Positions 1-64,000 of a stretch of 64,000 nucleotides of DNA are shown here, piece by piece. The DNA comes from Macrostomum lignano. Its lineage: Eukaryota. Position numbers and translations under genes: made by a program. The stretch is from contig NIVC01000712.1 of assembly GCA_002269645.1 (NCBI GenBank), positions 372,001 to 436,000 on the forward strand. Reading direction: 5' to 3'. Numbering within the stretch: the stretch's first letter is position 1; each line of letters begins with the position of its first letter. Below the pieces are notes generated by a model that ran no database searches, was not told where the DNA came from, and saw nothing but the letters and a program-made list of their open reading frames with translations.

Positions 1-240
1 CCGAATTGTTTAACAAAAGTTTTATACTTCAAAAGAAAACAAAATGAAAAATAGCATGCAATGGTTGGTGCAAAATGTCAGGCATCGACTACCTGTAGGT
101 GTACTGCTTCGGCATCAACTACCTCGACAGTGTTTACTTAAAAAAATTTTCCCAATATTCCCTGCCTCTTACCTTCCTAATTTCTGAGATCTGCCGCCAG
201 CCGGCGAAAATAAAACTAACTAACAAGTCTGCTTTCCCAA

Positions 241-900
241 GCCTATGACTATGACTATGACTATGATAAGTACTTCCGGCGCCTCAGCCTAAGTAAAAAG
301 GCTCTTACGCCACTAGAGATAATTTAGATTCCAGATTGGGAGTGTACTCATGTACACTAAAAGCCAATTAGACTATAGAGGACTGTACAGGGCAATAACA
401 TAAAATCCAAACCTCCCCGGGCGACAGTGACAGCGGTTCGACGAACCAGTCAGGAGCCCGTGCCCAAAAACCAGGTTAGAAGGCCCCTTAGCCTGTTAGG
501 GATGGCCCGAAGGCCTAGAGCCGTGGCAACCATGCTGGGGCCGACCGCCCACCACCCCCGGGTACATATCAAAAACCTCCCCGGGGCCAGAGGGGGTTGA
601 GTGAACCATTCAGGGAAGCCCGTGCCTACTCCTGGGTTAGATTAGCCAATACCGGTCATTTTACCGCCCCCCACGGCCGTGGCAACCCGAAGGAGCCTCC
701 CCCCCAACTAAACCCCGGGTACTCTTGCCAACAGACAGTCTCTTATCTTTGAAGCGGCAGGAGGGCTAATCGCCGGGACTGTTTCACCCTTTGCTTCGCC
801 AACCCGCCATTTCTATTGTGACCGTGCCAACGGTCTCGTCCTGCTCAGACTCAGTCCTGGTTCTGGCACACTCCAGCTTTAATAGGGTCGCTGGCTGTAC
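241..900 (-). mobile_element. Possible 3' end of a non-LTR retroelement with a (TCATAG)n tail and a duplicated GC-rich unit
   Basis: (CTATGA)x4 at 243-266 abuts a GC-rich segment with two ~160-bp related units (409-568, 571-725). No protein motif recognised, and the right boundary is arbitrary. Confidence 0.3.
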
Positions 901-1261
901 GCTCAGAGGGCGCCTGAGGGATACCGTCAGAGCACCTTGGTACAGGTATAGGCCTGCCTTCCTATACAGCTACCCACAGCCCTTCCCGATCCACTATTAC
1001 CCTCCAACCCAGCCTACTCACTCATCACAAGCTTTCAGCCAGGCAGAGACAAGTTTCACAGGAGTGACTGCGGTTAGGCGTCTCTATGCGAGACAAAACC
1101 ATGCTTTCCCAAGCCCCAAACTGTTCTATACTTCTAGAGAATCCCGAAAACTAGCGATTTTCCCCCACTCTAATTACTTTCCCAAACCTAAACTACTGAT
1201 AGTAGGAAAAAAGCATATCTGCTTCGCTACTAACTCCCGTTCCTAAATAATGCCCTACTAC

Positions 1262-1355
1262 AGGTGTAGTAGGGTTTTATGAGGTGGGTGTAGTAGGGTT
1301 TATGGGTGGGTGTAGTAGGGTTTTATGAGTGGGTGTAGGGTTTTATGAGGTGGGT
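1262..1355. repeat. Short ~24-bp minisatellite (GTGTAGTAGGGTTTTATGAGGTGG-like, ~4 degenerate copies)
   Basis: Direct inspection. Confidence 0.8.
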
Positions 1356-4059
1356 GATAGGCTTTCTAAGGTCGGCGATTATTCTTGATCATGAATTTAG
1401 CAGTTTGAGATCGAGTGCCAAGCGCAGGGAGTGAAATGCTGAGTTCAAGCTTACCACTGCCAGTGACTATTTTACAAATGCAGTATTTTTCGTCGGTTTT
1501 TATGCAATTTCAGTCCCTCCAGCTTCATATAGCTCTAAGCTATCGAATGTTTTTTTATTGAATTGAAGTTCCCTTTCGTAATTGCACGCTCTGGGAAAAA
1601 CCACGGACTTGCCGCGGAAGATTGATATTTTGTGTACTTTCAAGAGCTGCATTAGAAGTGTTTACCAAGTGTGTTTCGAATAGACTGAGTATACAGTAAT
1701 TCCATGGAATTGCCTCAGAAATTTAGTGTGCATTTTTACACTAAAGTGAGTGCCTGAAGCGTACTTAAGCAAGGGACAGACAGAGTTATACTGTACAGTA
1801 TTAGCTTTGTAGACTTGTGTTCAAAGACACATTAACAAGGTACGTACGTGAACGCAAAAAAATAAAAACAAGTTTATCTATTCTACTCTTTCATTTGCTG
1901 GATACGGCATAGTTGAAAATCTCTTTCCGAAATCTTTTCGGTTTGCTACGGAGTTGTTTTCTGTCAGTTTACTTAGATATGTTTATAATAGTAGAAACAT
2001 TTATCTCTTTATGTCACTCTACGGAAAAGGGTATTGGGATTTTACGCCAACTTATTCGAATACAAGCCTCTCGGATAAAAGAAGGATCGCATCTCTGGTC
2101 TTAAATATACCAACGGCCGCAACTTCAGAATACCATCACTGTTTCAGTTCACCCAGTGTGAACTGCCGGAATGACTTGGAGAACCCATGATAGCGAAAAC
2201 GAGATTGGGGACTTCAGTTCCAGCTTTACCTTTAGGCTGTTATAGGGGGCAAAGAGTGGTCGTGCCAAGTGTCGAAGCTCTATTCGGACTCAAGTGGCGT
2301 TAAACAGCTGTCCGTGCTCAAGATGGCGTGCCGTCTAGTCCGTCGCTTGCCAAGAATCATAATCGGAATTAGGACTTAGGCTAGGGAAGCCTAACAATGT
2401 ATTTGCATCGGAAGACCGATTGAACATGTCACATGGACAAATCGCGGCTGATTTGGACATTGAAGTGTCGGCGAGATGGCTTAGGAGCACAATGATCGAG
2501 CGAGATCGTCAGATCAACGACTAAGCTACAAGATCAGGCCAAATTGCTTCGTTTACCGCTAGTGTTTGCCACGCCTAAAGGTGGACCACGGGGCGAAAAA
2601 TAAAATAAGAAGAGCCCACTGAGTTGGCCTGCACCGGACCCCAAGAACCAGGTGTAACTTTAATATCTCAAGGAGCCTAGGAGAAGTGAGAATTCTCGAA
2701 ACTGAGAATTTATATTCAGAACTGATAAAACGATAGACATTTATTACAGCACAGACAGAGTCTTTAAGCAGCCCAGTTTTCAAAGTACATTTAAGCAGGG
2801 TAACTAACGAGTGTTCAATAAAGATTTGAGAGAAGAATACGAAGCAGACTAAAGAGAAAGAAACTCACCAAAAAATAGCGAAGACAGGTGATATCCGTCA
2901 AGAACAACAACTGAGATATACATGTAGAACAGTTTGTATTATAGCAGCAATCGGCTGTACGTGTTAGCTCGTACATATCTGAAATTTTAGTAATTGCTAC
3001 TGCAAAGTGCATTTCGTAAAGTCTCCAAAGGCTTATTTTTTAACTTTGGTTCTTACCCTCTACCCATTTATCTCAAAGGTGAAAAGAAAAGTGAAAGACA
3101 AGTCAGGGGTGAACTAAAGGCCAGTAACTCGACAGAACGAATGAACTTTTTCCCAATAACGTTCATTAGAATGTGAAAAAGTCAGCCACTGACTGCAGTA
3201 AATTTCAATCAAGTTTCAGTCGACCACAGGAAATCCACCGAAGTGACTTCATTCAGAGGTACCTACCGAGCAGTGGAGCTGGCTGTAGCATGCGCTGGCA
3301 GGCAGTTCGGGCATCTAGTTTGCACTCTGTGACCGCCATCCAGCCTATCCACTTCCCTCTGCTCGAGCACATCCCAACGTGCACTCAATGAACCGGAAAT
3401 CTGTGTTCTACCAGACAATAAATATACAGCCACATTCTATTTTTTCACCCTTTTGAGTGGCTAACTAACACTCGCAACAACCAGCCAGAGTTGCTCGCTA
3501 CACTGGCTAACCCGCTCATGTGGAAGATATATGGAAGATCATGTGGAAGATATCGTGGAAGATAAAGTGCTCAGGGTTTCCACTGTTTAGAAGCAAGGGG
3601 CAGAAGGGCGCACATTGATTGCCAGTGTGTGCTTCTGTGATAGCCTAGACAACTGCACTCTATCAGACAAGAATTAGCTCACAGCTAGAGGCAGAACGGT
3701 ATGAAAATAAGTATGCTCATATTTCAGCGTGCAAAAAAGTCTGGGGAACTTCGGGCATGTAAGTACAGCCTATTCCGATTGTCTATATAAACGTGAACGT
3801 GAAAAAATTACGTCTATACTTTCAGCTTCAAAACTAGGCGATAAAACAGCCTCAACCAACAGCAGTAAAAGCAAGTTGAGCCTTTATCCTGATATATTTC
3901 GTACGCAGCTCTCTGCTATTAAGCTGAGTTAGTATCTTCGATTCTCTAATCTTTAATACGTTCGGTAAGAACGTCTTTGGGTTTAAAGTAAGTGTCTTTC
4001 TGTAGGATCTAACGTAAATAAATACGAGTAGTTGCAGACACATATAGTCTCCTATTAAT

Positions 4060-4340
4060 GTATGATTCCAAAGCCGCGAGGCCCCCATAGCAAACTCCAA
4101 GCTAAAAACAGGACAGGCGTTAGCCCTGAGGCTGCGCCCAATCCTTGCCAGCAGTAGAAGAGCTCCGCGTGAGAGTGGCGTTTGCGATCTGCATCCGGCC
4201 GGAATCCTTAGTCTTAACCTGGTACTAAGCGAGTAGCTGCGATGGCGCCTCCGCGAGCTTCGTTGAAGTGGAGGCAAAATATGACGCGGTGTTTCTTCCT
4301 CCAAGCCACAATTTGTAAGTGAAAGCCAATTGTTAATCGC
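4060..4340 (-). mobile_element. Degenerate 3' fragment of a LINE with a C-terminal CCHC knuckle (I/R1/Loa-like)
   Basis: Minus translation NCGLEEETPRHIL. The 3'UTR TGGGCGCAGCCTCAGGGCTAA...GGGGCCTCGCGGC resembles that of the fragments at 10986-11308 and 51760-52150. Confidence 0.55.
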
Positions 4341-4725
4341 CCGGTTGACGGATGACTTCGGGTCAGGTAGCTTAACCAAGGGGAGCGAACTATCCTGGGG
4401 TGCTGCTTCGTTTGGCGAGTTGATCTACCAGCTCGTTGCCAAGGATGTCGCTATGGCCTGGTGTCCAGATCACGTTAATTCTTTTTAGGATTGCTAGGTT
4501 TTGCAAGCTTTGGAAACAGTCTGAAACTAATTTAGTTGATAGCTATCAACTATAGAACAAGGTCACTCACGATCGACTTAAGGTGATTTTTTTCAAGTGT
4601 CAAAAAGGTCAAAGTAAATTGCTTGAAGAGTCCTGTGCTGAAACTTTTGTTGCTATTTTTTCCAGTAAAAATGTCGAGTTTAAATTAAGCTTGCTATGAA
4701 ATTACCCACAGGTTCGGTAGATTTC

Positions 4726-4733
4726 TATAAAAG
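4726..4733 (+). promoter_or_regulatory. TATA box of the DNase II gene
   Basis: TATAAAAG 30 bp upstream of the ATG at 4763. Confidence 0.5.
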
Positions 4734-4762
4734 CTATACGCACATAGCATACAAAAACGCGC

Positions 4763-6362
4763 ATGAGTTTGAGACGGATCAACTGGAAGCTGGCCGCGTA
4801 CCTGTTGCTACTAACGGTTTCAGCCAGATATTCTCAAGGTCAGCCGAAGAGATTCTCTGAAGAAGGTCAGGAAGATGATTTCGATAGCGATGAAGAGGCT
4901 ACTGAACCTACTGATAGTTTGATGGAGCGGATCAAACGCGAAAGTCAAATTTTAGATCGTCCAAGGACTCAAAATTTTTTACAAGCCTTAGAAGGCGGCG
5001 ACGCTTCGCAAGCTCTTCGTATCATACATGAGCAGCAGACAGGACTAACGAACCAGGCTCAGTCGCGGCAGGCTAACGAGAATAATAGCCTTGACAGGCT
5101 GGGAGGACTTTTAGATTTAGAAAGGATGGTGAAGAAGGTTTATGGCTCATCAACTTCTGGTGAGGGGCTTAGCAGCAATTTAGCTTCCATAAACCAATCC
5201 GCTGGTGCCACTGCTCCTCATTACCAACAGCTCAACAGCTCAGCTTTTGAAACTATTGGTGAACCACGACAGCCAAACACAGGAGCACGAGCTGTCTTTA
5301 GGGGGCACTCTTATGCACGCTGGTATCAGGTCTTCGACCCCCCCCCCCTTATCATCCAGCCAGAATGAGGCGTGGGTGAACGACCTAGTAGAAGATTTCA
5401 GGAAAGTAAAGCTTGCGCCAACCCAAGAAAAGAAGTCGCCACCGAGCTGTCTGAATTCTGTCGGCCAGCCAGTCGATTGGTTTGCCACCATTAAAAAAAA
5501 CTTAGGTTGGAACTACTTGTCCGTGACTGCGGCAGGTTGGGAGCAAGATATGCCTAACAATGACATTCGGAAAAGTGGGCCAGTATTGAAAACGCTGATG
5601 CAAGCTACTGCCAATGCCAGGAGATCATCCCACAGAATACTCGCCTACAACGATCAATATCCTGATGCAAAGTCATCGCAACGCTACGCTCACGCCAAAG
5701 GAGTCGTAATGTTTGACACCTACGAACTACGAGGCTTTTGGATTGTTCACTCGGTTCCATATTTTCCATACTTAGACATGCCAATTTTGGTATTTCCTAA
5801 AAGCGCTGAAATATATGCGCAAAGTTTCGGCTGCTCCACAATCATAGGCCAGTCACAATTCAATTCTGTTATACAACAGCTTCGAGCAATGAAAGTGCCG
5901 ATGTGCTACTCCTACAATGTGCCGCCGGTAGAAAATCAAATTCCATACCACCTCCTTGGTGGTATTACTAGTATTAATCTTGGACCACTTCGCCAGGTTT
6001 TTCATTTGGCAAAACCAAATAATTATAATTCCTGTATATATTGTGACCTATCTCACCATTTAAAAACAAACATGCTGACAGAGACATGGACAAGACAAAA
6101 GAAAACTTATAATCACATCCAAAGCGACGTTAAAGTGTTCGGAGTCGACTTTGCTAATGGCTTTCAGTACAGCGCTAATCAGGATCATTCGAAATGGAGC
6201 GTCAGTGACACCAGTTCGAAGCCCTGGCTTTGCATTGGGGACTTGAACCGACGCATTACAGATAGGGGAGGCGGCGTGCTGTGCTTTCAGAGCGAATTGG
6301 CGCAGCGATCTTTCTGCCAAGCAGCTCGAAATGATAACTCGCTTCCATTCAATTGCTATTGA
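4763..6362 (+). CDS. DNASE2: Secreted deoxyribonuclease II-family protein, intronless, with long N-terminal extension; split by a 1-nt frameshift at the C11 run 5338-5348
   Basis: Signal peptide MSLRRINWKLAAYLLLLTVSARYSQG. DNase II motifs SCLNSVGQPVDWF, ILAYNDQYP, HAKG, GFWIVHSVPYFP, ETW, DHSKW, CIGDLNR, RGGGVLC. ORFs 4763-5368 and 5205-6362 join if the C run is 10 or 13 long. Confidence 0.9.
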
Positions 6363-7820
6363 TCCAAAAAACTCAGGTAGCTATTGAACAAAGCTTTGAT
6401 GATCACAATTTTTATTTAAGAACTGTTGAAATAATTGAACGAATCAACTCAACATTTTAGAATTTTATATTTTTTCATTTTAACAAATATTATGCTAGTT
6501 TTATCACTCATCCACTGAAGTGTGCATAAGATATTCCATTCGATCAGTGATATTCGTTGATATATCTTTTCTTCAGGCTATGCAGAATTCCTTCGTTTAT
6601 CGTTCATTAGTGAACGAAAGGTTTAATATTTCCAGCATCTACTCCTTGTTACAATGTGATACATTCTTGCAGATGTGTCAAATGATTTTCGATTATTGCG
6701 ACCTCTCGATTCTTACGCACAGATAATTAAAGCACCTCGTAAAATATACATGTACTAGGTCATACTTATCTACTTTTTATCTCTAGGAAAAACGCGATGA
6801 AGTTGCAGGCATTCAATGTTGATGTGACAGAATTAGCCCCAGAGTTGCAGGTAGCTGGCATACGACTAAAGTGCGTACGAGTGCTGTGGGTGCGGGCAAC
6901 AGGCGGCACAGAGCGGGGCAGTGGGAACCCGATTAAAACTTGTGCAATTTCAGGTGCTCTATAGGCATTTGGAACTTCTTAAAAACACTTTGAAAGCGCG
7001 TAAAGCATCTTAAATGCTCCTTGGAAGCGACTGAAACGACTCTGACATCTGGCATAATGATTTCAGCAGAGGAATTTTTAAGACGTTTATATATGCCGAA
7101 CTTTCTCCTGTTAGAAGAAATACACCGAGAAAGCGCCTGATCGTCGCTTATTACGAAGCAAGCTGTCTTTCTAACAATCCTTGCTGGTTCTATCCTTGCT
7201 GATATTAGTTCCGACAATGTAGATTATAAATAAAACCAGAGGGCCTCTCAACGACTGAAATGTGTCTGATTAGCGCCACGAATTTTTAGGCTTAGTGACT
7301 CTGTAGCGACTTAAATCCGACTGAACCGCATAAAATCCCATATAATCTAATCTATAAAGTCTACTATTTTATCTGTAGTAAGACGCTTCTTAGACGCTTA
7401 TAAGGCGGTTTGTTCAGACGTTGCGGAGTCGTTACTTAGAAAGGCCTCCAATGTCTGAGCATTTCTATATTCCCTTTTCATCACGGAAATGCAGCTACGA
7501 CCTTAAGGCAGAGAGGCAAAAGACTCCGCGCGATTGAGCTTCTTGATATCCGGGTTTTTGGCTTTCTACAAAGCCGCTGTCCTGGGTCTTCAGCCATGTT
7601 CCTGTCGTCTCTAGTACTCTTTTTGACTGGTAGTCAATGAGTTCCGCATTGAGAATTTCGTTGGTGACGTCGAAATCGGCTATGGAGAGCTTCCAGGAGA
7701 CTTCTATAGCTTGTATTACGTGTTTTTAAACAATCGATTGCGGCTAAAATTTTGGCGCGTAAATTATCTTTGTTGCTACAAAGCTTATTCAACCGTACAT
7801 GTATTACTACCTGTAGTAGT

Positions 7821-8157
7821 CAGTGGCGTGCACAGGGGGCCGAGGAAGCGCCCCTACTCATCGCCGGCCAAAAATTGGGTCTCCTTAAAACAATTTAAAG
7901 AGGTTATCAAGCTTGATGAGTGACAGGGGCACCCATCAAGAGACAGGGGCGCCCACCAAGAGACAGGGGCGCCCACCAAGAGACAGGGAAGCCCACCAAG
8001 AGACAGGGGCGCCCACCAAGAGACAGGGGGAGCCCACCAAATGACGGAGGCGCCAACCAAGAGACAGGAGTGCCCACCAGCAGCGCCCTGAAGACACCCA
8101 GTATTGGCGCCCTACGGGTTGAGCCACCACCAATAGATATTCCTACGTACTTCACTG
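7821..8157. mobile_element. Putative MITE carrying an internal minisatellite
   Basis: Imperfect terminal inverted repeat CAGTGGCGTGCACAGG / CCTACGTACTTCACTG. No target-site duplication found. Confidence 0.3.
7921..8075. repeat. 20-bp minisatellite AGACAGGGGCGCCCACCAAG, ~7 copies
   Basis: Direct inspection. Confidence 0.9.
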
Positions 8158-8587
8158 CTTTTAATTTACTAAATTAGGATCGTTTTACACAAACGATTTG
8201 ACTTATAATTATTGAAATTGGAAGCAAGCATCTAAAATTGGCGATCAATATAACTCTTTTAAACTAAATTTGCCTTCCTCTCGCGTCTTTACTTTGCGGT
8301 ATGAAAAAACATTAGCCAATCAATACTCATATTTGGACCGCTGTGCTAGAATTAGTAGAATACTAAGAGTTGAATGCTGAAAAATTTCTATTGACTGTGA
8401 CAAAACAAAACCTATTATTCTCTGCCGAGAGAAAGGGTATATATACAGGCTGCTCCGATGCCATTTTAGCTGGCTAGATTCCCTAGGCAGATGATATAGG
8501 ACTTCGGTAGGGAGAGCAGTTTGATTCTAACTATCGATTAAACCCAGAACTAAGCCACTGAAACTATTATAACTGGAACCGAGCCAT

Positions 8588-9333
8588 ATGCGACCGTCTC
8601 AAAGAATCTCCGGTCTCGCTCTCATCTGTCTGCTATTGGCCAAGTTCCATCTGGCAGTCGCCAGAGATTACACTCGAACCTACCTGGGCTGCTACCCGGA
8701 CCCAGATAACAAGGACTTGACAGGCCTTACCGGAGTCTCAGCGCTGCTTGGCTACACTGTCAAGTCTTGGTTGGCTGTGCAGCACAGTTCGATGACGTTC
8801 GAATTGTGCGGCTCCATCTGCTCGGCCGGCGGCTTCCCCTACATGGGGCTTCAGGTTCGCGTCGAGTGCTTCTGCGGCTGGAGCTACGGGAATCATGGTG
8901 CCCCTGTCGAAGCCGACTGCGATATGAGTTGCGAAGGAAATTCGAGCCAGATCTGCGGCGGAGATACCAGCAGCTCGGTGTTCGGACTGCAGTACACCAG
9001 TGAGTCAATTTCATTACAATGACGCAATTAACCGATCGTGATCATGTACACGTAGCGTTCAACTGATGTAATGAGGCACTAAACTGTTTTTTTTTAATTC
9101 CAGGCCCGAACCTTTTCAAGCGATCAGCCAGGACTTACTTCTCCGTGACCAACCTGACCTCGTTCTACAGGAATGTGACTGCCGTGGAAAAGGCTCAGTG
9201 TCTGCTGCAGTGCATCAACGACTGTCAGGCTGTGCTGTACAACCAGCAGCTGAGCTTGTGCCATCTGCTGAAGTTTGTCCTGTTGCCAACCGAGCTAAAT
9301 ACTACTGATGGAGAGTTCTACATCAGATGCTGA
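8588..9333 (+). CDS. Secreted WSC-domain protein with C-terminal PAN/Apple-like module, join(8588..8999,9104..9333), 213 aa
   Basis: Signal peptide; WSC motifs YLGCY, MTFELCGSIC, YMGLQVRVECFCG, CDMSCEGNSSQICGG. GTGAGT donor at 9000 and TTCCAG acceptor at 9103 are phase-compatible. Exon 2 has CLLQCINDCQAVLYNQQLSLCHLL. AATAAA at 9394. Confidence 0.85.
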
Positions 9334-10985
9334 GGTGCAAAACTGTGCATTCACTGTGATGCTCTGTGCGATGCAAGTCGCGTGACAAAATGAAATAAAA
9401 GTGCGCCTATATTAAAACACTTCAAAAAATTTGCCGTCTTAAGCGACTGATTAATTTTTACGAGTTGAATCCTTGCTTCAGCATTTCTGACACAGCAGTT
9501 TTGAAGTGTTTGCTAAGACGGGCTTTGCCTCCATGTGGAAACATTGTATCCAATTACTGTCTTCTAAGACCTAGGTTTTGCCGTTTGTAGAGTAGAGTTT
9601 GGTTAAACATTTTAGGCAGGACAGATGGCTCAACAAAACACGGCAGAGTTGGAAAATCGCATTCTAAAGCATATTGGAGCTGGTAACTAAGGCGGGCTGC
9701 TTAAATACTGTAACTTGATGTATGAGAAGAACAATAGCTACCAGACACAGCTAATACTATTCTTTGAGGGAATTTTGGAGGGTAAAACAGCCAGTGGAAG
9801 ACGGATTTGTTTTAAACAAATAAACTTAGAGAGCTGCAGAGCTTTAGCACATTCTACATGCAGTACCAGGGAATCAATATACCTTTTAAATTACGAAATC
9901 CCAGATGCTTGTTAAAATACTTCATCTTATTGAGGAGCGGCAATGATAAAAAAGTCTAATATGAAGCAAACTGAATACGACTGCACGAAAAAGTCAGAAA
10001 GCTTAGAAATTGTGTTTGCCATGACGGCTTTCGTTTTCGCATACAGACTCTAGCGATGTCTCCAGATCAAAAAAAGCAAGTTAAAACTTTCTGTCTTCAT
10101 TGTCGCTAAGGTACAAAGGCTAGAAGGATTTCTGTGAGATTTTCTCAATCCGCGAGTAGTTTTCTGTGTTTTGTACAGTGAATGTATTGAATTGCAAGCC
10201 GGATTAAAGGAAACAAATGCGGATATATTGACGACGTCCATTGCTTCCAGGGACATAGCCAGGAATTTGTATTTGGGGGGGGGGGCATCATTCGAGGCGC
10301 TCTTCATCGTGCCAGGGGGGCGAAACTGCTGCAAAGGAGGCGTCAAACATCCTTCCTGGCTTTAGTCCTGCCCAACAATTTTAGTGCGAAGAAGGAATTG
10401 CTTCTCCATGCAATTTTTTCTTGGTAGACAGAAGTGTACTAAGGGGCTCACTCTTTTTTGTGTCATCCACAAGTAGTCATCTAAAGAAAAAAATTTCAAA
10501 TGATACCTCCAAAATCCAGGAACCTTGAAAAAGCATGCCTTCTGCAAAACGAGTTGGGCTATATTAAATTCAGTCAGTTTAATTGGCCAATTATTTATCA
10601 ACAGGTGTCAAAATCCCATTGGATCAATCGTCGATAAGACTTCATTTTAATTGCATATTTTCTGAGTTTATGATTTTCTCACAGAAAATTTTTTTGACGA
10701 AGTTTGGCGCCTCCTAGAGCCTTATAATACACTCGAGCCCCTTGCTTTTTTCTGCCTCCTGCAAGAGAATCGTAAAAATGAAAATGTGACGTACATATTC
10801 ATGTCTTCAAGTGCTGTATGTGCAGGCTGTAGTTACTGATTTTCCAATAGATTTTAGACAATCGCCATGGGACCTAACCGGCCTAAACTTAGTCAAATCC
10901 CTGGTGTGCAAACTGCAAAGCATTGAAAGCTTTCGTGCTCTTTTTCTATGGAATACTGAATTGCCCGATGCCTGATGCAGTAAGC

Positions 10986-11308
10986 CACTACTACTTACTT
11001 ACTTACTACTGACGGGGGGCGCAGGCGCCGCGAATAGGCCGCGAGGCCCCTATCGCAACCCCAAGGTAAAAGAGCACAAGGATTAGCCTTGGGGGTGCGC
11101 CCAGTCCCCGCCAGTAGTCGGCAGGTCCGCAGTGGAGGCATCGGCGACCCTCATCCGGCCGGAGTCTCGGACGAAGGCGCGGAGGTCTCGGATATTGTCC
11201 GGGGTGGTCAGCTCGTCCATCCGCTGGGGGTGGCCGAGGTATTTGTGCCGCGCCTTGTTGAAGTAAGGGCAGAAGATGACGTGATGCTCCGCGGTCTCCT
11301 CTCCAGGT
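10986..11308 (-). mobile_element. 5'-truncated LINE 3' end (CCHC knuckle, (AGTA)n tail)
   Basis: [24 protein letters not shown], followed by a 3'UTR and AGTAGTAAGTAAGTAAGTAG tail. Related copy at 51760-52150. Confidence 0.75.
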
Positions 11309-11730
11309 GTGGATACACCAGGTGTGCTGACTGGGGATACACCAGGTGTGCTGACTGGGGATACACCAGGTGTGCTGACTGGGGATACACCAGGTGTGCT
11401 GACTGGGAATACACCAGGTGTGCTGACTGGGGATACACCAGGTGTGCTGACTGGGGATACACCAGGTGTGCTGACTGGGGATACACCAGGTGTGCTGACT
11501 GGGATACACCAGGTGTGCTGACTGGGAATACACCAGGTGTGCTGACTGGGGATACACCAGGTGTGCTGACTGGGAATACACCAGGTGTGCTGACTGGGGA
11601 TACACCAGGTGTGCTGACTGGGGATACACCAGGTGTGCTGACTGGGGATACACCAGGTGTGCTGACTGGGATACACCAGGTGTGCTGACTGGGGATACAC
11701 CAGGTGTGCTGACTGGGATAGACCAGGTGT
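11306..11730. repeat. 24-bp minisatellite GATACACCAGGTGTGCTGACTGGG, ~17 copies
   Basis: Direct inspection; 23/24-bp units with internal palindrome ACACC-A-GGTGT and no spacers. Confidence 0.95.
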
Positions 11731-12256
11731 GATAGCAGGACTACTGACTACTTTTAGATGTTTGTGACCTAGCCCCCTAGTACATGTACTTAAAGCTACT
11801 TATAAAAATCTGCCTGCATCATAATGTCAGCTACTTCAACCACAGCCGGCGCACAAGTCCCGGGGAGAACAACTATGATCTTATCCCATGAAAATTGCCG
11901 CGTCATTAAGGCTTCATAAATTGAGCGATAACTGTTGCCTCATTGTTGAAGTAAGGGCAGAAGATGACGTTTCCAATACTCGTAACTCAAACAGTTTTCT
12001 GAGACCGTGTATACGCTCGTATTTATTTGATAAATTCAGCAAAATATATTGACAATTTCGTAGAAGTGTTGAGTTTTATTATTGACTCGATGAAAAATGC
12101 GCATTTTGTTTTTTATTCAAGCAACTTAGGTAGGCGCATGTAGTATTCATAGGTAGAAGAAAAGCATGAGAAAGTATTAGAACGCAAACTGATATGCGAA
12201 TATAAGCATTTAGAGAGAAATTTTATACGCTTTTTCAAGTTAGATCAACCTTAACT

Positions 12257-12698
12257 CTGTGGAACCCTGTGGAACCCTGTGGAACCCTGTGAAACCCTGT
12301 GGAACCCTGTGGAACCCTGTGGAACCCTGTGGAACCCTGTGGAACCCTGTGGAACCCTGTGGAACCCTGTGGAACCCTGTGGAACCCTGTGGAACCCTGT
12401 GGAACCCTGTGGAACCCTGTGGAACCCTGTGGAACCCTGTGGAACCCTGTGGAACCCTGTGAAACCCTGTGGAACCCTGTGGAACCCTGTGGAACCCTGT
12501 GGAACCCTGTGGAACCCTGTGGAACCCTGTGGAACCCTGTGGAACCCTGTGGAACCCTGTGGAACCCTGTGGAACCCTGTGGAACCCTGTGGAACCCTGT
12601 GGAACCCTGTGGAACCCTGTGGAACCCTGTGGAACCCTGTGGAACCCTGTGGAACCCTGTGGAACCCTGTGGAACCCTGTGGAACCCTGTGGAACCCC
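12257..12698. repeat. 10-bp minisatellite GGAACCCTGT, ~44 copies
   Basis: Direct inspection. Confidence 0.98.
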
Positions 12699-12987
12699 TG
12701 CGTCTTCTCCTTGTTGCTTTCGGTCCGGTTGGCTAATTGAAGTTATCAGCGCAATTTAGTTTTAAGTAAAAAAATGCATATACTGTGCGTAAAACTCGTT
12801 TTTTCAAGTTTAGTTTTAGACCAACAAAGCACATACGAAACTTGTGCAGCAAATTGAACACGCAGCAGATTGGCTCATTGCACTATCGAGCCGATGATAA
12901 ATTGGTCGCATTCGCAAAGCAGATTGGCTATGCAGTGGGCTCCATCACATTCGTGACATGCATTGGTGAACTGTGTGTTATTGCTTC

Positions 12988-16183
<3,196 letters not shown>

Positions 16184-16609
16184 GGTGAAGCGATTGATAG
16201 ATGATTAGGGTAATTATTTCAATGTTTTGATCTGTATTTATTCTGCGCGGTTGGTTAACGCAACTGGGGTGGATGCAACTGGCGTGGACACGAGCTACGA
16301 AAATGTTCTAAAAATAGAAACACAACCGGACCCTCTCGTTTCTCCAACCCCAGAAGCCCGCAAGCATTTGTACAGTAGGGGGGCAGGGATGCCCATGGAT
16401 TTCCCTTGGAATTGTCCTGGATCGGTCGATTGCGCTCAGAAGGTTCCAGGTTTGGACGGTTATTCCACGGAGAGACTTTAGATCTTCCGTGGATTTGCCT
16501 AAAACATGGCGAGTTACTGATGTTAGTGCTGCTATGTTAGTGCAGGCTCAATGCTGCCGTATTTGTTTATTTTCTACCTCAAGTGCCTCAGTGAAACTGA
16601 ATATTTTGT

Positions 16610-17432
16610 TTTTTTTCTACCAATTTTGGCTTCCTGTCCCCAATTCTGGCTTCCTGTCACTAATTCTGACTTCCTGTCACTAATTCTGACTTCCTGTCTC
16701 TAATTCTGGCTTCCTGTCCCCAATTCTGGCTTCCTGTCACTAATTCTGGCTTCCTGTCCCCAATTCTGGCTTCCTGTCACTAATTCTGGCTTCCTGTCCC
16801 CAATTCTGGCTTCCTGTCACTAATTCTGGCTTCCTGTCACTAATTCTGACTTCCTGTCCCCAATTCTGGCTTCCTGTCACTAATTCTGGCTTCCTGTCAC
16901 TAATTCTGGCTTCCTGTCACTAATTCTGACTTCCTGTCACTAATTCTGACTTCCTGTCACTAATTCTGGCTTCCTGTCACTAATTCTGACTTCCTGTCAC
17001 TAATTCTGACTTCCTGTTTCTAATTCTGGCTTCCTGTCCTTAATTCTGTCTTCCTGTCCCCAATTCTCGCTTCCTGTCACTAATTCTGGCTTCCTGTTCC
17101 TAATTCTGGCTTCCTGTCACTAATTCTGGCTTCCTGTCCCTAATTCTGACTTCCTGTTCCTAATTATGGCTTCCTGTCCCTAATTCTGGCTTCCTGTTCC
17201 TAATTCTGGCTTTCTGTCCCTAATTCTGGCTTCCTGTCTCTAATTCTGGCTTCCTAACACTAATTCTGTCTTCCTGTCTCTAATTCTGGCTTCCTGTCCC
17301 TAATTCTGGCTTCCCGTCACCAATTATGGCTTCCCGTCACCAATTATGACTTCCCGTCACCAATTATGACTTCCCGTCACCAATTATGGCTTCCCGTCAC
17401 CAATTATGGCTTCCCGTCACCAATTATGGCTT
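16610..17432. repeat. 20-bp minisatellite TAATTCTGGCTTCCTGTCAC, ~41 copies
   Basis: Direct inspection; paralogous array at 29911-30240. Confidence 0.95.
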
Positions 17433-18005
17433 GCTACCATGCAATTTTGGCTTTCCTATTCCAATTTGAGCTAACCCATAATCGATTTAGGCTCATGTCA
17501 CCGCTTTTCTCTGAATATATTTCATTGAAAAATTAAAAACAAAAAAAATTCTGCTAGAAAAAAATACAGAAATAGTAGCTCTGGAATACTTGTACTAGAA
17601 GTAGTATGATTCAGTTTAATTCGGTTTAGAATTGAGGGGAAATCATTAAAGTATGCTACACATATGGAAAGGGATATGCAAAAATTATGGCCTTGAAATG
17701 GTTGCGATTGTTTAAATGTTTTAAATTTTATTGGCCAAACAACTTTGTACTTTAGAAGTACATTTTTGCGCGATCATAAAATTTTTAATTTGTTTCACGT
17801 CTGCCTGTAGCAAACTAGCGATAGTACACGAAGTTGCTCCCATCGAGATCGTAATGCCCAGCCGCCTCAGTCCAGCATTCTTCATCGCTAGAGGACAGAC
17901 TCTCTGGCTCTGTGTCCTCCTCTGCATCATCTATGGCGGCTACAGTCACTAAGAAAGGCGAAGCTGGTAGATTCTGGAATTTGAGTTTGCAGTCAAGTTT
18001 CATTG

Positions 18006-19200
18006 CGGATGTCTAACAGCTGACACACGGATGTCTAACAGCTGGACGCACGGATGTCTAACAGCTGACACACGGATGTCTAACAGCTGGACACACAGAT
18101 ATCTAACAGCTGACACAAATGTCCAACAGCTGACACATGGATGTCTAACAGCTGACACACGGATGTCTAACAGCTGACACACGGATGTCTAACAACTGAC
18201 ACACGGATGTCTAACAACTGACAGACGGATGTCTAACAGCTGACACACGGATGTCTAACAACTGACACAAAAATGTCTAACAGCTGACACATGGATGTCT
18301 AACAGCTGACACACGGATGTCTAACAGACTGACACACGAATGTCTAACAGACTGACACACGGATGTCTAACAGACTGACACACGGATGTCTAACAGACTG
18401 ACACACGGATGTCTAACAACTGACACACGGATGTCTAACAGCTGACACACAAATGTCTAACAGCTGACACATGGATGTCTAACAGCTGACACACGGATGT
18501 CTAACAGACTGACACACGAATGTCTAACAGACTGACACACAGATGTCTAACAGACTGACACACGGATATCTAACAGCTGACACACAAATGTCTAACAGCT
18601 GACACATGGATGTCTAACAGCTGACACACGGATGTCTAACAGACTGACACACGGATGTCTAACAGACTGACACACAGATGTCTAATAGACTGACACACGG
18701 ATGTCTAACAGACTGACACACGGATGTCTAACAGCTGACACATGGATGTCTAACAGCTGACACACGGATGTCTAACAGCTGACACACGGATGTCTAACAG
18801 CTGACACACGGATATCTAACAGCTGGACACATGGATGTCTAACAGCTGACACACGGATGTCTAACAGACTGACACACGGATGTCTAACAGACTGACACAT
18901 GGATGTCTAACAGCTGACACACGGATATCTAACAGCTGACACACAAATGTCTAACAGCTGACACATGGATGTCTAACAGCTGACACACGGATGTCTAACA
19001 GCTGACACACGGATGTCTAACAGCTGACACACGGATGTCTAACAGCTGGACACACGGATGTCTAACAGCTGACACACGGATATCTAACAGCTGACACACG
19101 GATGTCTAACAGACTGACACACGGATGTCTAACAGCTGACATACATATGTATAACAGACTGACACACGGATATCTAACAGCTGGACACATGGATGTACAA
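18006..19200. repeat. 22-bp minisatellite CTGACACACGGATGTCTAACAG in the last intron of X_A
   Basis: Direct inspection; paralog at 30805-32232. Confidence 0.95.
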
Positions 19201-20419
19201 CAGTCCGACACAGAGACCAATAATGTTAAAGGACCCGAGGGCCGAAATTATCTGACCCCCGTATTAGCTTTAACCACTTTAACTTCAGGTAAAATTTCAC
19301 AATGTTCCAGATTTCAGTTACAATAGCTGAAGTTGAAGTTGCAGTAAATAGCACAAAATTCAGCTTAGATTATAAACAATAACTACAGAATGATACTTTC
19401 AAGAAAACAGCTCGTAATCTGATTCGAAAATAGCCAGATTTTAATCTAATTTCGCAAGTTCGCTTTCCAATGAGATTTTTATTACAAGCGTATGTTATTA
19501 TTTAAAATAGCTGGTAATTTTGCAAAAGTAGAACTTCAGCCAGCAGCTTGTAAACAGTTTATACAGTGTTTACCATCACTGCAGCGTGCCCATATCAATT
19601 TGATGGCTACTGGTATGATTGCATTTTTGAGTATGGTCACACTTGCGACTTAACCTACTCATGATAAACTACGTAATGAATGCATGCATGCACCATACCT
19701 GATGAAAGGCCCCTGAGGCTGCTGTGGAGACTGTGCAATCGGTTTCGCTGCCAAGCTCGTCATCATTCGACTGATCGTACGAGTATAGCGAGGACGTCGT
19801 TCTCACTCTGGAGAATCTGACAGCCAGCTTGCAGCCCAGACCGATGGCGGAGACTGCAACTGCAAGCAGAAATATGCTGACGAATATTCGCTTGGCGTTC
19901 GCGGACGATTTCCCTGTGGAATTGAAATGAGGCCATTGATTTTAGTGCTATCGGCAGGTAAAATCAGATCTGCAGTTATTTGGTCAGCACTCACTTCCAG
20001 TTGAGAACTTGGCTTCAACATCCGGGTACGGCAGGCCTGACTGACTGACGCTGCACCTGACCAGCCAGTCCCGGCTTTCCTGACCTTCGGGCAGCCGAGC
20101 CCAGTGAGAGCTGCTGAAGCCAGTCTGCTGCAGTTTGCATTGGCGAGCTTCTATAATTATCAATTTATTGCTAAAAGCATTGCGATTCCTCTGAACTTAC
20201 CTGTGCGCTGCTCATTTTTAGCCGGATGCGGGCCGCTGCACCGCCACCGACTTCGGTTAGCCAGCAGTTGTGGCTGACATTCCATACGCTGCACTGCTGT
20301 GACGTCACTCTGACTGTAAGCCATCGATGCTGGGTGCTGATCAGGTGGATGACCGTCACGCAGGGCTCTGCAGCGATTGGCAGTGTGCTTAAAATGAAAT
20401 AATAGTAATATTGTCGTAT

Positions 20420-20710
20420 TAATAATAATAATTGAGTACACCTTGACCTGATGGCCAGATGTGCAACCGACAGCTCAGCCGCAGCTATTGCGCGGCGCAT
20501 CTGAAGGCTGCGTACGGCTGTTCAGTCAGCGCCACACACAGCCTCAATTACCCCAGCTAATGCTGGCACCCATTTTACAGCTGGGTGAACTGAAGAAATG
20601 CAGAGTTAAGTGTGTTTTTCATGGACACAAATTGTTCCCAATGGGATAGGGAATCGAACCCCCGACCTTCAAGTCGTGAGTCCGACGCTCTAACTATTAG
20701 GTTACAAACC
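20420..20710 (-). mobile_element. tRNA-derived CORE-type SINE in X_A intron 8
   Basis: Minus strand has A/B boxes (TAATAGTTAGAG, GTTCGATTCC), then CACTTAACTCTGCATTTCTTCAGTTCACCCAGCTGTAAAATGGG resembling the MIR/CORE domain, and an (AAT)n tail. Confidence 0.75.
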
Positions 20711-22245
20711 CGGAAATTTGGAATGTAAATTGACCCATTAATTCTGTCGACTTTTCTGTTTTTGAAGAATTAAAAAGCAGTTTAAAAATACTTGGAGTTT
20801 GAATCTTATGCAGACAGACAGGACATAAAAGGTACCAAATTATGTACAGATTCAATTATATAAACTTTTCAGAAAAAAGCTCACCACTTATTGCTGATAT
20901 GAAATAGTGCTCATTTCTTTGCACTGCAACGTTATCCTCCACTTGGACTCCAAGCCCGCTCTCGCATTCCAACGTGCCGTTCAGCATCGCGGCGCTGACC
21001 TGGAATCTGAACTGAGACGCCACGACCACAAAGGCCTGATTTTTGTCATCTTTTGCGACAGCTTTTTTTACCTGGAAATTGTTTAAAGGTCAGCAACGAG
21101 TAGCAATAAACACTAAAATTAATAGGCACAGTTGATCTCACGGGGCTGTAGTGTAGAAAGAGAAGTTATGAGTTCATCTCACATTCGTGCGATTTTCATC
21201 CAGACGCCACTCAGAGCTGGCAGAACTGATGCTGCAGCTGTGATGCAGTGCTGGGTAAGCCGGAGCTGATGTGACATTCACAGTGACGCTGCTGCCGCTG
21301 ACCCACACGGGTGACACCGATATTGTCAGGCTGGCAGGGGGAACTGAAATAAACATGTTGAAGTAATTGCAATATCAACTTCCAGGATACATATTTCTGA
21401 TTAAAACGCTCTCACATGAAATCCCAATAGTCTGCTCAATGCGCTCAGCAGGTCGGTCTGTCAGAAAGCAGCTGAGTGTCGCATCGTGCATTGCCGAGGT
21501 GGCTCTGAGTTCGAACACGGCAGGCTGCGTCTGGCTGTTCAGCTGCCGTGATGGAGAGTTTTATAAGAGAATTTAGCAAAGCTCCACACAATTCGAAATC
21601 TATTTAAAAAGATTAACGCACCTGTCTCAGTTGATGAGTCAGCTATACTTCAAGAGACAGCCAAGCGAGCCGTCAAGACAGCTCGAAACCGAGAGGCAGG
21701 CCAAGTCCCCAGCCTTCATGACTTGCAAGTTTTTAAGCGGACATTGCGAACTGTTCATCACGGTGAGGTTCAGTGGAGCAACAGGACCTAAAAAACCGTC
21801 ACGTCCTGTCACTCGATTGTCTTAAAAATCAACGAATCATTTAGAAGTAGGCAGACTGTTCATATTTTAATAAAGACCTGACAGTTTCATGGCACTCCAA
21901 CATAGCGGAGCTTTCGTCCAGCTCCTGACCAGCATGTACCGAACTGTGCTCTGAAGCAGAAAATACATGTACCCTTTCTTTTACTTTTATTGAAAGAAGC
22001 AATAAATAAATAATGCAATCCCGCACAGGTGCACTACGAGTTTGAGAAAAACGTTGCTACCTCCTTGTAAGCTCTTCCGAGCTGCTTCCAGCGGCTGCTG
22101 CTGTTGAAGGCCTCCCAGCTGGCGTCGCACGGATCCTCCAGCTGCAGCTCCAGTGGGAGGCTCGAGGCTCCGACCGCTGACACGGGCGAGCCGACCGGAG
22201 CTGCTGTGTGCCACTGGCCATCTGCAACACGAGTGCTTGGCTGCT

Positions 22246-22461
22246 AGCTGGTCTCACACTGTCTCAGAGTGCTAATTAGATGCTAGCTGGTCTCACACTG
22301 TCTCAGAGTGCTAATTAGATGCTAGCTGGTCTCACACTGTCTCAGAGTGCTAATTAGATGCTAGCTGGTCTCACACTGTCTCAGAGTGCTAATTAGATGC
22401 TAGCTGGTCTCACACTGTCTCAGAGTGCTAATTAGATGCTAGCTGGCCTCACACTGTCTCA
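22246..22461. repeat. 39-bp minisatellite GCTAGCTGGTCTCACACTGTCTCAGAGTGCTAATTAGAT, ~5.5 copies (X_A intron 2)
   Basis: Direct inspection. Confidence 0.95.
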
Positions 22462-23986
22462 AACTTTGTGTCCCAGACTCCCTCTGCCTCATCATGCATC
22501 ATGAGAATGAGTCGGTCAGCGTCACTCACCCCAGTCTCGAACGCTCACCGCCTCCAGCATCATCGGCTGCCTCAGCTGCATCACAAGCCACCGAGGCCCG
22601 GACCGCACAGCAGCAGGGAATCGGTTTGTCTCTGACTGCCGACTCTCCCACCAACGGCAGTGCGCACCGCTGGGTTGCCAGGTGCGCAGAACGTCAGCCC
22701 TGCTCAGCTGCACTGTCACTGCAACATGTTTGTTAAAAAGAACTCAGCTTTCGTGTCCGGCGCATGAAAAAACGGTTAATAAAGAGTTTGCTTCAAGTTG
22801 TTAGCCAAACTTTTCCAGCTTACGATTTTCGTTGTCTTGTGTGCAGTTTGAGAACGCCTTGAGGACCTGCAGACTGAGAACGAGAAATAGCAGAAGCTTC
22901 CTGCACCGCCAGCAAGCCATTCGGGCGTTGCAGTTTATTTACAAACGCTGACGGTTGAAAGCGTCTTGGCTGAAAATCGTTACCATTTTTAATTGATTTC
23001 GGACCGGTGTTTTACGCAGAAACGACTGGTCTTGGACTGGTTAATCACGAGTGGGTGTCTCTGCAATCGCTGCATCTAAAATAAGTATACGGCCATCTAA
23101 ATTGGGTTTGATATAACTATATTTATAATTTCGTCTCCGAAAGCAGCCAAATCGACTCTAATTGGATTGCAACTATGTAAACCAGGGGTCCAAACATTCG
23201 AGATAGCTTGTGTATTTATATTTTCAGATCAGTGGAAAAACGCCTTCGAATAATTCGCTTGTATTCGTAGCTAGACAAGCAAAGCGAGTTTTCTGCACAG
23301 AAAGCCATCCTAAAGTCACTAGTATTTTCGCGTTGTTTTTCCGACTAATTTTACTAAAAGTAGTGAAGTAAGGAAAACTCTAGCAGTAATTATTTGCGGG
23401 AAAAATTCAATTTACTGAAAACAGTGGCTACACACAATAAAGTAAAAAAGTGTGTGAAATGGATGCCAGTAACTACAAATTTGCACGAGTTTAAAAAGAA
23501 ACAAAAAATATATTTACAAATTTACAAAAGTCGAATTGTCGAAAATTTAAATACAACTTTCCTTTTTTAGTTTGACTTTACGATTAAAAGCTAATAGTGA
23601 GATTCGGCAAAAAGTTTATTGTGAGGGATTAAAAATATGAATAATGCACAAGAGAAATACGAGAATGCTTGCTTCTCAAAATTAGGCTGATCGGGCAGTT
23701 TTTGTGACGAAAGCTCACAATGGGTAAAATGTAAAAATCCAATATTATGATTATAACGAGAAATAAAAAAAAAAACATTAATTATCGTAAACCTTCACTA
23801 CTGGTGATAAAATTGACGATACGCAATTAAGTATACGTATACTAAAGAACCCATGTTGAGTTGAGTCTACAGTGGACTCGAAAAAGTCAGCAGCCATTAG
23901 TTTAGAAATAATCTACAAAATATATTTATACATTTTGGTTTACTTTCAAAAACTTTTTGCAATTTTTCGTTTTTTTGCGTAAGCGT

Positions 23987-24237
23987 CAGGAGCGTTGCCA
24001 CCCCACCTTTGTTGACCTGTTGTGGAAATCAAGTATTTTGCTTCAGGGCGCCAAAATGAGTGCCTGCGGTGCCAAGATGAGTGTCTGCGGCGCTAAGATA
24101 AGTGCCTGCGGCGTAAAAATGATCGCTGACAACACCGATTCTGAAAAGAATGTACATGTAGAAATTTAGTCATGAACATGTACATGTAGAATTCTTGGCT
24201 TTCTCCACCCACTATAAAATCCATGGCGACGCCTTTG
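23987..24237. mobile_element. hAT-type MITE, copy in unit A
   Basis: TIR CAGGAGCGTTGCCA / TGGCGACGCCTTTG; 8-bp TSD GTAAGCGT at 23979-23986 and 24238-24245. Confidence 0.75.
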
Positions 24238-25108
24238 GTAAGCGTTAAGCCTAGCTTGAAGTGATAAGATCGCAGGTATGAAATTATCTGACAGTGATGT
24301 TACAATATACAACAGGTTTGAACAGTATAACTGTTAATTCGTATGGAACCTCAATACTCGCCGTATCTGAGGCTTATTTGCTCAAACTGCAAGTCTTTGA
24401 TATGAGGCGGTGTTTTTATAGAACACACGGTGCTAGGACTGGAGTTTCTTTGACTCGCTGATGAGTGGCGATGGCGCACAAAAAGTACGAGTGCGAGTGC
24501 AATTGTGAATACACCAAGCACTACGGCACCAGCAAGCCCGATAACCAAAGCGATACGAGGCTGCTGGCCAGTGGCGTTTGTATCCGCTATAACCGTCGCG
24601 TCATTAATTGAACTTGCTGAGCTCATCACGGCTGAGCTTTTCTTCATCTGCTTTAATATTTGGATCAGCTCTTTTGAGTAGCCGTGTGTGCAGCTCGCAG
24701 TCTCCGGTAAGCTCAGCAGCGACAGCATTGGGCTGCTGCAGTGGCCGAACTCGACCGCAGGTCTGTCTGATTCAGCAACATTCAGAGTGGCACACCTGCC
24801 AGTGGTAGACTCTGGCGACACTCTGGTTTTTAAAGAAACATTTTTTACCGCAATTTAAGGCCCACTTTTACGTGAACTATACTAGCATTAGGACTTACTT
24901 AAAGTCAGCAGGTAGCTGAATTGGTAGGCAACCATTGTCCCTCTTGGACATAACGGACATCACGGTTTTATCAGTCTTGAGAAACACGCCTAAACGCAAC
25001 GGCTGGCTCAGACTCAGGGGCCGTCTGTACGGGATTTCTTTAAGCTTGGCTTCGTCTGAAATTGAAATTAATAATCTGATTTAATTGTTTTATTACTAAT
25101 GACGTCTG

Positions 25109-28100
25109 TGCTGTGGCTATAAGCCAAGCCAAGTCGCACCATAGACAAAAAGTCGAGCCGAAGATCGGCTAGTTAATTTAAGTTCAAGACTTGTTCATTA
25201 AACTTAAATTAACTAGCAGACTTGTCCAGCCAATGATCGGAAACAACATGCTCAACATGATCGACATTGAGAAGCTCGAGGAAGGAAAGTCGTTTCCACG
25301 ATGGATGGAACGCTTCACAGTTACGGCCAATCTCTGCAAATGGGGAGAGGAAGAAAAGGCGCTGATTTTGCTCATGCGTCTGTCTGCTGGTCTGTACGAC
25401 ACGCTGGCGGATCATCTGGCTCCTACATTACCGAGCACATTGTCTTTCGAAGAGCTCAAAAAGGCGCTGAAGGAGATCCTGGTGCCTAAAACATATCTCC
25501 TGTCTGAACGGTACGCCTTTCAAAATGCCAAGAAGGACGCAAAAGAGGGCATTCGAGCATTCGCTGAGAGGCTGCTCAAAGCGTCGGATAAATGTGCATT
25601 TAGCAACAAGGAGGAACGGCTCCGGGACCAATTCATCTGCGGACTGAATGACAAGGTCATCATAGCAAAGCTGCTAATCCGAGATTTTGAGGAGCTAACC
25701 TTCAAGGCTGCTGTGGCGGAAGCCGAGGCGTATGCGTCACTGAAGGACACACATATAATGCAGTCAGCGACGGCATCAAAAGCAGAAGGGACGGTCATGA
25801 AAATCGGCCGCTCAAAACCAACACTGTCAAAGCCGATCGCACCCAGAGGAGACAAGAAGTGCCCTCGTTGTGGTGGCAACCAGCATCCAAAGGCAGCATG
25901 TCCGGCTATGGGAAAAACCTGCAAGAGATGCGGTAAGCCAAACCACTTTCAAAAGGCATGTCGGTCAAGCGTATCCAGTCAACAGAACTTTGTGGCTGAG
26001 GATTCTGCACAAAGAGACATTTTGCACACTGACACTGGCAGAGAAGCGTCGTGCTCTACAGTGAAGCTGGCTTGTCAAGTAGAAGGCAAAATGCAATCCA
26101 TAATCTGTCAGATTGACACAGGAGCTTCGGTTTCAGTTTTGTCCAGCAAGCTGTGGTGAAAATTTGGAAAGCCGAAGTTGCGAGGTAGCACCTCGACTTT
26201 GGTGGGCTACACCGACGGACACAAATTCGACCAATTGGGCTCATTGCCTGTCGTCACGGAATGGAAAGGAAGAAACATCAAGATTACGTTTCAAGTAGTA
26301 CGCTCAAACCGCAACTTTGCATTGCTCGGACGAGATGTCATCAAATTCAATCCGGAATGCGTCTCTATTGGACATACAGAGATGAAGGACTCAGTTCCAT
26401 TCAAGGCAAGCTTACGATTATTCGATGGCGCAGTGTCCAAGTACATCAAAGCGAGGCCTGTGCCATTTGCATTGCGCGAGCGTCTGAAATGCGAGATCGA
26501 CAAGCTTGTGACTGACGGAGTTATCGAGCAAGTTAGCTTTTCGCAGTGGGCGTCACCCATTGTGACTGTGCAAAAACCCAATGGCGGTCTCAGGATCTGT
26601 GTCGACTATAAGACGACAGTCAATCCACAGCTACAGCAGGATAGCTACCCGTTGCCGACAGTTGAAGAAGCATTCGCAGCAGTGACAAATTGCGAATACT
26701 ACACGATTTTGGATCTCGAGAAGGCATATAACCAGGTGCACCTAGACGACTCTTCCAAGGATATCACTGTGATGTCTACACCATTCGGGAACTTCAGATA
26801 CAACCGCCTTGTCTTCGGATTAAAGACTGCCCCCAGTATTTTCCAACGTTATATGGTGGAAGTTATTCAAGGAATTTCTGGAGCAGTAGCATATTTCGAT
26901 GATATTCTCATTGGCGGCGAGACCAAAGAAGACCTCAGAGACAGAGAAGCTGAAGTTAGAGCACGGTTGGCCAAGCACAACTTGACAGTAAACGAGGAAA
27001 AATGTCAGATAATGCAGACTCGGGTCCACTTTCTGGGTCACATTCTCGAGTCAGGGACAGTGAAGCCAGATGAAGAGAAGGTGCGCGCGTTAAGGGAGAT
27101 GTCAGCCCCGAAAAATCTACCGGAATTGGAATCGTTTCTTGGCCTCGTTAATTTCTGCGGTAAATTTATTCGCAACCTCGCAGAACTCATTGAGCCCCTG
27201 TCACAGCTTAGACGCAGAGGAGCCGAGTTCACTTGGGCAGACAAGCACGAACAAGCCTTCAATAAGGTCAAGATGGCACTGTCAGCTGAGTCTATGCTGC
27301 ATTCGTACGATCCGAAGAAACCAGTGGAGATCGAATGTGACGCTTCGCAGGTGGCCATTGGTGGTGTGCTCTCTCAGGAAGGCAGGCCCATAATCTTCAT
27401 TAGCAAGTTGTTGTCACCGGCGGAGAAGAGATATTCGCAGATCGAACGCGAAGCATTAGCGATTGTCTGGGGCATTCGGCGGTGTCACCGGTTCCTTTGT
27501 GGCAGAGAATTCTCACTAGTAACTGACCACCGCCCTCTGACCTTCGTGTTCGGACCCTCCAGTCAGCTACCAGAAAGGGTTTCGGCACGCCTGCAAAGAT
27601 GGGCTATTTTATTGTCCGGTTACAACTACAGCATAAAATATCGGAAGTCGGCGGAGATGCGATCTGATGCACTATCTAGGCTTGTAAACGCTTCGACGGA
27701 GGCTCCAACTCACGCGATTGGTGCAATTCATCTTTCAGAAAGTCATCTGCTCAAGCTGACCGATATTCGGTTTTGGTCCAGGAAGTGCCACGAACTGCGA
27801 ACTCTCAGAGAGGCAATTCAAACTGGACAGTTCTCGAACAGTGAGATGCGTAGCTACAAACCACTGGCTGGAGAACTAACAACTGAGGGAGACTTGGTGC
27901 TTCGTGGGTCCAAGATAGTGTTACCAGTTGCGCTTCGAGATAAAGCAGTGAACGCAGCTCACGGAGTACACCTAGGCATGACACGCACTAAGTCTCTATT
28001 GCGCGAGTACTTCTGGTGGCCAGGTGTCGATAAGGCTGTGGAGCGTGTAGTTGGTTGTTGTCTGACATGCAAGAAAGAGAAGCCTCTAAATCGGAATTTC

Positions 28101-29055
28101 CGAACTTCATGGCAAGCACCACAAGGCCCCTGGGATCGAATTCACATCGACTTTGCGGGTCCGATAGAAGGACGATATTTGCTCGTCATGGTTGATTCTC
28201 ATTCGAACTATCCAGAGGTGCAAGTGACACGGGACATGACATCTGCTACGGTGATCTCGAGGTTGAGAAGAACATTCTCCCAGCTAGGGGTACCGAGAGT
28301 CCTGGTGTCCGACAATGGATCAAGCTTTGTTAGTCAAGAGACACGAGGTTGGTTGACTCAAATCGGGTGCGATCATGTAACGACCCCAGCATACCACCCA
28401 GCTAGCAACGGTCTGGCTGAGCGATTTGTTCGTACAATAAAAGAAGCTGTCACTGCAAATGGATTTTCCCAAGCCGCAATCGACAGGTACCTTCTGTTCT
28501 ACCGTGCATCAGCGAGCAAAGGTCGCCAGCAGAGTTACTGATGGGAAGGAAACTGCGTGTACCTTTGATGTCAGCAGCTGGATGGAGTCCTGGTGAGACA
28601 GTAGTGTACAAGACAGAGAAGTCAACACACGAGGCCAGGCTGATCAATCCATTAGGAAGGAATACCGCGATTGTCAAGCTAGAAGACGGCAGATTCCAGA
28701 AAGTGCACAGAGATCAACTTCAACGAACAAGCTCAGATCCGAAGTCTCAGGGAGACGATCAATTAGATTCGAACAAGGATGTCAGCATAGGAAACCCAAT
28801 GATGCGTGAAAACGATGGCAACCCTGGTGGAAAGCATGTGCACGATGAACTGCAAATTGATTCTGAGACTGAGTCAGTCCGAGTGGACCATCCGTCTAAG
28901 CCAGCTATACCAGAATTGCCACGGCGCAGTACGCGGCTGGAACAAAAGCCAAGAGTGAATTACAAGGAGTGACTATTTTGAGACTTCCTTGATCACTCAA
29001 GTTTGGGACTTAAACTTTTCAAGTTATTTTTATAAAAGGGGGAGATGCTGTGGCT
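25109..29055 (+). mobile_element. Ty3/Gypsy (Mag-like) LTR retrotransposon, defective, 3' LTR reduced to 10 bp
   Basis: TGCTGTGGCT at 25109-25118 and again at 29046-29055, directly after PPT AAAAGGGGGAGA. Absent at the paralogous site near 42765. Domain order gag-PR-RT-RH-IN. Confidence 0.92.
25233..28972 (+). pseudogene. gag-pol polyprotein with an in-frame TGA (26157-26159) and a frameshift near 28520
   Basis: Two CX2CX4HX4C knuckles, DTGAS protease, RICVDY and YFDDI RT, CDAS RNase H, HxxHLG..CxxC and SDNG integrase. SPAELLMGRKLR lies in the shifted frame. Confidence 0.9.
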
Positions 29056-29409
29056 TGAACTGCTCACTAGCAGCGATGAACTGACTGATATCGGTCAAAT
29101 TCTGGAAGCTGGCCAGCTGCACACCGCCTTTGATCTTTAAAAGGCTGGTTTCAATGTCCTGCTTCACTTCTGTGACATAGTAGCAACTGCCTCTAAAGTT
29201 GAGTATGTCAGAGGCGCAGTGCTCGCTGCTGGGCAGCACTATCCTCAGGCCTACTGCACTGGCTGATTCAGCTTTCGAGTCCTTGATTGATTCTACGGCG
29301 ATGTAGGCTCTGTTTCGGGTTTGAGGAAATTAGAGCGATATTTTAAGCCTTCGTATGGTTTAGTATCTATTCAAAGGACTTTCACTGCCTCTGGACAAGA
29401 AACATGCAC

Positions 29410-29910
29410 GCCAGCACCAGGGGCTTTAGCACCAGGGGCTTTAGCACCAGGGGCTTTAGCACCAGGGGCTTTAGCACCAGGGGCTTTAGCACCAGGGGCT
29501 TTAGCACCAGGGGCTTTAGCACCAGGGGCTTTAGCACCAGGGGCTTTAGCACCAGGGGCTTTAGCACCAGGGGCTTTAGCACCAGGGGCTTTAGCACCAG
29601 GGGCTTTAGCACCAGGGGCTTTAGCACCAGGGGCTTTAGCACCAGGGGCTTTAGCACCAGGGGCTTTAGCACCAGGGGCTTTAGCACCAGGGGCTTTAGC
29701 ACCAGGGGCTTTAGCACCAGGGGCTTTAGCACCAGGGGCTTTAGCACCAGGGGCTTTAGCACCAGGGGCTTTAGCACCAGGGGCTTTAGCACCAGGGGCT
29801 TTAGCACCAGGGGCTTTAGCACCAGGGGCTTTAGCACCAGGGGCGCCAGCACCAGGGGCGCCAGCACCAGGGGTGCCAGCACCAGGGGCGCCAGTACCAG
29901 GGGCGCCAGC
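29410..29910. repeat. 15-bp minisatellite AGCACCAGGGGCTTT (main variant) / AGCACCAGGGGCGCC, ~33 copies
   Basis: Direct inspection. Confidence 0.97.
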
Positions 29911-30240
29911 TCTAATTATGGCTTCCTGTCACCAATTGTGGCTTCCCGTCACCTATTTTGGCCCTTCACTTATTTTGGCTTCCCGTTACCTATTTTGGCC
30001 CTTCACTTATTTTGGCTTCCCGTTACCTATTTTGGCCCTTCACTTATTTTGGCTTCCCGTTACCAATTATGGCTTCCCGTCACCAATTATGGCTTCCCGT
30101 CATCAATTATGGCTTCCTGCCATTAATTATGGCTTCCTGTCACCAATTATGGCTTCCCGTCACCAATTCTGGCTTTCCGTCACCAATTATGGCTTTCCTT
30201 CACTTATTTTTGTGTTCCCGTCACCAATTATGGCTTGATA
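29911..30240. repeat. 20-bp minisatellite CAATTATGGCTTCCCGTCAC-type, ~16 copies
   Basis: Paralog of 16610-17432; abuts the 15-mer array at the duplication junction. Confidence 0.9.
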
Positions 30241-30614
30241 TTACAATGCATTTTGGCTTTCCTATTCCAATTTGAGCTAACCCTTCATACAATTTACCTC
30301 ATGTTACCGCTTTTCTATTAATTTATTTCATTAAAATTAGTAGCAAAAAGGAGCAAAATCTAATAGAAAAAATCACAAGAGGCAGCAGCTCTTGAATTAT
30401 GAGTAGTATGATTCAGTTTAATTCGGTTTAGAATTTAGGGGAAATCATTAAAGTATGCTGCACATTTGGAGCGGAATATGCAAAAATTATGGCCTTCAAA
30501 TGGTTGGGATTGTTTAAATGTTTTAAATTTTATTGGCTAAACAACTTTGTACCTTAGAAGTACATTTTTGCGCCATCATAAATTTTAATTTGTTTCACGC
30601 CTGCCTGTAGAGAA

Positions 30615-33600
30615 CTAACGGTAGTACACAAAGGTGCTCCCATCGAGTTCGTAATGCCCAGCCGCCTCAGTCCAGCATTCTTCATCGCTAGAGGACAGAC
30701 TCTCTGGCTCCGTGTCCTCCTCTGCATCATCTATGGCGGCTACAGTCACTAAGACTGGCGAAGCTGGTAGATTCTGGAATTTGAGTTTGCAGTCAAGTTT
30801 CATTGCGGATGTCTAACAGCTGACACACAAATGTCTGACAGCTGACACACACACACATGTCTAACAGCTGACACACAAATGTCTGACAGCTGACACACAC
30901 ACATGTCTAACAGACTGAAACACGGATGTTTAACAGCTGACACACACATGTCTAACAGACTGACACACGGATGTCTAACAGCTGACACACATGTCTAACA
31001 GCTGACACACGGATGTCTAACAGCTGACACACATGTCTAACAGCTGACACACGGATGTCTAACAGCTGACACATATGTCTAACAGCTGACACACGGATGT
31101 CTAACAGCTGACACGCGGATGTCTAACAGCTGACACATATGTCTAACAGCTGACACACGGATGTCTAACAGCTGACACACGGATGTCTAACAGACTGACA
31201 CACGGATGCCAAACAGCTGACACACGGATGTCTAACAGCTGACACACGGATGTCTAACAGCTGACACACATGTCTAACAGACTGACACATGGATGTCTAA
31301 CAGCTGACACACGTGTCTAACAGACTGACACACGGATGTCTAACAGCTGACACACGTGTCTAACAGACTGACACACGGATGTCTAACAGCTGACACACGT
31401 GTCTAACAGACTGACACACGTGTCTAACAGACTGACACACGGATGTCTAACAGCTGACACACATGTCTATCAGCTGACACACGGATGTCTAACAGCTGAC
31501 ACATATGTCTAACAGCTGACACACGGATGTCTAACAGCTGACACGCGGATGTCTAACAGCTGACACACGGATGTCTAACAGCTGACACGCGGATGTCTAA
31601 CAGCTGACACACGGATGTCTAACAGCTGACACATATGTCTAACAGCTGACACGCGGATGTCTAACAGCTGACACACGGATGTCTAACAGCTGACACATGG
31701 ATGTCTAACAGCTGACATACATATGTATAACAGACTGACACACGGATGTCTAGCAGCTGACATACATATGTCTAACAGACTGACACTCGGATGTCTAACA
31801 GCTGACACACGGATGTCTAACAGCTGACACACATGTCTAACAGACTGACACGCGGATGTCTAACAGCTGACACACATGTCTATCAGCTGACACACGGATG
31901 TCTAACAGCTGACACATATGTCTAACAGCTGACACACGGATGTCTAACAGCTGACACATATGTCTAACAGCTGACACGCGGATGTCTAACAGCTGACACA
32001 CGGATGTCTAACAGCTGACACATGAATGTCTAACAGCTGACATACATATGTATAACAGACTGACACACGGATGTCTAACAGCTGACACACGGATGTCTAA
32101 CAGCTGACACACGGATGTCTAACAGCTGACATACATATGTATAACAGACTGACACACGGATGTCTAACAGCTGACATACATATGTCTAACAGCTGACACA
32201 AAAATCTCTAACAGCTGACACACGGATGTACAACATTTTAAACCAATAATTTTAAAGGACCCGAGGGCCGGAGTTATCTGACCCTTGAATTTAGCCACTT
32301 TACCTGTAGGTAAAATTTCACAATGTCCCAGATTTCACTTACAATAGCTGAAGTTGAAGTTGCGGTAAATATCACAAAATTCAGTTTATAGTATAAATAA
32401 TAACTACAGAATAACGCCGGTAAAATAAGCCAGATTTTAATCTAATTTCGCAAGTTCGCTTTCCAATGAGATGTTAATTACAAGCGTATGTTATTATTTA
32501 AAATGGCTGGTATTTTCGCAAAAGTAGAACTTCAGCCAGCAGCTCGTAAACAGTTTATACAGTGTTTACCATCACTGCAGCATGCTCGTCAATTTGATGG
32601 CTACTGGTATGATAGCATTTTTGAGTATAGACGCACGTGCGACTTAACCTTCTCATGATAAACTACGCAATCAATGCATGCACCATACCTGATGAAAGGC
32701 CCCTGAGGCTGCTGTGGAGACTGTGCAATTGGTTTCGCTGCCAAGCTCGTCATCATTCGACTCATCGTACGAGTATAGCGAGGACGACCTTTTCAGTATG
32801 GAGAATCTGACAGCCAGCTTGCAGCCCAGACCGATGGCGGAGGCTGCGAGTGCGAGCAGAAATATGCTGACGAATATTCGCTTGGCGTTCGCGGACGATT
32901 TCCCTGTGCAATTGAAATGAGGCCATTGATTTAAGTGGTATCGGCAGGTAAAATCAGTTCTGCAGTTATTTGATCAACACTCACTTCCAGTTGAGAACTT
33001 GGCTTCAACATCCGGGTACGGCAGGCCTGACTGACTGACGCTGCACCTGACCAGCCAGTCCCGGCTTTCCTGACCTTCGGGCAGCCGAGCCCAGTGAGAG
33101 CTGCTGAAGCCAGTCTGCTGCAGTTGGCATTGGCGAGCTTCTATAATTATTAAATAATTGCTAATAAGCATTGCGATTCCTCTGAACTTACCTGTGCGCT
33201 GCTCATTTTTAGCCGGATGCGGGCCGCTGCACCACCACTGACTTGAGTTAGCCAGCAGCTGTGGCTGACATTCCATACGCTGCACTGCTGTGACGTCACT
33301 CTGACTGTGAGCCATCGATGCTGGATGCTGATCAAGTGGATGACCGTCAGGCAGGGCTCTGTAACGGTTAGTATTTTTCTTGGAATGTAATAATAATATG
33401 AATAATAATTAAAACAATTATAATAATTGAGTACGCCTTGCCACTTTGCCAGATGTGCAACCGACAGCTCAGCCGCAGCTATTGCGGACTGGGGGGTCAC
33501 CACACACACCCTCAATTACCCCAGCTAATGCTGGCACCCATTTTACAGCTGGGTGAACTGAAGCAGTTAAATGTCTTTCTCAATGAAACAAATTATTTCA

Positions 33601-36600
33601 GGCGATCGAGATTCTTCAATTTGTGAGTCCAACGCTCCAACTACTAGACCAAACAATTCTGTCAACTGTTCCGATTTTGAAGGACCAAAAAAGCACTTTG
33701 AAAATATTGGGAGTTAGAATCATATGCAGACAGACAGGGAATCAAAGGGTACCAAATCAGACAGCTGAATTGCAAACAAAAATGCAACTATATACAAATT
33801 CAGTTATTGAAACTTTTTTTGAAAAAAGCTTACCACTTATTGCTGATATGAAATAGAGCTCATTTTTTTGCACTGCAACGTTTTCCTTCACTTGGTCTCT
33901 AAATCTGCCCTCGCATTCCAACGTGCCGTTCAGCATCTCCGCGCTGACCTGGAATCTGAACTGAGACGCCACCGCCACCAGGGTCTGATTTTTGTTCTTT
34001 TTTGTCACAGCTGATTCTAGCTGGAAGTTGTTTAAAGGTCAGCGATAATTGACAGACAGCAGTGAAACTGTACAATTATGTTCAGCAGAAAGTCATGAGT
34101 TCATCTCACATTTGTGCGGTTTTCATCCAGACGCCACTCGGAGCTGGCAGAACTGATGCTGCAGCTGTGATGCAGTGCTGGGTAAGTCGGAGCTGATGTG
34201 ACATTCACAGTGACGCTGCTGCCGCTGACCCACACGGGTGACACCAATACTGACAGACTGGCAGGGGGAACTGAAACATAAGTATGATGAAGTAAATGCA
34301 ATATCAGCTTCCAGAAAACCCATTTTCATTAAATTCTCTCACATAAAATCCCAATAGTCTGCTCAATGCGCTCGGCAGGTCGGTCTGTCAGAAAGCAGCT
34401 GAGCGTCGCATCGTGCATTGCCGAGGTGGCTCTGAGTTTGAACACGGCAGGCTGCGTCTGGCTGTTCAGCTGCCGTTGTAGAGAGTTTTATAAAAAAAAT
34501 TAGCAACGCTTCACACAATTCGAAATCTATTTAAAAAGATTAACTCACCTGTCTCAGTTGATGAGTTGAACCATTGCTGTACTCCAAGAGACAGCCAAGT
34601 GAGCCATCAAGACAGCTCGAAACTGTAAGGTACGCCAAGTTTCCAGCCTTCATGGCTTGCAGGTTTCTAATCGGACATTGCGAACTGTTCATCACGGTGA
34701 GGTTCAGTGGAGCAACAGGACCTAAAAAATCGTCACGTCCTGTCACTCGATTGTTTTAAAAATCAACGCATCAGTTAGAAGTAGGCAGACTGTTAATATT
34801 TTAATAAAGACCTGACAGTTTCATGGCACTCCAACTTAGCGGAACATTCGTCCGGCTCCTGACCAGTATGTACCGAACTGTGCTCTGGAGCAGAAAATAC
34901 CCTTTCTTTTACTTTTATTGAAAGAAGAAATAAATAAACAATGCAATCCCGCACAGGTGCACTACGAGTTTGACAAAAACGTTGCTACCTCGTTGTAAGC
35001 TCTTCCGAGCTGCCTCCAGCGGCTGCTGCTGTTGAAGGCCTCCCAGCTGGCGTCGCACGGATCCTCCAGCTGCAGCTCCAGCGGGAGGCTCGAGGCTCCG
35101 ACCGCTGACACGGGCGAGCCGACCGGAGCTGCTGCGAGCCACTGGCCATCTGCAACACGAGTGCTTGGTTGCTAGCTGGTCTCACACTGTCTCACAGTGC
35201 TAATTAGCTGCTAGCTGGTCTCATACTGTCTCAGAGTGCTAATTAGATGCTAGCTGGTCTCATACTGTCTCAGAGTGCTAATTAGCTGCTAGCTGGTCTC
35301 ATACTGTCTCGGAGTGCTAATTAGATGCTAGCTGGTCTCACACTGTCTCAGAGCGCTAATTAGATGCTAGCTGGTCTCACACTGTCTCAGAGTGCTAATT
35401 GGCTGCTAGCTGGTCTCACACTGTCTCAGAGTGCTAATTAGATGCTAGCTGGTCTCACACTGTCTCAGAGTGCTAATTAGATGCTAGCTGGTCTCACACT
35501 GTCTCAGAGTGCTAATTAGATGCTAGCTGGTCTCACACTGTCTCAGAGTGCTAATTAGATGCTAGCTGGTCTCACACTGTCTCAGAGTGCTAATTAGATG
35601 CTAGCTGGTCTCACACTGTCTCAGAGTGCTAATTAGATTCTAGCTGGTCTGACACTGTCTCATAGTGCTAATTAGATGCTAGCTGGTCTCACACTGTCTC
35701 AGAGTGCTAATTAGATGCTAGCTGGTCTCACACTGTCTCAGGGTGCTAATTAGATGCTAGCTGGTCTCACACTGTCTCAGAGTGCTAATTAGATGCTAGC
35801 TGGTCTCACACTGTCTCAGAGTGCTAATTAGATGCTAGCTGGTCTCACACTGTCTCACAGTGCTAATTAGATGCTAGCTGGTCTCACACTGTCTCAGAGT
35901 GCTAATTAGATGCTAGCTGGTCTCACACTGTCTCAGAGTGCTAATTAGATGCTAGCTGGTCTCACACTGTCTCAGAGTGCTAATTAGATGCTAGCTGGTC
36001 TCACACTGTCTCAGAGTGCTAATTAGATGCTAGCTGGTCTCACACTGTCTCAGAGTGCTAATTAGATGCTAGCTGGTCTCACACTGTCTCAGAGTGCTAT
36101 TTAGATGCTAGCTGGTCTCACACTGTCTCAGAGTGCTATTTAGATGCTATATAGCTGGTCTCACACTGTCTCAGAGTGCTAATTAGATGCTAGCTGGTCT
36201 CACACTGTCTCACACTTTGTGCCCCCGACGCCCTTTGCCTCATCATGCATCATGAGAATGAGTCGGTCAGCGTCACTCACCCCAGTCTCGCACGCTCACT
36301 GCCTCCAGCATCATCGGCTGCCTCATCTGCATCACAAGCCACCGAGGCCCGGACCGCACAGCAGCAGGGAATCGGTTTGTCTCTGACTGCCGACTCTCCC
36401 ACCAACGGCAGTGCGCACCGCTGGGTTGCCAGGTGCGCAGAACGTCAGCCCTGCTCAGCTGCACTGTCACTGCAACATGTTTATTGAAAAGAACTCAAAT
36501 TTCGTGTCCAGCGCATTGAGAACGGTTTAGATAAATGGTTTGCTTTAAGTTCTTAACCAAAATTTTTCAGCTTACGATTTTCGTTGTCTTGTGTGCAGTT

Positions 36601-36672
36601 TGAGAACGCCTTGAGGACCTGCAGACTGAGAACGAGAAATAGCAGAGGCTTCCTGCACCGCTGGTAAGCCAT
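30615..36672 (-). CDS. Family X receptor, copy X_B, 12 exons, 601 aa: signal peptide, discoidin/F5-8-like, Ig-like domains, TM, acidic Tyr-bearing tail
   Basis: Exons 36576-36672, 36281-36469, 34989-35149, 34812-34884, 34549-34721, 34343-34469, 34110-34270, 33834-33984, 33192-33358, 32985-33117, 32689-32903, 30615-30773 total 1806 bp with all phases compatible and no stops. SP MAYQRCRKPLLFLVLSLQVLKAFS; TM IFVSIFLLALAASAIGLGCKLAV. Domain labels by resemblance only. Confidence 0.85.
30805..32232. repeat. 22-bp minisatellite (with 18/19-bp deletion variants) in the last intron of X_B
   Basis: Direct inspection. Confidence 0.95.
33385..33652 (-). mobile_element. Degraded CORE-type SINE at the position paralogous to 20420-20710
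   Basis: Shares CACCCATTTTACAGCTGGGTGAACTGAAG and the (AAT)n tail; the tRNA head is eroded. Confidence 0.65.
35170..36212. repeat. 39-bp minisatellite, ~27 copies (X_B intron 2)
   Basis: Direct inspection. Confidence 0.97.
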
Positions 36673-37655
36673 TTATCTGGGCGTTGCAGGTTATTCACAA
36701 ACTGATTCACTGACCGTTGAAAGCGTCATGGCTGAAAATCGTTACCATTTTTAATTGATTTCATACAGGTGTTTTACGCAGAAACGACTGGTCTTGGACT
36801 GGTTAATTCCGAGTGGGTGTCTCTGCAGTCACTAGGTCTAAAATAAGTATACAGCCATCTAAATTGGGTTTAATATAATTATATTTAAAATTTCTTGGAT
36901 TCAGTTGAAATGAAACTTGATCCAAATTGGATCGCTACTTGTTGATAATTTCGTCTCCGAAAGCGGCCAAATTGACTGTAATTGGATTGCAAGCACATGT
37001 AAACCAGGGGTCCAACACATCCGAGATAGTTTGTGTATTTATATTAGCAGTTCAGTTGAAGAAAATATTACGCCCTCGAATATTTACGCTTGTAGCTATT
37101 AATAAAAAGAGAGTTTTCTGTCCAAAAAACTATCCTAAGGTCATCAATATACTATTTTCGCTTAATTTTTTTACGATTAATTTTACTGAAAGTAGTAATG
37201 AAGGTAAAAAAATTGACAGTAAATAAATAAAAATGTACAATGGCCATAAAGTAAAGTAAAAAATATAGTATGGTGCAGTCTCTATTTTATTTGACTTACA
37301 TGAAAATTTTTGGGTTATGCATCGCGTTTGAGCGAATGATGGAAAATCGTAGATGCCAGTAACTACGAGCTACTAAATTTGCACGAATTTAAAAACCCAA
37401 TGAAAAATATACCTTAAAAATTGACAAATTTACAACAATCGTAAAAAAAAAGTTAAAAAAGTACGTGTTCCACTTTCATTTTTTGTCACTAACAGTGGAA
37501 TTTATTAACTTTAAAAGCGCAAATATTTGTACATGTATACATACATACATACATGTACACCGCCGCAAAAGAAAGCAAAAGGAAAAGGGGGCAGCAAAAA
37601 CGGAAGAGCAAAAAAAGGGGGAAAGAAACGGAAATGTGAGAGCGTGGCGGCAGTG

Positions 37656-40600
37656 TCAGAGCACTCTCCTTCTGGCTTGCTCCCTTAAGGCAGCCGCAGC
37701 GTTGGTCTGGCCGATGACACCGGCGTCAGCCAGCAGGCAGTCCACGTACCGGCGCGTCCTGGCCTGCCCTCGGCGCCAGGGGCCCCGCAGCGTGAGCAGC
37801 AGGACGTCCTGCACCGGTTCAGGGCAGTAGGTTTCCGCGCGGATCACGTGGCCCGCCAGCTGCAGCCGCCGCCGCCGGATGGTCTCGCTGGGTGGTCGCA
37901 GGCCGGCTCGTCGGTAGAGGGCCGCGTTCGAGACCACCTCAGGGTAGGAGATGCCGAAGGCCGCGCGCAGCAGGCTGGAGTGGGCCGCGTCCAGCCGCTT
38001 CTCCAGCGTCTCGGTCAGCGTCCACGTCTCGGCGTTGTAAGTCAGGACGGTCTCGACCACCGCCTGAAACAGCCGAGACCTCAGGCGATCTGGCAGCGCG
38101 GCGCTCTGCAGAACAACCCGGACTGAGCGGAAGGCCGCCCAAGCCAGGCCTCTGCGTCGCGCCAGGTCCTCCTGAACGCTGGGCACCAGACCGCCGAGGT
38201 ACGTGAAGCGCGTGCAGCGGGGTAGAGGGGCCGCGTGACCGTCTGCGCCGCGGCAGGTGATATTGGCAGGCAGCTCCGCTGGCACCGTCAGGACCTCCGT
38301 CTTGTCGGTGATAACAACCAGGCCGACCGTAGCCGCTATCGCCACCAGGCTGTCCAGCATCCGCTGGGCTCCATCCGCCGTGGAGGCCAGCAGCGCCAGG
38401 TCGTCGGCATAGCCCAGCAGCGACAGTCTCTTCTCTGGATGGCGGCTGCTCGTGCGCCTGCACAGCATGAAGCCGTCGGCGTCGGATGGAAGCGCAGTCC
38501 GCAGCACCCAGTCGAGGACCAGCACGAACAAGAAGGGCGCTAGCGTGTCGCCCTGCAGCACTCCAGATGTTGTACTGAATGGGTCCGACAGCCCGTCGGG
38601 CGTCACCACGGCGGCTTGAGTGTCCTGGTAGAGCGCCATGACTGCGCTGACCAGGCGCTGGGGCACGTGGTAAGCCCGGAGCACCGGCACAAGGGCGCCG
38701 CGCGCCACCGAGTCGAACGCCTTTCTGAAGTCAACGAAGACACAGATCAGCGTCGCCTGGCGGGTGCGCGCCTCCTCGATTGTCCTCCTGAGGGCAAGGA
38801 TCTGGGTCGCTGTGCCCCGGTGTGGCCGGAAGCCGTTCTGCTCGTGCCGCAGAAACGGGTCCAGCACCGGTTGCAGCCGCGTCAGCAGGATCTTGTTGAA
38901 GAGCTTCGCGGCGCAAGACATCAGCGAGATGCCCCTATGTTCTTCTTTCCGAGTTGTGCCGGGCTTCTTTGGGATGGGGATCATGTGGGCCGTCGTCCAC
39001 TCAGTTGGGGCTGCACCCCCGTCAAGTACGCGGTTCATCACACCGGCGACCGCACGGGCCACCGGCAGGACTCGCAGCGCCTCGACAGGGATCTCATCCG
39101 GGCCGGCCGCTCTTCCACCAGGGGACTTCTTCGCCTGCAACACCACCTCGTCCAGAGTAATGGGGCTGACGTCGAAATCCTCCTCCTTGGGCAGGGCCAC
39201 TTCCGGCGGCAGCGGCATCTCCGCCTGCAGCACCGGCGGCGGCGCGTTCACGATGGCGCCGAAAAAGTCCCGCAGCTCGTTCCGGCGGGCCTCCGCCGTG
39301 TCGCCGGGGAGGTTGAGGCTCGTGCGGCTCTTCCTCCCGGTCAGCGCGTTCACAGCGCTCCACACGGCGCGGCGCTTGCCGTCGTGCCCTGCCGTTGTCA
39401 CCGTCCTGATGGTCTCTTCTACGGCGGCCTGTTGTCCTTGCTCATAGGCGGCTGCGAGGGCCGCCTCGGCTTCGTCCACCTCCGCAGTCCTGCCCGCCCG
39501 TCGCAGCTGCTCAAGCCTCAGCCTCGCACTTTGCACTTCCGGGTCCACCTCCCAGACCGGCCGACCTTTCTGCAGGGGCTTCACCAACGGTAGGGTCCAC
39601 TCCGCAGCAGATTGGACGGCCGTGCAGATCTCGGGGTAGTCGGCTTCCTTCTTGCCGTCGAGGGCATCCACAAACGCGCGGGCGAAGCGAACCTGGGTCG
39701 CATCGTCACGCAGAGCCCGGAAGAAGTGCTTCGGCTTCCGCTTGGGCGGCCGGTAGAGCGGGTCCTTCAGCTTGATGTCGCAGAAGAGCAGCTTGTTGTC
39801 GGACTTCGGCGCCAATGGCATGATGGTATCGCAGTTGGTCACACGGCCACGCTCTCGAAAGTGCAGCAGCACGTGGTCCAGCTGCGCCAGCCTCGTCGTG
39901 GCATTCCGGCGGCGGTTGTTGTTGCGCCGCGGCCGCTTGCAGCCGGCAAAGGTTGCCAGCCGCTGCTCGGGTTTCCGGAACCACGTGTTCATCGACACCA
40001 TGTCATGCCGAGCCACGAAGTCGGTCAGCGCCTCGTTGTTGGCATTCTCGCGCGGGGTCACGAAGGGGGCCCGGTCTGACCTGCGCATGACAGCGTTCAG
40101 ATCACCGAGCACGATCACCGTGTCCCGTTGTGCCACAGCCTCCACCTGCCCGGACAAGAACTCGAAAAAGACACGAGCTTCATCGGGGTGGGCAGCTGTC
40201 GGCGCGTAGGCGCAGAAAATGTGGGCGCTCCGACTCCTCAGCCGCAAGTCGATCCGCAGCAGCCGAGGGGACAGGCTCTGGCAGCACACACTCTGTTGCA
40301 GCTTTGGCCCGGCCAGCACTCCTACTCCTCCATGACCTCTCTCGTCCGCTGATGTGTACAGGAGGCTCCAGCCAGCTCCCAGCTCTTCACGCTGGAGGCC
40401 GGGGCCGGCCACGATAGACACCTCCTGCAGAGCCACCAGGTCCATCTTCGTCTCCTGAGCCAGCTTTGCCAGCAGGCCCTGGCGCCAGTTCTCCTTGAGG
40501 GTCCGGCAGTTCCAGGTTGCCAGCCGAAGGGGTGCTCTGGTACGGCTGGGGCCCGATGCTGTTGGGCCTCGTGGTCCCCGGCGCCACCCGGAGGATCCAG

Positions 40601-40769
40601 GGCCTCGGCCTCCCGCCTGCCTGCGCGCTTTGCTGCTCCATGGGCACGACTGCGCCGGTTGCGCTCTCTGCGCCGCTGGGTGCGGCGGGCAGCACTGCGC
40701 TGGCCGCGGGGGGTCTTGGCCTTGCCGCTGTTGGCTGCCGCAGCTTGAGGGCGCGGCACTCCAAGCCAA
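37656..40769 (-). CDS. LINE ORF2: apurinic endonuclease plus reverse transcriptase (1037 codons open, no upstream AUG)
   Basis: LATWNCRTL, LQEVS, VLGDLNA, LDHVL; RGISLMS, QNGFRP, FVDFRKAFDSV, GVLQGDTLAPFLF, YADDL, FTYLGG. Confidence 0.95.
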   Translation of the reverse strand: MAWSAAPSSCGSQQRQGQDPPRPAQCCPPHPAAQRAQPAQSCPWSSKARRQAGGRGPGSSGWRRGPRGPTASGPSRTRAPLRLATWNCRTLKENWRQGLLAKLAQETKMDLVALQEVSIVAGPGLQREELGAGWSLLYTSADERGHGGVGVLAGPKLQQSVCCQSLSPRLLRIDLRLRSRSAHIFCAYAPTAAHPDEARVFFEFLSGQVEAVAQRDTVIVLGDLNAVMRRSDRAPFVTPRENANNEALTDFVARHDMVSMNTWFRKPEQRLATFAGCKRPRRNNNRRRNATTRLAQLDHVLLHFRERGRVTNCDTIMPLAPKSDNKLLFCDIKLKDPLYRPPKRKPKHFFRALRDDATQVRFARAFVDALDGKKEADYPEICTAVQSAAEWTLPLVKPLQKGRPVWEVDPEVQSARLRLEQLRRAGRTAEVDEAEAALAAAYEQGQQAAVEETIRTVTTAGHDGKRRAVWSAVNALTGRKSRTSLNLPGDTAEARRNELRDFFGAIVNAPPPVLQAEMPLPPEVALPKEEDFDVSPITLDEVVLQAKKSPGGRAAGPDEIPVEALRVLPVARAVAGVMNRVLDGGAAPTEWTTAHMIPIPKKPGTTRKEEHRGISLMSCAAKLFNKILLTRLQPVLDPFLRHEQNGFRPHRGTATQILALRRTIEEARTRQATLICVFVDFRKAFDSVARGALVPVLRAYHVPQRLVSAVMALYQDTQAAVVTPDGLSDPFSTTSGVLQGDTLAPFLFVLVLDWVLRTALPSDADGFMLCRRTSSRHPEKRLSLLGYADDLALLASTADGAQRMLDSLVAIAATVGLVVITDKTEVLTVPAELPANITCRGADGHAAPLPRCTRFTYLGGLVPSVQEDLARRRGLAWAAFRSVRVVLQSAALPDRLRSRLFQAVVETVLTYNAETWTLTETLEKRLDAAHSSLLRAAFGISYPEVVSNAALYRRAGLRPPSETIRRRRLQLAGHVIRAETYCPEPVQDVLLLTLRGPWRRGQARTRRYVDCLLADAGVIGQTNAAAALREQARRRVL

Positions 40770-40825
40770 CCTTGGCTATGCTCCGGGGCGATGCTCTGCC
40801 CAGGGGTGCCAGGAGGTCGCGGCAT
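40322..40825 (-). CDS. Putative short Arg-rich ORF1 of the LINE, overlapping ORF2
   Basis: ATG at 40825 directly inside the element 5' end; RSAARRTQRRRERNRRSR basic tract. Confidence 0.45.
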   Translation of the reverse strand: MPRPPGTPGQSIAPEHSQGWLGVPRPQAAAANSGKAKTPRGQRSAARRTQRRRERNRRSRAHGAAKRAGRREAEALDPPGGAGDHEAQQHRAPAVPEHPFGWQPGTAGPSRRTGARACWQSWLRRRRWTWWLCRRCLSWPAPASSVKSWELAGASCTHQRTREVMEE

Positions 40826-40844
40826 ATTTATACGCCAGGGGCGT

Positions 40845-41180
40845 ATAAATAAGATGGCTCATAAATAAGATGGCTCATAAATAAGATGGCTCATAAATAA
40901 GATGGCTCATAAATAAGATGGCTCATAAATAAGATGGCTCATAAATAAGATGGCTCATAAATAAGATGGCTCATAAATAAGATGGCTCATAAATAAGATG
41001 GCTCATAAATAAGATGGCTCATAAATAAGATGGCTCATAAATAAGATGGCTCATAAATAAGATGGCTCATAAATAAGATGGCTCATAAATAAGATGGCTC
41101 ATAAATAAGATGGCTCATAAATAAGATGGCTCATAAATAAGATGGCTCATAAATAAGATGGCTCATAAATAAGATGGCTC
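40845..41180. repeat. 16-bp minisatellite ATAAATAAGATGGCTC, ~21 perfect copies
   Basis: Direct inspection. Confidence 0.98.
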
Positions 41181-41563
41181 GTACATGTACATGTATAATG
41201 AGGGATAAAAGTATGAATAATGCATAACAGAAATTTGAAAATGCTTGCTTTTACAATGAGGCCGAGGGCAGCTTTTACAACAAAAGTTCACAATGGGCAA
41301 AAATTAAAAATTCAATATTGTGATTATAATGCAAATCGAAGTAAAAATATTCATCGTAAACCTTCACTGGTGGTGATAAAATTGACGATACGCTAGCGTA
41401 TACTAAATAACCCATGTTGAGTTGAGTCTACAGTGGACTCTGAAAAGTCACCAGCCATTATTTTAGAAATAATGAACAAAACACACAAAATATTAATGCA
41501 TCTTGGTTTCGTTTCAAATTCTGTAGACTTTCTAATTTTTCGTGCACATTTTTGTGTAAGCGT

Positions 41564-41878
41564 CAGGGGCGTCGCCACCGGGGGAAAAGGGGGACATGTC
41601 CCCCCAGTAAAAGTTTTGCCAATGCCAATGCTTTGATCCCCCACGCCACTTTTGTCGACTCGTTGTGGAAATCGAAAATTTTGCTTCAGGGCGACAAAAC
41701 AAAAAAGACCAAAAAAGGCCTGCGGCGCTAAAACGAGTGCCTGTGACGTCAAAATAATCGCTGACAAAACCGATTCTGAAAATAGTGTACATGTAGAAAT
41801 TTAGTCATGAACATGTACGTGTAGAATTATTGGCTTGGTCTCTCTCTCTCCTCCATAAAATCCATGGCGAAGCCCCTG
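41564..41878. mobile_element. hAT-type MITE, copy in unit B
   Basis: TIR CAGGGGCGTCGCCA / TGGCGAAGCCCCTG (13/14 match); 8-bp TSD GTAAGCGT at 41556-41563 and 41879-41886. Confidence 0.82.
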
Positions 41879-42000
41879 GTAAGCGTTAAGCCTAGCTTGA
41901 AGAGAAAGGATCGCGGGTATGAAATTATGACAGTGATGTTAGAATAAATCTCGTACAACAGACTTGGACAGTGTAACTGTTAGTCGCATGGAACCTCGAT

Positions 42001-44068
42001 TCATACATGTACGAACTTCAACTGCATGAGACTTATTTGCTCACTCTGTGAGTCATTGATATGAAACGGTGTTTTTATAGAACGCACGGTGCTAGGACTT
42101 GAGCTTCTTTGACTCGCTGATGAGTGGCAATGGAGCACAAAAAGTACGAGACCGAGTACGAGTGAAATTGTGACTACTACGGCGCTAGCAAGCCCGATGA
42201 ACAAAGCGATACTAGGCTGCCAGCCAGTGGCTTTTGTATTCGCAATAACCGTCGTGCCATTAATTGAACTTGCTGAGCTCATCACGGCTGAGCTTTTTTT
42301 CATCTGCTTTAATATTTGGATCATCTCTTTCGAGTAGCCGTGCGTGCAGCTCGCAGTCTCCGGTAAGCTCAGCAGCGACAGCATCGGGCTGCTGCAGTCA
42401 ACGAACTCGACCACAGGTCTGTCTGATTCAGCAAGTATCAGAGTGGCACACCTGCCAGTAGTAGACTCTGGCGGCACTCTGGTCATAAAAGAAACAATTT
42501 TTAACGAAATTTAATACTCAATTTTATGTGAACTAAGAGCAATAAGTTTTACTTGAAGTCGGCGGGTAGCTGAATTGGTAGGCAACCATTGTCCCTCTTG
42601 GACATAAAGGACATCACGGTTTTGTCAGTCTTGAGAAACATGCCTAGACGCAACGGCTGGCTCAGACTCAGGGGCCGTCTGTACGGGATTTCCTTAAGCT
42701 TGGCTTCGTCTAAAATTGAAATTAATAATCTGATTTGATTATTTCATTACACTATTGGCGTTTGCCATTAGCTTGAACTGCTCACTAGCAGCGATGAACT
42801 GACTGATATCACTTGAGTTCTCGAAGCTGGCTAGCTGCACACCGCCTCTGATGTTTAACAGGCTGGTTTGAATGTCCTGCGGCACTTTTGTGACATAGTA
42901 GCAACTGCCTCTAAAGTTGAGCATGTCGAAGGCGCAGTGCCCGCTGCTGGGCAGCACAATTCTCAGGCCCACTGCACTGGCTGACTCAGCTTTCGAGTCC
43001 TTTGTTGATTCTACGACGATGTAGGCTCTATTTTGGGTTTGAGGAAATTGCTCCATCAGAGCGATATTTTGAGTCTTTTAATGGTTTAGTTTCTATTCAA
43101 AGGACTTTTACTGCCTCTGGACAAGAGACAGGGGTTTCAGCACCAGGGGTTTTGGCACCAGGGGTTTTAGCACCAGGGGTTTTAGCACCAGGGGTTTTAG
43201 CACCAGGGGCGCCAGCACCAGGGGCGCCAGCACCAGGCGCGCCAGCACCAGGGGCGCCAGCACCAGGGGCGCCAGCACCAGGGGCGCCAGCACCAGGGGC
43301 GCCAGCACCAGGGGCGCCAGCACCAGGGGCGCCAGCACCAGGGGCGCCAGCACCAGGGGCGCCAGCACCAGGGGCGCCAGCACCAGGGGCGCCAGCACCA
43401 GGGGCGCCAGCACCAGGGGCGCCAGCACCAGGGGCGCCAGCACCAGGGGCGCCAGCACCAGGGGCGCCAGCACCAGGGGCGCCAGCACCAGGGGCGCCAG
43501 CACCAGGGGCGCCAGCACCAGGGGCGCCAGCACCAGGGGCGCCAGCACCAGGGGCGCCAGCACCAGGGGCGCCAGCACCAGGGGCGCCAGCACCAGGGGC
43601 GCCAGCACCCTAGGTCTGCAGACTCTAGACCCAAAGAGTACCGAAAACGGAATTCCTATTCTTCTCTGTTACTTTATCGGAAGATTCTCAGGCAATAACT
43701 AATCATATGAAATACAAAATATTGTATTCGGAATTACTGACCCAGGTCGCAGGGTGACGGCTTGAACGAATCCAGCTACCAAATCGATATTAGTCGGAGA
43801 TCCATCGGACCACCTTATGGTGACTGAGAGCTTGGCTTTGATCTGGCTTCGAATGGCATCTCCGATAGGCAGCCCTATTAAATAGATCGTGATGGGTTCT
43901 TTAACGTCACGAAACCGAACTTCCCATCGACAGTGCCTGTTTGCGGTTCTTTTCTCTCCAGCTTCGTCTTGGGTCGTTGGCAGCAGTTTTTCGTCACGGT
44001 TGTAGTAGCCGTCCATCTCTATTTTGACAGTGTGCTCATCCACACAGTGGTAATTGGCTGTATAAACA
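42001..44068 (-). CDS. Family Y receptor, copy Y3 (CUB-like, C-type-lectin-like, TM); 5' signal exon not resolved
   Basis: Exons 43742-44068, 42786-43027, 42553-42709, 42001-42478 are phase-compatible and open. HCVDEHTVKI..HCRWEVRF; HCAFDMLNFRGSCYYV..QLASF; LRLGM; RCATL..DCSSPM; TM IALFIGLASAVVVTISLVLGLVLFVL. Confidence 0.78.
43135..43610. repeat. 15-bp minisatellite AGCACCAGGGGCGCC (main variant), ~31 copies
   Basis: Direct inspection; paralog of 29410-29910. Confidence 0.97.
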
Positions 44069-45449
44069 CTGAAATTGTATAAAAATTTTAAGGCTGATTT
44101 AGATTTTGGCCTTGTATTAACTGAAAAAACAGGGACTATAAATAAGGTCTCCATGGTGTCTCGCATGGGACAGAGGTAGCCCAAAAGTTAACGGGTCCAG
44201 CATTCACACCACGAGAGCCACTGGTTGGTTTGAGTTCGACTCCATTCGATGGTTTGTGTACGGAAATTTACCAGTGGGCTGTCGTGTGATTTACACACAT
44301 GAGAGTCAACCCAGTTGCGCGCTTGTATTGCTCAGGAGCCAGTAAATATATGGCTATTAGCCAAAAGAAGTGCTTTCACACTTCGCTTACAGTCTGTAGA
44401 CTGTCGGATACAGCAGCAGCAGTATCTGTGCGCTGAATTTCTGAAGTCAAAGTTTTGTAAAAAGTTGGCAGTGAAAAGCAAGGCTATACTCGTAGGCTGC
44501 CCAATAATTTCACAATAAACCAATAATACATGTAGCTTTATTTCACAATAAAGTAATGCGATTTTTTGAGGGTTATAACTGTAAAACATGTTAGGTGTTG
44601 TTACACATGTAATTGACAGTTTATTATTCTCCTTGCACTGTACCCATTAATTAGCATAAAAACAGCTAGAATGGAGTGGAAGTTACCAAGCAAAACACTG
44701 AGCTGTTTATTTGGTGCAAAATACTCGTAGAAGTAAAAAAACAGTAAACAGGCCTGGATTAAGCAGTCACATGATGCAAATCTCGTGACTTATTATAAGG
44801 AACCTTAGATCGTTCAGGCTAAAAATATACACACACTGCTGTACCCGTCCTTCGCACGTACTTCAGTACTGCAGTTCTATATTTAGCCACACTGTACACT
44901 GGTCCAATGTACAGACAAAAAGGGAAGTTTGTTGCAGAGTACGGGGCTGCTAGAAACTGTTTACGCATTATAAATTTAACGAAAACTGTGTATTTCAGAG
45001 ATTTAATTTTTTGCTACATCTTTCCGATTTTTATGTTTGCCACAAAAACTGCAGCTCTTTTAAGTCTTCATTAGCTGAGAGTAAGGTGTTTGCCAAGTTT
45101 ACAGTAAATCTACATGTAATGAAATCTAGCACGCCAAAATTAGCGTAATTTTTAAAACGGAGACTGTGCATTTTGCAATACGCAAAAATGCAAGCATTTT
45201 TCAACGAATCAATCAAAATACATGCGTTAAAAAAAAACTTACTCGTGTCAACATCATGGCGGTTGATTAAGAGTTGGCCGCATGCCTTTCTCACCGCACA
45301 TGCCTTGGGGTAGCTACATGCCTGAATTCCTGCTTCTTTGCGGGCAGTTCCTAAGGCCATTACTATATAGAGCAAGGCCAGCCAATAAGAGTGCTCGTAC
45401 ATGTACATGGCGAATTCAGCATGCCAGTGAAGTATGAGACAGACCTATA

Positions 45450-45942
45450 AACGAAGCGGGTCCAGGAGTCCCTGGCTAAGGTCTGCGATGCACCACGCCT
45501 GCCCCATCTTCAGCAGGTAAAGGCTGGTGGGAGGTCTGCACCCTCTATTTGCCTCTGGCAGCCGCAGGCCCCCCCCCACGCTGTCTCGCAAGCCGACCCA
45601 GGGGTACCCGTCCCCGCGTGTGTTCAATTGGCAGAACCTAGGGCTGCCGAACAGACTGGGCTCCGGCGCTGGGGAACCATGTCAGGTGGAGCGGCCGGGT
45701 GGGTACCGCGCGGCGCGCCTCTTTGAGGGTAGCCCACCAACCTTTATCATGGCCTTCGAGCCGACTATGGATAATCAAGCTGCTGGCGACACTAGGGAAG
45801 CTCCCTGGGCCATAGCCCCCCCCCCTCGTCCTTCGTCCATAGCGACGCGTCGGCCGTTCAGGGATTAGCGGAATAGGCGTTCGCGCCTTCCCGCTGTGTC
45901 CCCCTCCGCGACAGCCCTGCAGCTAAGTCAAGTCAAGTCAAG
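45450..45942 (+). mobile_element. 3' fragment of a non-LTR retroelement with an (AAGTC)n tail
   Basis: MHHACPIFSR knuckle-like remnant, GC-rich 3'UTR, ending CTAAGTCAAGTCAAGTCAAG. Confidence 0.5.
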
Positions 45943-48847
45943 AAGAGTCAAACCAAGCGGAACCACACCATTAAATCACATACAAGGTAAAATACTGCAG
46001 TAAGAGACACATGTGTAAACTATATAGAATTTGTCAGAGCAATCTTCCACTTATCAAAAACAATTTTCAACAGTAGAATCATAGGAGAAAAGCTTTATAA
46101 CAGCTCATATCATATCATGTTTATTATTACTTGTTATTCTTCGTACCGACATGTACTCTGGATGAACCTGAACAAAATGAACAAATACTTTTGACATCGA
46201 TAGACCAATAGCAGTCAGAAGAAGCCATAAAGATTTAAGTAGAATTTTCTGCGGCCAGTGTAGTATGAGTGACTACCTTAATGCAGAGCCCGAAAACCTA
46301 GAGTTCTTTTAGCTCTATCATAATGATGAGGCATAATGATGATAGACCAGCGCTGGTAATGCTTTTGTTTCAAAACAGATTGAATATATGGCTCCAAAGT
46401 TTTGAGGATGGTATCAGCGTTCAAATGCTGATGTGCCATCCTGTAGTGTGTTCTACCTCCCGTTAAAAAGGTAAAAAGAAGTTAATCGTAGAATGCTACT
46501 ATAAGTAAGTAAGTACACGCATGTGCACCTAAATTTTGAATGAATCACGCTACCAGGAAAAGATGTTACCAGAAAAATACGCCATGAGCCATTTTCCCCT
46601 TTTAGCGCAACACGTGAATTGTAATGATACTATTTTGGACCGAAAATTCGTCTATAAATACAAGCGGTCCGAAGCGGACCAGGAGCCAACTCCCGACGAG
46701 AGGAGAAGCTCCGAAGAGGAAGCCTTAGGAGGACTTCCTGATCACCAAGTCAATCGAGACTCGGTCGAGTTGTTGCGGTAAGCCTTACTTATTTGCGCCC
46801 GTTGTGTTAGAGACGTCTCGCTCAAGTCTATTGAGACTTGGGTTTATTTGAGTCTGTTGAGACTCTTGAGTCTGTTTAGACTCCACTGGTTGCAGTCTCC
46901 AGAAGGGCTGCCCCTGATAGATCTTAGGAGACTATCAGTGGTTTCCGGAGCTATACCTAGAGTGCATAGAGGCACTGCTAGAAGAAGGAGGCTTAATTCA
47001 AACCGCAGTTCGGCGCAGGGTACCCATTGTTGATACGAGGCCTCTGATTGGTCCTGACTGAAGATACCGGCCGGAGGAACTTATCGGAAGTACAAGAGGA
47101 ACCAGGACCAGAGCAACTGAAGAATCAAGGCGCCTGATCTACGAGATCACATAGAGATCCAAGCGAGATCTACTCGAAGACTACAGAAGAGATATCTCCA
47201 AGCGACGTCAAGGTAAGAAGTACCTTTAATTGACATACTGGGTTGCCTAGCTACTGAGCTAGAAGTGATTGTTCCTTGATTATCGAAAGTCGGGTAATAA
47301 GGAACACATCAATCCCACACTAATTATTGTGTAGGTCGCGTGTTAAAGTGCAGCACGGGCCTGCTGCGCGTGGCAGCTTTGGCACGTGCGACCGAACCGC
47401 GCCCCTGCCACCCCCTGCAGCCCGTGACGTGTGCTTAGAAGGCGAGGACAGTAAATGGAGGAGAGAGCTAAAAACTTTCTCTCCCCGTAAAGTTAAATAA
47501 ACTCGCACATCGGTTCGAGAGACTCCACCGATCTTTACACACTACGGGCCTGAGCTCGGCCGTTAGGCTTGTGTCCTCGGAAAAATGTAACCGGAGCATT
47601 GAAAATGGTTTTTGTGTTCCATCTTTTGCTGTCGTAGACAGAAGGTAGTGGATAGCTCGTACCAACAAAATATCCGCTATAGATGGAACCACGAGCTCGT
47701 AGTTATAGATAGCACAATAGTGGCGAAGTCAGGAATAGTAGGGAAAAGTGCACACAGTCGGAGGGCTTCGCTTTTTTAAGCTTGAACCTGCCGTCGTCGA
47801 GTTTAAATGAAACCAGAAGGTAGATTCACTTAGGCAAAGTAAACTAACCTACTGAACGCATGGTGCCAGCTAGGTAAATTAACCTTCAGTAGTAAATTTG
47901 CTCCCTGGAGGATTTCGCGGTAGGTTAATTTGCCGAAATTTACTTCACTAGCGCAGCAGCGGCGTCAGTTAATTTACGTTAGTAAGCATTAATAGCGTGA
48001 CGAAATTTACTGTTGCTTAAAAGTTAATTAAACTTTAAGCTAGTAGTTAATTACCCCCCAATATTAACCTTCTTTTTCCACGGGTGCTGTAGCTCAAAAT
48101 TTTGCAAGTCTAAAATCTTAAAATCTTTTAAATCTAAAATTTCTAGGAATTTCGGATAATTTGTGTTGGCGAATTTCAAGCGTATAAAATTTCAAGTCAA
48201 TTAAAAAAGTATGTCAGCTATTATGACTTTAGCCAATATCAATTTATGAGTCCTTTTCCGACTTATTTATTGACAGAAGTAGAGCACTGGGCCATTAATC
48301 ATTGTAGCAACTGCTAAATTATAAAATTTCTCTGCATATTGATTTCAATTCTAGAAGGTTTCTTTGATTTGGCCGAGCATCATCCATAAAAAATTTCAAA
48401 ATGACTCATTGAGGATACACAGAAGCATAAAAAATCGCCATCACAGAAGACTCCGTCTGTGGCCGCCACTTTTGAGAGTGCAGGTAAAGTCTCTCAATCT
48501 TTGCGAGTGACGCAACTTATCTGATACACACCGCGGCAGACTTGAGTTGAGGAATGAAGTGGGGGAGCGATGTGCGAGGGATGGACGGATTAAAGCTGCC
48601 CCGATAAGTTTTCTCGTATCTTTTATTTCAGAATAATCCATGACAAATTGCTCACTGGCGCATAGAGTGGCGACTTTTCAATGTTGCTGAGTATAAATGA
48701 GAACTGCAACTTTAAAACTGCATGCGAACATGAGACAAGGAAGATTTTTTAAGGTAAAGTTGCTTTTCTATTGTTTGTGGTTGAAAATTTCGAAGGCAAA
48801 TTATTGAGTATATCAGCCTATTTGTTTTCAAATATTTCACCTGCGTA

Positions 48848-51800
48848 TCACGGGCTAGTAACTGGCTCAAATAATATGGGAACGCTGAGCAGCTTCCCTT
48901 CGAGTTCAGTTGCTGATGAGGAATTGTCGTCAATTTTTATCGGCAACTCTATTTGCGCCGCAGGCTCTGAGATATTCTGCTCCGTGTCCTTTTCCTGCGC
49001 CCTCGATCGATACTGTTGTGAGTAGCAAGCTCTCAAAAGATGACGATAGTAATAAACTATTATCGCAATCAAAATAATCGTAAAAGCTAAAGGAAGTACT
49101 AGTAAGAATAAGACATTGCTCTCCTTGTCTTTCGGTTCATTCGAGAATTCACTGAGCAGTGGTCGGATGCCACAGCTGGTCCCGACACCCACTGCAAAGT
49201 TTACATCTGGACTTCCGTCTGCAGTTTCGGGAAATCTGATCAGCAGTGGCAGCCGCTTGTTGCAGCTGGTGAAGTCCAGCAATTCACTTCCCGCTGCTGT
49301 AGTCATCAAGGATACGCACCTGTCTTTGGCTTTTTTATGCAGTCTGAAAATATTGGTTGAAATGCAGGTGTGAAACTGTGAACTTTGAACCAGTGAAGCT
49401 TTCGTTGAGCATCAGGAAGAGTTGATTAGGCCAAACAATCAGTAGATTTCGAGCGGTAAATAAAGCGACTGACCTTAGCTAATGAAATCTCGGGTCCCCC
49501 CTCCTTCTACAAGCTACAACTTTATTGCTCCGATCACCTGAGCGCCTCCATGTGGGGAGAAGTAAAAGGCATACTCTCTACACTGAGCACTGGCTCAGAC
49601 CATCAGCAATAAAGTGCTTGAAAATCATTTAGAAATTCCAGTCCGACCGATTGAGGCTCTGTATAATAAGTCCACAGCTCCAAACAGTAACACCCATTAC
49701 TCTTGACATTTGTGCTTCTAGTACAATCATGTCGTTAAACTTTACTAATGGGACTTTAATCTCTTTGTCCATCTTTTGTTTGTTATAATTCATCTATTAA
49801 CTGACAAATAATCATACAACCATGCAACTTGAAGTACAAAAATGCGGCGAAACCTTAAATTGTTGGTTTTTAGCGCATTCATTGGTGACTTACGGAAAAT
49901 GGCTTGCGGTTAAATTCTGCTGAACCTGAAGCCAACAATCGCTGCTATTCTTAGTCACATTCAGCACTGCGACTGTGTCGTTAGCTGTCGATCTGAACAT
50001 TCCCAAGTAGGCGGCAGTTTTCAGGTTGAGAGGACGCCGGAATGGAAACTCATTCAGCTTGGCATTGTCTGAAAGTTGAAAGTTGAAATCAATGTTGTAC
50101 AGTAGGGGTCGGGAAATTTTTTTACTTCAATGGCCAAATGAATAATCCAACTCTGCCGCGGGCTAGGTGAGAGAGAAAAGGAGAGGAAAAAGTAGAAGAG
50201 AAAGGGAAAGGGAGAGAAGAGAGAGAAGAGAAGAGAGAGGAGAGAAGAGAGAGGAGGGGAGAGAGAAGAGGGGAGACAAGAGGGGAGACAAGAAGGGAGA
50301 CAAGAGGGGAGACAAGAAGGGAGACAAGAGGGGGTACAAGAGGGGAGACAAGAAGGGAGACATGAGAGGAGACAAGAGGGGAGACAGGAGGGGGGACAAG
50401 AGGGGGTACAAGAGGGGAGACAAGAGGGGAGACAAGAGGGGAGACAGGAGGGGGGACAAGAGGGGAGACAGGAGGGGGGACAAGAGGGGAGACAAGAGGG
50501 GAGACAAGAGGGGAGACAAGAGGGGGTACAAGAGGGGAGACAAGAAGGGAGACAAGAGGGGAGACAAGAGGGGGTACAAGAGGGGAGACAGGAGGGGGAC
50601 AAGAGGGGGTACAAGAGGGGAGACAAGAGGGGAGACAAGAGGGGAGACAGGAGGGGGGACAAGAGGGGAGACAAAGAGGGGAGACAAGAGGGGAGACAAG
50701 CTGCAGGGCTGTACCGGAGGGACAGCGGGAATGTGGTGACGCATAGTTGGCCTAATCAAGGAGTCATAGAACCAACACTTGGATAAACAACTCAGACAGG
50801 CTCATGGGCTATTGTTTGAAAGGAAGCTGTTTTGTTTACTCAAATAGCTACGGATAATTTCATCAGCTCTAAACACTTTAAGAGAAGTTACAAAGCTTTA
50901 GTAAAAAATGAAGCCGCTGTCGCCTCTCTTCTTGTGCGTAAACTGTATAAAAGCAGTCAACCTACAGTCGCTTCTGTAGGCCTGAAGTATCTGTTTGTGC
51001 AGTCAGTACGATGCCATGAATTCATCACCGATGTCCAACATAAATTTTATTAAGCTACCATCAAAAGTATGCAAACTAAATGATCTTTTGATGCAGCCCG
51101 GTAAGCACATAACTCTCCATCTTAAGGGCCTGTGTTCGAAAAATTGGCTGTGGGTTTGTCGTGTGATTCACAGCCATGAGGGGCCAACCCCCCAAGGCGC
51201 AGAAAGGGAACATGCCTGGCTAGACTAGAAAGTCAGGGTCGCTGTACACCCTGTGCGAGCGTGTGTGAGTGCGTGTCTGCGTACAGTCACCGGCCTCGGG
51301 AGTCAGCTGAATGGGCAGAATTGTGTCAGCGCTGGTTGTGAGACGATGTCGCTGAAAGCGTTTTTCCCGGCTGCCTGGATCCCTTCTGCAATTATAATTA
51401 TCATCTTTGCCCAATCATTAAATCACATGTTAATATTGCATCATAATTCCTCACTGGCAGCAACGAACTCTCTGATCTCAGTCATGCTGGAGAAGCTGGC
51501 CAGCTGAGCATCGCCTCTGATGCTGGACATGGCGGCTGTCATATTCTGAAATATCCGGCTCAAGGCGTAACAGTCTCCCCGGAAGCTCAGCATGTCCGTG
51601 GCGCAGTGATTCCTTATTGGATGAACAATTCTCAGGCCGACTCGACTGCCTCTCCGTTCTGTAGAATTGTTGCTAAATACAGCGGATATGTGGCCTCTGA
51701 AAATTGATGCAGATTATTCATTTCTCCTAACAATTAGGCTACCTAGAAGTACGCTTGAATATAGAGTTTTACGAGTACATGGAAAATTAACATCTGATCT

Positions 51801-52659
51801 TGAGGTCGGGAAGATGTGCATGGTCCGATCTAACCGACCATGGATTCTTCCAGAAACATATTTAGTTGCAAACCGCGGTTGCCCTCCCAAACTGCCCTCT
51901 CTCGAGCTGTCTCTTCTGTGCCATAGCAGAGGAGACCGCGGAAGGATCACGTCGCCTTCTGCCCTCACTTCAATAAGGCGCGGCACAAACACATCATCGG
52001 CCACCCCCAGCGGATGGACGAGCTGACCACCCCAAACAACATCCGTGACCTTCGCGCCTTCTTCCGGGATACCGGGATACGAATGGGGGCCTGGGCGCAA
52101 CCCCGAGGTTAATCCTTGGTCTCTTTAATCGCGACAGAAGTAAGTAAGTAACATCTGATTTTTTGAATGCTTCTAGAGTTCGTCAGCCTATCCTTGAAGC
52201 TGGTAAATTTAAGATTGCTTTAAATCTGTTAGCACTAAAACAAAAAGCGATAGCAATGTGTTGCATCGATTAGCCCCAAAACTCGTTGATACTCGTAGGC
52301 AACAGATAACAGAATATATGACTAACCCGGAAGGTAGCGAGATGGTCAAGAACAAGCCGGCAACCAAATCGAATCTGGTAGTCTTCGAGTTTGTCCGAAT
52401 GTACACAGAAAAGTTCATAGCGTCCGATCTGTCAAATATCTCAGCGCGATCGCCGCTTCTGAGTGGCTGCCCAATCAGAGCCAGTTTGGTCGGTCCGCTG
52501 GCATAGGGAAGGCTGACCTGCCAATAGCAGCTGATTCCCCGTTTCCCATGGGACCCGTCCTGAATCAGGGGCACCAATGTCTCATCCCGATGGTGGAAGC
52601 TGTCCATCGCAATTTTAACGGTGAGCTCTTGAACACAGTGGTGATTGGCAGACTCGGAG
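48848..52659 (-). CDS. Family Y receptor, copy Y4 (CUB-like, C-type-lectin-like, TM); partly unresolved
   Basis: Open exons 52327-52659 ([18 protein letters not shown]), 51455-51696 ([21 protein letters not shown]) and 48848-49343 ([39 protein letters not shown]). The middle lectin exon (~51220-51390) and the 5' end are not cleanly resolved. Confidence 0.7.
50167..50700. repeat. Purine-rich 12-bp minisatellite GAGGGGAGACAA
   Basis: Direct inspection. Confidence 0.95.
51760..52150 (+). mobile_element. 5'-truncated LINE 3' end (CCHC knuckle, (AGTA)n tail) in a Y4 intron
   Basis: [10 protein letters not shown]...[19 protein letters not shown]; closely similar to the reverse complement of 11010-11308; ends GAAGTAAGTAAGTAA. 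Confidence 0.75.
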
Positions 52660-52794
52660 CTGTAAAGTTATCGAAATTGTAGATTGCGCCAGCCAAAAGA
52701 GCACTATAGTCGACAAATATGACAGATTCAACTTTTTTATTCTGCGGGAATCACGATTTCTACCTAAGTTCAAGTAATGCGATTTGTTGGGGAG

Positions 52795-53540
52795 CCGTCT
52801 CTCTCCCTAATGACAGCGTCTCTCTCCCTAATGACAGCGTCTCTCTCCCTAATGACAGCATCTCTTTCCCTAATGACAGCGTCTCTCTCTCTAATGACAG
52901 CGTCTCTTTCCCTAATGACAGCGTCTCTCTCCCTAATGACAGCGTCTCTTTCCATAATGACAGCGTCTCTTTCCCTAATAACAGCGTCTCTCTCCCTAAT
53001 GACAGCGTCTCTCTCCCTAATGACAGCATCTCTTTCCCTAATGACAGCATCTCTTTCCCTAATGACAGCATCTCTCTCCCTAATGACAGCATCTCTTTCC
53101 CTAATGACAGCATCTCTTTCCCTAATGACAGCATCTCTTTCCCTAATGACAGCATCTCTCTCCCTAATGACAGCATCTTTTTCCCTAATGACAGCGTCTC
53201 TCTCCCTAATGACAGCGTCTCTCTCCCTAATGACAGCATCTCTTTCCCTAATGACAGCATCTCTTTCCCTAACGACAGCATCTCTTTCCCTAATGACAGC
53301 GTCTCTCTCCCTAGTGACAGCGTCTCTCTCCCTAATGACAGCATCTCTTTCCCTAATGACAGCGTCTCTCTCCCTAGTGACAGCGTCTCTCTCCCTAATG
53401 ACAGCGTCTCTTTCCCTAATGACAGCGTCTCTTTCCCTAATATCAGCGTCTCTCTCCCTAAAGACAGCGTCTCCCTCTCATGACAGCATCTCCCTCTCTA
53501 AACGACAGCATCTCCTTCTCTAATGACAGCATCTCTTTTC
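52795..53540. repeat. 21-bp minisatellite CCCTAATGACAGCGTCTCTCT, ~34 copies
   Basis: Direct inspection. Confidence 0.96.
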
Positions 53541-54154
53541 TTAAAAAAAATTTTCTTTTCGATTTTTGTTTGATAAAACTGTTGAAAAATGCGTTACACA
53601 TTTGCACTTACATGTGCCAGTACGTCGCAATCAATAGCAGGAAAATAATCGATTGCATTATCTAAAATATAAAAGTGACAACGGGTCGTGGTTAAATGTT
53701 CGCATGATTTCGCTGAGTACATGTACGTAGGGACAACAAAGTACACGCACTAGATCGTACATTCACTTAGAGAAGTTCCCTTTTAAACTGTACATTTAAG
53801 CGTACTTTGGACAAAAGCACTGCTTTGCTCTACTTAGTTTGACGGTTGAAATTAATTAAGTTAACTTCACAATGAGGAATGCTTTTTACGGGCTATAGAA
53901 ATCTTGTTTAATAAACTCACCGCGACTTCAGGTAGATAAGAAGACCAACTGAGAAAGAAAACTATAAAATCAAAAGGCTTCGCTATGCATTGCTTGGTCC
54001 GGTAATAAAAGTACGAGCGTACAATATTTGTGCTGTTTTACGCCCTCAGTAACTGTAAGTGGGCGCTTTAAAAGCGAAAGCGAAAAGTTATAGAAACAGA
54101 CTTCTTTTTCAAAGCCAATGAGAGAATACATGTAGTATGAATGTAACAATATTG

Positions 54155-54176
54155 ACTGCCTGCCTGTCTGCCTGCC

Positions 54177-54236
<60 letters not shown>

Positions 54237-54695
54237 CTAGTTTCTGTCTGTCTGTCTGTCCTAGTGTCTGTCTGTCTGTCTGTCCTAGTGTCTGTCTGTC
54301 TGTCTGTCTGTCTGTCCTAGTGTCTGTCTGTCTGTCTGTCTGTCTGTCCTAGTGTCTGTCTGTCTGTCTGTCTGTCTGTCCTAGTGTCTGTCTGTCTGTC
54401 TGTCCTAGTTTCTGTCTGTCTGTCTGTCCTAGTGTCTGTCTGTCTGTCTGTCCTAGTTTCTGTCTGTCTGTCTGTCCTAGTGTCTGTCTGTCTGTCTGTC
54501 CTAGTGTCTGTCTGTCTGTCTGTCTTAGTTTCTGTCTGTCTGTCCTAGTGTCTGTCTGTCTGTCTGTCCTAGTGTCTGTCTGTCTGTCTGTCCTAGTTTC
54601 TGTCTGTCTGTCTGTCCTAGTGTCTGTCTGTCTGTCTGTCCTAGTGTCTGTCTGTCTGTCTGTCCTAGTGTCTGTCTGTCTGTCTGTCTGTCTGT
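54155..54695. repeat. (CTGT)n microsatellite punctuated by CCTAG
   Basis: Direct inspection. Confidence 0.96.
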
Positions 54696-54989
54696 CGGTT
54701 TGCCCGCCTTGCTGCTTGTGTGCCGATCACATTTTGAATCTTTCCTTCACAATTCTAAGTCAATATTGTCAGCATTGAACACAATACTTATTCAGTAGGC
54801 TTTTTGCACGGAAAGTCCGAACTTCATTTGCTTCCATTTTATTATCGTTTTTTTATATTCTGTCGTCTTATCCTTCGAATTCAAAGCGTTATATTATATT
54901 TTTATTTCAAACATTTGAACTAGAAATATGACTTATAGTATGACTATAAACACAACTAAACCATATTTGCCTAATCCTCCACTGCATTA

Positions 54990-55075
54990 GGCAGTGGTCG
55001 AGACCGTCCTGCTGTACAACGCCACGACACGGACGCTGATAGGTATGCTAAAACCGAAACTCTCGCGTCTGCACC
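54990..55075 (+). mobile_element. Short internal fragment of an RTE-like LINE
   Basis: AVVETVLLYNATTRTL versus AVVETVLTYNAETWTL in the full-length copy. Confidence 0.55.
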
Positions 55076-55789
55076 GTGTGGCCCTACAAGCAGACGAAAG
55101 CGTCATGCCAGCTGGTTTGTTTATAAGCGTATAACACGAATTGACCTCACACCTTATAGCCATTTTTCATCTTCCGGATCATTTAGTCAGTGTAAATGCT
55201 ACTGATTTAGATTTAGTTTCGCTAGCTATACTAATGATTAGTTTTATAGTTAATACACTGGGAACTGTCGCAAAGTAGTCGACCAGAAATCAGCCATGAG
55301 GCAAACGGTTCCCTGAGCATGCGCGCATGTAGGCACACGCTCACACAGTGATGACTTCCTCATCATCGGGCATGTACAGTCTCTGGAATGCCGCCTTGGA
55401 AGTTGATCGTCATGGACGAGACATAGACGACACAAGTCAGTCCCTGGGGCTGGAATTCCCAGGCTTCAAGGAATCGAACCTGGGGTACTTAAGCCTAAGT
55501 GTCACAGGCGTAAAACGCTGAGCTGATCTGTAACTTCTCTGGCCTCTGTACGGATGATATGAAATGAAAGTTTGCAAGAATCCATGAGAAGATTCCGTCC
55601 GCAAAATCCCACACTAGCGTCACAGAAGCGAGAATTCCGATGGAGCTGGTTTTCTCAACAACCTTCCGATTCCAACCCCTCTGCCTCTTCGAGTACTCGA
55701 GAAGTACGGGTCTTGCTCCGTCCAATCCATGAAGACTATAAACTAAATAAAAACACTTGAGCAAACATTAGCTTAAATTTTGTTTTGCA

Positions 55790-56078
55790 GAATAATAGTA
55801 ATAATTATAATTATAATAACTGGTTACACCTGCCCTAATGGGCAGATGTGCAACCGACAGCTCAGCCGCAGCTGCATATGAAGGCAGCATAAAGGCTGCA
55901 TACGGCGAAGGCTGTGTAATGCCCAGCTAATGCTAGCACCCATTTTACAGCTGGGTGAACTGCAGCAATACAGAGTTAAGTGTCTTGCTCAAGGAAACAA
56001 ATTGTTCCAGTGGGATCGGGAATTGAACTCCCGACCTTCAAGTCGTGAGTTCGACGCTCAAACCACTAGGCTAAAACC
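55790..56078 (-). mobile_element. Best-preserved tRNA-derived CORE-type SINE
   Basis: Minus strand: TAGCCTAGTGG A box, GTTCAATTCC B box, CCTTGAGCAAGACACTTAACTCTGTATTGCTGCAGTTCACCCAGCTGTAAAATGGG, (TAAT)n tail. Confidence 0.82.
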
Positions 56079-56877
56079 TGCGCAGAATAAATGAAACAAT
56101 ACATTTTTAATACGAATTTATTGAGACATTTAGGCACAATTAGGCACACTGTAATAGTAGACAACTTAGGTACAGAGTCAAATATAAGCTATTTGTAAGA
56201 TAGATTCATAGAATAGGGAGTTTCTGAAATAGCAGCACGTGACTTTCAGTAGATAAATTTCAGACGAGCGCCATCCTACGAGGTAAAAAGTTATTTTAAA
56301 ATTATTGATAATACGGAAAAAAGTACACAATATAGGCAAGAGAAAGTTTAATAAAAAATATTCAATGGCGCTTTTGCTCTCAAGAAAAGAAGACAAGGCA
56401 CCCTTTGACAGCGTATTACACAACTGTGCCCCTTGGGATACGCTTAGATCACATTACTAAGGTGTCTTCCGGGAGCTAAAAATAACTACAAATTGACTGC
56501 TGATGGTTGACCAAGGCAATTCTTTCTTCTATTTTATAAATGGTATATATTACTTTGTACGTGGATCTTGGACGCTGCCGCAAATTAAGGTGATTCGCAT
56601 CCGGCAAGCAATTACGGCCACAGAAATTACACCCATTCCGCTGAAATTTGAGCACACGTACAAAGATATACGCACAGGCAGGCAGACACTCGCACAAGGT
56701 GTACAGCGGCTCTGATCGTCCTATCACCATGCATACGAAACGTTTTGAATTTAGGGGACACAATGATTAAAATATCGACAAGCGGAGCTCCGACTTTGCG
56801 TGCCTACTGAATGAAGAATTTGTGTTCAATTCTGACAATATTGGCTTGAAAACTGTGGAAGAAAGAGACAGTTATTG

Positions 56878-57168
<291 letters not shown>

Positions 57169-57397
57169 CACACTCACAGCGGCCCTGACTGTGTCATCCC
57201 CATGCATGCACGCACTTGGGGATTGGCGAGAATTGGACGACAAGCCCCAGGTCTGTCGCGTTAGGAGACGAGTTTCGGTTTTTCTTGACCATTCTCTGGC
57301 AGGTCATTGAAACTGACCAACAGATACTGACCAACCTTTTCAGTCTGAAAAAAACCACTTGAGAACGTCTTTCAAAGTCTGAAACAATTCCATCAAT

Positions 57398-60300
57398 TTA
57401 ACTGCGAGCAGTCTGCATGGAGTGGCTGTCAAAGGCAGAGTAATTCACAAAGGTGCACCCATCGGTGTCGTAGTGACCCGCCGCTTCGGTGAACTGCGGC
57501 AAATCCTCCTCGCCGTCGCTGCTGGAATCTTCGACACTTTCCTCTCTGGCTAGCAAGATGTTGGTCACTGTGACGAACTCGAACCGATGTCTGTCCTGCT
57601 CAAGAAAAATTAAACTGTTTGGTTATACTCGCAGGACGAAAAGGAAACAGAAAAAAAGGTTTTTACGACAGACTTTAACGAGAAATACGATTTACTTGCT
57701 TGGACTCTGCAGATTTTAAAGTTCTAAAGAAAATAGAAAGCAACAGCTTCTTATGCTTTTCAACGTGTACTTATGTGTATAATGTGCGTCTGGAATTGCT
57801 GAGATGTCGAGGCTTACTAGGGGAATTGCTGAGATGTCGAGGCTTACTGGGGGAATTGCTGAGATCTCGAGGCTTACTAGGGGAATTGCTGAGATCTCGA
57901 GGCTTACTAGGGGAATTGCTGAGATGTCGAGGCTTACTAGGGGAATTGCTAAGATATCAAGGCTGAGAGGTAAGAATTGCTACTGGTAGTTTATTCAAAA
58001 AGTTTTATTCCATCTTTGAAGAAATTTACTCAAATAAGGTGAGTTATTAAACTGAAAAAAGGAACGCTTTTAAGAAAACATGCTTTTATTTTAAAGGATT
58101 CTCATTATGGCGCTCTGAAGGGGGGACACTAGGCTGCTAGTATTTTCTATATTTATCTATCTAGTTAAGTTCTGTGTCTAAATCAGCTCTCACTTTGGTC
58201 TGAAAACCATAAAACTTTTCGCCAGAAATTAGATGAAAGCATTTTTTGACACTAACGTGTAAAAATTCTGCATCATATTCAAATTCACTAAAGGCAACTT
58301 TATTCTATGTAGCTCTTACGCTCGTACGAGGTAACACTGTCACAGACTGTCTAAACGCAACAAGCGTACACAGGCACGCAGTCGTACCCCATTTCACTGA
58401 CCCCTGATAAGTACGAAGACGTACACAGTACATGTACAGCGTAGAAATACGTACGAAGACAAGGTTGTATTGCAGCCTTGACTTTATCTACGCTCTCTGT
58501 TCAAAATTATTATGGACACGCGCAGACACGAATACAGGACTAAGTCCTATGCGATATCTCTCCCCGCTTCACTGCCCTGGTAGCTCTCATCACTATACTG
58601 AAAGCGAGGCAAACCAAGGCAAACTCCATAAAGTGAAAGCATTTGCGATAAACTTACCTGCAGACTAGAGCCATCGCTTGCTTCACTTGTTCCTCCGTCA
58701 GCAGCGCTTGCTGGGGCACAATCTGATACGGTTTCGAACGATTCCTCGTTCTTCCGGTCACACGACACGGCTGAAGCTGTTGCCGCGAAAGCCCAGATGC
58801 TGAGGCAGATAGCAACCAAAAACGCTAGCGTGAGGCCCGCTGCTAGCAGAGCGGAAACGCCAATATCTGCAACCCCCCCTCAAAAGTTCAAGCTGGTTTT
58901 AGTTTAATGACTTTAACCACGAGTTTCCCGTTGGCAGCACTGCTGCCGCAGCTCATATATACTTGCCTCCCGTAGCTGGGGAGACTGCAATTCAACCATT
59001 CTTGACTCTAAATAATTCGGCCCCACAGATTTGAGTTGTGAATGAAAAAAATAATGCTCACCATCTTTACCAACCGGCTGTTGGTTTAAAGATTTGCACT
59101 GCAGCGACTCAAAGACAGTCAATCCAGTGTAGGCTTGGTGACTGGAGCAGCAGACGTTCACAGATGAGCCGTTCCATTTCACTTTCAGTAAGCCATGCCA
59201 CTCAGTGCTGCTGATATTTCTCAGCTCTGTCGATGCCTCATCTGCCGCAACTGAGCAGTTGATGCTGTAGACCGGAAGTAGTCCTTTTTGTTTTTTATTT
59301 TGATCAACTGCATGCACGTGAACTACAGACTGGCTGTTACTGACGTAGGCTAACGCGAGTTCAAGCGTTGACTTGCTGGCTTGGCCTTGAGGTTTTTTCA
59401 ATGGCAAGAAAGATTCGACTTTTGATTTTCTTTCAATTCAATTGAGTCGCAACATCAAATTCCATGATCAGACTCAAAGCGGCTAAAATGACTCACTAAA
59501 AACAGCTGGTGCACTGCTCAGACTGCTCTCTGAGTCAGTGTGCTCAACTCCAGACTGGTTGACGCTGCACAAAACCTGCCAATTCTGACGGGCCATCGCC
59601 TCGACTACTCGAAGCTCGTGAGTACTGTTGAACTCACCCTGCTGTAATCAAAATTGGTGCACAGGTGAAGACAGCTGACATATTCTAGACCTGAATGAAG
59701 TTTGTTGATTGAGATTACCAAAGGTGATTTTCACTCACTTGCACTTTCTGAAGCGGTGTGCTGACTGCAGCGTCAGCATTCAGTTTCAGCCAGCAGCTGT
59801 GGCTCACATTCCAGATGCTGCAGCGCTTAGAGATCACCTGAACCAGCTTGATCTGCCCCACCAGCCAGAATTTCTCCGGTCCCAAGTCCACGGCTGTCTC
59901 GCAGGGCTCTGAAAGATGAAGCATAGGCTGATGATACATACTTTTTTTCAGACTTGTCAGGGTGGTCAAGAGGTCTTTAGGAGCCAATGAGGACCACACG
60001 GAGTATGCCAGGTTCTCAAGAATGTCAGCGAATAAACAAAAAATCCTGTTAATTTTTTTATTCTTCTTTGCGCCATTATCATATTTTCTCTAAGAGTTAT
60101 GATATGCATACCACTGATTTCTGAAATGATTCCAGTCCAAGCAGTTTCCTTCCTTTCTGATCCAGCAGTTCCTTTGCACACGATGTCGGCATTTCTATCA
60201 GCCATCGATACATTAAAACTGAACCCTGAGCGCACTCTGACGAGTGTTCTGTTCGTGCTGTCGATGGTTTTTGACTGGCTCTGAAATTGAAAATCAATAA

Positions 60301-62343
60301 TCAAAGTTCATTTCCGACCGACTGCCGGCAATTCACTCAGAATTTTCAGGACATTACAGTGCTGAGAAGAGTGAGGTTTCGAATTCGCTGCGACCCCAGA
60401 CTCTCGATGAAGCAGCGGTGCTGAGCCTCAGGCAGGGAGTCTGAGAACACGCTGAGCTTTGCCAGCTGCCCAGCAACTAGGACTGACAAAGCTGAGACGT
60501 GCAGAGCTTTGACTGAAACTAAAAATAAATATGTTTAACATGGCGTTAAATAAAAAGCTTCAAATTTAATCTGAGATTGTCAACGGTACACCTGAGTCTG
60601 CGACTCCATCTACCGCTTAACTTCAGTAGCAATATGATCTGCAGTTCAATCACCGCACAGCTCAGAAAAACAAAAGAAGAGCACCTTCCCACAACAGAAG
60701 CTTCTCAAGCATAACAGCGCCATGAGAAGTGCTCAAGCCGCACTGCAGCAGCTTGCCGTGGTCATCAGGGAGAGTTCTAATCTCGAACTTGTGAGTTCGA
60801 ATCTCATTGACAACAGCTGGAGATGAGCCAACCTGAAGACAGTTGAGAACTTTCGTAGCCTACTGAATGCACAATCAAATGCATGCTTGAAAGCATGGAA
60901 GCTCACCAGCGGGGCGCTGACAATTCTTCCAGAAGAATCGGAAAGACAGCAGGCGGCCTTATCGAAGCTGCAGCTGTCTAGGAAGAACAAAGAAGTCGAA
61001 TGTTGAACTTCTTCGCTGACGAAGAGGCCGAGCCGATAGGAGAGCAGGTGACTGGACCGGTTCATGCTGATGCGCATCAATGCATGGCGGCCTGGAAATA
61101 TTTATTGTCAATAGAAAACAGACTAAATGAGATCAGCAAAGTGAAATTAGCAAACTTTCCTGAGATATTTATGGCCTGCCAATCAAGCGAACTCTCGCTG
61201 AGTAGCCGGATGAACGTTGTCAAAACCTGAAGTGCAACATGATTGGCCTGAGGCGGCAATAAAATCAAACATTTGCTGCACCTGCCTCACCGCTTGGCCA
61301 CGTCCGACCTGCCTCCAGCGGCTGCTGCTGTTGAAGGCCTCCCAGCTGGCGTCGCACGGATCCTCCAGCTGCAGCTCCAGCGGGAGGCTCGAGGCTCCGA
61401 CCGCTGACACGGGTGAGCCGATCGGAGCTGCTGTGTGCCACTGGCCATCTGCAACACGAGTGCTTGGCTGCTAGCTGGTCTCACACTGTCTCAGAGTGCT
61501 AATTAGATGCTAGCTGGTCTCACACTGTCTCAGAGTGCTAATTAGATGCTAGCTGGTCTCACACTGTCTCAGAGTGCTAATTAGATGCTAGCTGGTCTCA
61601 CACTGTCTCAGAGTGCTAATTAGATGCTAGCTGGTCTCACACTGTCTCAGAGTGCTAATTAGATGCTAGCTGGTCTCACACTGTCTCAGAGTGCTAATTA
61701 GATGCTAGCTGGTCTGACACTGTCTCAGAGTGCTAATTAGATGCTAGCTGGTCTGACACTGTCTCAGAGTGCTAATTAGATGCTAGCTGGTCTGACACTG
61801 TCTCAGAGTGCTAATTAGATGCTAGCTGGTCTCACACTGTCTCAGAGTGCTAATTAGATGCTAGCTGGTCTCACACTGTCTCAGAGTGCTAATTAGATGC
61901 TAGCTGGTCTCACACTGTCTCACACTTTGTGCCCCCGACGCCCTTTGCCTCATCATGCATCATGAGAATGAGTCGGTCAGCGTCACTCACCCCAGTCTCG
62001 CACGCTCACCGCCTCCAGCATCATCGGCTGCCTCAGCTGCATCACAAGCCACCGAGGCCCGGACCGCACAGCAGCAGGGAATCGGTTTGTCTCTGACTGC
62101 CGACTCTCCCACCAACGGCAGTGCGCACCGCTGGGTTGCCAGGTGCGCAGAACGTCAGCCCTGCTCAGCTGCACTGTCACTGGAAAATTTATCGAAAAAG
62201 ATTTGCAGCCTTGTTTTGCCAGCCTTTGAGCTGCCCCTAAAAGCAGCTGACTCACCCGTGCGATTCACAGCGGAGCAGTCCAAAGATGCAGCAACTCGCA
62301 TGCTCAGCAGCAGAGGCAGCAATCGCCAAAGCGAAATTTTCAT
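57398..62343 (-). CDS. Family X receptor, divergent copy X_C, 13 exons, 772 aa (requires a GA-AG intron 4)
   Basis: Exons 62256-62343, 61991-62179, 61291-61448, 61160-61226, 60907-61091, 60685-60832, 60358-60482, 60112-60280, 59739-59908, 59497-59641, 58918-59385, 58658-58866, 57398-57595 total 2319 bp, open and phase-compatible. SP MKISLWRLLPLLLSMRVAAS; Ig-like DDHGKLLQC; TM IGVSALLAAGLTLAFLVAICLSIWAF. Confidence 0.78.
57791..57965. repeat. 30-bp minisatellite GGAATTGCTGAGATGTCGAGGCTTACTAGG, ~5.5 copies (X_C last intron)
   Basis: Direct inspection. Confidence 0.92.
61472..61922. repeat. 39-bp minisatellite, ~11.5 copies (X_C intron 2)
   Basis: Same unit as at 22246 and 35170. Confidence 0.97.
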
Positions 62344-63474
62344 TGTTCTTTTAAGAAAATATTTATCGCAACGAGTCTGTTGCTGGCTATCTGGTAGAAA
62401 ATTTTCAATCGCAGAGTTTTCAATCGTTTCTTATATATTCTGCGCCATAAACGTGTTCCGCTGCATGCAGCCAGCAGCATAAAACCCACCATATCTGATT
62501 GCAATGCGGTGGACTGCACTAGCATTCACTCTATCTGTTTTGGTGCTTTCAATGCCAATTTCGCCATGTTTCTGACCGCTTGCCATTACTAGACAGAAAT
62601 CTCTATCTAATGACTTTGCCATCGAAAGAGACATGAGCGGCAGTTGTTTTTCAGTTCAGACACTTTTCGGCCGTGAAATTTCATTAAAAATTTGATAATT
62701 TGAGAATTTTCAGAAGAGGAAAAATCGATTTAGATTAAAATAGCTCTCACGAAGAAGACGTTATTGTGAATTGTCTTCACGTTTTCGTGCCGTTTGTCTG
62801 TTCGAACATTTTGCACATGGGCTTTTTCTCAGTCAGGACTGTCTTTTGATGTGGGACACCCTTTTGCTCCTTATTATTTTGGACTGTAATCTGAAAGTCT
62901 GTCTATTCCCATTGCTTAGCTAATGACTTAGTAATCACTCACTTTAATAAATATGACCCCAGGTATTTGATTTAGCGCAATCAGCGTTCGAATCGTGCTG
63001 AAATTATTCAAACTAGAACAACTGGCCGTTTACGTATTTAACACCTTAATTATGTCAAGCTATATGCTGATAGAGAAGAGTGCTAACACTGCCAATGTAG
63101 AAGTGAAACTGAGGGGAGCTCAAATGATGCAATACTCAATACATTTGTATCAATGTAGGTCGTACTTACCGAAGCCACCTATTGCGTGTAAGCCGCAATT
63201 TAAAGAGGAAACTTATTTATCATCGCCACTCCATATGCATCAGAGTTCCAGGGAAATAATTTAGAAAGGCCATGTGATTCCGCGCCTTACACGAAGGAAT
63301 TCCCATCATGATAAATTTTTCTACACTATTCAATTCATCCCTTTCATAGAGTCACTTTACACCGGTTATGTCTAGACTAGAAGTGCCTAGCCCTGTGTTC
63401 GCTATTGTAGCGTATGGGAACCGAGATGATTAGTCCTGGTCATCCTGGTCCTAAGGAGCGAGGCCTGCTGACTG

Positions 63475-64000
63475 TACATGTACATATCGTCGCAGAAAAA
63501 ATAGAAGCCGGCCCAATTCTCACTCCGCAAAGGTCTCAGCAACAGCAGCTGGTAGCAGTTTTCAACAGCAACGGAACCTGGGCAACAATAATAGCAGTAT
63601 ACGTTGTCAGCCAGTCTCAGCGAGTCAAGAGGCAAAGACAACGTAACAGGGCACGTTTCAGGGCCTGGGCGCAAACGTACATGTATGCCTCACCATCGGC
63701 AGTGTCCAGGGCGCCAGCATCAGCCAGCAGGCAGTCGATGAAGCGCCGAGTGCGCGCCTGTTCCCGCCGGTAGGGTGCCTGCAGCGTGAGCAACAGCACC
63801 TCATGCACCGGCTGCGGGCAGTAGGACTCGGCTCAGATGATATGGCCTGCCAGATGAAGCCTCCGACGGCGCAACAGTTCGCTGGGACGGGACATGCCGG
63901 TGCGGCGATAGAGTGCGGCATTGCTGACGTGCTTGAAGCTAATCTTGAAGGCGGTGCACAGCAGGCCAGCGTGCGCCGCATCGACCTGCTGTTCGAGCGA
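63475..64000 (-). mobile_element. 3' end of a second, diverged RTE-like LINE (continues beyond the window; contains a stop codon)
   Basis: VSNAALYRRTG..RRRRLHLAGHII-stop-AESYCPQPVHEVLLLTL..QARTRRFIDCLLADAG aligns with the ORF2 C-terminus at 37656-38000. Confidence 0.85.

Follow-up and report, generated by a model that had tools for sequence, protein, structure and literature searches.

A conserved two-tyrosine peptide in the tails of Macrostomum lignano immunoglobulin-superfamily receptors as a candidate phosphorylation-switched docking site

Three paralogous genes (X_A, X_B and X_C) in the window, by which we mean the whole 64,000-nucleotide stretch of Macrostomum lignano DNA analyzed here, encode an 18-residue peptide with the consensus [WF]-T-x-A-x-G-H-Y-[DE]-x-D-G-[SC]-x-F-V-x-Y at or near their C-termini. 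We propose that this peptide may serve as the phosphorylation-switched docking site of a cytosolic partner in an M. lignano-specific family of immunoglobulin-superfamily (IgSF) receptors. On the sequence evidence laid out below we place the probability of this reading at roughly 0.45; phosphorylation-regulated docking is, we infer, the most likely role of the peptide.

All three copies lie on the minus strand, and their translation returned the peptides that a preliminary description of this DNA had located at 17815-17880, 30615-30680 and about 57430-57505, with coordinates and sequences found to be correct. When the window was scanned in six-frame translation with the pattern T.A.GHY..DG..FV.Y, exactly three matches were obtained (17821-17871, 30621-30671 and 57440-57490), while none appeared in shuffled windows (0/100). 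Translation, regex scan and codon table place the motif at 17821..17874 in X_A (W-TEAAGHYDLDGSNFVYY, followed by R and the stop codon), at 30621..30674 in X_B (W-TEAAGHYELDGSTFVYY) and at 57440..57493 in X_C (F-TEAAGHYDTDGCTFVNY, followed by the extension SAFDSHSMQTARS of about 13-15 residues and the stop). Up to the stop, the C-terminal peptides read ...SLSSSDEECWTEAAGHYDLDGSNFVYYR in X_A (stop at 17815-17817), ...SLSSSDEECWTEAAGHYELDGSTFVYYR in X_B and ...DSSSDGEEDLPQFTEAAGHYDTDGCTFVNYSAFDSHSMQTARS in X_C, and the longer tail translations are …AIDDAEEDTEPESLSSSDEECWTEAAGHYDLDGSNFVYYR, …SSSDEECWTEAAGHYELDGSTFVYYR and …EESVEDSSSDGEEDLPQFTEAAGHYDTDGCTFVNYSAFDSHSMQTARS, respectively. An acidic Ser cluster precedes every copy, as had been claimed: in X_A it is DDAEEDTEPESLSSSDEE at 17878..17931, where translation and a pattern scan identified CK2-type S/T-x-x-D/E sites, and its counterparts lie at 30678-30731 in X_B and 57503-57544 in X_C.

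The exon structure of the three minus-strand genes was established from protein mapping and splice sites. X_A occupies 17815..22920 with 10 annotated coding exons, to which UniProt A0A1I8J952 (P0035, 531 aa) maps residue for residue from 22920 to 17815. Exons 1-5 lie at 22920-22825 (signal peptide), ~22719-22531, 22222-22061, 21542-21416 and 21343-21183, and exons 6-10 at 21071-20885, 20367-20201, 20127-19995, 19913-19699 and 17973-17815. Its transmembrane and juxtamembrane exon (19699..19913, …IFVSIFLLAVAVSAIGLGCKLAVRFSRVR…AFHQ; gene model and UniProt mapping) has a phase-1 acceptor and the phase-0 donor CAG|gtatgg, and its last coding exon (17815..17973) consists of 52 codons plus the stop behind the phase-0 acceptor ttccag|AAT and matches residues 480-531 of A0A1I8J952 at 100%. 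X_B extends over 30615..36672, from a signal-peptide exon (36672-36577) to the last exon, and is identical to UniProt A0A1I8J9U8 (P0034, 524 aa; 100%, 36672 to 30615). According to the gene model and UniProt mapping its transmembrane exon is located at 32689..32903, and its last coding exon (30615..30773) matches P0034 residues 473-524 at 100%. In both genes an AATAAA hexamer is found 81-83 nt 3' of the stop, at 17727..17732 in X_A (83 nt past the stop) and at the equivalent 30529-30534 in X_B. X_C reads as a clean ORF over the seven exons between 60518 and 57398; it contains one additional membrane-proximal domain exon (59322-59062). Its transmembrane exon (58658..58878, …VSALLAAGLTLAFLVAICLSIWAFAA…SSLQ) ends at the donor CAG|gtaagt, and its last coding exon (57398..57598) was assigned from the gene model and paralog comparison. 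The latter is preceded by a gag|cag| pair of tandem acceptors, and its first base is accordingly 57598 or 57595; in P0057, a close paralog of X_C, the position corresponding to 57595 is used. Splice sites are AG/GT throughout; the transmembrane exon has a phase-1 start and a phase-0 end, and the last exon begins in phase 0. A frameshift in X_A caused by a 7-bp deletion is seen only with the extra exons '0b' and '1a'; the annotated models omit both exons, and X_A is therefore not broken in the annotated isoform. Elsewhere in the window, the ORF at 5193-6359 encodes a DNase II whose best match, at 80% identity, is a Macrostomum lignano protein.

Absence of the last exon from the mature mRNA had been named as a ground for refuting the motif; at the level of the gene models, the transmembrane exon and the motif-bearing last exon are both included in the two annotated proteins (P0035 and P0034). 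A further case is provided by P0039 (GenBank PAA78035.1, assembly GCA_002269645.1), a member of a third, divergent lineage, at whose locus the motif is likewise encoded in a separate last exon, after a 1,687-nt phase-0 intron, in the same last-exon architecture as in the X genes. The GenBank annotation that contains P0039 derives from a genome-guided transcript assembly made with RNA-seq data (PMC5730564). The model of this locus thus gives indirect support for the splicing of a motif-type last exon into mRNA.

We next consider the host proteins. They begin with a signal peptide and an N-terminal domain that hardly varies within the family, after which come Ig-like domains, one transmembrane helix and a disordered tail. 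The N-terminal signal peptide (MACWRCRKLLLFLVLSLQVLKAFS) and a single hydrophobic segment (IFVSIFLLAVAVSAIGLGC), followed by the basic stretch KLAVRFSRVR, were assigned by reading the sequence and are those of a type-I membrane protein. Two exons, with phases 1-0/0-1, code for each Ig-like domain. AlphaFold2, given a family alignment of 19 sequences, predicted confident beta-sandwich domains at residues ~160-405, and Foldseek matched this tandem Ig-like ectodomain to the PDB ectodomains of nectin-1, SIRP-gamma, SYG-2, RAGE, Necl-4 and CD22 (E ~1e-7, probability 1.0). Searches of Pfam with the host proteins returned nothing above threshold, C2-set_2 being sub-threshold only, and a weak Cadherin_C_2 match on P0039 (E 0.032, below threshold, over the transmembrane region) was discounted. 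On the predicted fold, the hosts are immunoglobulin-superfamily type-I membrane proteins. For residues 407-531, which comprise the transmembrane segment and the tail, pLDDT was 24-30, and the tail had no predicted helices. Given the signal peptide, the Ig-like ectodomain, the single hydrophobic segment and the basic residues trailing it, the motif can be placed in a disordered cytoplasmic tail, in support of the location first proposed. There it follows a hydrophobic patch and the Ser/acidic cluster and either forms the C-terminus (X_A and X_B) or precedes it by 13 (X_C) or 38 residues (P0039).

Beyond the three X paralogs, all of which carry the motif as described, further M. lignano proteins share it. 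With the spliced X_B model as query, 22 M. lignano proteins were retrieved, and the motif was recognized in at least five additional ones (P0036, P0037, P0039/P0041/P0056 and P0057), which together with the X genes fall into three motif lineages: X_A/X_B/P0036/P0037, X_C/P0057 and P0039/P0041/P0056. The motif search in other proteomes that had been suggested as a check, a profile of four tails run against 1.84 billion representative proteins, matched P0039, P0056, P0057 and P0036, all from M. lignano; no occurrence outside this species was found among these representatives, which the database coverage of flatworms may partly explain. As far as these searches reach, the motif family is Macrostomum lignano-specific, tandemly arrayed and expanded. 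No paper on the family or its accessions was found in the literature searched. Neighboring 'Y' genes had been considered as C-type lectin-like, an assignment without Pfam support.

The remaining members of the family lack the motif and have Tyr-rich tails of other kinds, namely DPVYEEVSLCVYRPV (DPVYEEV..VYRPV), YYEDPDEYWEI, YSQIGSCLKSPYVNY[SL] (YSQI..YVNY) and RVYVNQ. At one locus (L001), two tandem genes have ectodomains that are 81-89% identical, while their transmembrane segments and tails are unrelated: identity collapses at the transmembrane segment, and one gene ends in YYEDPDEYWEITIRVNHFE (the YYEDPDEYWEI tail) and the other in the motif. By analogy, this pair looks like a paired-receptor-like arrangement. 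The tail of P0050/P0052 (…YYEDLDEYSQIGSCLKSPYVNYS) has the ending [FY]VNYS in common with the motif; BLASTP gave no alignment between the two, and their homology is an unproven impression.

Eleven of the 18 positions are invariant across X_A, X_B, X_C and P0039, including two Tyr residues ten positions apart, a G-H that precedes the first Tyr, a D-G that follows it, and F-V before the second. The claim that the motif is the best-conserved segment outside the converted tract holds for X_A versus X_C: at 34% identity overall, the motif (13/17) is the top 17-mer outside the N-terminal domain, ahead of an Ig-domain stretch, CSxWNVSHxCWL (12/17). Applying the same exclusion, it is again the top 17-mer between X_C and P0039 (13/17) and the second between X_A and P0039 (12/17). 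Within the tails, the motif is 71-76% identical as compared with 27-30% for the remainder (corrected P 0.006-0.02 per pair), so that it stands out as a short linear motif, a conserved island within a disordered and poorly conserved tail. The ectodomains of the three motif lineages are only about 33% identical.

In many Ig-type surface receptors, tail motifs such as ITAM, ITIM and NPxY are the means of signaling inward. Pattern tests were run on four tails (X_A, X_B, X_C and P0039). None of them gave a regex match to ITAM (Yxx[LI]-x(6-12)-Yxx[LI]), ITIM ([SIVL]xYxx[IVL]) or ITSM (TxYxx[VI]), in agreement with the misfit to the ITAM and ITIM consensus noted earlier. NPxY was absent from the four tails, and NxxY occurred only in X_A (NFVY) and is not conserved. 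Likewise, no hemITAM, YxxPhi, YxN, YxxM, YxxP or YDxV pattern, and no dileucine, LIR, PDZ ligand or TRAF pattern, was conserved across the four. The CK2-type S/T-x-x-D/E sites upstream of the motif were the only tested pattern common to all (4/4 tails). In addition, no Pfam family matched the tails at E<=10, and no chain among the PDB sequences matched the tail profile at the same threshold. With Pfam, the PDB sequences and the 1.84 billion representatives all empty outside Macrostomum, the motif, in the databases and patterns compared, matches no described motif, which is consistent with the novelty first suggested for it.

The proposed docking function can be outlined as follows. A cytosolic partner would dock on the motif, and the switch would be phosphorylation of the two invariant Tyr residues (Y and Y+10), possibly together with the upstream CK2-type serines. 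The invariant D-G may act as a turn that links two short strands (H-Y-x-x and F-V-x-Y), in which case the peptide would be read as an extended hairpin-like epitope and not as a 4-residue SH2 motif. The turn is suggested by the residues themselves, the AlphaFold prediction containing no hairpin or other structure in the tail. The stretch [DE]-x-D-G, which follows the first Tyr, did not fit any SH2 specificity class tested. As the 11 invariant positions exceed what SH2 or PTB domains typically need, a phosphorylation-independent interaction is equally compatible with this footprint. What favors a signaling or docking role is the swapping of tails on a shared ectodomain: paired signaling receptors are known to combine alternative tails with a common ectodomain, and the motif tail would be one among several alternative Tyr-containing signaling tails of the receptor family.

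A stronger version of this proposal would see in the motif a new class of immunoreceptor-type bi-tyrosine hairpin, G-H-Y-x-x-D-G-x-x-F-V-x-Y, carried by flatworm-specific paired IgSF receptors. Paired activating and inhibitory receptors are a feature of vertebrate leukocyte receptor clusters, and Platyhelminthes would then have invented the vertebrate-type paired activating/inhibitory logic independently. We regard this version as speculative and rather unlikely.

Two alternatives to phosphorylation-switched docking, both of them improbable to a similar degree, deserve closer attention. According to the first, the peptide links the receptor, independently of phosphorylation, with a scaffold or the membrane cytoskeleton, and phosphotyrosine would at most switch binding off. 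The model is the FIGQY segment of L1CAM and neurofascin, an extended ankyrin-binding peptide whose Tyr regulates binding. By eye, the neurofascin peptide (PDB 7XCE, sequence verified) resembles H-Y-D-L-D-G-S-N-F-V-Y-Y in having an aromatic residue at -3 from D-G-S, then F-[IV], and a Tyr at +7 from D; both peptides are found, after a Ser/acidic stretch, close to the C-terminal end of IgSF type-I proteins, and a footprint of 11 invariant positions would suit an extended groove-binding peptide. However, when the four tails were aligned to the neurofascin peptide by Smith-Waterman, the scores were at shuffle level (P = 0.09-0.28), F-[IV] is one residue out of register and G-Q is missing. Neither Bravo_FIGEY nor another Pfam family was matched at E<=10, and 7XCE was among the PDB chains that the tail profile failed to match. 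With alignment scores at shuffle level, the resemblance is an unproven analogy.

The second alternative is a trafficking signal, in which the CK2-phosphorylatable acidic cluster and the aromatic C-terminal peptide together direct sorting, endocytosis or TGN retrieval. Acidic clusters act as sorting signals in furin-type cargo, and all the tails examined (4/4) have the Ser/acidic cluster with S/T-x-x-D/E sites just ahead of the motif, with the motif itself in a disordered tail, C-terminal in X_A and X_B and 13-38 residues off in X_C and P0039. A conserved YxxPhi, dileucine or NPxY element is missing from the tails, however, and the cluster is poorly conserved (6-7/17) compared with the motif (12-13/17). 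Selection thus acts mainly on the aromatic, Gly, His and Asp positions, which no known adaptor motif explains.

Much less likely is a caspase-type site, Y-[DE]-x-D|G, which would make the hosts dependence-receptor-like substrates from which the last ~8 residues are clipped. The string Y-[DE]-x-D-G, with an aromatic P4, Asp at P1 and Gly at P1', is kept in all copies and resembles caspase sites of the YVAD/WEHD type with a small P1' residue. Cleavage there would, however, leave the invariant T, A, G and H upstream and F-V-x-Y downstream unexplained, and the fragment released from X_A and X_B would be merely 7-8 residues long.

Gene conversion is evidently active elsewhere in the X genes, to judge from the ~98% identity of X_A and X_C over an N-terminal tract and from exon 3b, which is identical between X_A and X_B (133/133). 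The similarity of the motif copies might accordingly be purely historical, the result of recent duplication or gene conversion of a peptide without a function of its own. X_A and X_B are indeed recent duplicates; their last exons are 95% identical and the flanking intron and 3' flank 83-85%. In the last exon pS was 0.143 and pN 0.025; in ectodomain exon 2b pN was 0.144 and pS 0.126. Between the lineages (X_A/B, X_C and P0039), the codon pattern contradicts such a history: codon positions 1+2 of the motif are 81-86% identical, while third positions are near random (33-56%), and different codons are used for 5-8 of the 12-14 identical motif residues. Moreover, blastn found no DNA similarity between the last exons of X_C and X_A/B, and the flanking tail has diverged to 27-30% identity. 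We consider the contrast between first and second versus third codon positions to be decisive; as read from these codons, the peptide is under purifying selection and not maintained by gene conversion, and the historical explanation is highly improbable.

Finally, the loose resemblance of the DxDG core to a Ca2+-binding loop, also raised in the preliminary description, was examined as an EF-hand-like loop and rejected, since beyond the D-x-D-G string no copy satisfies D-x-[DNS]-x-[DNSG]-G-x-[ILV]-x-x-x-[DE] (position 6 carries no Gly and position 12 no Glu, X_A and X_B end 7 residues past G and thus before loop position 12, and X_B has Glu in place of the first Asp), no flanking helices are predicted and no EF-hand Pfam match was obtained.

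To our knowledge, vertebrates and a small number of model invertebrates account for nearly all that is known of Tyr-based tail motifs. Here, a motif under strong constraint, whose consensus differs from those, occurs in an expanded, tandem, lineage-specific flatworm IgSF family in which ectodomain exons seem to evolve fast and tails to have been swapped. Should the motif act as a docking site, it would offer a handle on a signaling pathway of Platyhelminthes, possibly one involved in recognition or adhesion; if it is merely a local scaffold-binding peptide, it would be a useful family marker of limited general interest. As transgenesis and RNAi are available for M. lignano (PMC5730564), the role of the motif is directly testable.

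Among known systems, the acidic-cluster signals of the furin/PACS-1 type share with the M. lignano tails a Ser-rich acidic cluster with S/T-x-x-D/E sites, which adjoins the motif upstream in every copy. In these tails, however, the cluster is the less conserved part, and the aromatic/Gly/His/Asp peptide has no counterpart in known acidic-cluster signals. The L1CAM proteins with their FIGQY segment differ in the ectodomain, which in M. lignano is devoid of FN3 domains and includes an N-terminal domain specific to the family. Nectin/Necl, SIRP, CD22 and SYG-2 provide the top structural matches to the predicted ectodomain (Foldseek E ~1e-7) and have the same single-pass type-I topology with a short signaling or scaffold-binding tail. 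Sequence identity to these proteins is only 9-13%, though; the invariant N-terminal domain of the M. lignano family is absent from them, and the tail motifs known from these families (afadin/PDZ E/A-x-Y-V, ITIM and YDxV) are missing from the M. lignano tails. The likeness to ITAM, ITIM and ITSM receptors lies in the short conserved Tyr peptide in a disordered tail, in multi-Ig type-I receptors arranged in tandem arrays, and in relatives that combine near-identical ectodomains with alternative tails. In contrast to these motifs, the M. lignano peptide contains neither Yxx[LI] nor [SIVL]xYxx[IVL], its two Tyr residues are spaced by 10, the first is preceded by an invariant G-H and followed by D-G, and 11 positions are fixed as opposed to 3-4.

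The three X paralogs, which lie on the minus strand, share ~98% DNA identity across a region that the preliminary description termed a 'converted tract' (22046-22737 in X_A, 35001-36490 in X_B, and 61267-62198 in X_C, minus strand). Two coding exons within this tract encode an N-terminal domain of ~115 residues (TVQLSRADVLRTWQPSGAHCRWWESRQSETNRF…LELQLEDPC), and the intron separating them carries tandem repeats of 39 bp in X_A and of 117 bp in X_B and X_C. The domain is near-invariant in all family proteins retrieved (22/22), while the remainder of the ectodomain shows only ~30-35% identity among the same 22 proteins. No Pfam match was obtained for the N-terminal domain, and AlphaFold returned no confident fold for it (pLDDT <50). 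The joining of variable Ig domains to a constant N-terminal domain is an unusual combination. Concerning the retrieval of family members, it should be mentioned that the word-indexed protein search missed P0035 (UniProt A0A1I8J952, corresponding to X_A) with a 124-residue query that is an exact part of this protein and recovered it with a longer query; zero matches from this search for short, low-complexity queries are not equivalent to absence.

The ectodomain exon 2b (21071-20885 in X_A versus 34020-33834 in X_B) displays only 86% identity, with pN (0.144) at least as high as pS (0.126), and exon 3b (20127-19995 versus 33117-32985) is identical at 133 of 133 positions. Judged by these sequences, the gene pair looks like a patchwork in which fast-evolving exons would lie beside homogenised ones. 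Two further exon-like segments with good splice sites, '0b' and '1a', were found on the minus strand at 21950-21878 and 21787-21622 in X_A, and at 34884-34812 and 34721-34549 in X_B. They are left out of the annotated models of both genes, and their counterparts are real exons in the paralog P0039 (PAA78035.1). The two X_B segments sum to 246 nt and are in frame, while a 7-bp deletion in X_A '1a' leads to a stop. The segments are either cassette exons in X_B, with X_A having lost them, or exons decaying in both genes. The introns preceding the last exon consist mostly of a ~22-bp, ggatgtctaacagctgacacac-like minisatellite (18005-19250 in X_A and 30800-32235 in X_B). Micro- and minisatellites are generally abundant in the window, for example at 11308-11731, 12253-12697, 15126-15680, 16619-17466, 29374-29928, 52763-53497, 54000-54750, and 56830-57190.

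The X genes alternate with a second paralogous family, 'Y', located on the minus strand at ~12990-14920, 24354-29329, 41200-43610, and 51444-52120, whose members are single-pass membrane proteins (e.g., …IALVIGLAGAVVLGVFTIALALVLFV…). A first impression that they are C-type-lectin-like was not supported by Pfam. The UniProt models P0037 and P0051 each fuse one Y-like and one X-like gene, so that Y and X genes are neighbours at other places in the M. lignano genome as well. Upstream of X_B sits a non-LTR (LINE-type) retrotransposon insertion, whose intact ORF of 1,039 codons (37659-40775, minus strand; Exo_endo_phos and RVT_1 domains) has a G+C content of 66% versus a background of ~45%. On the plus strand, a DNase II gene (5193-6359, mostly a single long exon) lies near a WSC-domain ORF (8573-9019; Pfam E 3.6e-17). 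The DNase II gene shows 80% identity to M. lignano PAA78… BOX15_Mlig032952g1 and is thus a different gene, a paralogue or homeologue of the latter.

A further M. lignano locus, L001, contains two tandem family genes (2010-5600 and 9208-14439 in its own coordinates), which the UniProt model A0A1I8J8U2 (P0056) fuses into one. Their ectodomains are 81-89% identical; their TM segments and tails are unrelated, one tail reading YYEDPDEYWEI and the other GHYDLDG..FVKY. This gene layout is paired-receptor-like.

Follow-up and report, generated by a model that had tools for sequence, protein, structure and literature searches.

What process has placed one exact 8-bp palindrome, TACATGTA, at so many positions of a single Macrostomum lignano locus is the question raised by the stretch of DNA analysed here (64,000 nucleotides of NIVC01000712.1, positions 372001-436000; hereafter the window). 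Macrostomum lignano is a hidden polyploid with a genome very rich in repeats (PMC5730564), and it carries TA-duplicating Tc1/mariner elements (PMC10379824 supplement). The initial annotation of the window had counted 21 occurrences of TACATGTA and had read them as footprints in which excision of a Tc1/mariner element turned a plain TA into TA-CATG-TA. All 21 occurrences were recovered, every one at its listed position. The description of the change as TA to TA-CATG-TA was right, and a second word, TACGAGTA/TACTCGTA, follows the same pattern, as do two further 6-bp differences in which one copy has TA and the other has TA-N4-TA. This second word, the extra indels and a LINE retrotransposon with the palindrome at its junctions are what the present analysis adds.

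In 100 dinucleotide-preserving shuffles of the window, TACATGTA appeared 0.81 times on average and four times at most, as compared with the 21 observed. Given that site 41788 is the paralogue of 24153, that 41182 and 41188 overlap, and that 37530 and 37550 lie in one LINE tail, the number of independent loci with unique flanks is about 17. Masking that removed tandem arrays and paralogous blocks kept 46.3 kb, in which 18 copies stood against 0.44 expected, a 41-fold excess making TACATGTA the top complex 8-mer of 22,537; against a maximal-order Markov expectation the count was 21 versus 12.7. The 24 one-mismatch neighbours of the word, when pooled, were at background (18 observed versus 17 expected), indicating that an exact word is generated and not a degenerate motif. 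CATG by itself was not enriched in the window, ACATGT outside TACATGTA was barely so, and no variants of the CATG word comparable to those of the second word were found there, the CATG word being nearly invariant. The 9-bp word TACATGTAC occurred 23 times counting both strands (0.39 expected), and the next outward base, with half-sites pooled, was C 20 times and A twice among 40 cases. The next pair was complementary at 6 of the 21 sites, which is the chance level; a palindromic extension of TACATGTA was rejected, the G and C flank preferences being independent half-site effects. Clustering of GTAC around the sites was also considered and was set aside as a weak signal driven by two sites. Direct repeats of 13, 10 and 7 bp flank sites 44527, 58429 and 45111, respectively, and were rejected as a general feature of the sites, their frequency being not significantly above that at control positions. 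Our literature search found no paper on TACATGTA in Macrostomum.

The second most enriched complex 8-mer, TACGAGTA/TACTCGTA, is also of the TA-N4-TA form. It was observed 10 times, five per strand, against 1.02 expected, a 10-fold enrichment that 0 of 100 shuffles reached, and its contexts are unique bar one paralogue pair (19778/32768). Longer relatives of this word exist as well: TACGAGCGTA was observed three times with 0.07 expected, CACGAGCTCGTA once, and TACGAGC was about twofold enriched. Taken as candidate end-joining products of CGAG/CTCG ends, these words amount to five copies of TACGAGTA, five of TACTCGTA, three of TACGAGCGTA and one of CACGAGCTCGTA, small numbers whose spectrum of variants would fit the end-joining of such ends. 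The features on which the following sections of the argument draw are collected in Table 1.

Table 1. Positions of the two words, their relatives, empty homologous sites and LINE copies (window coordinates except where L001, the homologous piece of NIVC01000958.1, is named)
Feature	Position	Strand	Remark
TACATGTA	2919..2926		unique flanks; L001 has the word too
TACATGTA	6747..6754		word kept in an 85%-identical stretch; L001 homology ends immediately to the right
TACATGTA	7796..7803		L001 without homologous stretch
TACATGTA	11781..11788		context AGTACATGTACT
TACATGTA	21964..21971		unit A, index site of the initial annotation; 6 bp longer than unit B
Plain TA, empty site	34898..34899		unit B, homologous to 21964-21971
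Two TACATGTA, 20 bp apart	24153..24188		unit A
TACATGTA	41788..41795		unit B, paralogue of 24153; no independent event
TACATGTA	44527..44534		within a 20-bp stretch between 13-bp direct repeats
TACATGTA	45111..45118		exact match
TACATGTA	53718..53725		context GTACATGTACGTA
TACATGTA	54127..54134		exact match
TACATGTA	58429..58436		within a 30-bp stretch between 10-bp direct repeats
TACGAGTA, first copy	4023..4030	+	exact match
TACGAGTA/TACTCGTA copies	11977, 13078, 13758, 19778	-, +, -, +	exact match
TACGAGTA/TACTCGTA copies	32768, 44487, 44722, 51770, 52290	+, -, -, +, -	exact match
TACGAGCGTA	54012..54021	+	one of three copies
TACGAGCGTA, other copies	12012-12021, 58317-58326	-	exact match
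CACGAGCTCGTA	47690..47701	+	single copy; one base off the 12-bp palindrome TACGAGCTCGTA
TACGAGTA, extra 6 bp	L001 13145-13152		plain TA at window 9588..9589
TATTCGTA	23262..23269		unit A; plain TA in unit B (37093-37094); one base off TACTCGTA
14-bp TCATACATGTACGA	42001..42014		unit B only; TA at the unit A junction; contains site 42004
LINE1	37530..41195	-	3.6-kb insertion in unit B; absent from unit A
LINE2, 3' part	63475..64000	-	runs past the window end; 61% amino acid identity to LINE1
TACATGTAC then GAGCACTCTTATT	45384..45409	-	26 nt match the LINE1 5' junction at 92%; site 45398

Homologous copies of parts of the window allowed the words to be compared site by site. A 21-kb piece of NIVC01000958.1 (L001) is colinear with window positions 1-18065, and window 1-7000 aligns with L001 4691-11463. 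Over the first 5.5 kb or so the identity is 99.2-100%, beyond which it falls suddenly to 85-91%; the switch lies inside a DNase II gene, with many indels beyond it, and the ORF of this gene (5313-6362) has 80% identity to a Macrostomum lignano protein encoded on NIVC01000958.1. Judged from the alignment, L001 is a partly diverged second copy of the locus, and the identity switch in the DNase II gene resembles a boundary left by gene conversion or recombination between homeologues. The window also holds a tandem segmental duplication of ~13 kb, with unit A at ~16.6-29.9 kb and unit B at ~29.9-43.6 kb being 78-93% identical. Both units have the same minisatellites in differing copy numbers. More than 20 minisatellite arrays take up roughly one fifth of the window (~11.7 of 64 kb in masked arrays), and a 39-bp minisatellite is found at 22242-22461 (5.6 copies), 35170-36212 (26.6 copies) and 61469-61922 (11.6 copies). 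An uncharacterised membrane-protein gene family is represented by ORF 24351-24821 in unit A and ORF 42001-42486 in unit B, with further ORFs related to this pair at 12988-13404 and 48848-49309; a database search for homologues of ORF 24351-24821 returned none. Only unit A contains a Gypsy-type retrotransposon (25100-29050), with a gag-like ORF and a 787-aa RT-RNaseH-integrase ORF, and because these ORFs are open the insertion is probably recent. A 734-bp stretch at 8385-9118, which L001 does not have, includes a WSC-domain ORF (8588-9022) with a signal-peptide-like start.

L001 contains three copies of TACATGTA within its 21 kb. Sharing of the 2919 site is uninformative because the region is 99% identical. 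Two of the four TACATGTA sites that are point-comparable between diverged copies, 6747 and 24153/41788, were kept at 80-85% local identity, and one-base differences were seen at 24181/41816, where the unit B counterpart (41816) reads TACGTGTA with one mismatch, and at L001 13415 versus window 9855. Two further TACATGTA sites differ between copies by whole-block indels. The motif sites evolve neutrally, with no conservation above the neutral rate between diverged copies. To the right of 6747 the window has 281 bp where L001 has a 36-bp stretch with a 13-bp duplication. In L001 (11445-11495) this stretch lies right of the shared TACATGTA and has 13 bp (GTAAAATATACAT) directly duplicated, with 9 bp of filler between the copies; the 281 bases of the window are unrelated to it. 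The place is a rearrangement hotspot at a motif site. The 281-bp stretch was considered as a repeat and rejected, its sequence being unique.

Indels of at least 3 bp were listed from the A/B and window/L001 alignments. Nine of them were 6 bp long, and three of these nine were differences between a plain TA and TA-N4-TA; a random 6-bp indel would take this form in ~0.7% of cases, and at least three of nine would do so by chance with a probability of about 3e-5. One of the three is the site at which the initial annotation had claimed an exact CATGTA gain in unit A. There unit A reads AAAATACATGTACCC at 21964 and unit B reads AAAATACCC, a clean 6-bp difference inside a 308-bp alignment of 93% identity; the difference stands as claimed, but its direction is unpolarised. 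The same applies to the other two, because no third copy or outgroup covers the three sites. All three indels show the TA context of a Tc1/mariner footprint: the added bases have a TA at either end, and the homologous empty site is a plain TA. The 14-bp block TCATACATGTACGA is not a simple TA-N4-TA unit; it alters the C-terminus of ORF 42001-42486.

Six of the TACATGTA sites (37530, 37550, 41182, 41188, 63475 and 63678) lie inside two LINE copies or at their junctions, and four to six of the 21 can be counted as LINE junction or tail sites. LINE1 has an intact ORF of 1037 aa with an apurinic-type endonuclease domain (Exo_endo_phos, 9e-10) and a reverse transcriptase domain (RVT_1, 6e-29), and its 5' end consists of 21 perfect 16-bp repeats (40845-41180); from the intact ORF and the identical repeats the element can be judged young. 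Written in LINE orientation the 16-bp unit is GAGCCATCTTATTTAT, with GCCATCTT as a YY1-like core. It is present just once in L005, a relative from another organism, and the array in LINE1 may be a monomer-type LINE promoter. The 3' tail of LINE1 reads ...GGTG-TACATG-(TATG)3-TA, and TACATGTAC abuts both the first base of the element and the end of its tail (sites 37530, 37550, 41182 and 41188), which looks like a 9-bp target duplication. Unit A has no LINE and no TACATGTA at the corresponding position, where it is only 78% identical. The 3' end of LINE2 reads ...CGACGA-TATG-TACATGTAC (site 63475), and TACATGTAC is the junction word common to the 3' and 5' ends of LINE1 and the 3' end of LINE2, the two copies examined. 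Given that the motif covers ~0.3% of positions, its presence at both of the two LINE 3' junctions cannot be chance. A TACATG unit is next to a TACGAG unit at 42004, 45398 and 51770, as well as at the LINE1 5' junction. When LINE1 is delimited by the nearest TAs (41177-41195 and 37530-37557), it has CGAG at its start and CATG at its end, the two enriched N4 fillers, and none of the explanations considered here accounts for this start and end. In LINE2 a further TACATGTA at 63678-63685 lies in the C-terminal coding part, has no LINE1 counterpart, and may have arisen by in-frame insertion of 6 bp into a mobile element. Relatives of LINE1 in metagenomic and Logan contigs (55-71% amino acid identity) have (TAA)n, (TTA)n, (TTG)n or (ATTTCT)n tails, indicating that short-repeat tails are a family trait; all LINE homologues for which DNA was obtained are from other organisms. 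The solo TACATGTA sites were considered as truncated LINE copies, and this was ruled out because no matches to the LINE 3' UTR were found elsewhere and the solo sites have no other LINE sequence.

The initial annotation had suggested a search for TA-flanked elements with CA...TG ends at orthologous sites in other haplotypes, and a search for such elements returned none in the window or in the 21 kb of L001. It was run as an inverted-repeat search (TA-flanked, 8-nt exact seed, inward extension) together with repeat finding, and elements with CATG/CA...TG or CGAG/CG...CG ends were both absent from the 64 + 21 kb. Pairs of motifs were tried as the two ends of one element and were rejected, having only 9-13 nt in common and aligning past the motif no better than shuffles. 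No transposase or other Pfam domains were detected in the ORFs of 43-64 kb, no site with an element in place was seen in the window, its internal duplication or the 21-kb L001, and within the 85 kb no element had termini equal to the extra bases. The earlier statement that the window holds no such transposon overlooked a mobile element bounded by TA/CATG...CATG/TA at 37530-41195, which is a LINE and not Tc1-like.

To account for the data, there must be a process by which 6-bp blocks of fixed sequence are written at TA. We give an even chance to the proposal that TACATGTA and TACGAGTA/TACTCGTA are excision scars of TA-targeting cut-and-paste elements and that a LINE lands on the scar word. According to this proposal, the differences between copies would be insertions, a transposase would have made them, and its cleavage would have a 4-base stagger. 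Each scar would comprise the duplicated TA target plus the element's four outermost bases, left behind when the excision break was rejoined. Excision of an element with CATG ends would expose two self-complementary 4-base overhangs whose perfect annealing would give a uniform TA-CATG-TA, and CA...TG ends cut with a 2-base stagger would give TA-CATG-TA too. Overhangs from CGAG...CTCG ends would pair at the outer bases alone and would be resolved into TA-CGAG-TA or TA-CTCG-TA, with repair now and then yielding longer joins such as TACGAGCGTA and TACGAGCTCGTA. The CATG word would thus be left as one product and the CGAG/CTCG word as several because CATG overhangs, being self-complementary, can be rejoined in sticky-end fashion. 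Likewise, scars would pile up while element copies stay few because the transposition is non-replicative. A young LINE family, with (TATG)n-TA at the end of its RNA, would insert at TACATGTAC and duplicate the word at its junctions, its tail pairing with the nicked word so that the LINE would land there.

How much of the Tc1/mariner interpretation survives can be stated from these results. Its 6-bp form agrees with the 6-bp excision footprint of Minos, a Tc1-family element (PMC10992017), and it gains from the second word and the additional indels; the element, the transposase domain and the filled site that would go with it did not turn up in the searches described above. Half scars at background frequency, a 14-bp block at 42001 that departs from the simple form, and the placement of four to six of the 21 sites at LINE junctions also weigh against excision scars. 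Tc1/mariner excision is plausible as the mechanism, backed by the second word and the extra indels, rather than demonstrated. With the TA context present and a matching element absent from the 85 kb, the words are candidate rather than established members of the Tc1/mariner footprint class. The responsible element families are hypothetical because the family described in M. lignano ends in CTGGG.

Because LINE1 is bounded by TA/CATG...CATG/TA and LINE2 ends on the same word, the LINE itself can be put forward as the writer, its reverse transcriptase adding hexamers at nicked TA; a milder version has the LINE family specialised in homing to scars left where DNA transposons excised. The LINE endonuclease would nick TA, the reverse transcriptase would copy the last unit of the RNA tail (UACAUG) in a telomerase-like manner, and upon abort the flap would re-anneal through the terminal TA, adding exactly 6 bp with no full insertion. 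Full insertions would then prefer the word because it pairs with the tail. Both LINE copies end in TATG-TACATGTAC and the 5' junction of LINE1 carries the word too, as this would have it, and LINE1 with its intact ORF and 21 identical 5' repeats is young. Its relatives all have short-tandem-repeat tails, one of which is a hexamer, (ATTTCT)n, and the flank past the word keeps the hexamer phase above chance (C at 50%, then A). The adjacency of TACATG to TACGAG at the LINE1 5' junction, 45398, 51770 and 42004 also speaks for a LINE writer, as does the CGAG beginning and CATG finish of TA-delimited LINE1, which the excision-scar proposal must put down to LINE targeting plus coincidence; and solo sites free of other LINE sequence are what tail-only events predict. 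However, the second word would need the LINE 5' end or an unseen LINE family with another tail, TACGAGCGTA and the near-palindrome CACGAGCTCGTA cannot copy one RNA end, and the case is drawn from two LINE copies. We know of no precedent for 6-bp insertions written by a LINE, and we regard this origin of the words, the main rival to excision scars, as unlikely, though worth keeping in sight.

A host origin would have the fixed 4-base fillers put in, and TA duplicated, by a TA-specific nuclease or by the dedicated repair that the initial annotation had offered as an alternative; it would suit the exact words, their TA context and the lack of a candidate element in 85 kb. It is hard to reconcile with two unrelated fillers and with longer palindromic forms that resemble element ends; to our knowledge no repair route adds a fixed tetranucleotide, and we consider a host origin quite improbable. 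That TACATGTA is instead a selected palindromic protein-binding site, its function in promoters or insulators being the reason for its enrichment, strikes us as very improbable: the word comes or goes as a 6-bp block at TA and not by point changes, its locations include LINE tails, 3' regions and the end of a coding sequence, diverged copies retain it no better than under neutrality, and the non-palindromic second word behaves alike. Set against this are the exact palindromy of TACATGTA with its symmetric flank preference, three sites that adjoin CCAAT boxes, one site upstream of a TATA-like box, and the use of the word as a promoter element in Phytophthora (PMC11134190). Finally, an artefact of composition or repeats, be it (TACATG)n slippage, CpG decay of TACGTGTA/TACACGTA or a single repeat family, could point to two sites that are (TACATG)2 and to one paralogue pair that is TACATGTA versus TACGTGTA. 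Yet the flanks are unique, the enrichment outlasts masking, CATG and ACATGT outside the 8-mer show no real enrichment, and CpG-containing neighbours are at background, so that such an artefact is barely credible and is already largely refuted.

If the words are excision scars, the two most over-represented 8-mers of this sequence would be a fossil record of cut-and-paste transposition in which scars far exceed elements, and past hops could be counted directly. The scars would also be a source of in-frame 6-bp gene insertions, because a related insertion changes the end of the coding ORF at 42001. Two undescribed element families, one with CATG and one with CGAG ends, would be predicted, and the LINE would count as a retrotransposon with a dispersed 9-bp word, possibly the scars of another element, as its target. 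If the LINE were the writer, this would be a novel form of genome mutagenesis by a reverse transcriptase, with a LINE family seeding the genome with its own preferred landing word. On either reading, the words are simple markers with which recent mutational activity can be traced in this regeneration model, whose polyploid genome is difficult.

Among known systems, the DD37E/Mosquito family of M. lignano, the only Tc1/mariner family documented there, with CTGGG ends and 35 copies (PMC10379824 supplement), is like the proposed elements in residing in the same genome, in duplicating TA and in moving by cut-and-paste. Its CTGGG ends mean that it cannot have made CATG or CGAG scars. Tc1/Tc3 of C. 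elegans and Sleeping Beauty resemble the proposed elements in duplicating TA and in having element end bases kept after staggered cleavage; Sleeping Beauty differs in its 5-bp-type scars, TACAGTA/TACTGTA, which are at background frequency in the window, as are half scars (TACATA/TATGTA), which show no enrichment. For Minos from Drosophila hydei, Arca et al. in 1997 reportedly described a scar made of TA and the terminal CGAG or CTCG, produced by heteroduplex repair in which the two 4-base overhangs are said to pair at their outer bases and the inner mismatch to be repaired. The second enriched word here, TACGAGTA/TACTCGTA, has the sequence of that reported scar. The 6-bp addition at TA, composed of a TA duplication and four bases, is common to Minos and the sites described here, and the presence of variants for the mismatched overhangs versus a single uniform product for CATG fits the heteroduplex repair model. 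By contrast, the main word here is CATG and not CGAG, and the evidence consists of putative scars alone, at a density near one per 3 kb, the 85 kb containing no such element. On the retrotransposon side, the LINE copies are similar to R1/Tx1-clade elements that insert into microsatellites and to elements with UnaL2-type slippage tails in combining an endonuclease and a reverse transcriptase with a short-tandem-repeat tail. Although the target of the two copies seen here is a dispersed 8-9-bp palindrome and not a microsatellite or a multicopy gene, they share with target-specific non-LTR retrotransposons the property that independent copies have one junction word able to pair with the tail.

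Follow-up and report, generated by a model that had tools for sequence, protein, structure and literature searches.

The stretch analysed here (64,000 nucleotides, hereafter the window) derives from Macrostomum lignano, its proteins matching M. lignano models at 100%, and carries three members of one gene family, X_A, X_B and X_C. The X_C gene occupies 57.4-62.3 kb of the window on the minus strand. The coding part of exon 1 (62256..62343) specifies the signal peptide MKISLWRLLPLLLSMRVAASLDCSAVNRT and contributes one base, the first, to a split codon. This exon is followed by a GTGAGT donor, matches the M. lignano protein model P0001 at 100%, and cannot be aligned with the first exon of either X_A or X_B. 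Intron 1 (76 nt, 62180..62255) is diverged between paralogs and closes with the acceptor AG at 62180-62181, after which comes exon 2 (189 nt, 61991..62179). Intron 2 comprises a non-coding 5' flank running from the donor GTGAGT up to an array (61923..61990), the array itself, which is a 39-bp minisatellite of 11.6 copies as determined by TRF (61469..61922; plus-strand unit TGCTAGCTGGTCTCACACTGTCTCAGAGTGCTAATTAGA), and a 3' flank from the array to the acceptor (61449..61468). Exon 3 (61291..61448) ends with the codons ..VGRGQA, typical of the X_C clade. The body of the gene (57410..61226) starts with exon 4 at 61226 and continues with Ig-like ectodomain exons, a TM exon (about 58550-58879) and a C-terminal tail exon (57410-57568), with every reading frame open. 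Exon by exon, this body is 60-87% identical to P0031 and P0030, and X_C belongs to the P0030/P0031 clade.

X_A and X_B lie 26-39 kb from X_C in the same orientation. The corresponding region of X_A (22061..22718, minus strand) contains exon 2 at 22530-22718, an array of 5.6 copies at 22242-22461 and exon 3 at 22061-22221. Its product corresponds to P0006, by direct comparison for the signal peptide and the exon 2-3 region and by tblastn for the C-terminal exon (100%). In X_B (34989..36469, minus strand), exon 2 is found at 36281-36469, the array at 35170-36212 (26.6 copies) and exon 3 at 34989-35149, the product being P0007, to which tblastn matched both exon 1 and the C-terminal exon at 100%.

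A total of 26 proteins were gathered as members of the X family, and a representative search found no relatives outside M. lignano among 1.84 billion representatives. The family consists of M. lignano-specific type I membrane proteins, ordered as signal peptide, N-terminal module, ~four Ig-like domains, TM helix and cytoplasmic tail. An AlphaFold model was obtained for P0010 with a 20-sequence family alignment as input. Residues ~200-600 are modelled at pLDDT 75-94, and a Foldseek search retrieved SYG-2, ICAM-5, KIT and IgM at E values of 1e-9 to 1e-12. The ectodomain is hence predicted to be a tandem of Ig-like beta-sandwich domains, as in the immunoglobulin superfamily. A signal peptide, single TM helix and cytoplasmic tail are likewise predicted for the family: the N-termini of the proteins are hydrophobic, the P0010 model contains a helix at 608-636, and both the TM exon and the tail exon are present in X_C. 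No Pfam family was matched by six X_C exon translations, and our literature search found no paper on the X family, its locus tags, or gene conversion in M. lignano. The family is uncharacterised, and intron 2 is where the gene models of its members routinely break. UniProt models of its members often start with 'GQW', stop with 'RDW', or are fused with a neighbouring gene.

The N-terminal module matches neither Pfam nor the PDB, and the region encoded by exons 2 and 3 is modelled at pLDDT 23-35. A discoidin/galactose-binding-like jelly roll, considered on the basis of the motifs 'PRWLVMQL' and '..RL....L.W.A.NISG', found no support: a PDB-sequence profile search returned only chance matches (E >= 0.24). 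A bacterial hit in the representative search, P0035, matched through a low-complexity S/T-rich repeat and was discarded. A paralog from the same genome, P0037, has a module of only 38% identity, which indicates that the protein tolerates change. Alignment with P0037 shows that the module continues through exon 4.

X_C shares a block with both X_A and X_B at 61303-62179, with ~97% identity to each. In a BLASTN comparison of the window against itself, 61303-62198 matches X_B 35004-36490 at 96.9-97.7%, and the block matches X_A 22076-22727 at 96.6-98.4%; within the window, the remainder of the X_C vicinity gives nothing against X_A or X_B at E<1e-5 save one interspersed repeat. According to MAFFT alignments, the block begins at the exon 2 acceptor, and its 3' edge lies within exon 3, at 61303-61309 (22076 in X_A and 35004 in X_B), 4-6 codons short of the end of X_C exon 3 and 7 codons short of the X_A and X_B end. 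The shared unit, hereafter the cassette, thus covers exon 2, intron 2 with its array and the first part of exon 3 (61309-61448 in X_C). Global alignment of X_C and X_A gives 97.0% identity in each half of the cassette and 64% over 400 nt upstream and over 600 nt downstream, a flank figure of ~64% that amounts to no real alignment. X_A and X_B serve as an internal control: their flanks are 89-93% identical and their cassettes 97.0%, the same value as for X_C and X_A despite the 64% flanks of the latter pair.

The first-pass annotation had proposed such a block, and its existence is confirmed by these values. The exon 2 peptide of X_C is indeed identical to that of X_A, with a single L->M change in X_B, while exon 4 differs (VLTTFIRLLSESSLDWQAINISG vs STVRYILVRSRTNVPLSWSAMKLSG), as do the signal peptides (MKISLW... 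vs MACWRCRK...). The abrupt edge proposed at the exon 2 acceptor holds, its position of 62182 being 3 nt off since exon 2 starts at 62179. The description of the block as an N-terminal domain is not supported: it is not a whole domain, as the module extends through exon 4 in the P0037 alignment and the tract edge therefore cuts inside the module.

We compared 14 genomic copies, three in the window and 11 in contigs L001-L004, these contigs being reached only via four NCBI-annotated proteins (P0002 and P0003 have no contig record). All 14 contain exon 2, exon 3 and, between them, the 39-mer array at the same position, with exon 3 of L002_3 truncated and degenerate, and the block is present in every family protein covering the region except P0037. 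Mean pairwise identity among the 14 copies is 0.1-0.5 in intron 1 and in all of them climbs from ~0.4 to 0.95-1.0 with the very first nucleotide of exon 2. Identity remains high across intron 2, array included, and amounts to 97.2% for exon 2, 94% for the 5' flank of intron 2, where two haplotypes occur, and 99% for the 3' flank (13 copies). Towards the end of exon 3 it decays over the last ~50 nt (0.91, 0.84, 0.71, 0.26). Silent and non-coding sites are homogenised to the same extent as replacement sites, with mean dS 0.051 and dN 0.049 over 66 cassette pairs, compared to a body dS of ~3. For X_C and X_A, dS in the cassette is 0.04, whereas their best-conserved body exons display 54% nucleotide identity, dS ~3 and dN 0.54. 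The claim that the likeness arose by gene conversion at the DNA level is thus supported, as synonymous and intronic sites of the tract are nearly undiverged, not as diverged as elsewhere (dS 0.05 vs ~3), and change in the body exons has reached saturation. The cassette has a GC3 of 0.79 and the body one of 0.57, and the GC content of the intron flanks is 0.57 compared to 0.44-0.47 in other introns, as expected under GC-biased conversion.

We consider concerted evolution of the cassette through recurrent interlocus gene conversion, with edges set by the end of homology, to be the best account of these data, with a probability of roughly 80%. What the data show directly is homogenisation at the DNA level, mosaicism and edges common to the whole family; the recombination mechanism behind the cassette identity we infer from them. 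In this account, recurrent ectopic homologous recombination, mostly gene conversion, would copy the cassette (exon 2, intron 2 including its 39-bp minisatellite, and about 140 nt of the 158-nt exon 3) between paralogs, leaving synonymous sites and intron flanks ~95-99% identical. Divergence would be unchecked in the signal peptides, the remaining introns and the exons of the body. As only the cassette remains similar enough for strand invasion and re-annealing, exchange would be confined to it, and the edges would fall where homology ends: abruptly on the 5' side at the exon 2 acceptor, beside a short and fast-evolving intron, and gradually on the 3' side within exon 3. That the 5' edge coincides exactly with the splice site in 14/14 copies counts against this account, as the end of homology would explain it by argument only. 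Conversion from a partly spliced cDNA as the cause of that edge is speculation, and would require intron 2 to have been kept.

The alternative that fares best is an artefact of assembly, in which Canu correction or Pilon polishing with multi-mapping reads overwrote real differences, or mis-joins occurred in the minisatellite. The Mlig_3_7 assembly, from which L001-L004 are taken, was indeed built with Canu and polished by Pilon with multi-mapping Illumina and RNA-seq reads, and the DV1 genome contains 180-312 Mb of near-identical duplicates (PMC5730564). Such polishing could raise the likeness of similar copies and blur single diagnostic sites, and frameshifts of the long-read-error kind are seen in P0004, P0019 and P0020, as is a 5-bp gap in L002_5. 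However, polishing merges only near, cross-mapping copies, and a rise from about 50% to 97%, or a sharp splice-site edge in 14 loci, is beyond its reach. Private substitutions, private array variants and differing array lengths are all retained per copy, and the residues that distinguish X_A, X_B and X_C recur in UniProt protein models. Furthermore, the part of X_C that resembles X_A and X_B stops 145 bp away from the array, within unique sequence that offers no reason for a mis-join. We therefore regard an artefactual origin as improbable.

Slightly less probable still is constraint on the nucleotide sequence itself, arising from a function unrelated to the protein, for instance if the block holds an element for splicing or regulation, gives rise to an antisense or structured RNA, or requires the array. 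The edge at a splice acceptor and the retention of the array in every copy would fit such a function, as would the intronic array of an unrelated neighbouring gene; the array flanks in that gene are nevertheless unlike those of the cassette, and arrays are anywhere between ~2 and 34 units long. No Rfam match was obtained, the best E of 0.7 falling below threshold. Variable sites are present and are distributed in a mosaic across copies, and the similarity of cassette dN and dS indicates that silent sites enjoy no special protection.

Purifying selection on the N-terminal peptide alone, fixing exons 2-3 with no DNA exchange, would explain why this peptide is near-invariant in about 30 protein models and why PxWLVxQLxQPM and LPL..EDPC persist even in the diverged P0037. 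As a sole cause it is refuted by the synonymous and intronic identity. With a block dS of 0.05 as low as its dN of 0.05, a body dS of ~3 and a P0037 module at 38% identity (i.e. 62% replacement), selection at the protein level cannot explain the identity; nor does it account for non-coding flanks that are 94-99% identical, for one 39-mer unit dominating every array, or for mosaic sites. A mobile cassette, i.e. exon shuffling in which a transposon-borne or otherwise copied exon pair was lately inserted into many unrelated or diverged genes, is very improbable: a discrete, sharp-edged block in dissimilar DNA of a TE-rich genome would suit it, but no TIR or TSD was found at the edges above shuffled controls, the 3' edge is graded, position and phase are the same with homologous gene structure on either side, exon 1 keeps a signal peptide with ..DCS..NRT, the module continues in exon 4, and P0037 has an old, diverged version of the module.

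Recurrent conversion between paralogs is also supported by the distribution of individual sites. Four gametes were found in 145/351 informative site pairs, pairs straddling the array included, although a PHI-like test was only marginal (p = 0.045). The intron-flank haplotype of X_C, defined by four sites, is a minority type common to X_B and to L004_1 on another contig, in agreement with the first-pass assignment of this flank to X_B. The exon 2 sites that had been read as X_A-like are two changes private to X_B. In exon 3, the HT codons are shared with X_A as proposed, and also with three other copies; the D..NSSS sites do not separate the two, being common to X_A and X_B alike. D..NSSS is found only in X_A, X_B, X_C and the proteins P0006, P0007 and P0009, while R..GSSD occurs in the X_C clade (P0030, P0031) and in the A/B-like P0008 and L002_5. 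Segment and rest of gene are thus incongruent in X_C, which carries the A/B haplotype, and likewise in L002_2 and P0008/L002_5. The same pattern bears on polishing, as R..GSSD reads from many copies would outnumber those of A/B type, and X_C would not be shifted to D..NSSS.

The X_C cassette would accordingly have last been exchanged with the X_A/X_B lineage, in an event that put the A/B D..NSSS haplotype into X_C and left a junction 145 bp beyond the array. The local conversion edge in X_C lies between the NSSS codons and 61303-61309, and the direction of exchange was presumably from A/B to C. The cassette of X_C differs from those of X_A and X_B at 7-8 positions per 413 nt, the smallest distance among all pairs with different bodies (mean 20). 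Since exon 3 of X_C carries two private substitutions and the three copies are still ~3% apart, the last exchange was not very recent. Proximity has no general effect on cassette similarity (20.5 vs 20.3 differences within vs between clusters), and only the X_A/X_B/X_C trio stands out.

According to a further proposal of the first-pass annotation, exchange is seeded by the 39-mer. The array is located mid-block in every copy. Among 13 mapped arrays, a single unit dominates, accounting for 119 of the ~180 units; 12 of these arrays lie in a cassette and one in an unrelated gene. Array variants are mostly private to a single array (X_C has three copies of its own variant) and show no polar pattern shared across loci. 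Around the arrays, an identity gradient is seen on the 3' side only, the 5' edge being abrupt. In the intron of the unrelated neighbouring gene, the flanks of the array are not homogenised. Initiation of the exchange by the minisatellite may be plausible, although we would put it at somewhat less than even odds.

The same annotation viewed the exchange as a combinatorial grafting of a putative ligand-binding tip onto different receptor bodies. This is not supported: the same block occurs in all 14 copies, making the tip the constant part, and the process is thus one of homogenisation in which exchange erases differences. For the same reason, the family does not resemble programmed diversification of the VSG, SmPoMuc or Sp185/333 kind, as the exchanged segment is the constant part. 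Variable DNA was moved only as a side effect, in chimeras of 5' modules and bodies and in a single 1.3-kb overrun.

We consider the X cassette a further, clear-cut instance of an established process, partial concerted evolution, with 0.43 kb plus an array kept at ~95-99% identity in at least 14 genes otherwise saturated with change. It is an unusually clean example: its edges can be placed with single-base precision, and an internal control is available in the form of a tandem-duplicate pair. A comparable situation has been described for SmPoMuc of Schistosoma mansoni, where a conserved ~1-kb unit with exon 2 is itself tandemly repeated with microsatellites between, and where introns are homogenised while exons differ between groups (Roger et al. 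2008; PMC2576457). Both are lineage-specific flatworm multigene families with chimeric genes, in which a small exon and intron flank near simple repeats are >93% identical within and between members, an identity ascribed to ectopic recombination or gene conversion (PMC2576457). In contrast to SmPoMuc, the X cassette is single-copy per gene, its repeat is a 39-bp intronic minisatellite, exons and intron flanks are equally homogenised, and the products are Ig-like membrane proteins rather than mucins.

The human fetal globin duplicates offer a further parallel. Slightom et al. in 1980 reportedly described segmental conversion between them with an edge at a simple-sequence tract in IVS2, and are said to have proposed this simple repeat as a recombination hot spot. 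In both systems conversion affects part of a gene, intron included, while the flanks keep an older divergence (cf. X_A/X_B). The fetal globins are, however, two recent tandem duplicates, whereas the X family comprises at least 14 paralogs at saturated divergence, and the repeat sits at the tract edge in the former and at the tract centre in the latter. Conversion at human minisatellites, as studied by Jeffreys and co-workers, is said to be allelic, polar to one array end and measured in sperm. The X arrays are similar in having a unit of tens of bp, large length differences and exchange spanning array and flanks; unlike the human case, the exchange is between paralogs and is read from assembled sequence alone.

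For practical purposes, short reads or probes from exons 2-3 are not assignable to a single gene. The cassette is tractable in a transgenic model flatworm, where one may ask whether the minisatellite initiates ectopic exchange, as well as what a constant N-terminal module does on variable Ig-like bodies.

Other family members combine 5' modules and bodies in various ways, with the junction inside the cassette. L003_1 and L002_1 are 94% identical from the very beginning of exon 2 to the end of the body and have nothing in common upstream of exon 2, where the L003_1 region matches L002_2. L002_2 in turn is a gene of L002_6 type that between its array and +1.3 kb has sequence of L002_1 type, i.e. 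one tract extends 1.3 kb out of the cassette. Mis-joins within arrays could imitate the 5'-module chimeras of L002 and L003.

The cassette would hence also act as portable homology across which 5' modules (promoter, exon 1, intron 1) and bodies recombine. A stronger proposal is that cassette and minisatellite form a dedicated recombination hinge, which reshuffles promoter/signal-peptide modules against Ig-like bodies and resizes tandem clusters while keeping a common N-terminal module. We consider this unlikely. If correct, it would imply that the shared module is needed by all members, e.g. for a common partner, and would suggest germline or even somatic diversification of flatworm recognition receptors following the logic of the VSG 70-bp repeats. 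In trypanosomes, the 70-bp repeats upstream of VSG genes provide the homology for gene conversion during a programmed, somatic, expression-site-based antigenic variation. As in the VSG system, a constant stretch beside divergent coding sequence supplies the homology that moves a variable neighbour; unlike it, the X family has no expression site, the evidence is of germline scale only, and it is the constant segment itself that is converted.

The window is eukaryotic in character, ~45% G+C and rich in minisatellites, and its translated exons match, at 100%, protein models of Macrostomum lignano, a free-living flatworm. Its three genes for Ig-like membrane proteins, X_A, X_B and X_C, all lie on the minus strand, with an array of one shared 39-bp unit in intron 2 (22242-22461, 35170-36212 and 61469-61922, respectively). 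X_A and X_B belong to a ~13-kb tandem duplication (17.1-23.4 kb versus 29.9-37.2 kb, ~87% identical), and X_C is located 26-39 kb from these in the same orientation. Exact coordinates were obtained for X_C exons 1 (62256-62343), 2 (61991-62179) and 3 (61291-61448), and all body exons were recovered with open frames by tblastx and tblastn. The X_C body is 60-87% identical per exon to the M. lignano protein models P0031 and P0030, compared to just ~40% in the best exons for X_A, where nucleotide identity is 54%, dN 0.54 and dS ~3. X_C is a genuine, diverged paralog.

Self-BLAST and MAFFT alignment place X_C 61303-62179 at 96.6-98.4% identity to X_A/X_B, with a weak extension to 62198, while the X_C flanks on both sides are without a match to either gene. 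This bears out the abrupt block of identity described in the first-pass annotation. In a global alignment of X_C and X_A, each half of the cassette (exon 2, intron 2 with its minisatellite and most of exon 3) is 97.0% identical, compared to 64% for stretches of 400 nt upstream and 600 nt downstream; cassette dN is 0.004 and dS 0.04. At its 5' edge the block begins at the exon 2 acceptor, and its 3' edge lies within exon 3, at 61303-61309. Exon 1 and intron 1 are colinear with those of X_A/X_B yet unalignable, and exon 4 was also found to be unlike theirs, as previously claimed.

The observation is real, and bigger in extent than first thought. Using the X_A product as protein query, 26 M. lignano proteins were found; the exon 2-3 peptide is near-constant in all of those covering the region, with bodies 31-45% identical. 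Genomic loci of further copies were taken from four NCBI-annotated members in assembly GCA_002269645.1, and these add 11 copies (L001-L004, numbered by copy), each composed of exon 2, a 39-mer array and exon 3. In the resulting alignment of 14 copies, three from the window and 11 from the four loci, mean pairwise identity upstream of exon 2 is 0.1-0.5, and in all copies it jumps to 0.95-1.0 with the first exon 2 base. Intron flanks average 0.94 (5') and 0.99 (3'), and exon 3 0.91-0.98, followed by 0.84, 0.71 and 0.26 across the final ~50 nt. In one copy, L002_3 (L002:38085-38560), the array is short and exon 3 is truncated, degenerate and much more diverged, as though the copy were out of exchange. 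A 5-bp gap in exon 2 of L002_5 (L002:55687 region) causes a frameshift, so that the copy is a pseudogene or else the gap is an indel error of the long reads.

Mlig_3_7 is a Canu assembly that was polished by Pilon with both Illumina and RNA-seq reads (PMC5730564), processing that can over-homogenise near-identical copies and alter single sites; it cannot make the block, the block edges, or an X_C patch that ends in unique sequence 145 bp past the array. The proposal that selection, not DNA exchange, keeps the cassette uniform is rejected: variation is as low at silent sites and in the non-coding intron flanks as it is at replacement sites (cassette dS 0.051, dN 0.049; 66 pairs), X_A and X_B are 97.0% identical in the cassette against 89-93% in its flanks, with the X_C cassette equally close to both, and four gametes occur in 145 of 351 informative-site pairs, some straddling the array. 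Furthermore, the N-terminal module of the M. lignano paralog P0037 (UniRef A0A1I8I804) is just 38% identical to the cassette product, hence invariance is not required of the protein. Cassette GC3 (0.79) exceeds body GC3 (0.57), and the intron flanks have a GC of 0.57 versus 0.44-0.47 in other introns, the direction expected from GC-biased conversion. Among 1.84 billion representative proteins, there are no relatives beyond M. lignano. Taken on sequence patterns, cassette uniformity is best attributed to DNA exchange between copies.

Near the cassette 3' end, X_A, X_B and X_C alone among genomic copies carry GAC...AAC AGC AGC AGC (D..NSSS). All other copies, among them the A/B-like P0008 and L002_5 and the members of the X_C clade (P0030, P0031), have CGC...GGC AGC AGC GAC or close variants; in L004_1 the D codon is present and NSSS absent. 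A few codons past D..NSSS, X_C changes to the VGRGQA ending of its own clade. The cassette distance of X_C to X_A/X_B, 7-8 per 413 nt, is the minimum among different-body pairs (mean 20). The haplotype common to the trio, together with this smallest distance, argues for an exchange of cassette DNA between X_C and the lineage to which its neighbours X_A/X_B belong. The donor was probably of A/B type, because A and B (~11% apart elsewhere) and the related P0009 all carry D..NSSS. The earlier reading that X_C matches X_B in the intron flank and X_A in the exons is right in part. A four-site flank haplotype is common to X_C and X_B (and L004_1), the two exon 2 sites are private changes of X_B, and X_C has its exon 3 HT codons in common with X_A and three more copies.

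The array is central in every cassette and identity on its 3' side declines with distance. A single 39-mer variant accounts for 119 of ~180 units over all arrays, the remaining variants being mostly private to one array. The abrupt 5' edge speaks against a simple hot-spot picture, as do array variants that have no shared polarity. A further point against it is that an unrelated CUB/lectin-like gene contains the same 39-bp minisatellite in an intron (L001:4510-5578; ~27 units, including a variant private to this array), and the flanks of that array show no likeness to cassette flanks. An X gene follows 5 kb downstream of this gene, which is similar in sequence to the N-terminal portions of the fused models P0009, P0012 and P0037. 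Initiation of exchange by the array is conceivable, if slightly doubtful. The abrupt 5' edge would most simply follow if conversion tracts have to end in homology, which the short, unconstrained intron 1 does not give.

Chimeric copies, all from one assembly, were also observed. L003_1 and L002_1 share 94% DNA identity from the exact exon 2 start through the entire body, with nothing common upstream, and exon 1 and the upstream region of L003_1 match L002_2. In the latter, otherwise a gene of L002_6 type, sequence of L002_1 type starts at the array and reaches 1.3 kb downstream. Comparison of L003:9893-19830 with L002:10237-19500 shows that exon 1 and the promoter are unrelated between the two and that the junction coincides with the exon 2 start. 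L002_2 (L002:18800-24400) combines an L003_1-type exon 1 and proximal upstream region, L002_6-like sequence further upstream, an L002_1/L003_1-type cassette plus 1.3 kb, and then an L002_6-type body. These chimeras could be either real recombinants or mis-joins at the array. Within this one assembly, the constant cassette appears to behave as portable homology, re-pairing 5' modules with bodies.

Classical parallels are the conversion of fetal globin genes with a simple repeat as its boundary, minisatellite hot spots in humans, and the 70-bp repeats of the VSG system. The cassette pattern is best read as segmental concerted evolution, a known process, and the exon 2-3 peptide is near-constant across the family; a new mechanism of diversification, as had been suggested, is thus not borne out. 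Among described cases, the Schistosoma mansoni SmPoMuc family comes closest: exon 2 and flanking intron are >93% identical in all members and associated with simple repeats, and the pattern is ascribed to ectopic recombination and conversion (PMC2576457).

AlphaFold, using the family alignment, modelled a TM helix and approximately four Ig-like domains, the latter at pLDDT 75-94, with Foldseek matches to SYG-2, ICAM-5, KIT and IgM. The cassette-encoded region has pLDDT 23-35 and zero Pfam, PDB or Rfam matches, leaving its proposed role as a ligand-binding tip unsupported. Nor is it a complete domain: alignment with P0037 shows the module to extend through exon 4 (..L.W.A.N[IL].G), and the cassette therefore covers only part of it. 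P0037 itself is missing ~11 residues around the exon 2/3 junction, and belongs to the family but not to the homogenised set. In X_C (61155-61226, minus strand), the position of the exon 4 donor used by other members reads GA instead of GT (..ATCTCAG/GAAAG). The models of its clade, P0030 and P0031, splice from an internal donor instead, after ..LLSE (GAGA/GTTCGC, last exon base 61193), omitting the conserved SLDWQAINISG that ends the N-terminal module; the A/B-like P0032 is spliced similarly.

Family gene models (UniProt/NCBI, P0001-P0036) show systematic breaks or fusions at the minisatellite intron: many begin at GQW (exon 3) or end at RDW (exon 2). Exon 2 is translated in the wrong frame in P0004, P0019 and P0020, P0009 and P0012 are fused with the upstream lectin-like gene, and P0014 is 77 kb long with six cassettes.

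The duplication units (16600-29900 versus 29900-43600) have 20-mer, 22-mer and 15-mer minisatellites in common, at very different copy numbers. Upstream of X_B, 37656-40769 (minus strand) holds a 1037-aa LINE-like ORF with endonuclease and reverse transcriptase domains (66% G+C), an insertion missing from the X_A unit; a fragment 68% similar to it occurs at the end of the window (63714-63999), upstream of X_C. Two ORFs of a Ty3/gypsy-like LTR retrotransposon (RT, RNase H, integrase; 25191-28541, plus strand) are located between X_A and the start of the X_B unit, and a 385-aa ORF at 5205-6362 (plus strand) is a full-length DNase II match (Pfam PF03265, E = 2.6e-52). A short interspersed repeat without an open frame (20398-20710, 33401-33653 and 55791-56078; 70-79% identical) is found in the X_A and X_B gene regions and ~1.3 kb past the X_C 3' end, and is the sole similarity of the X_C region to the A/B units besides the cassette.
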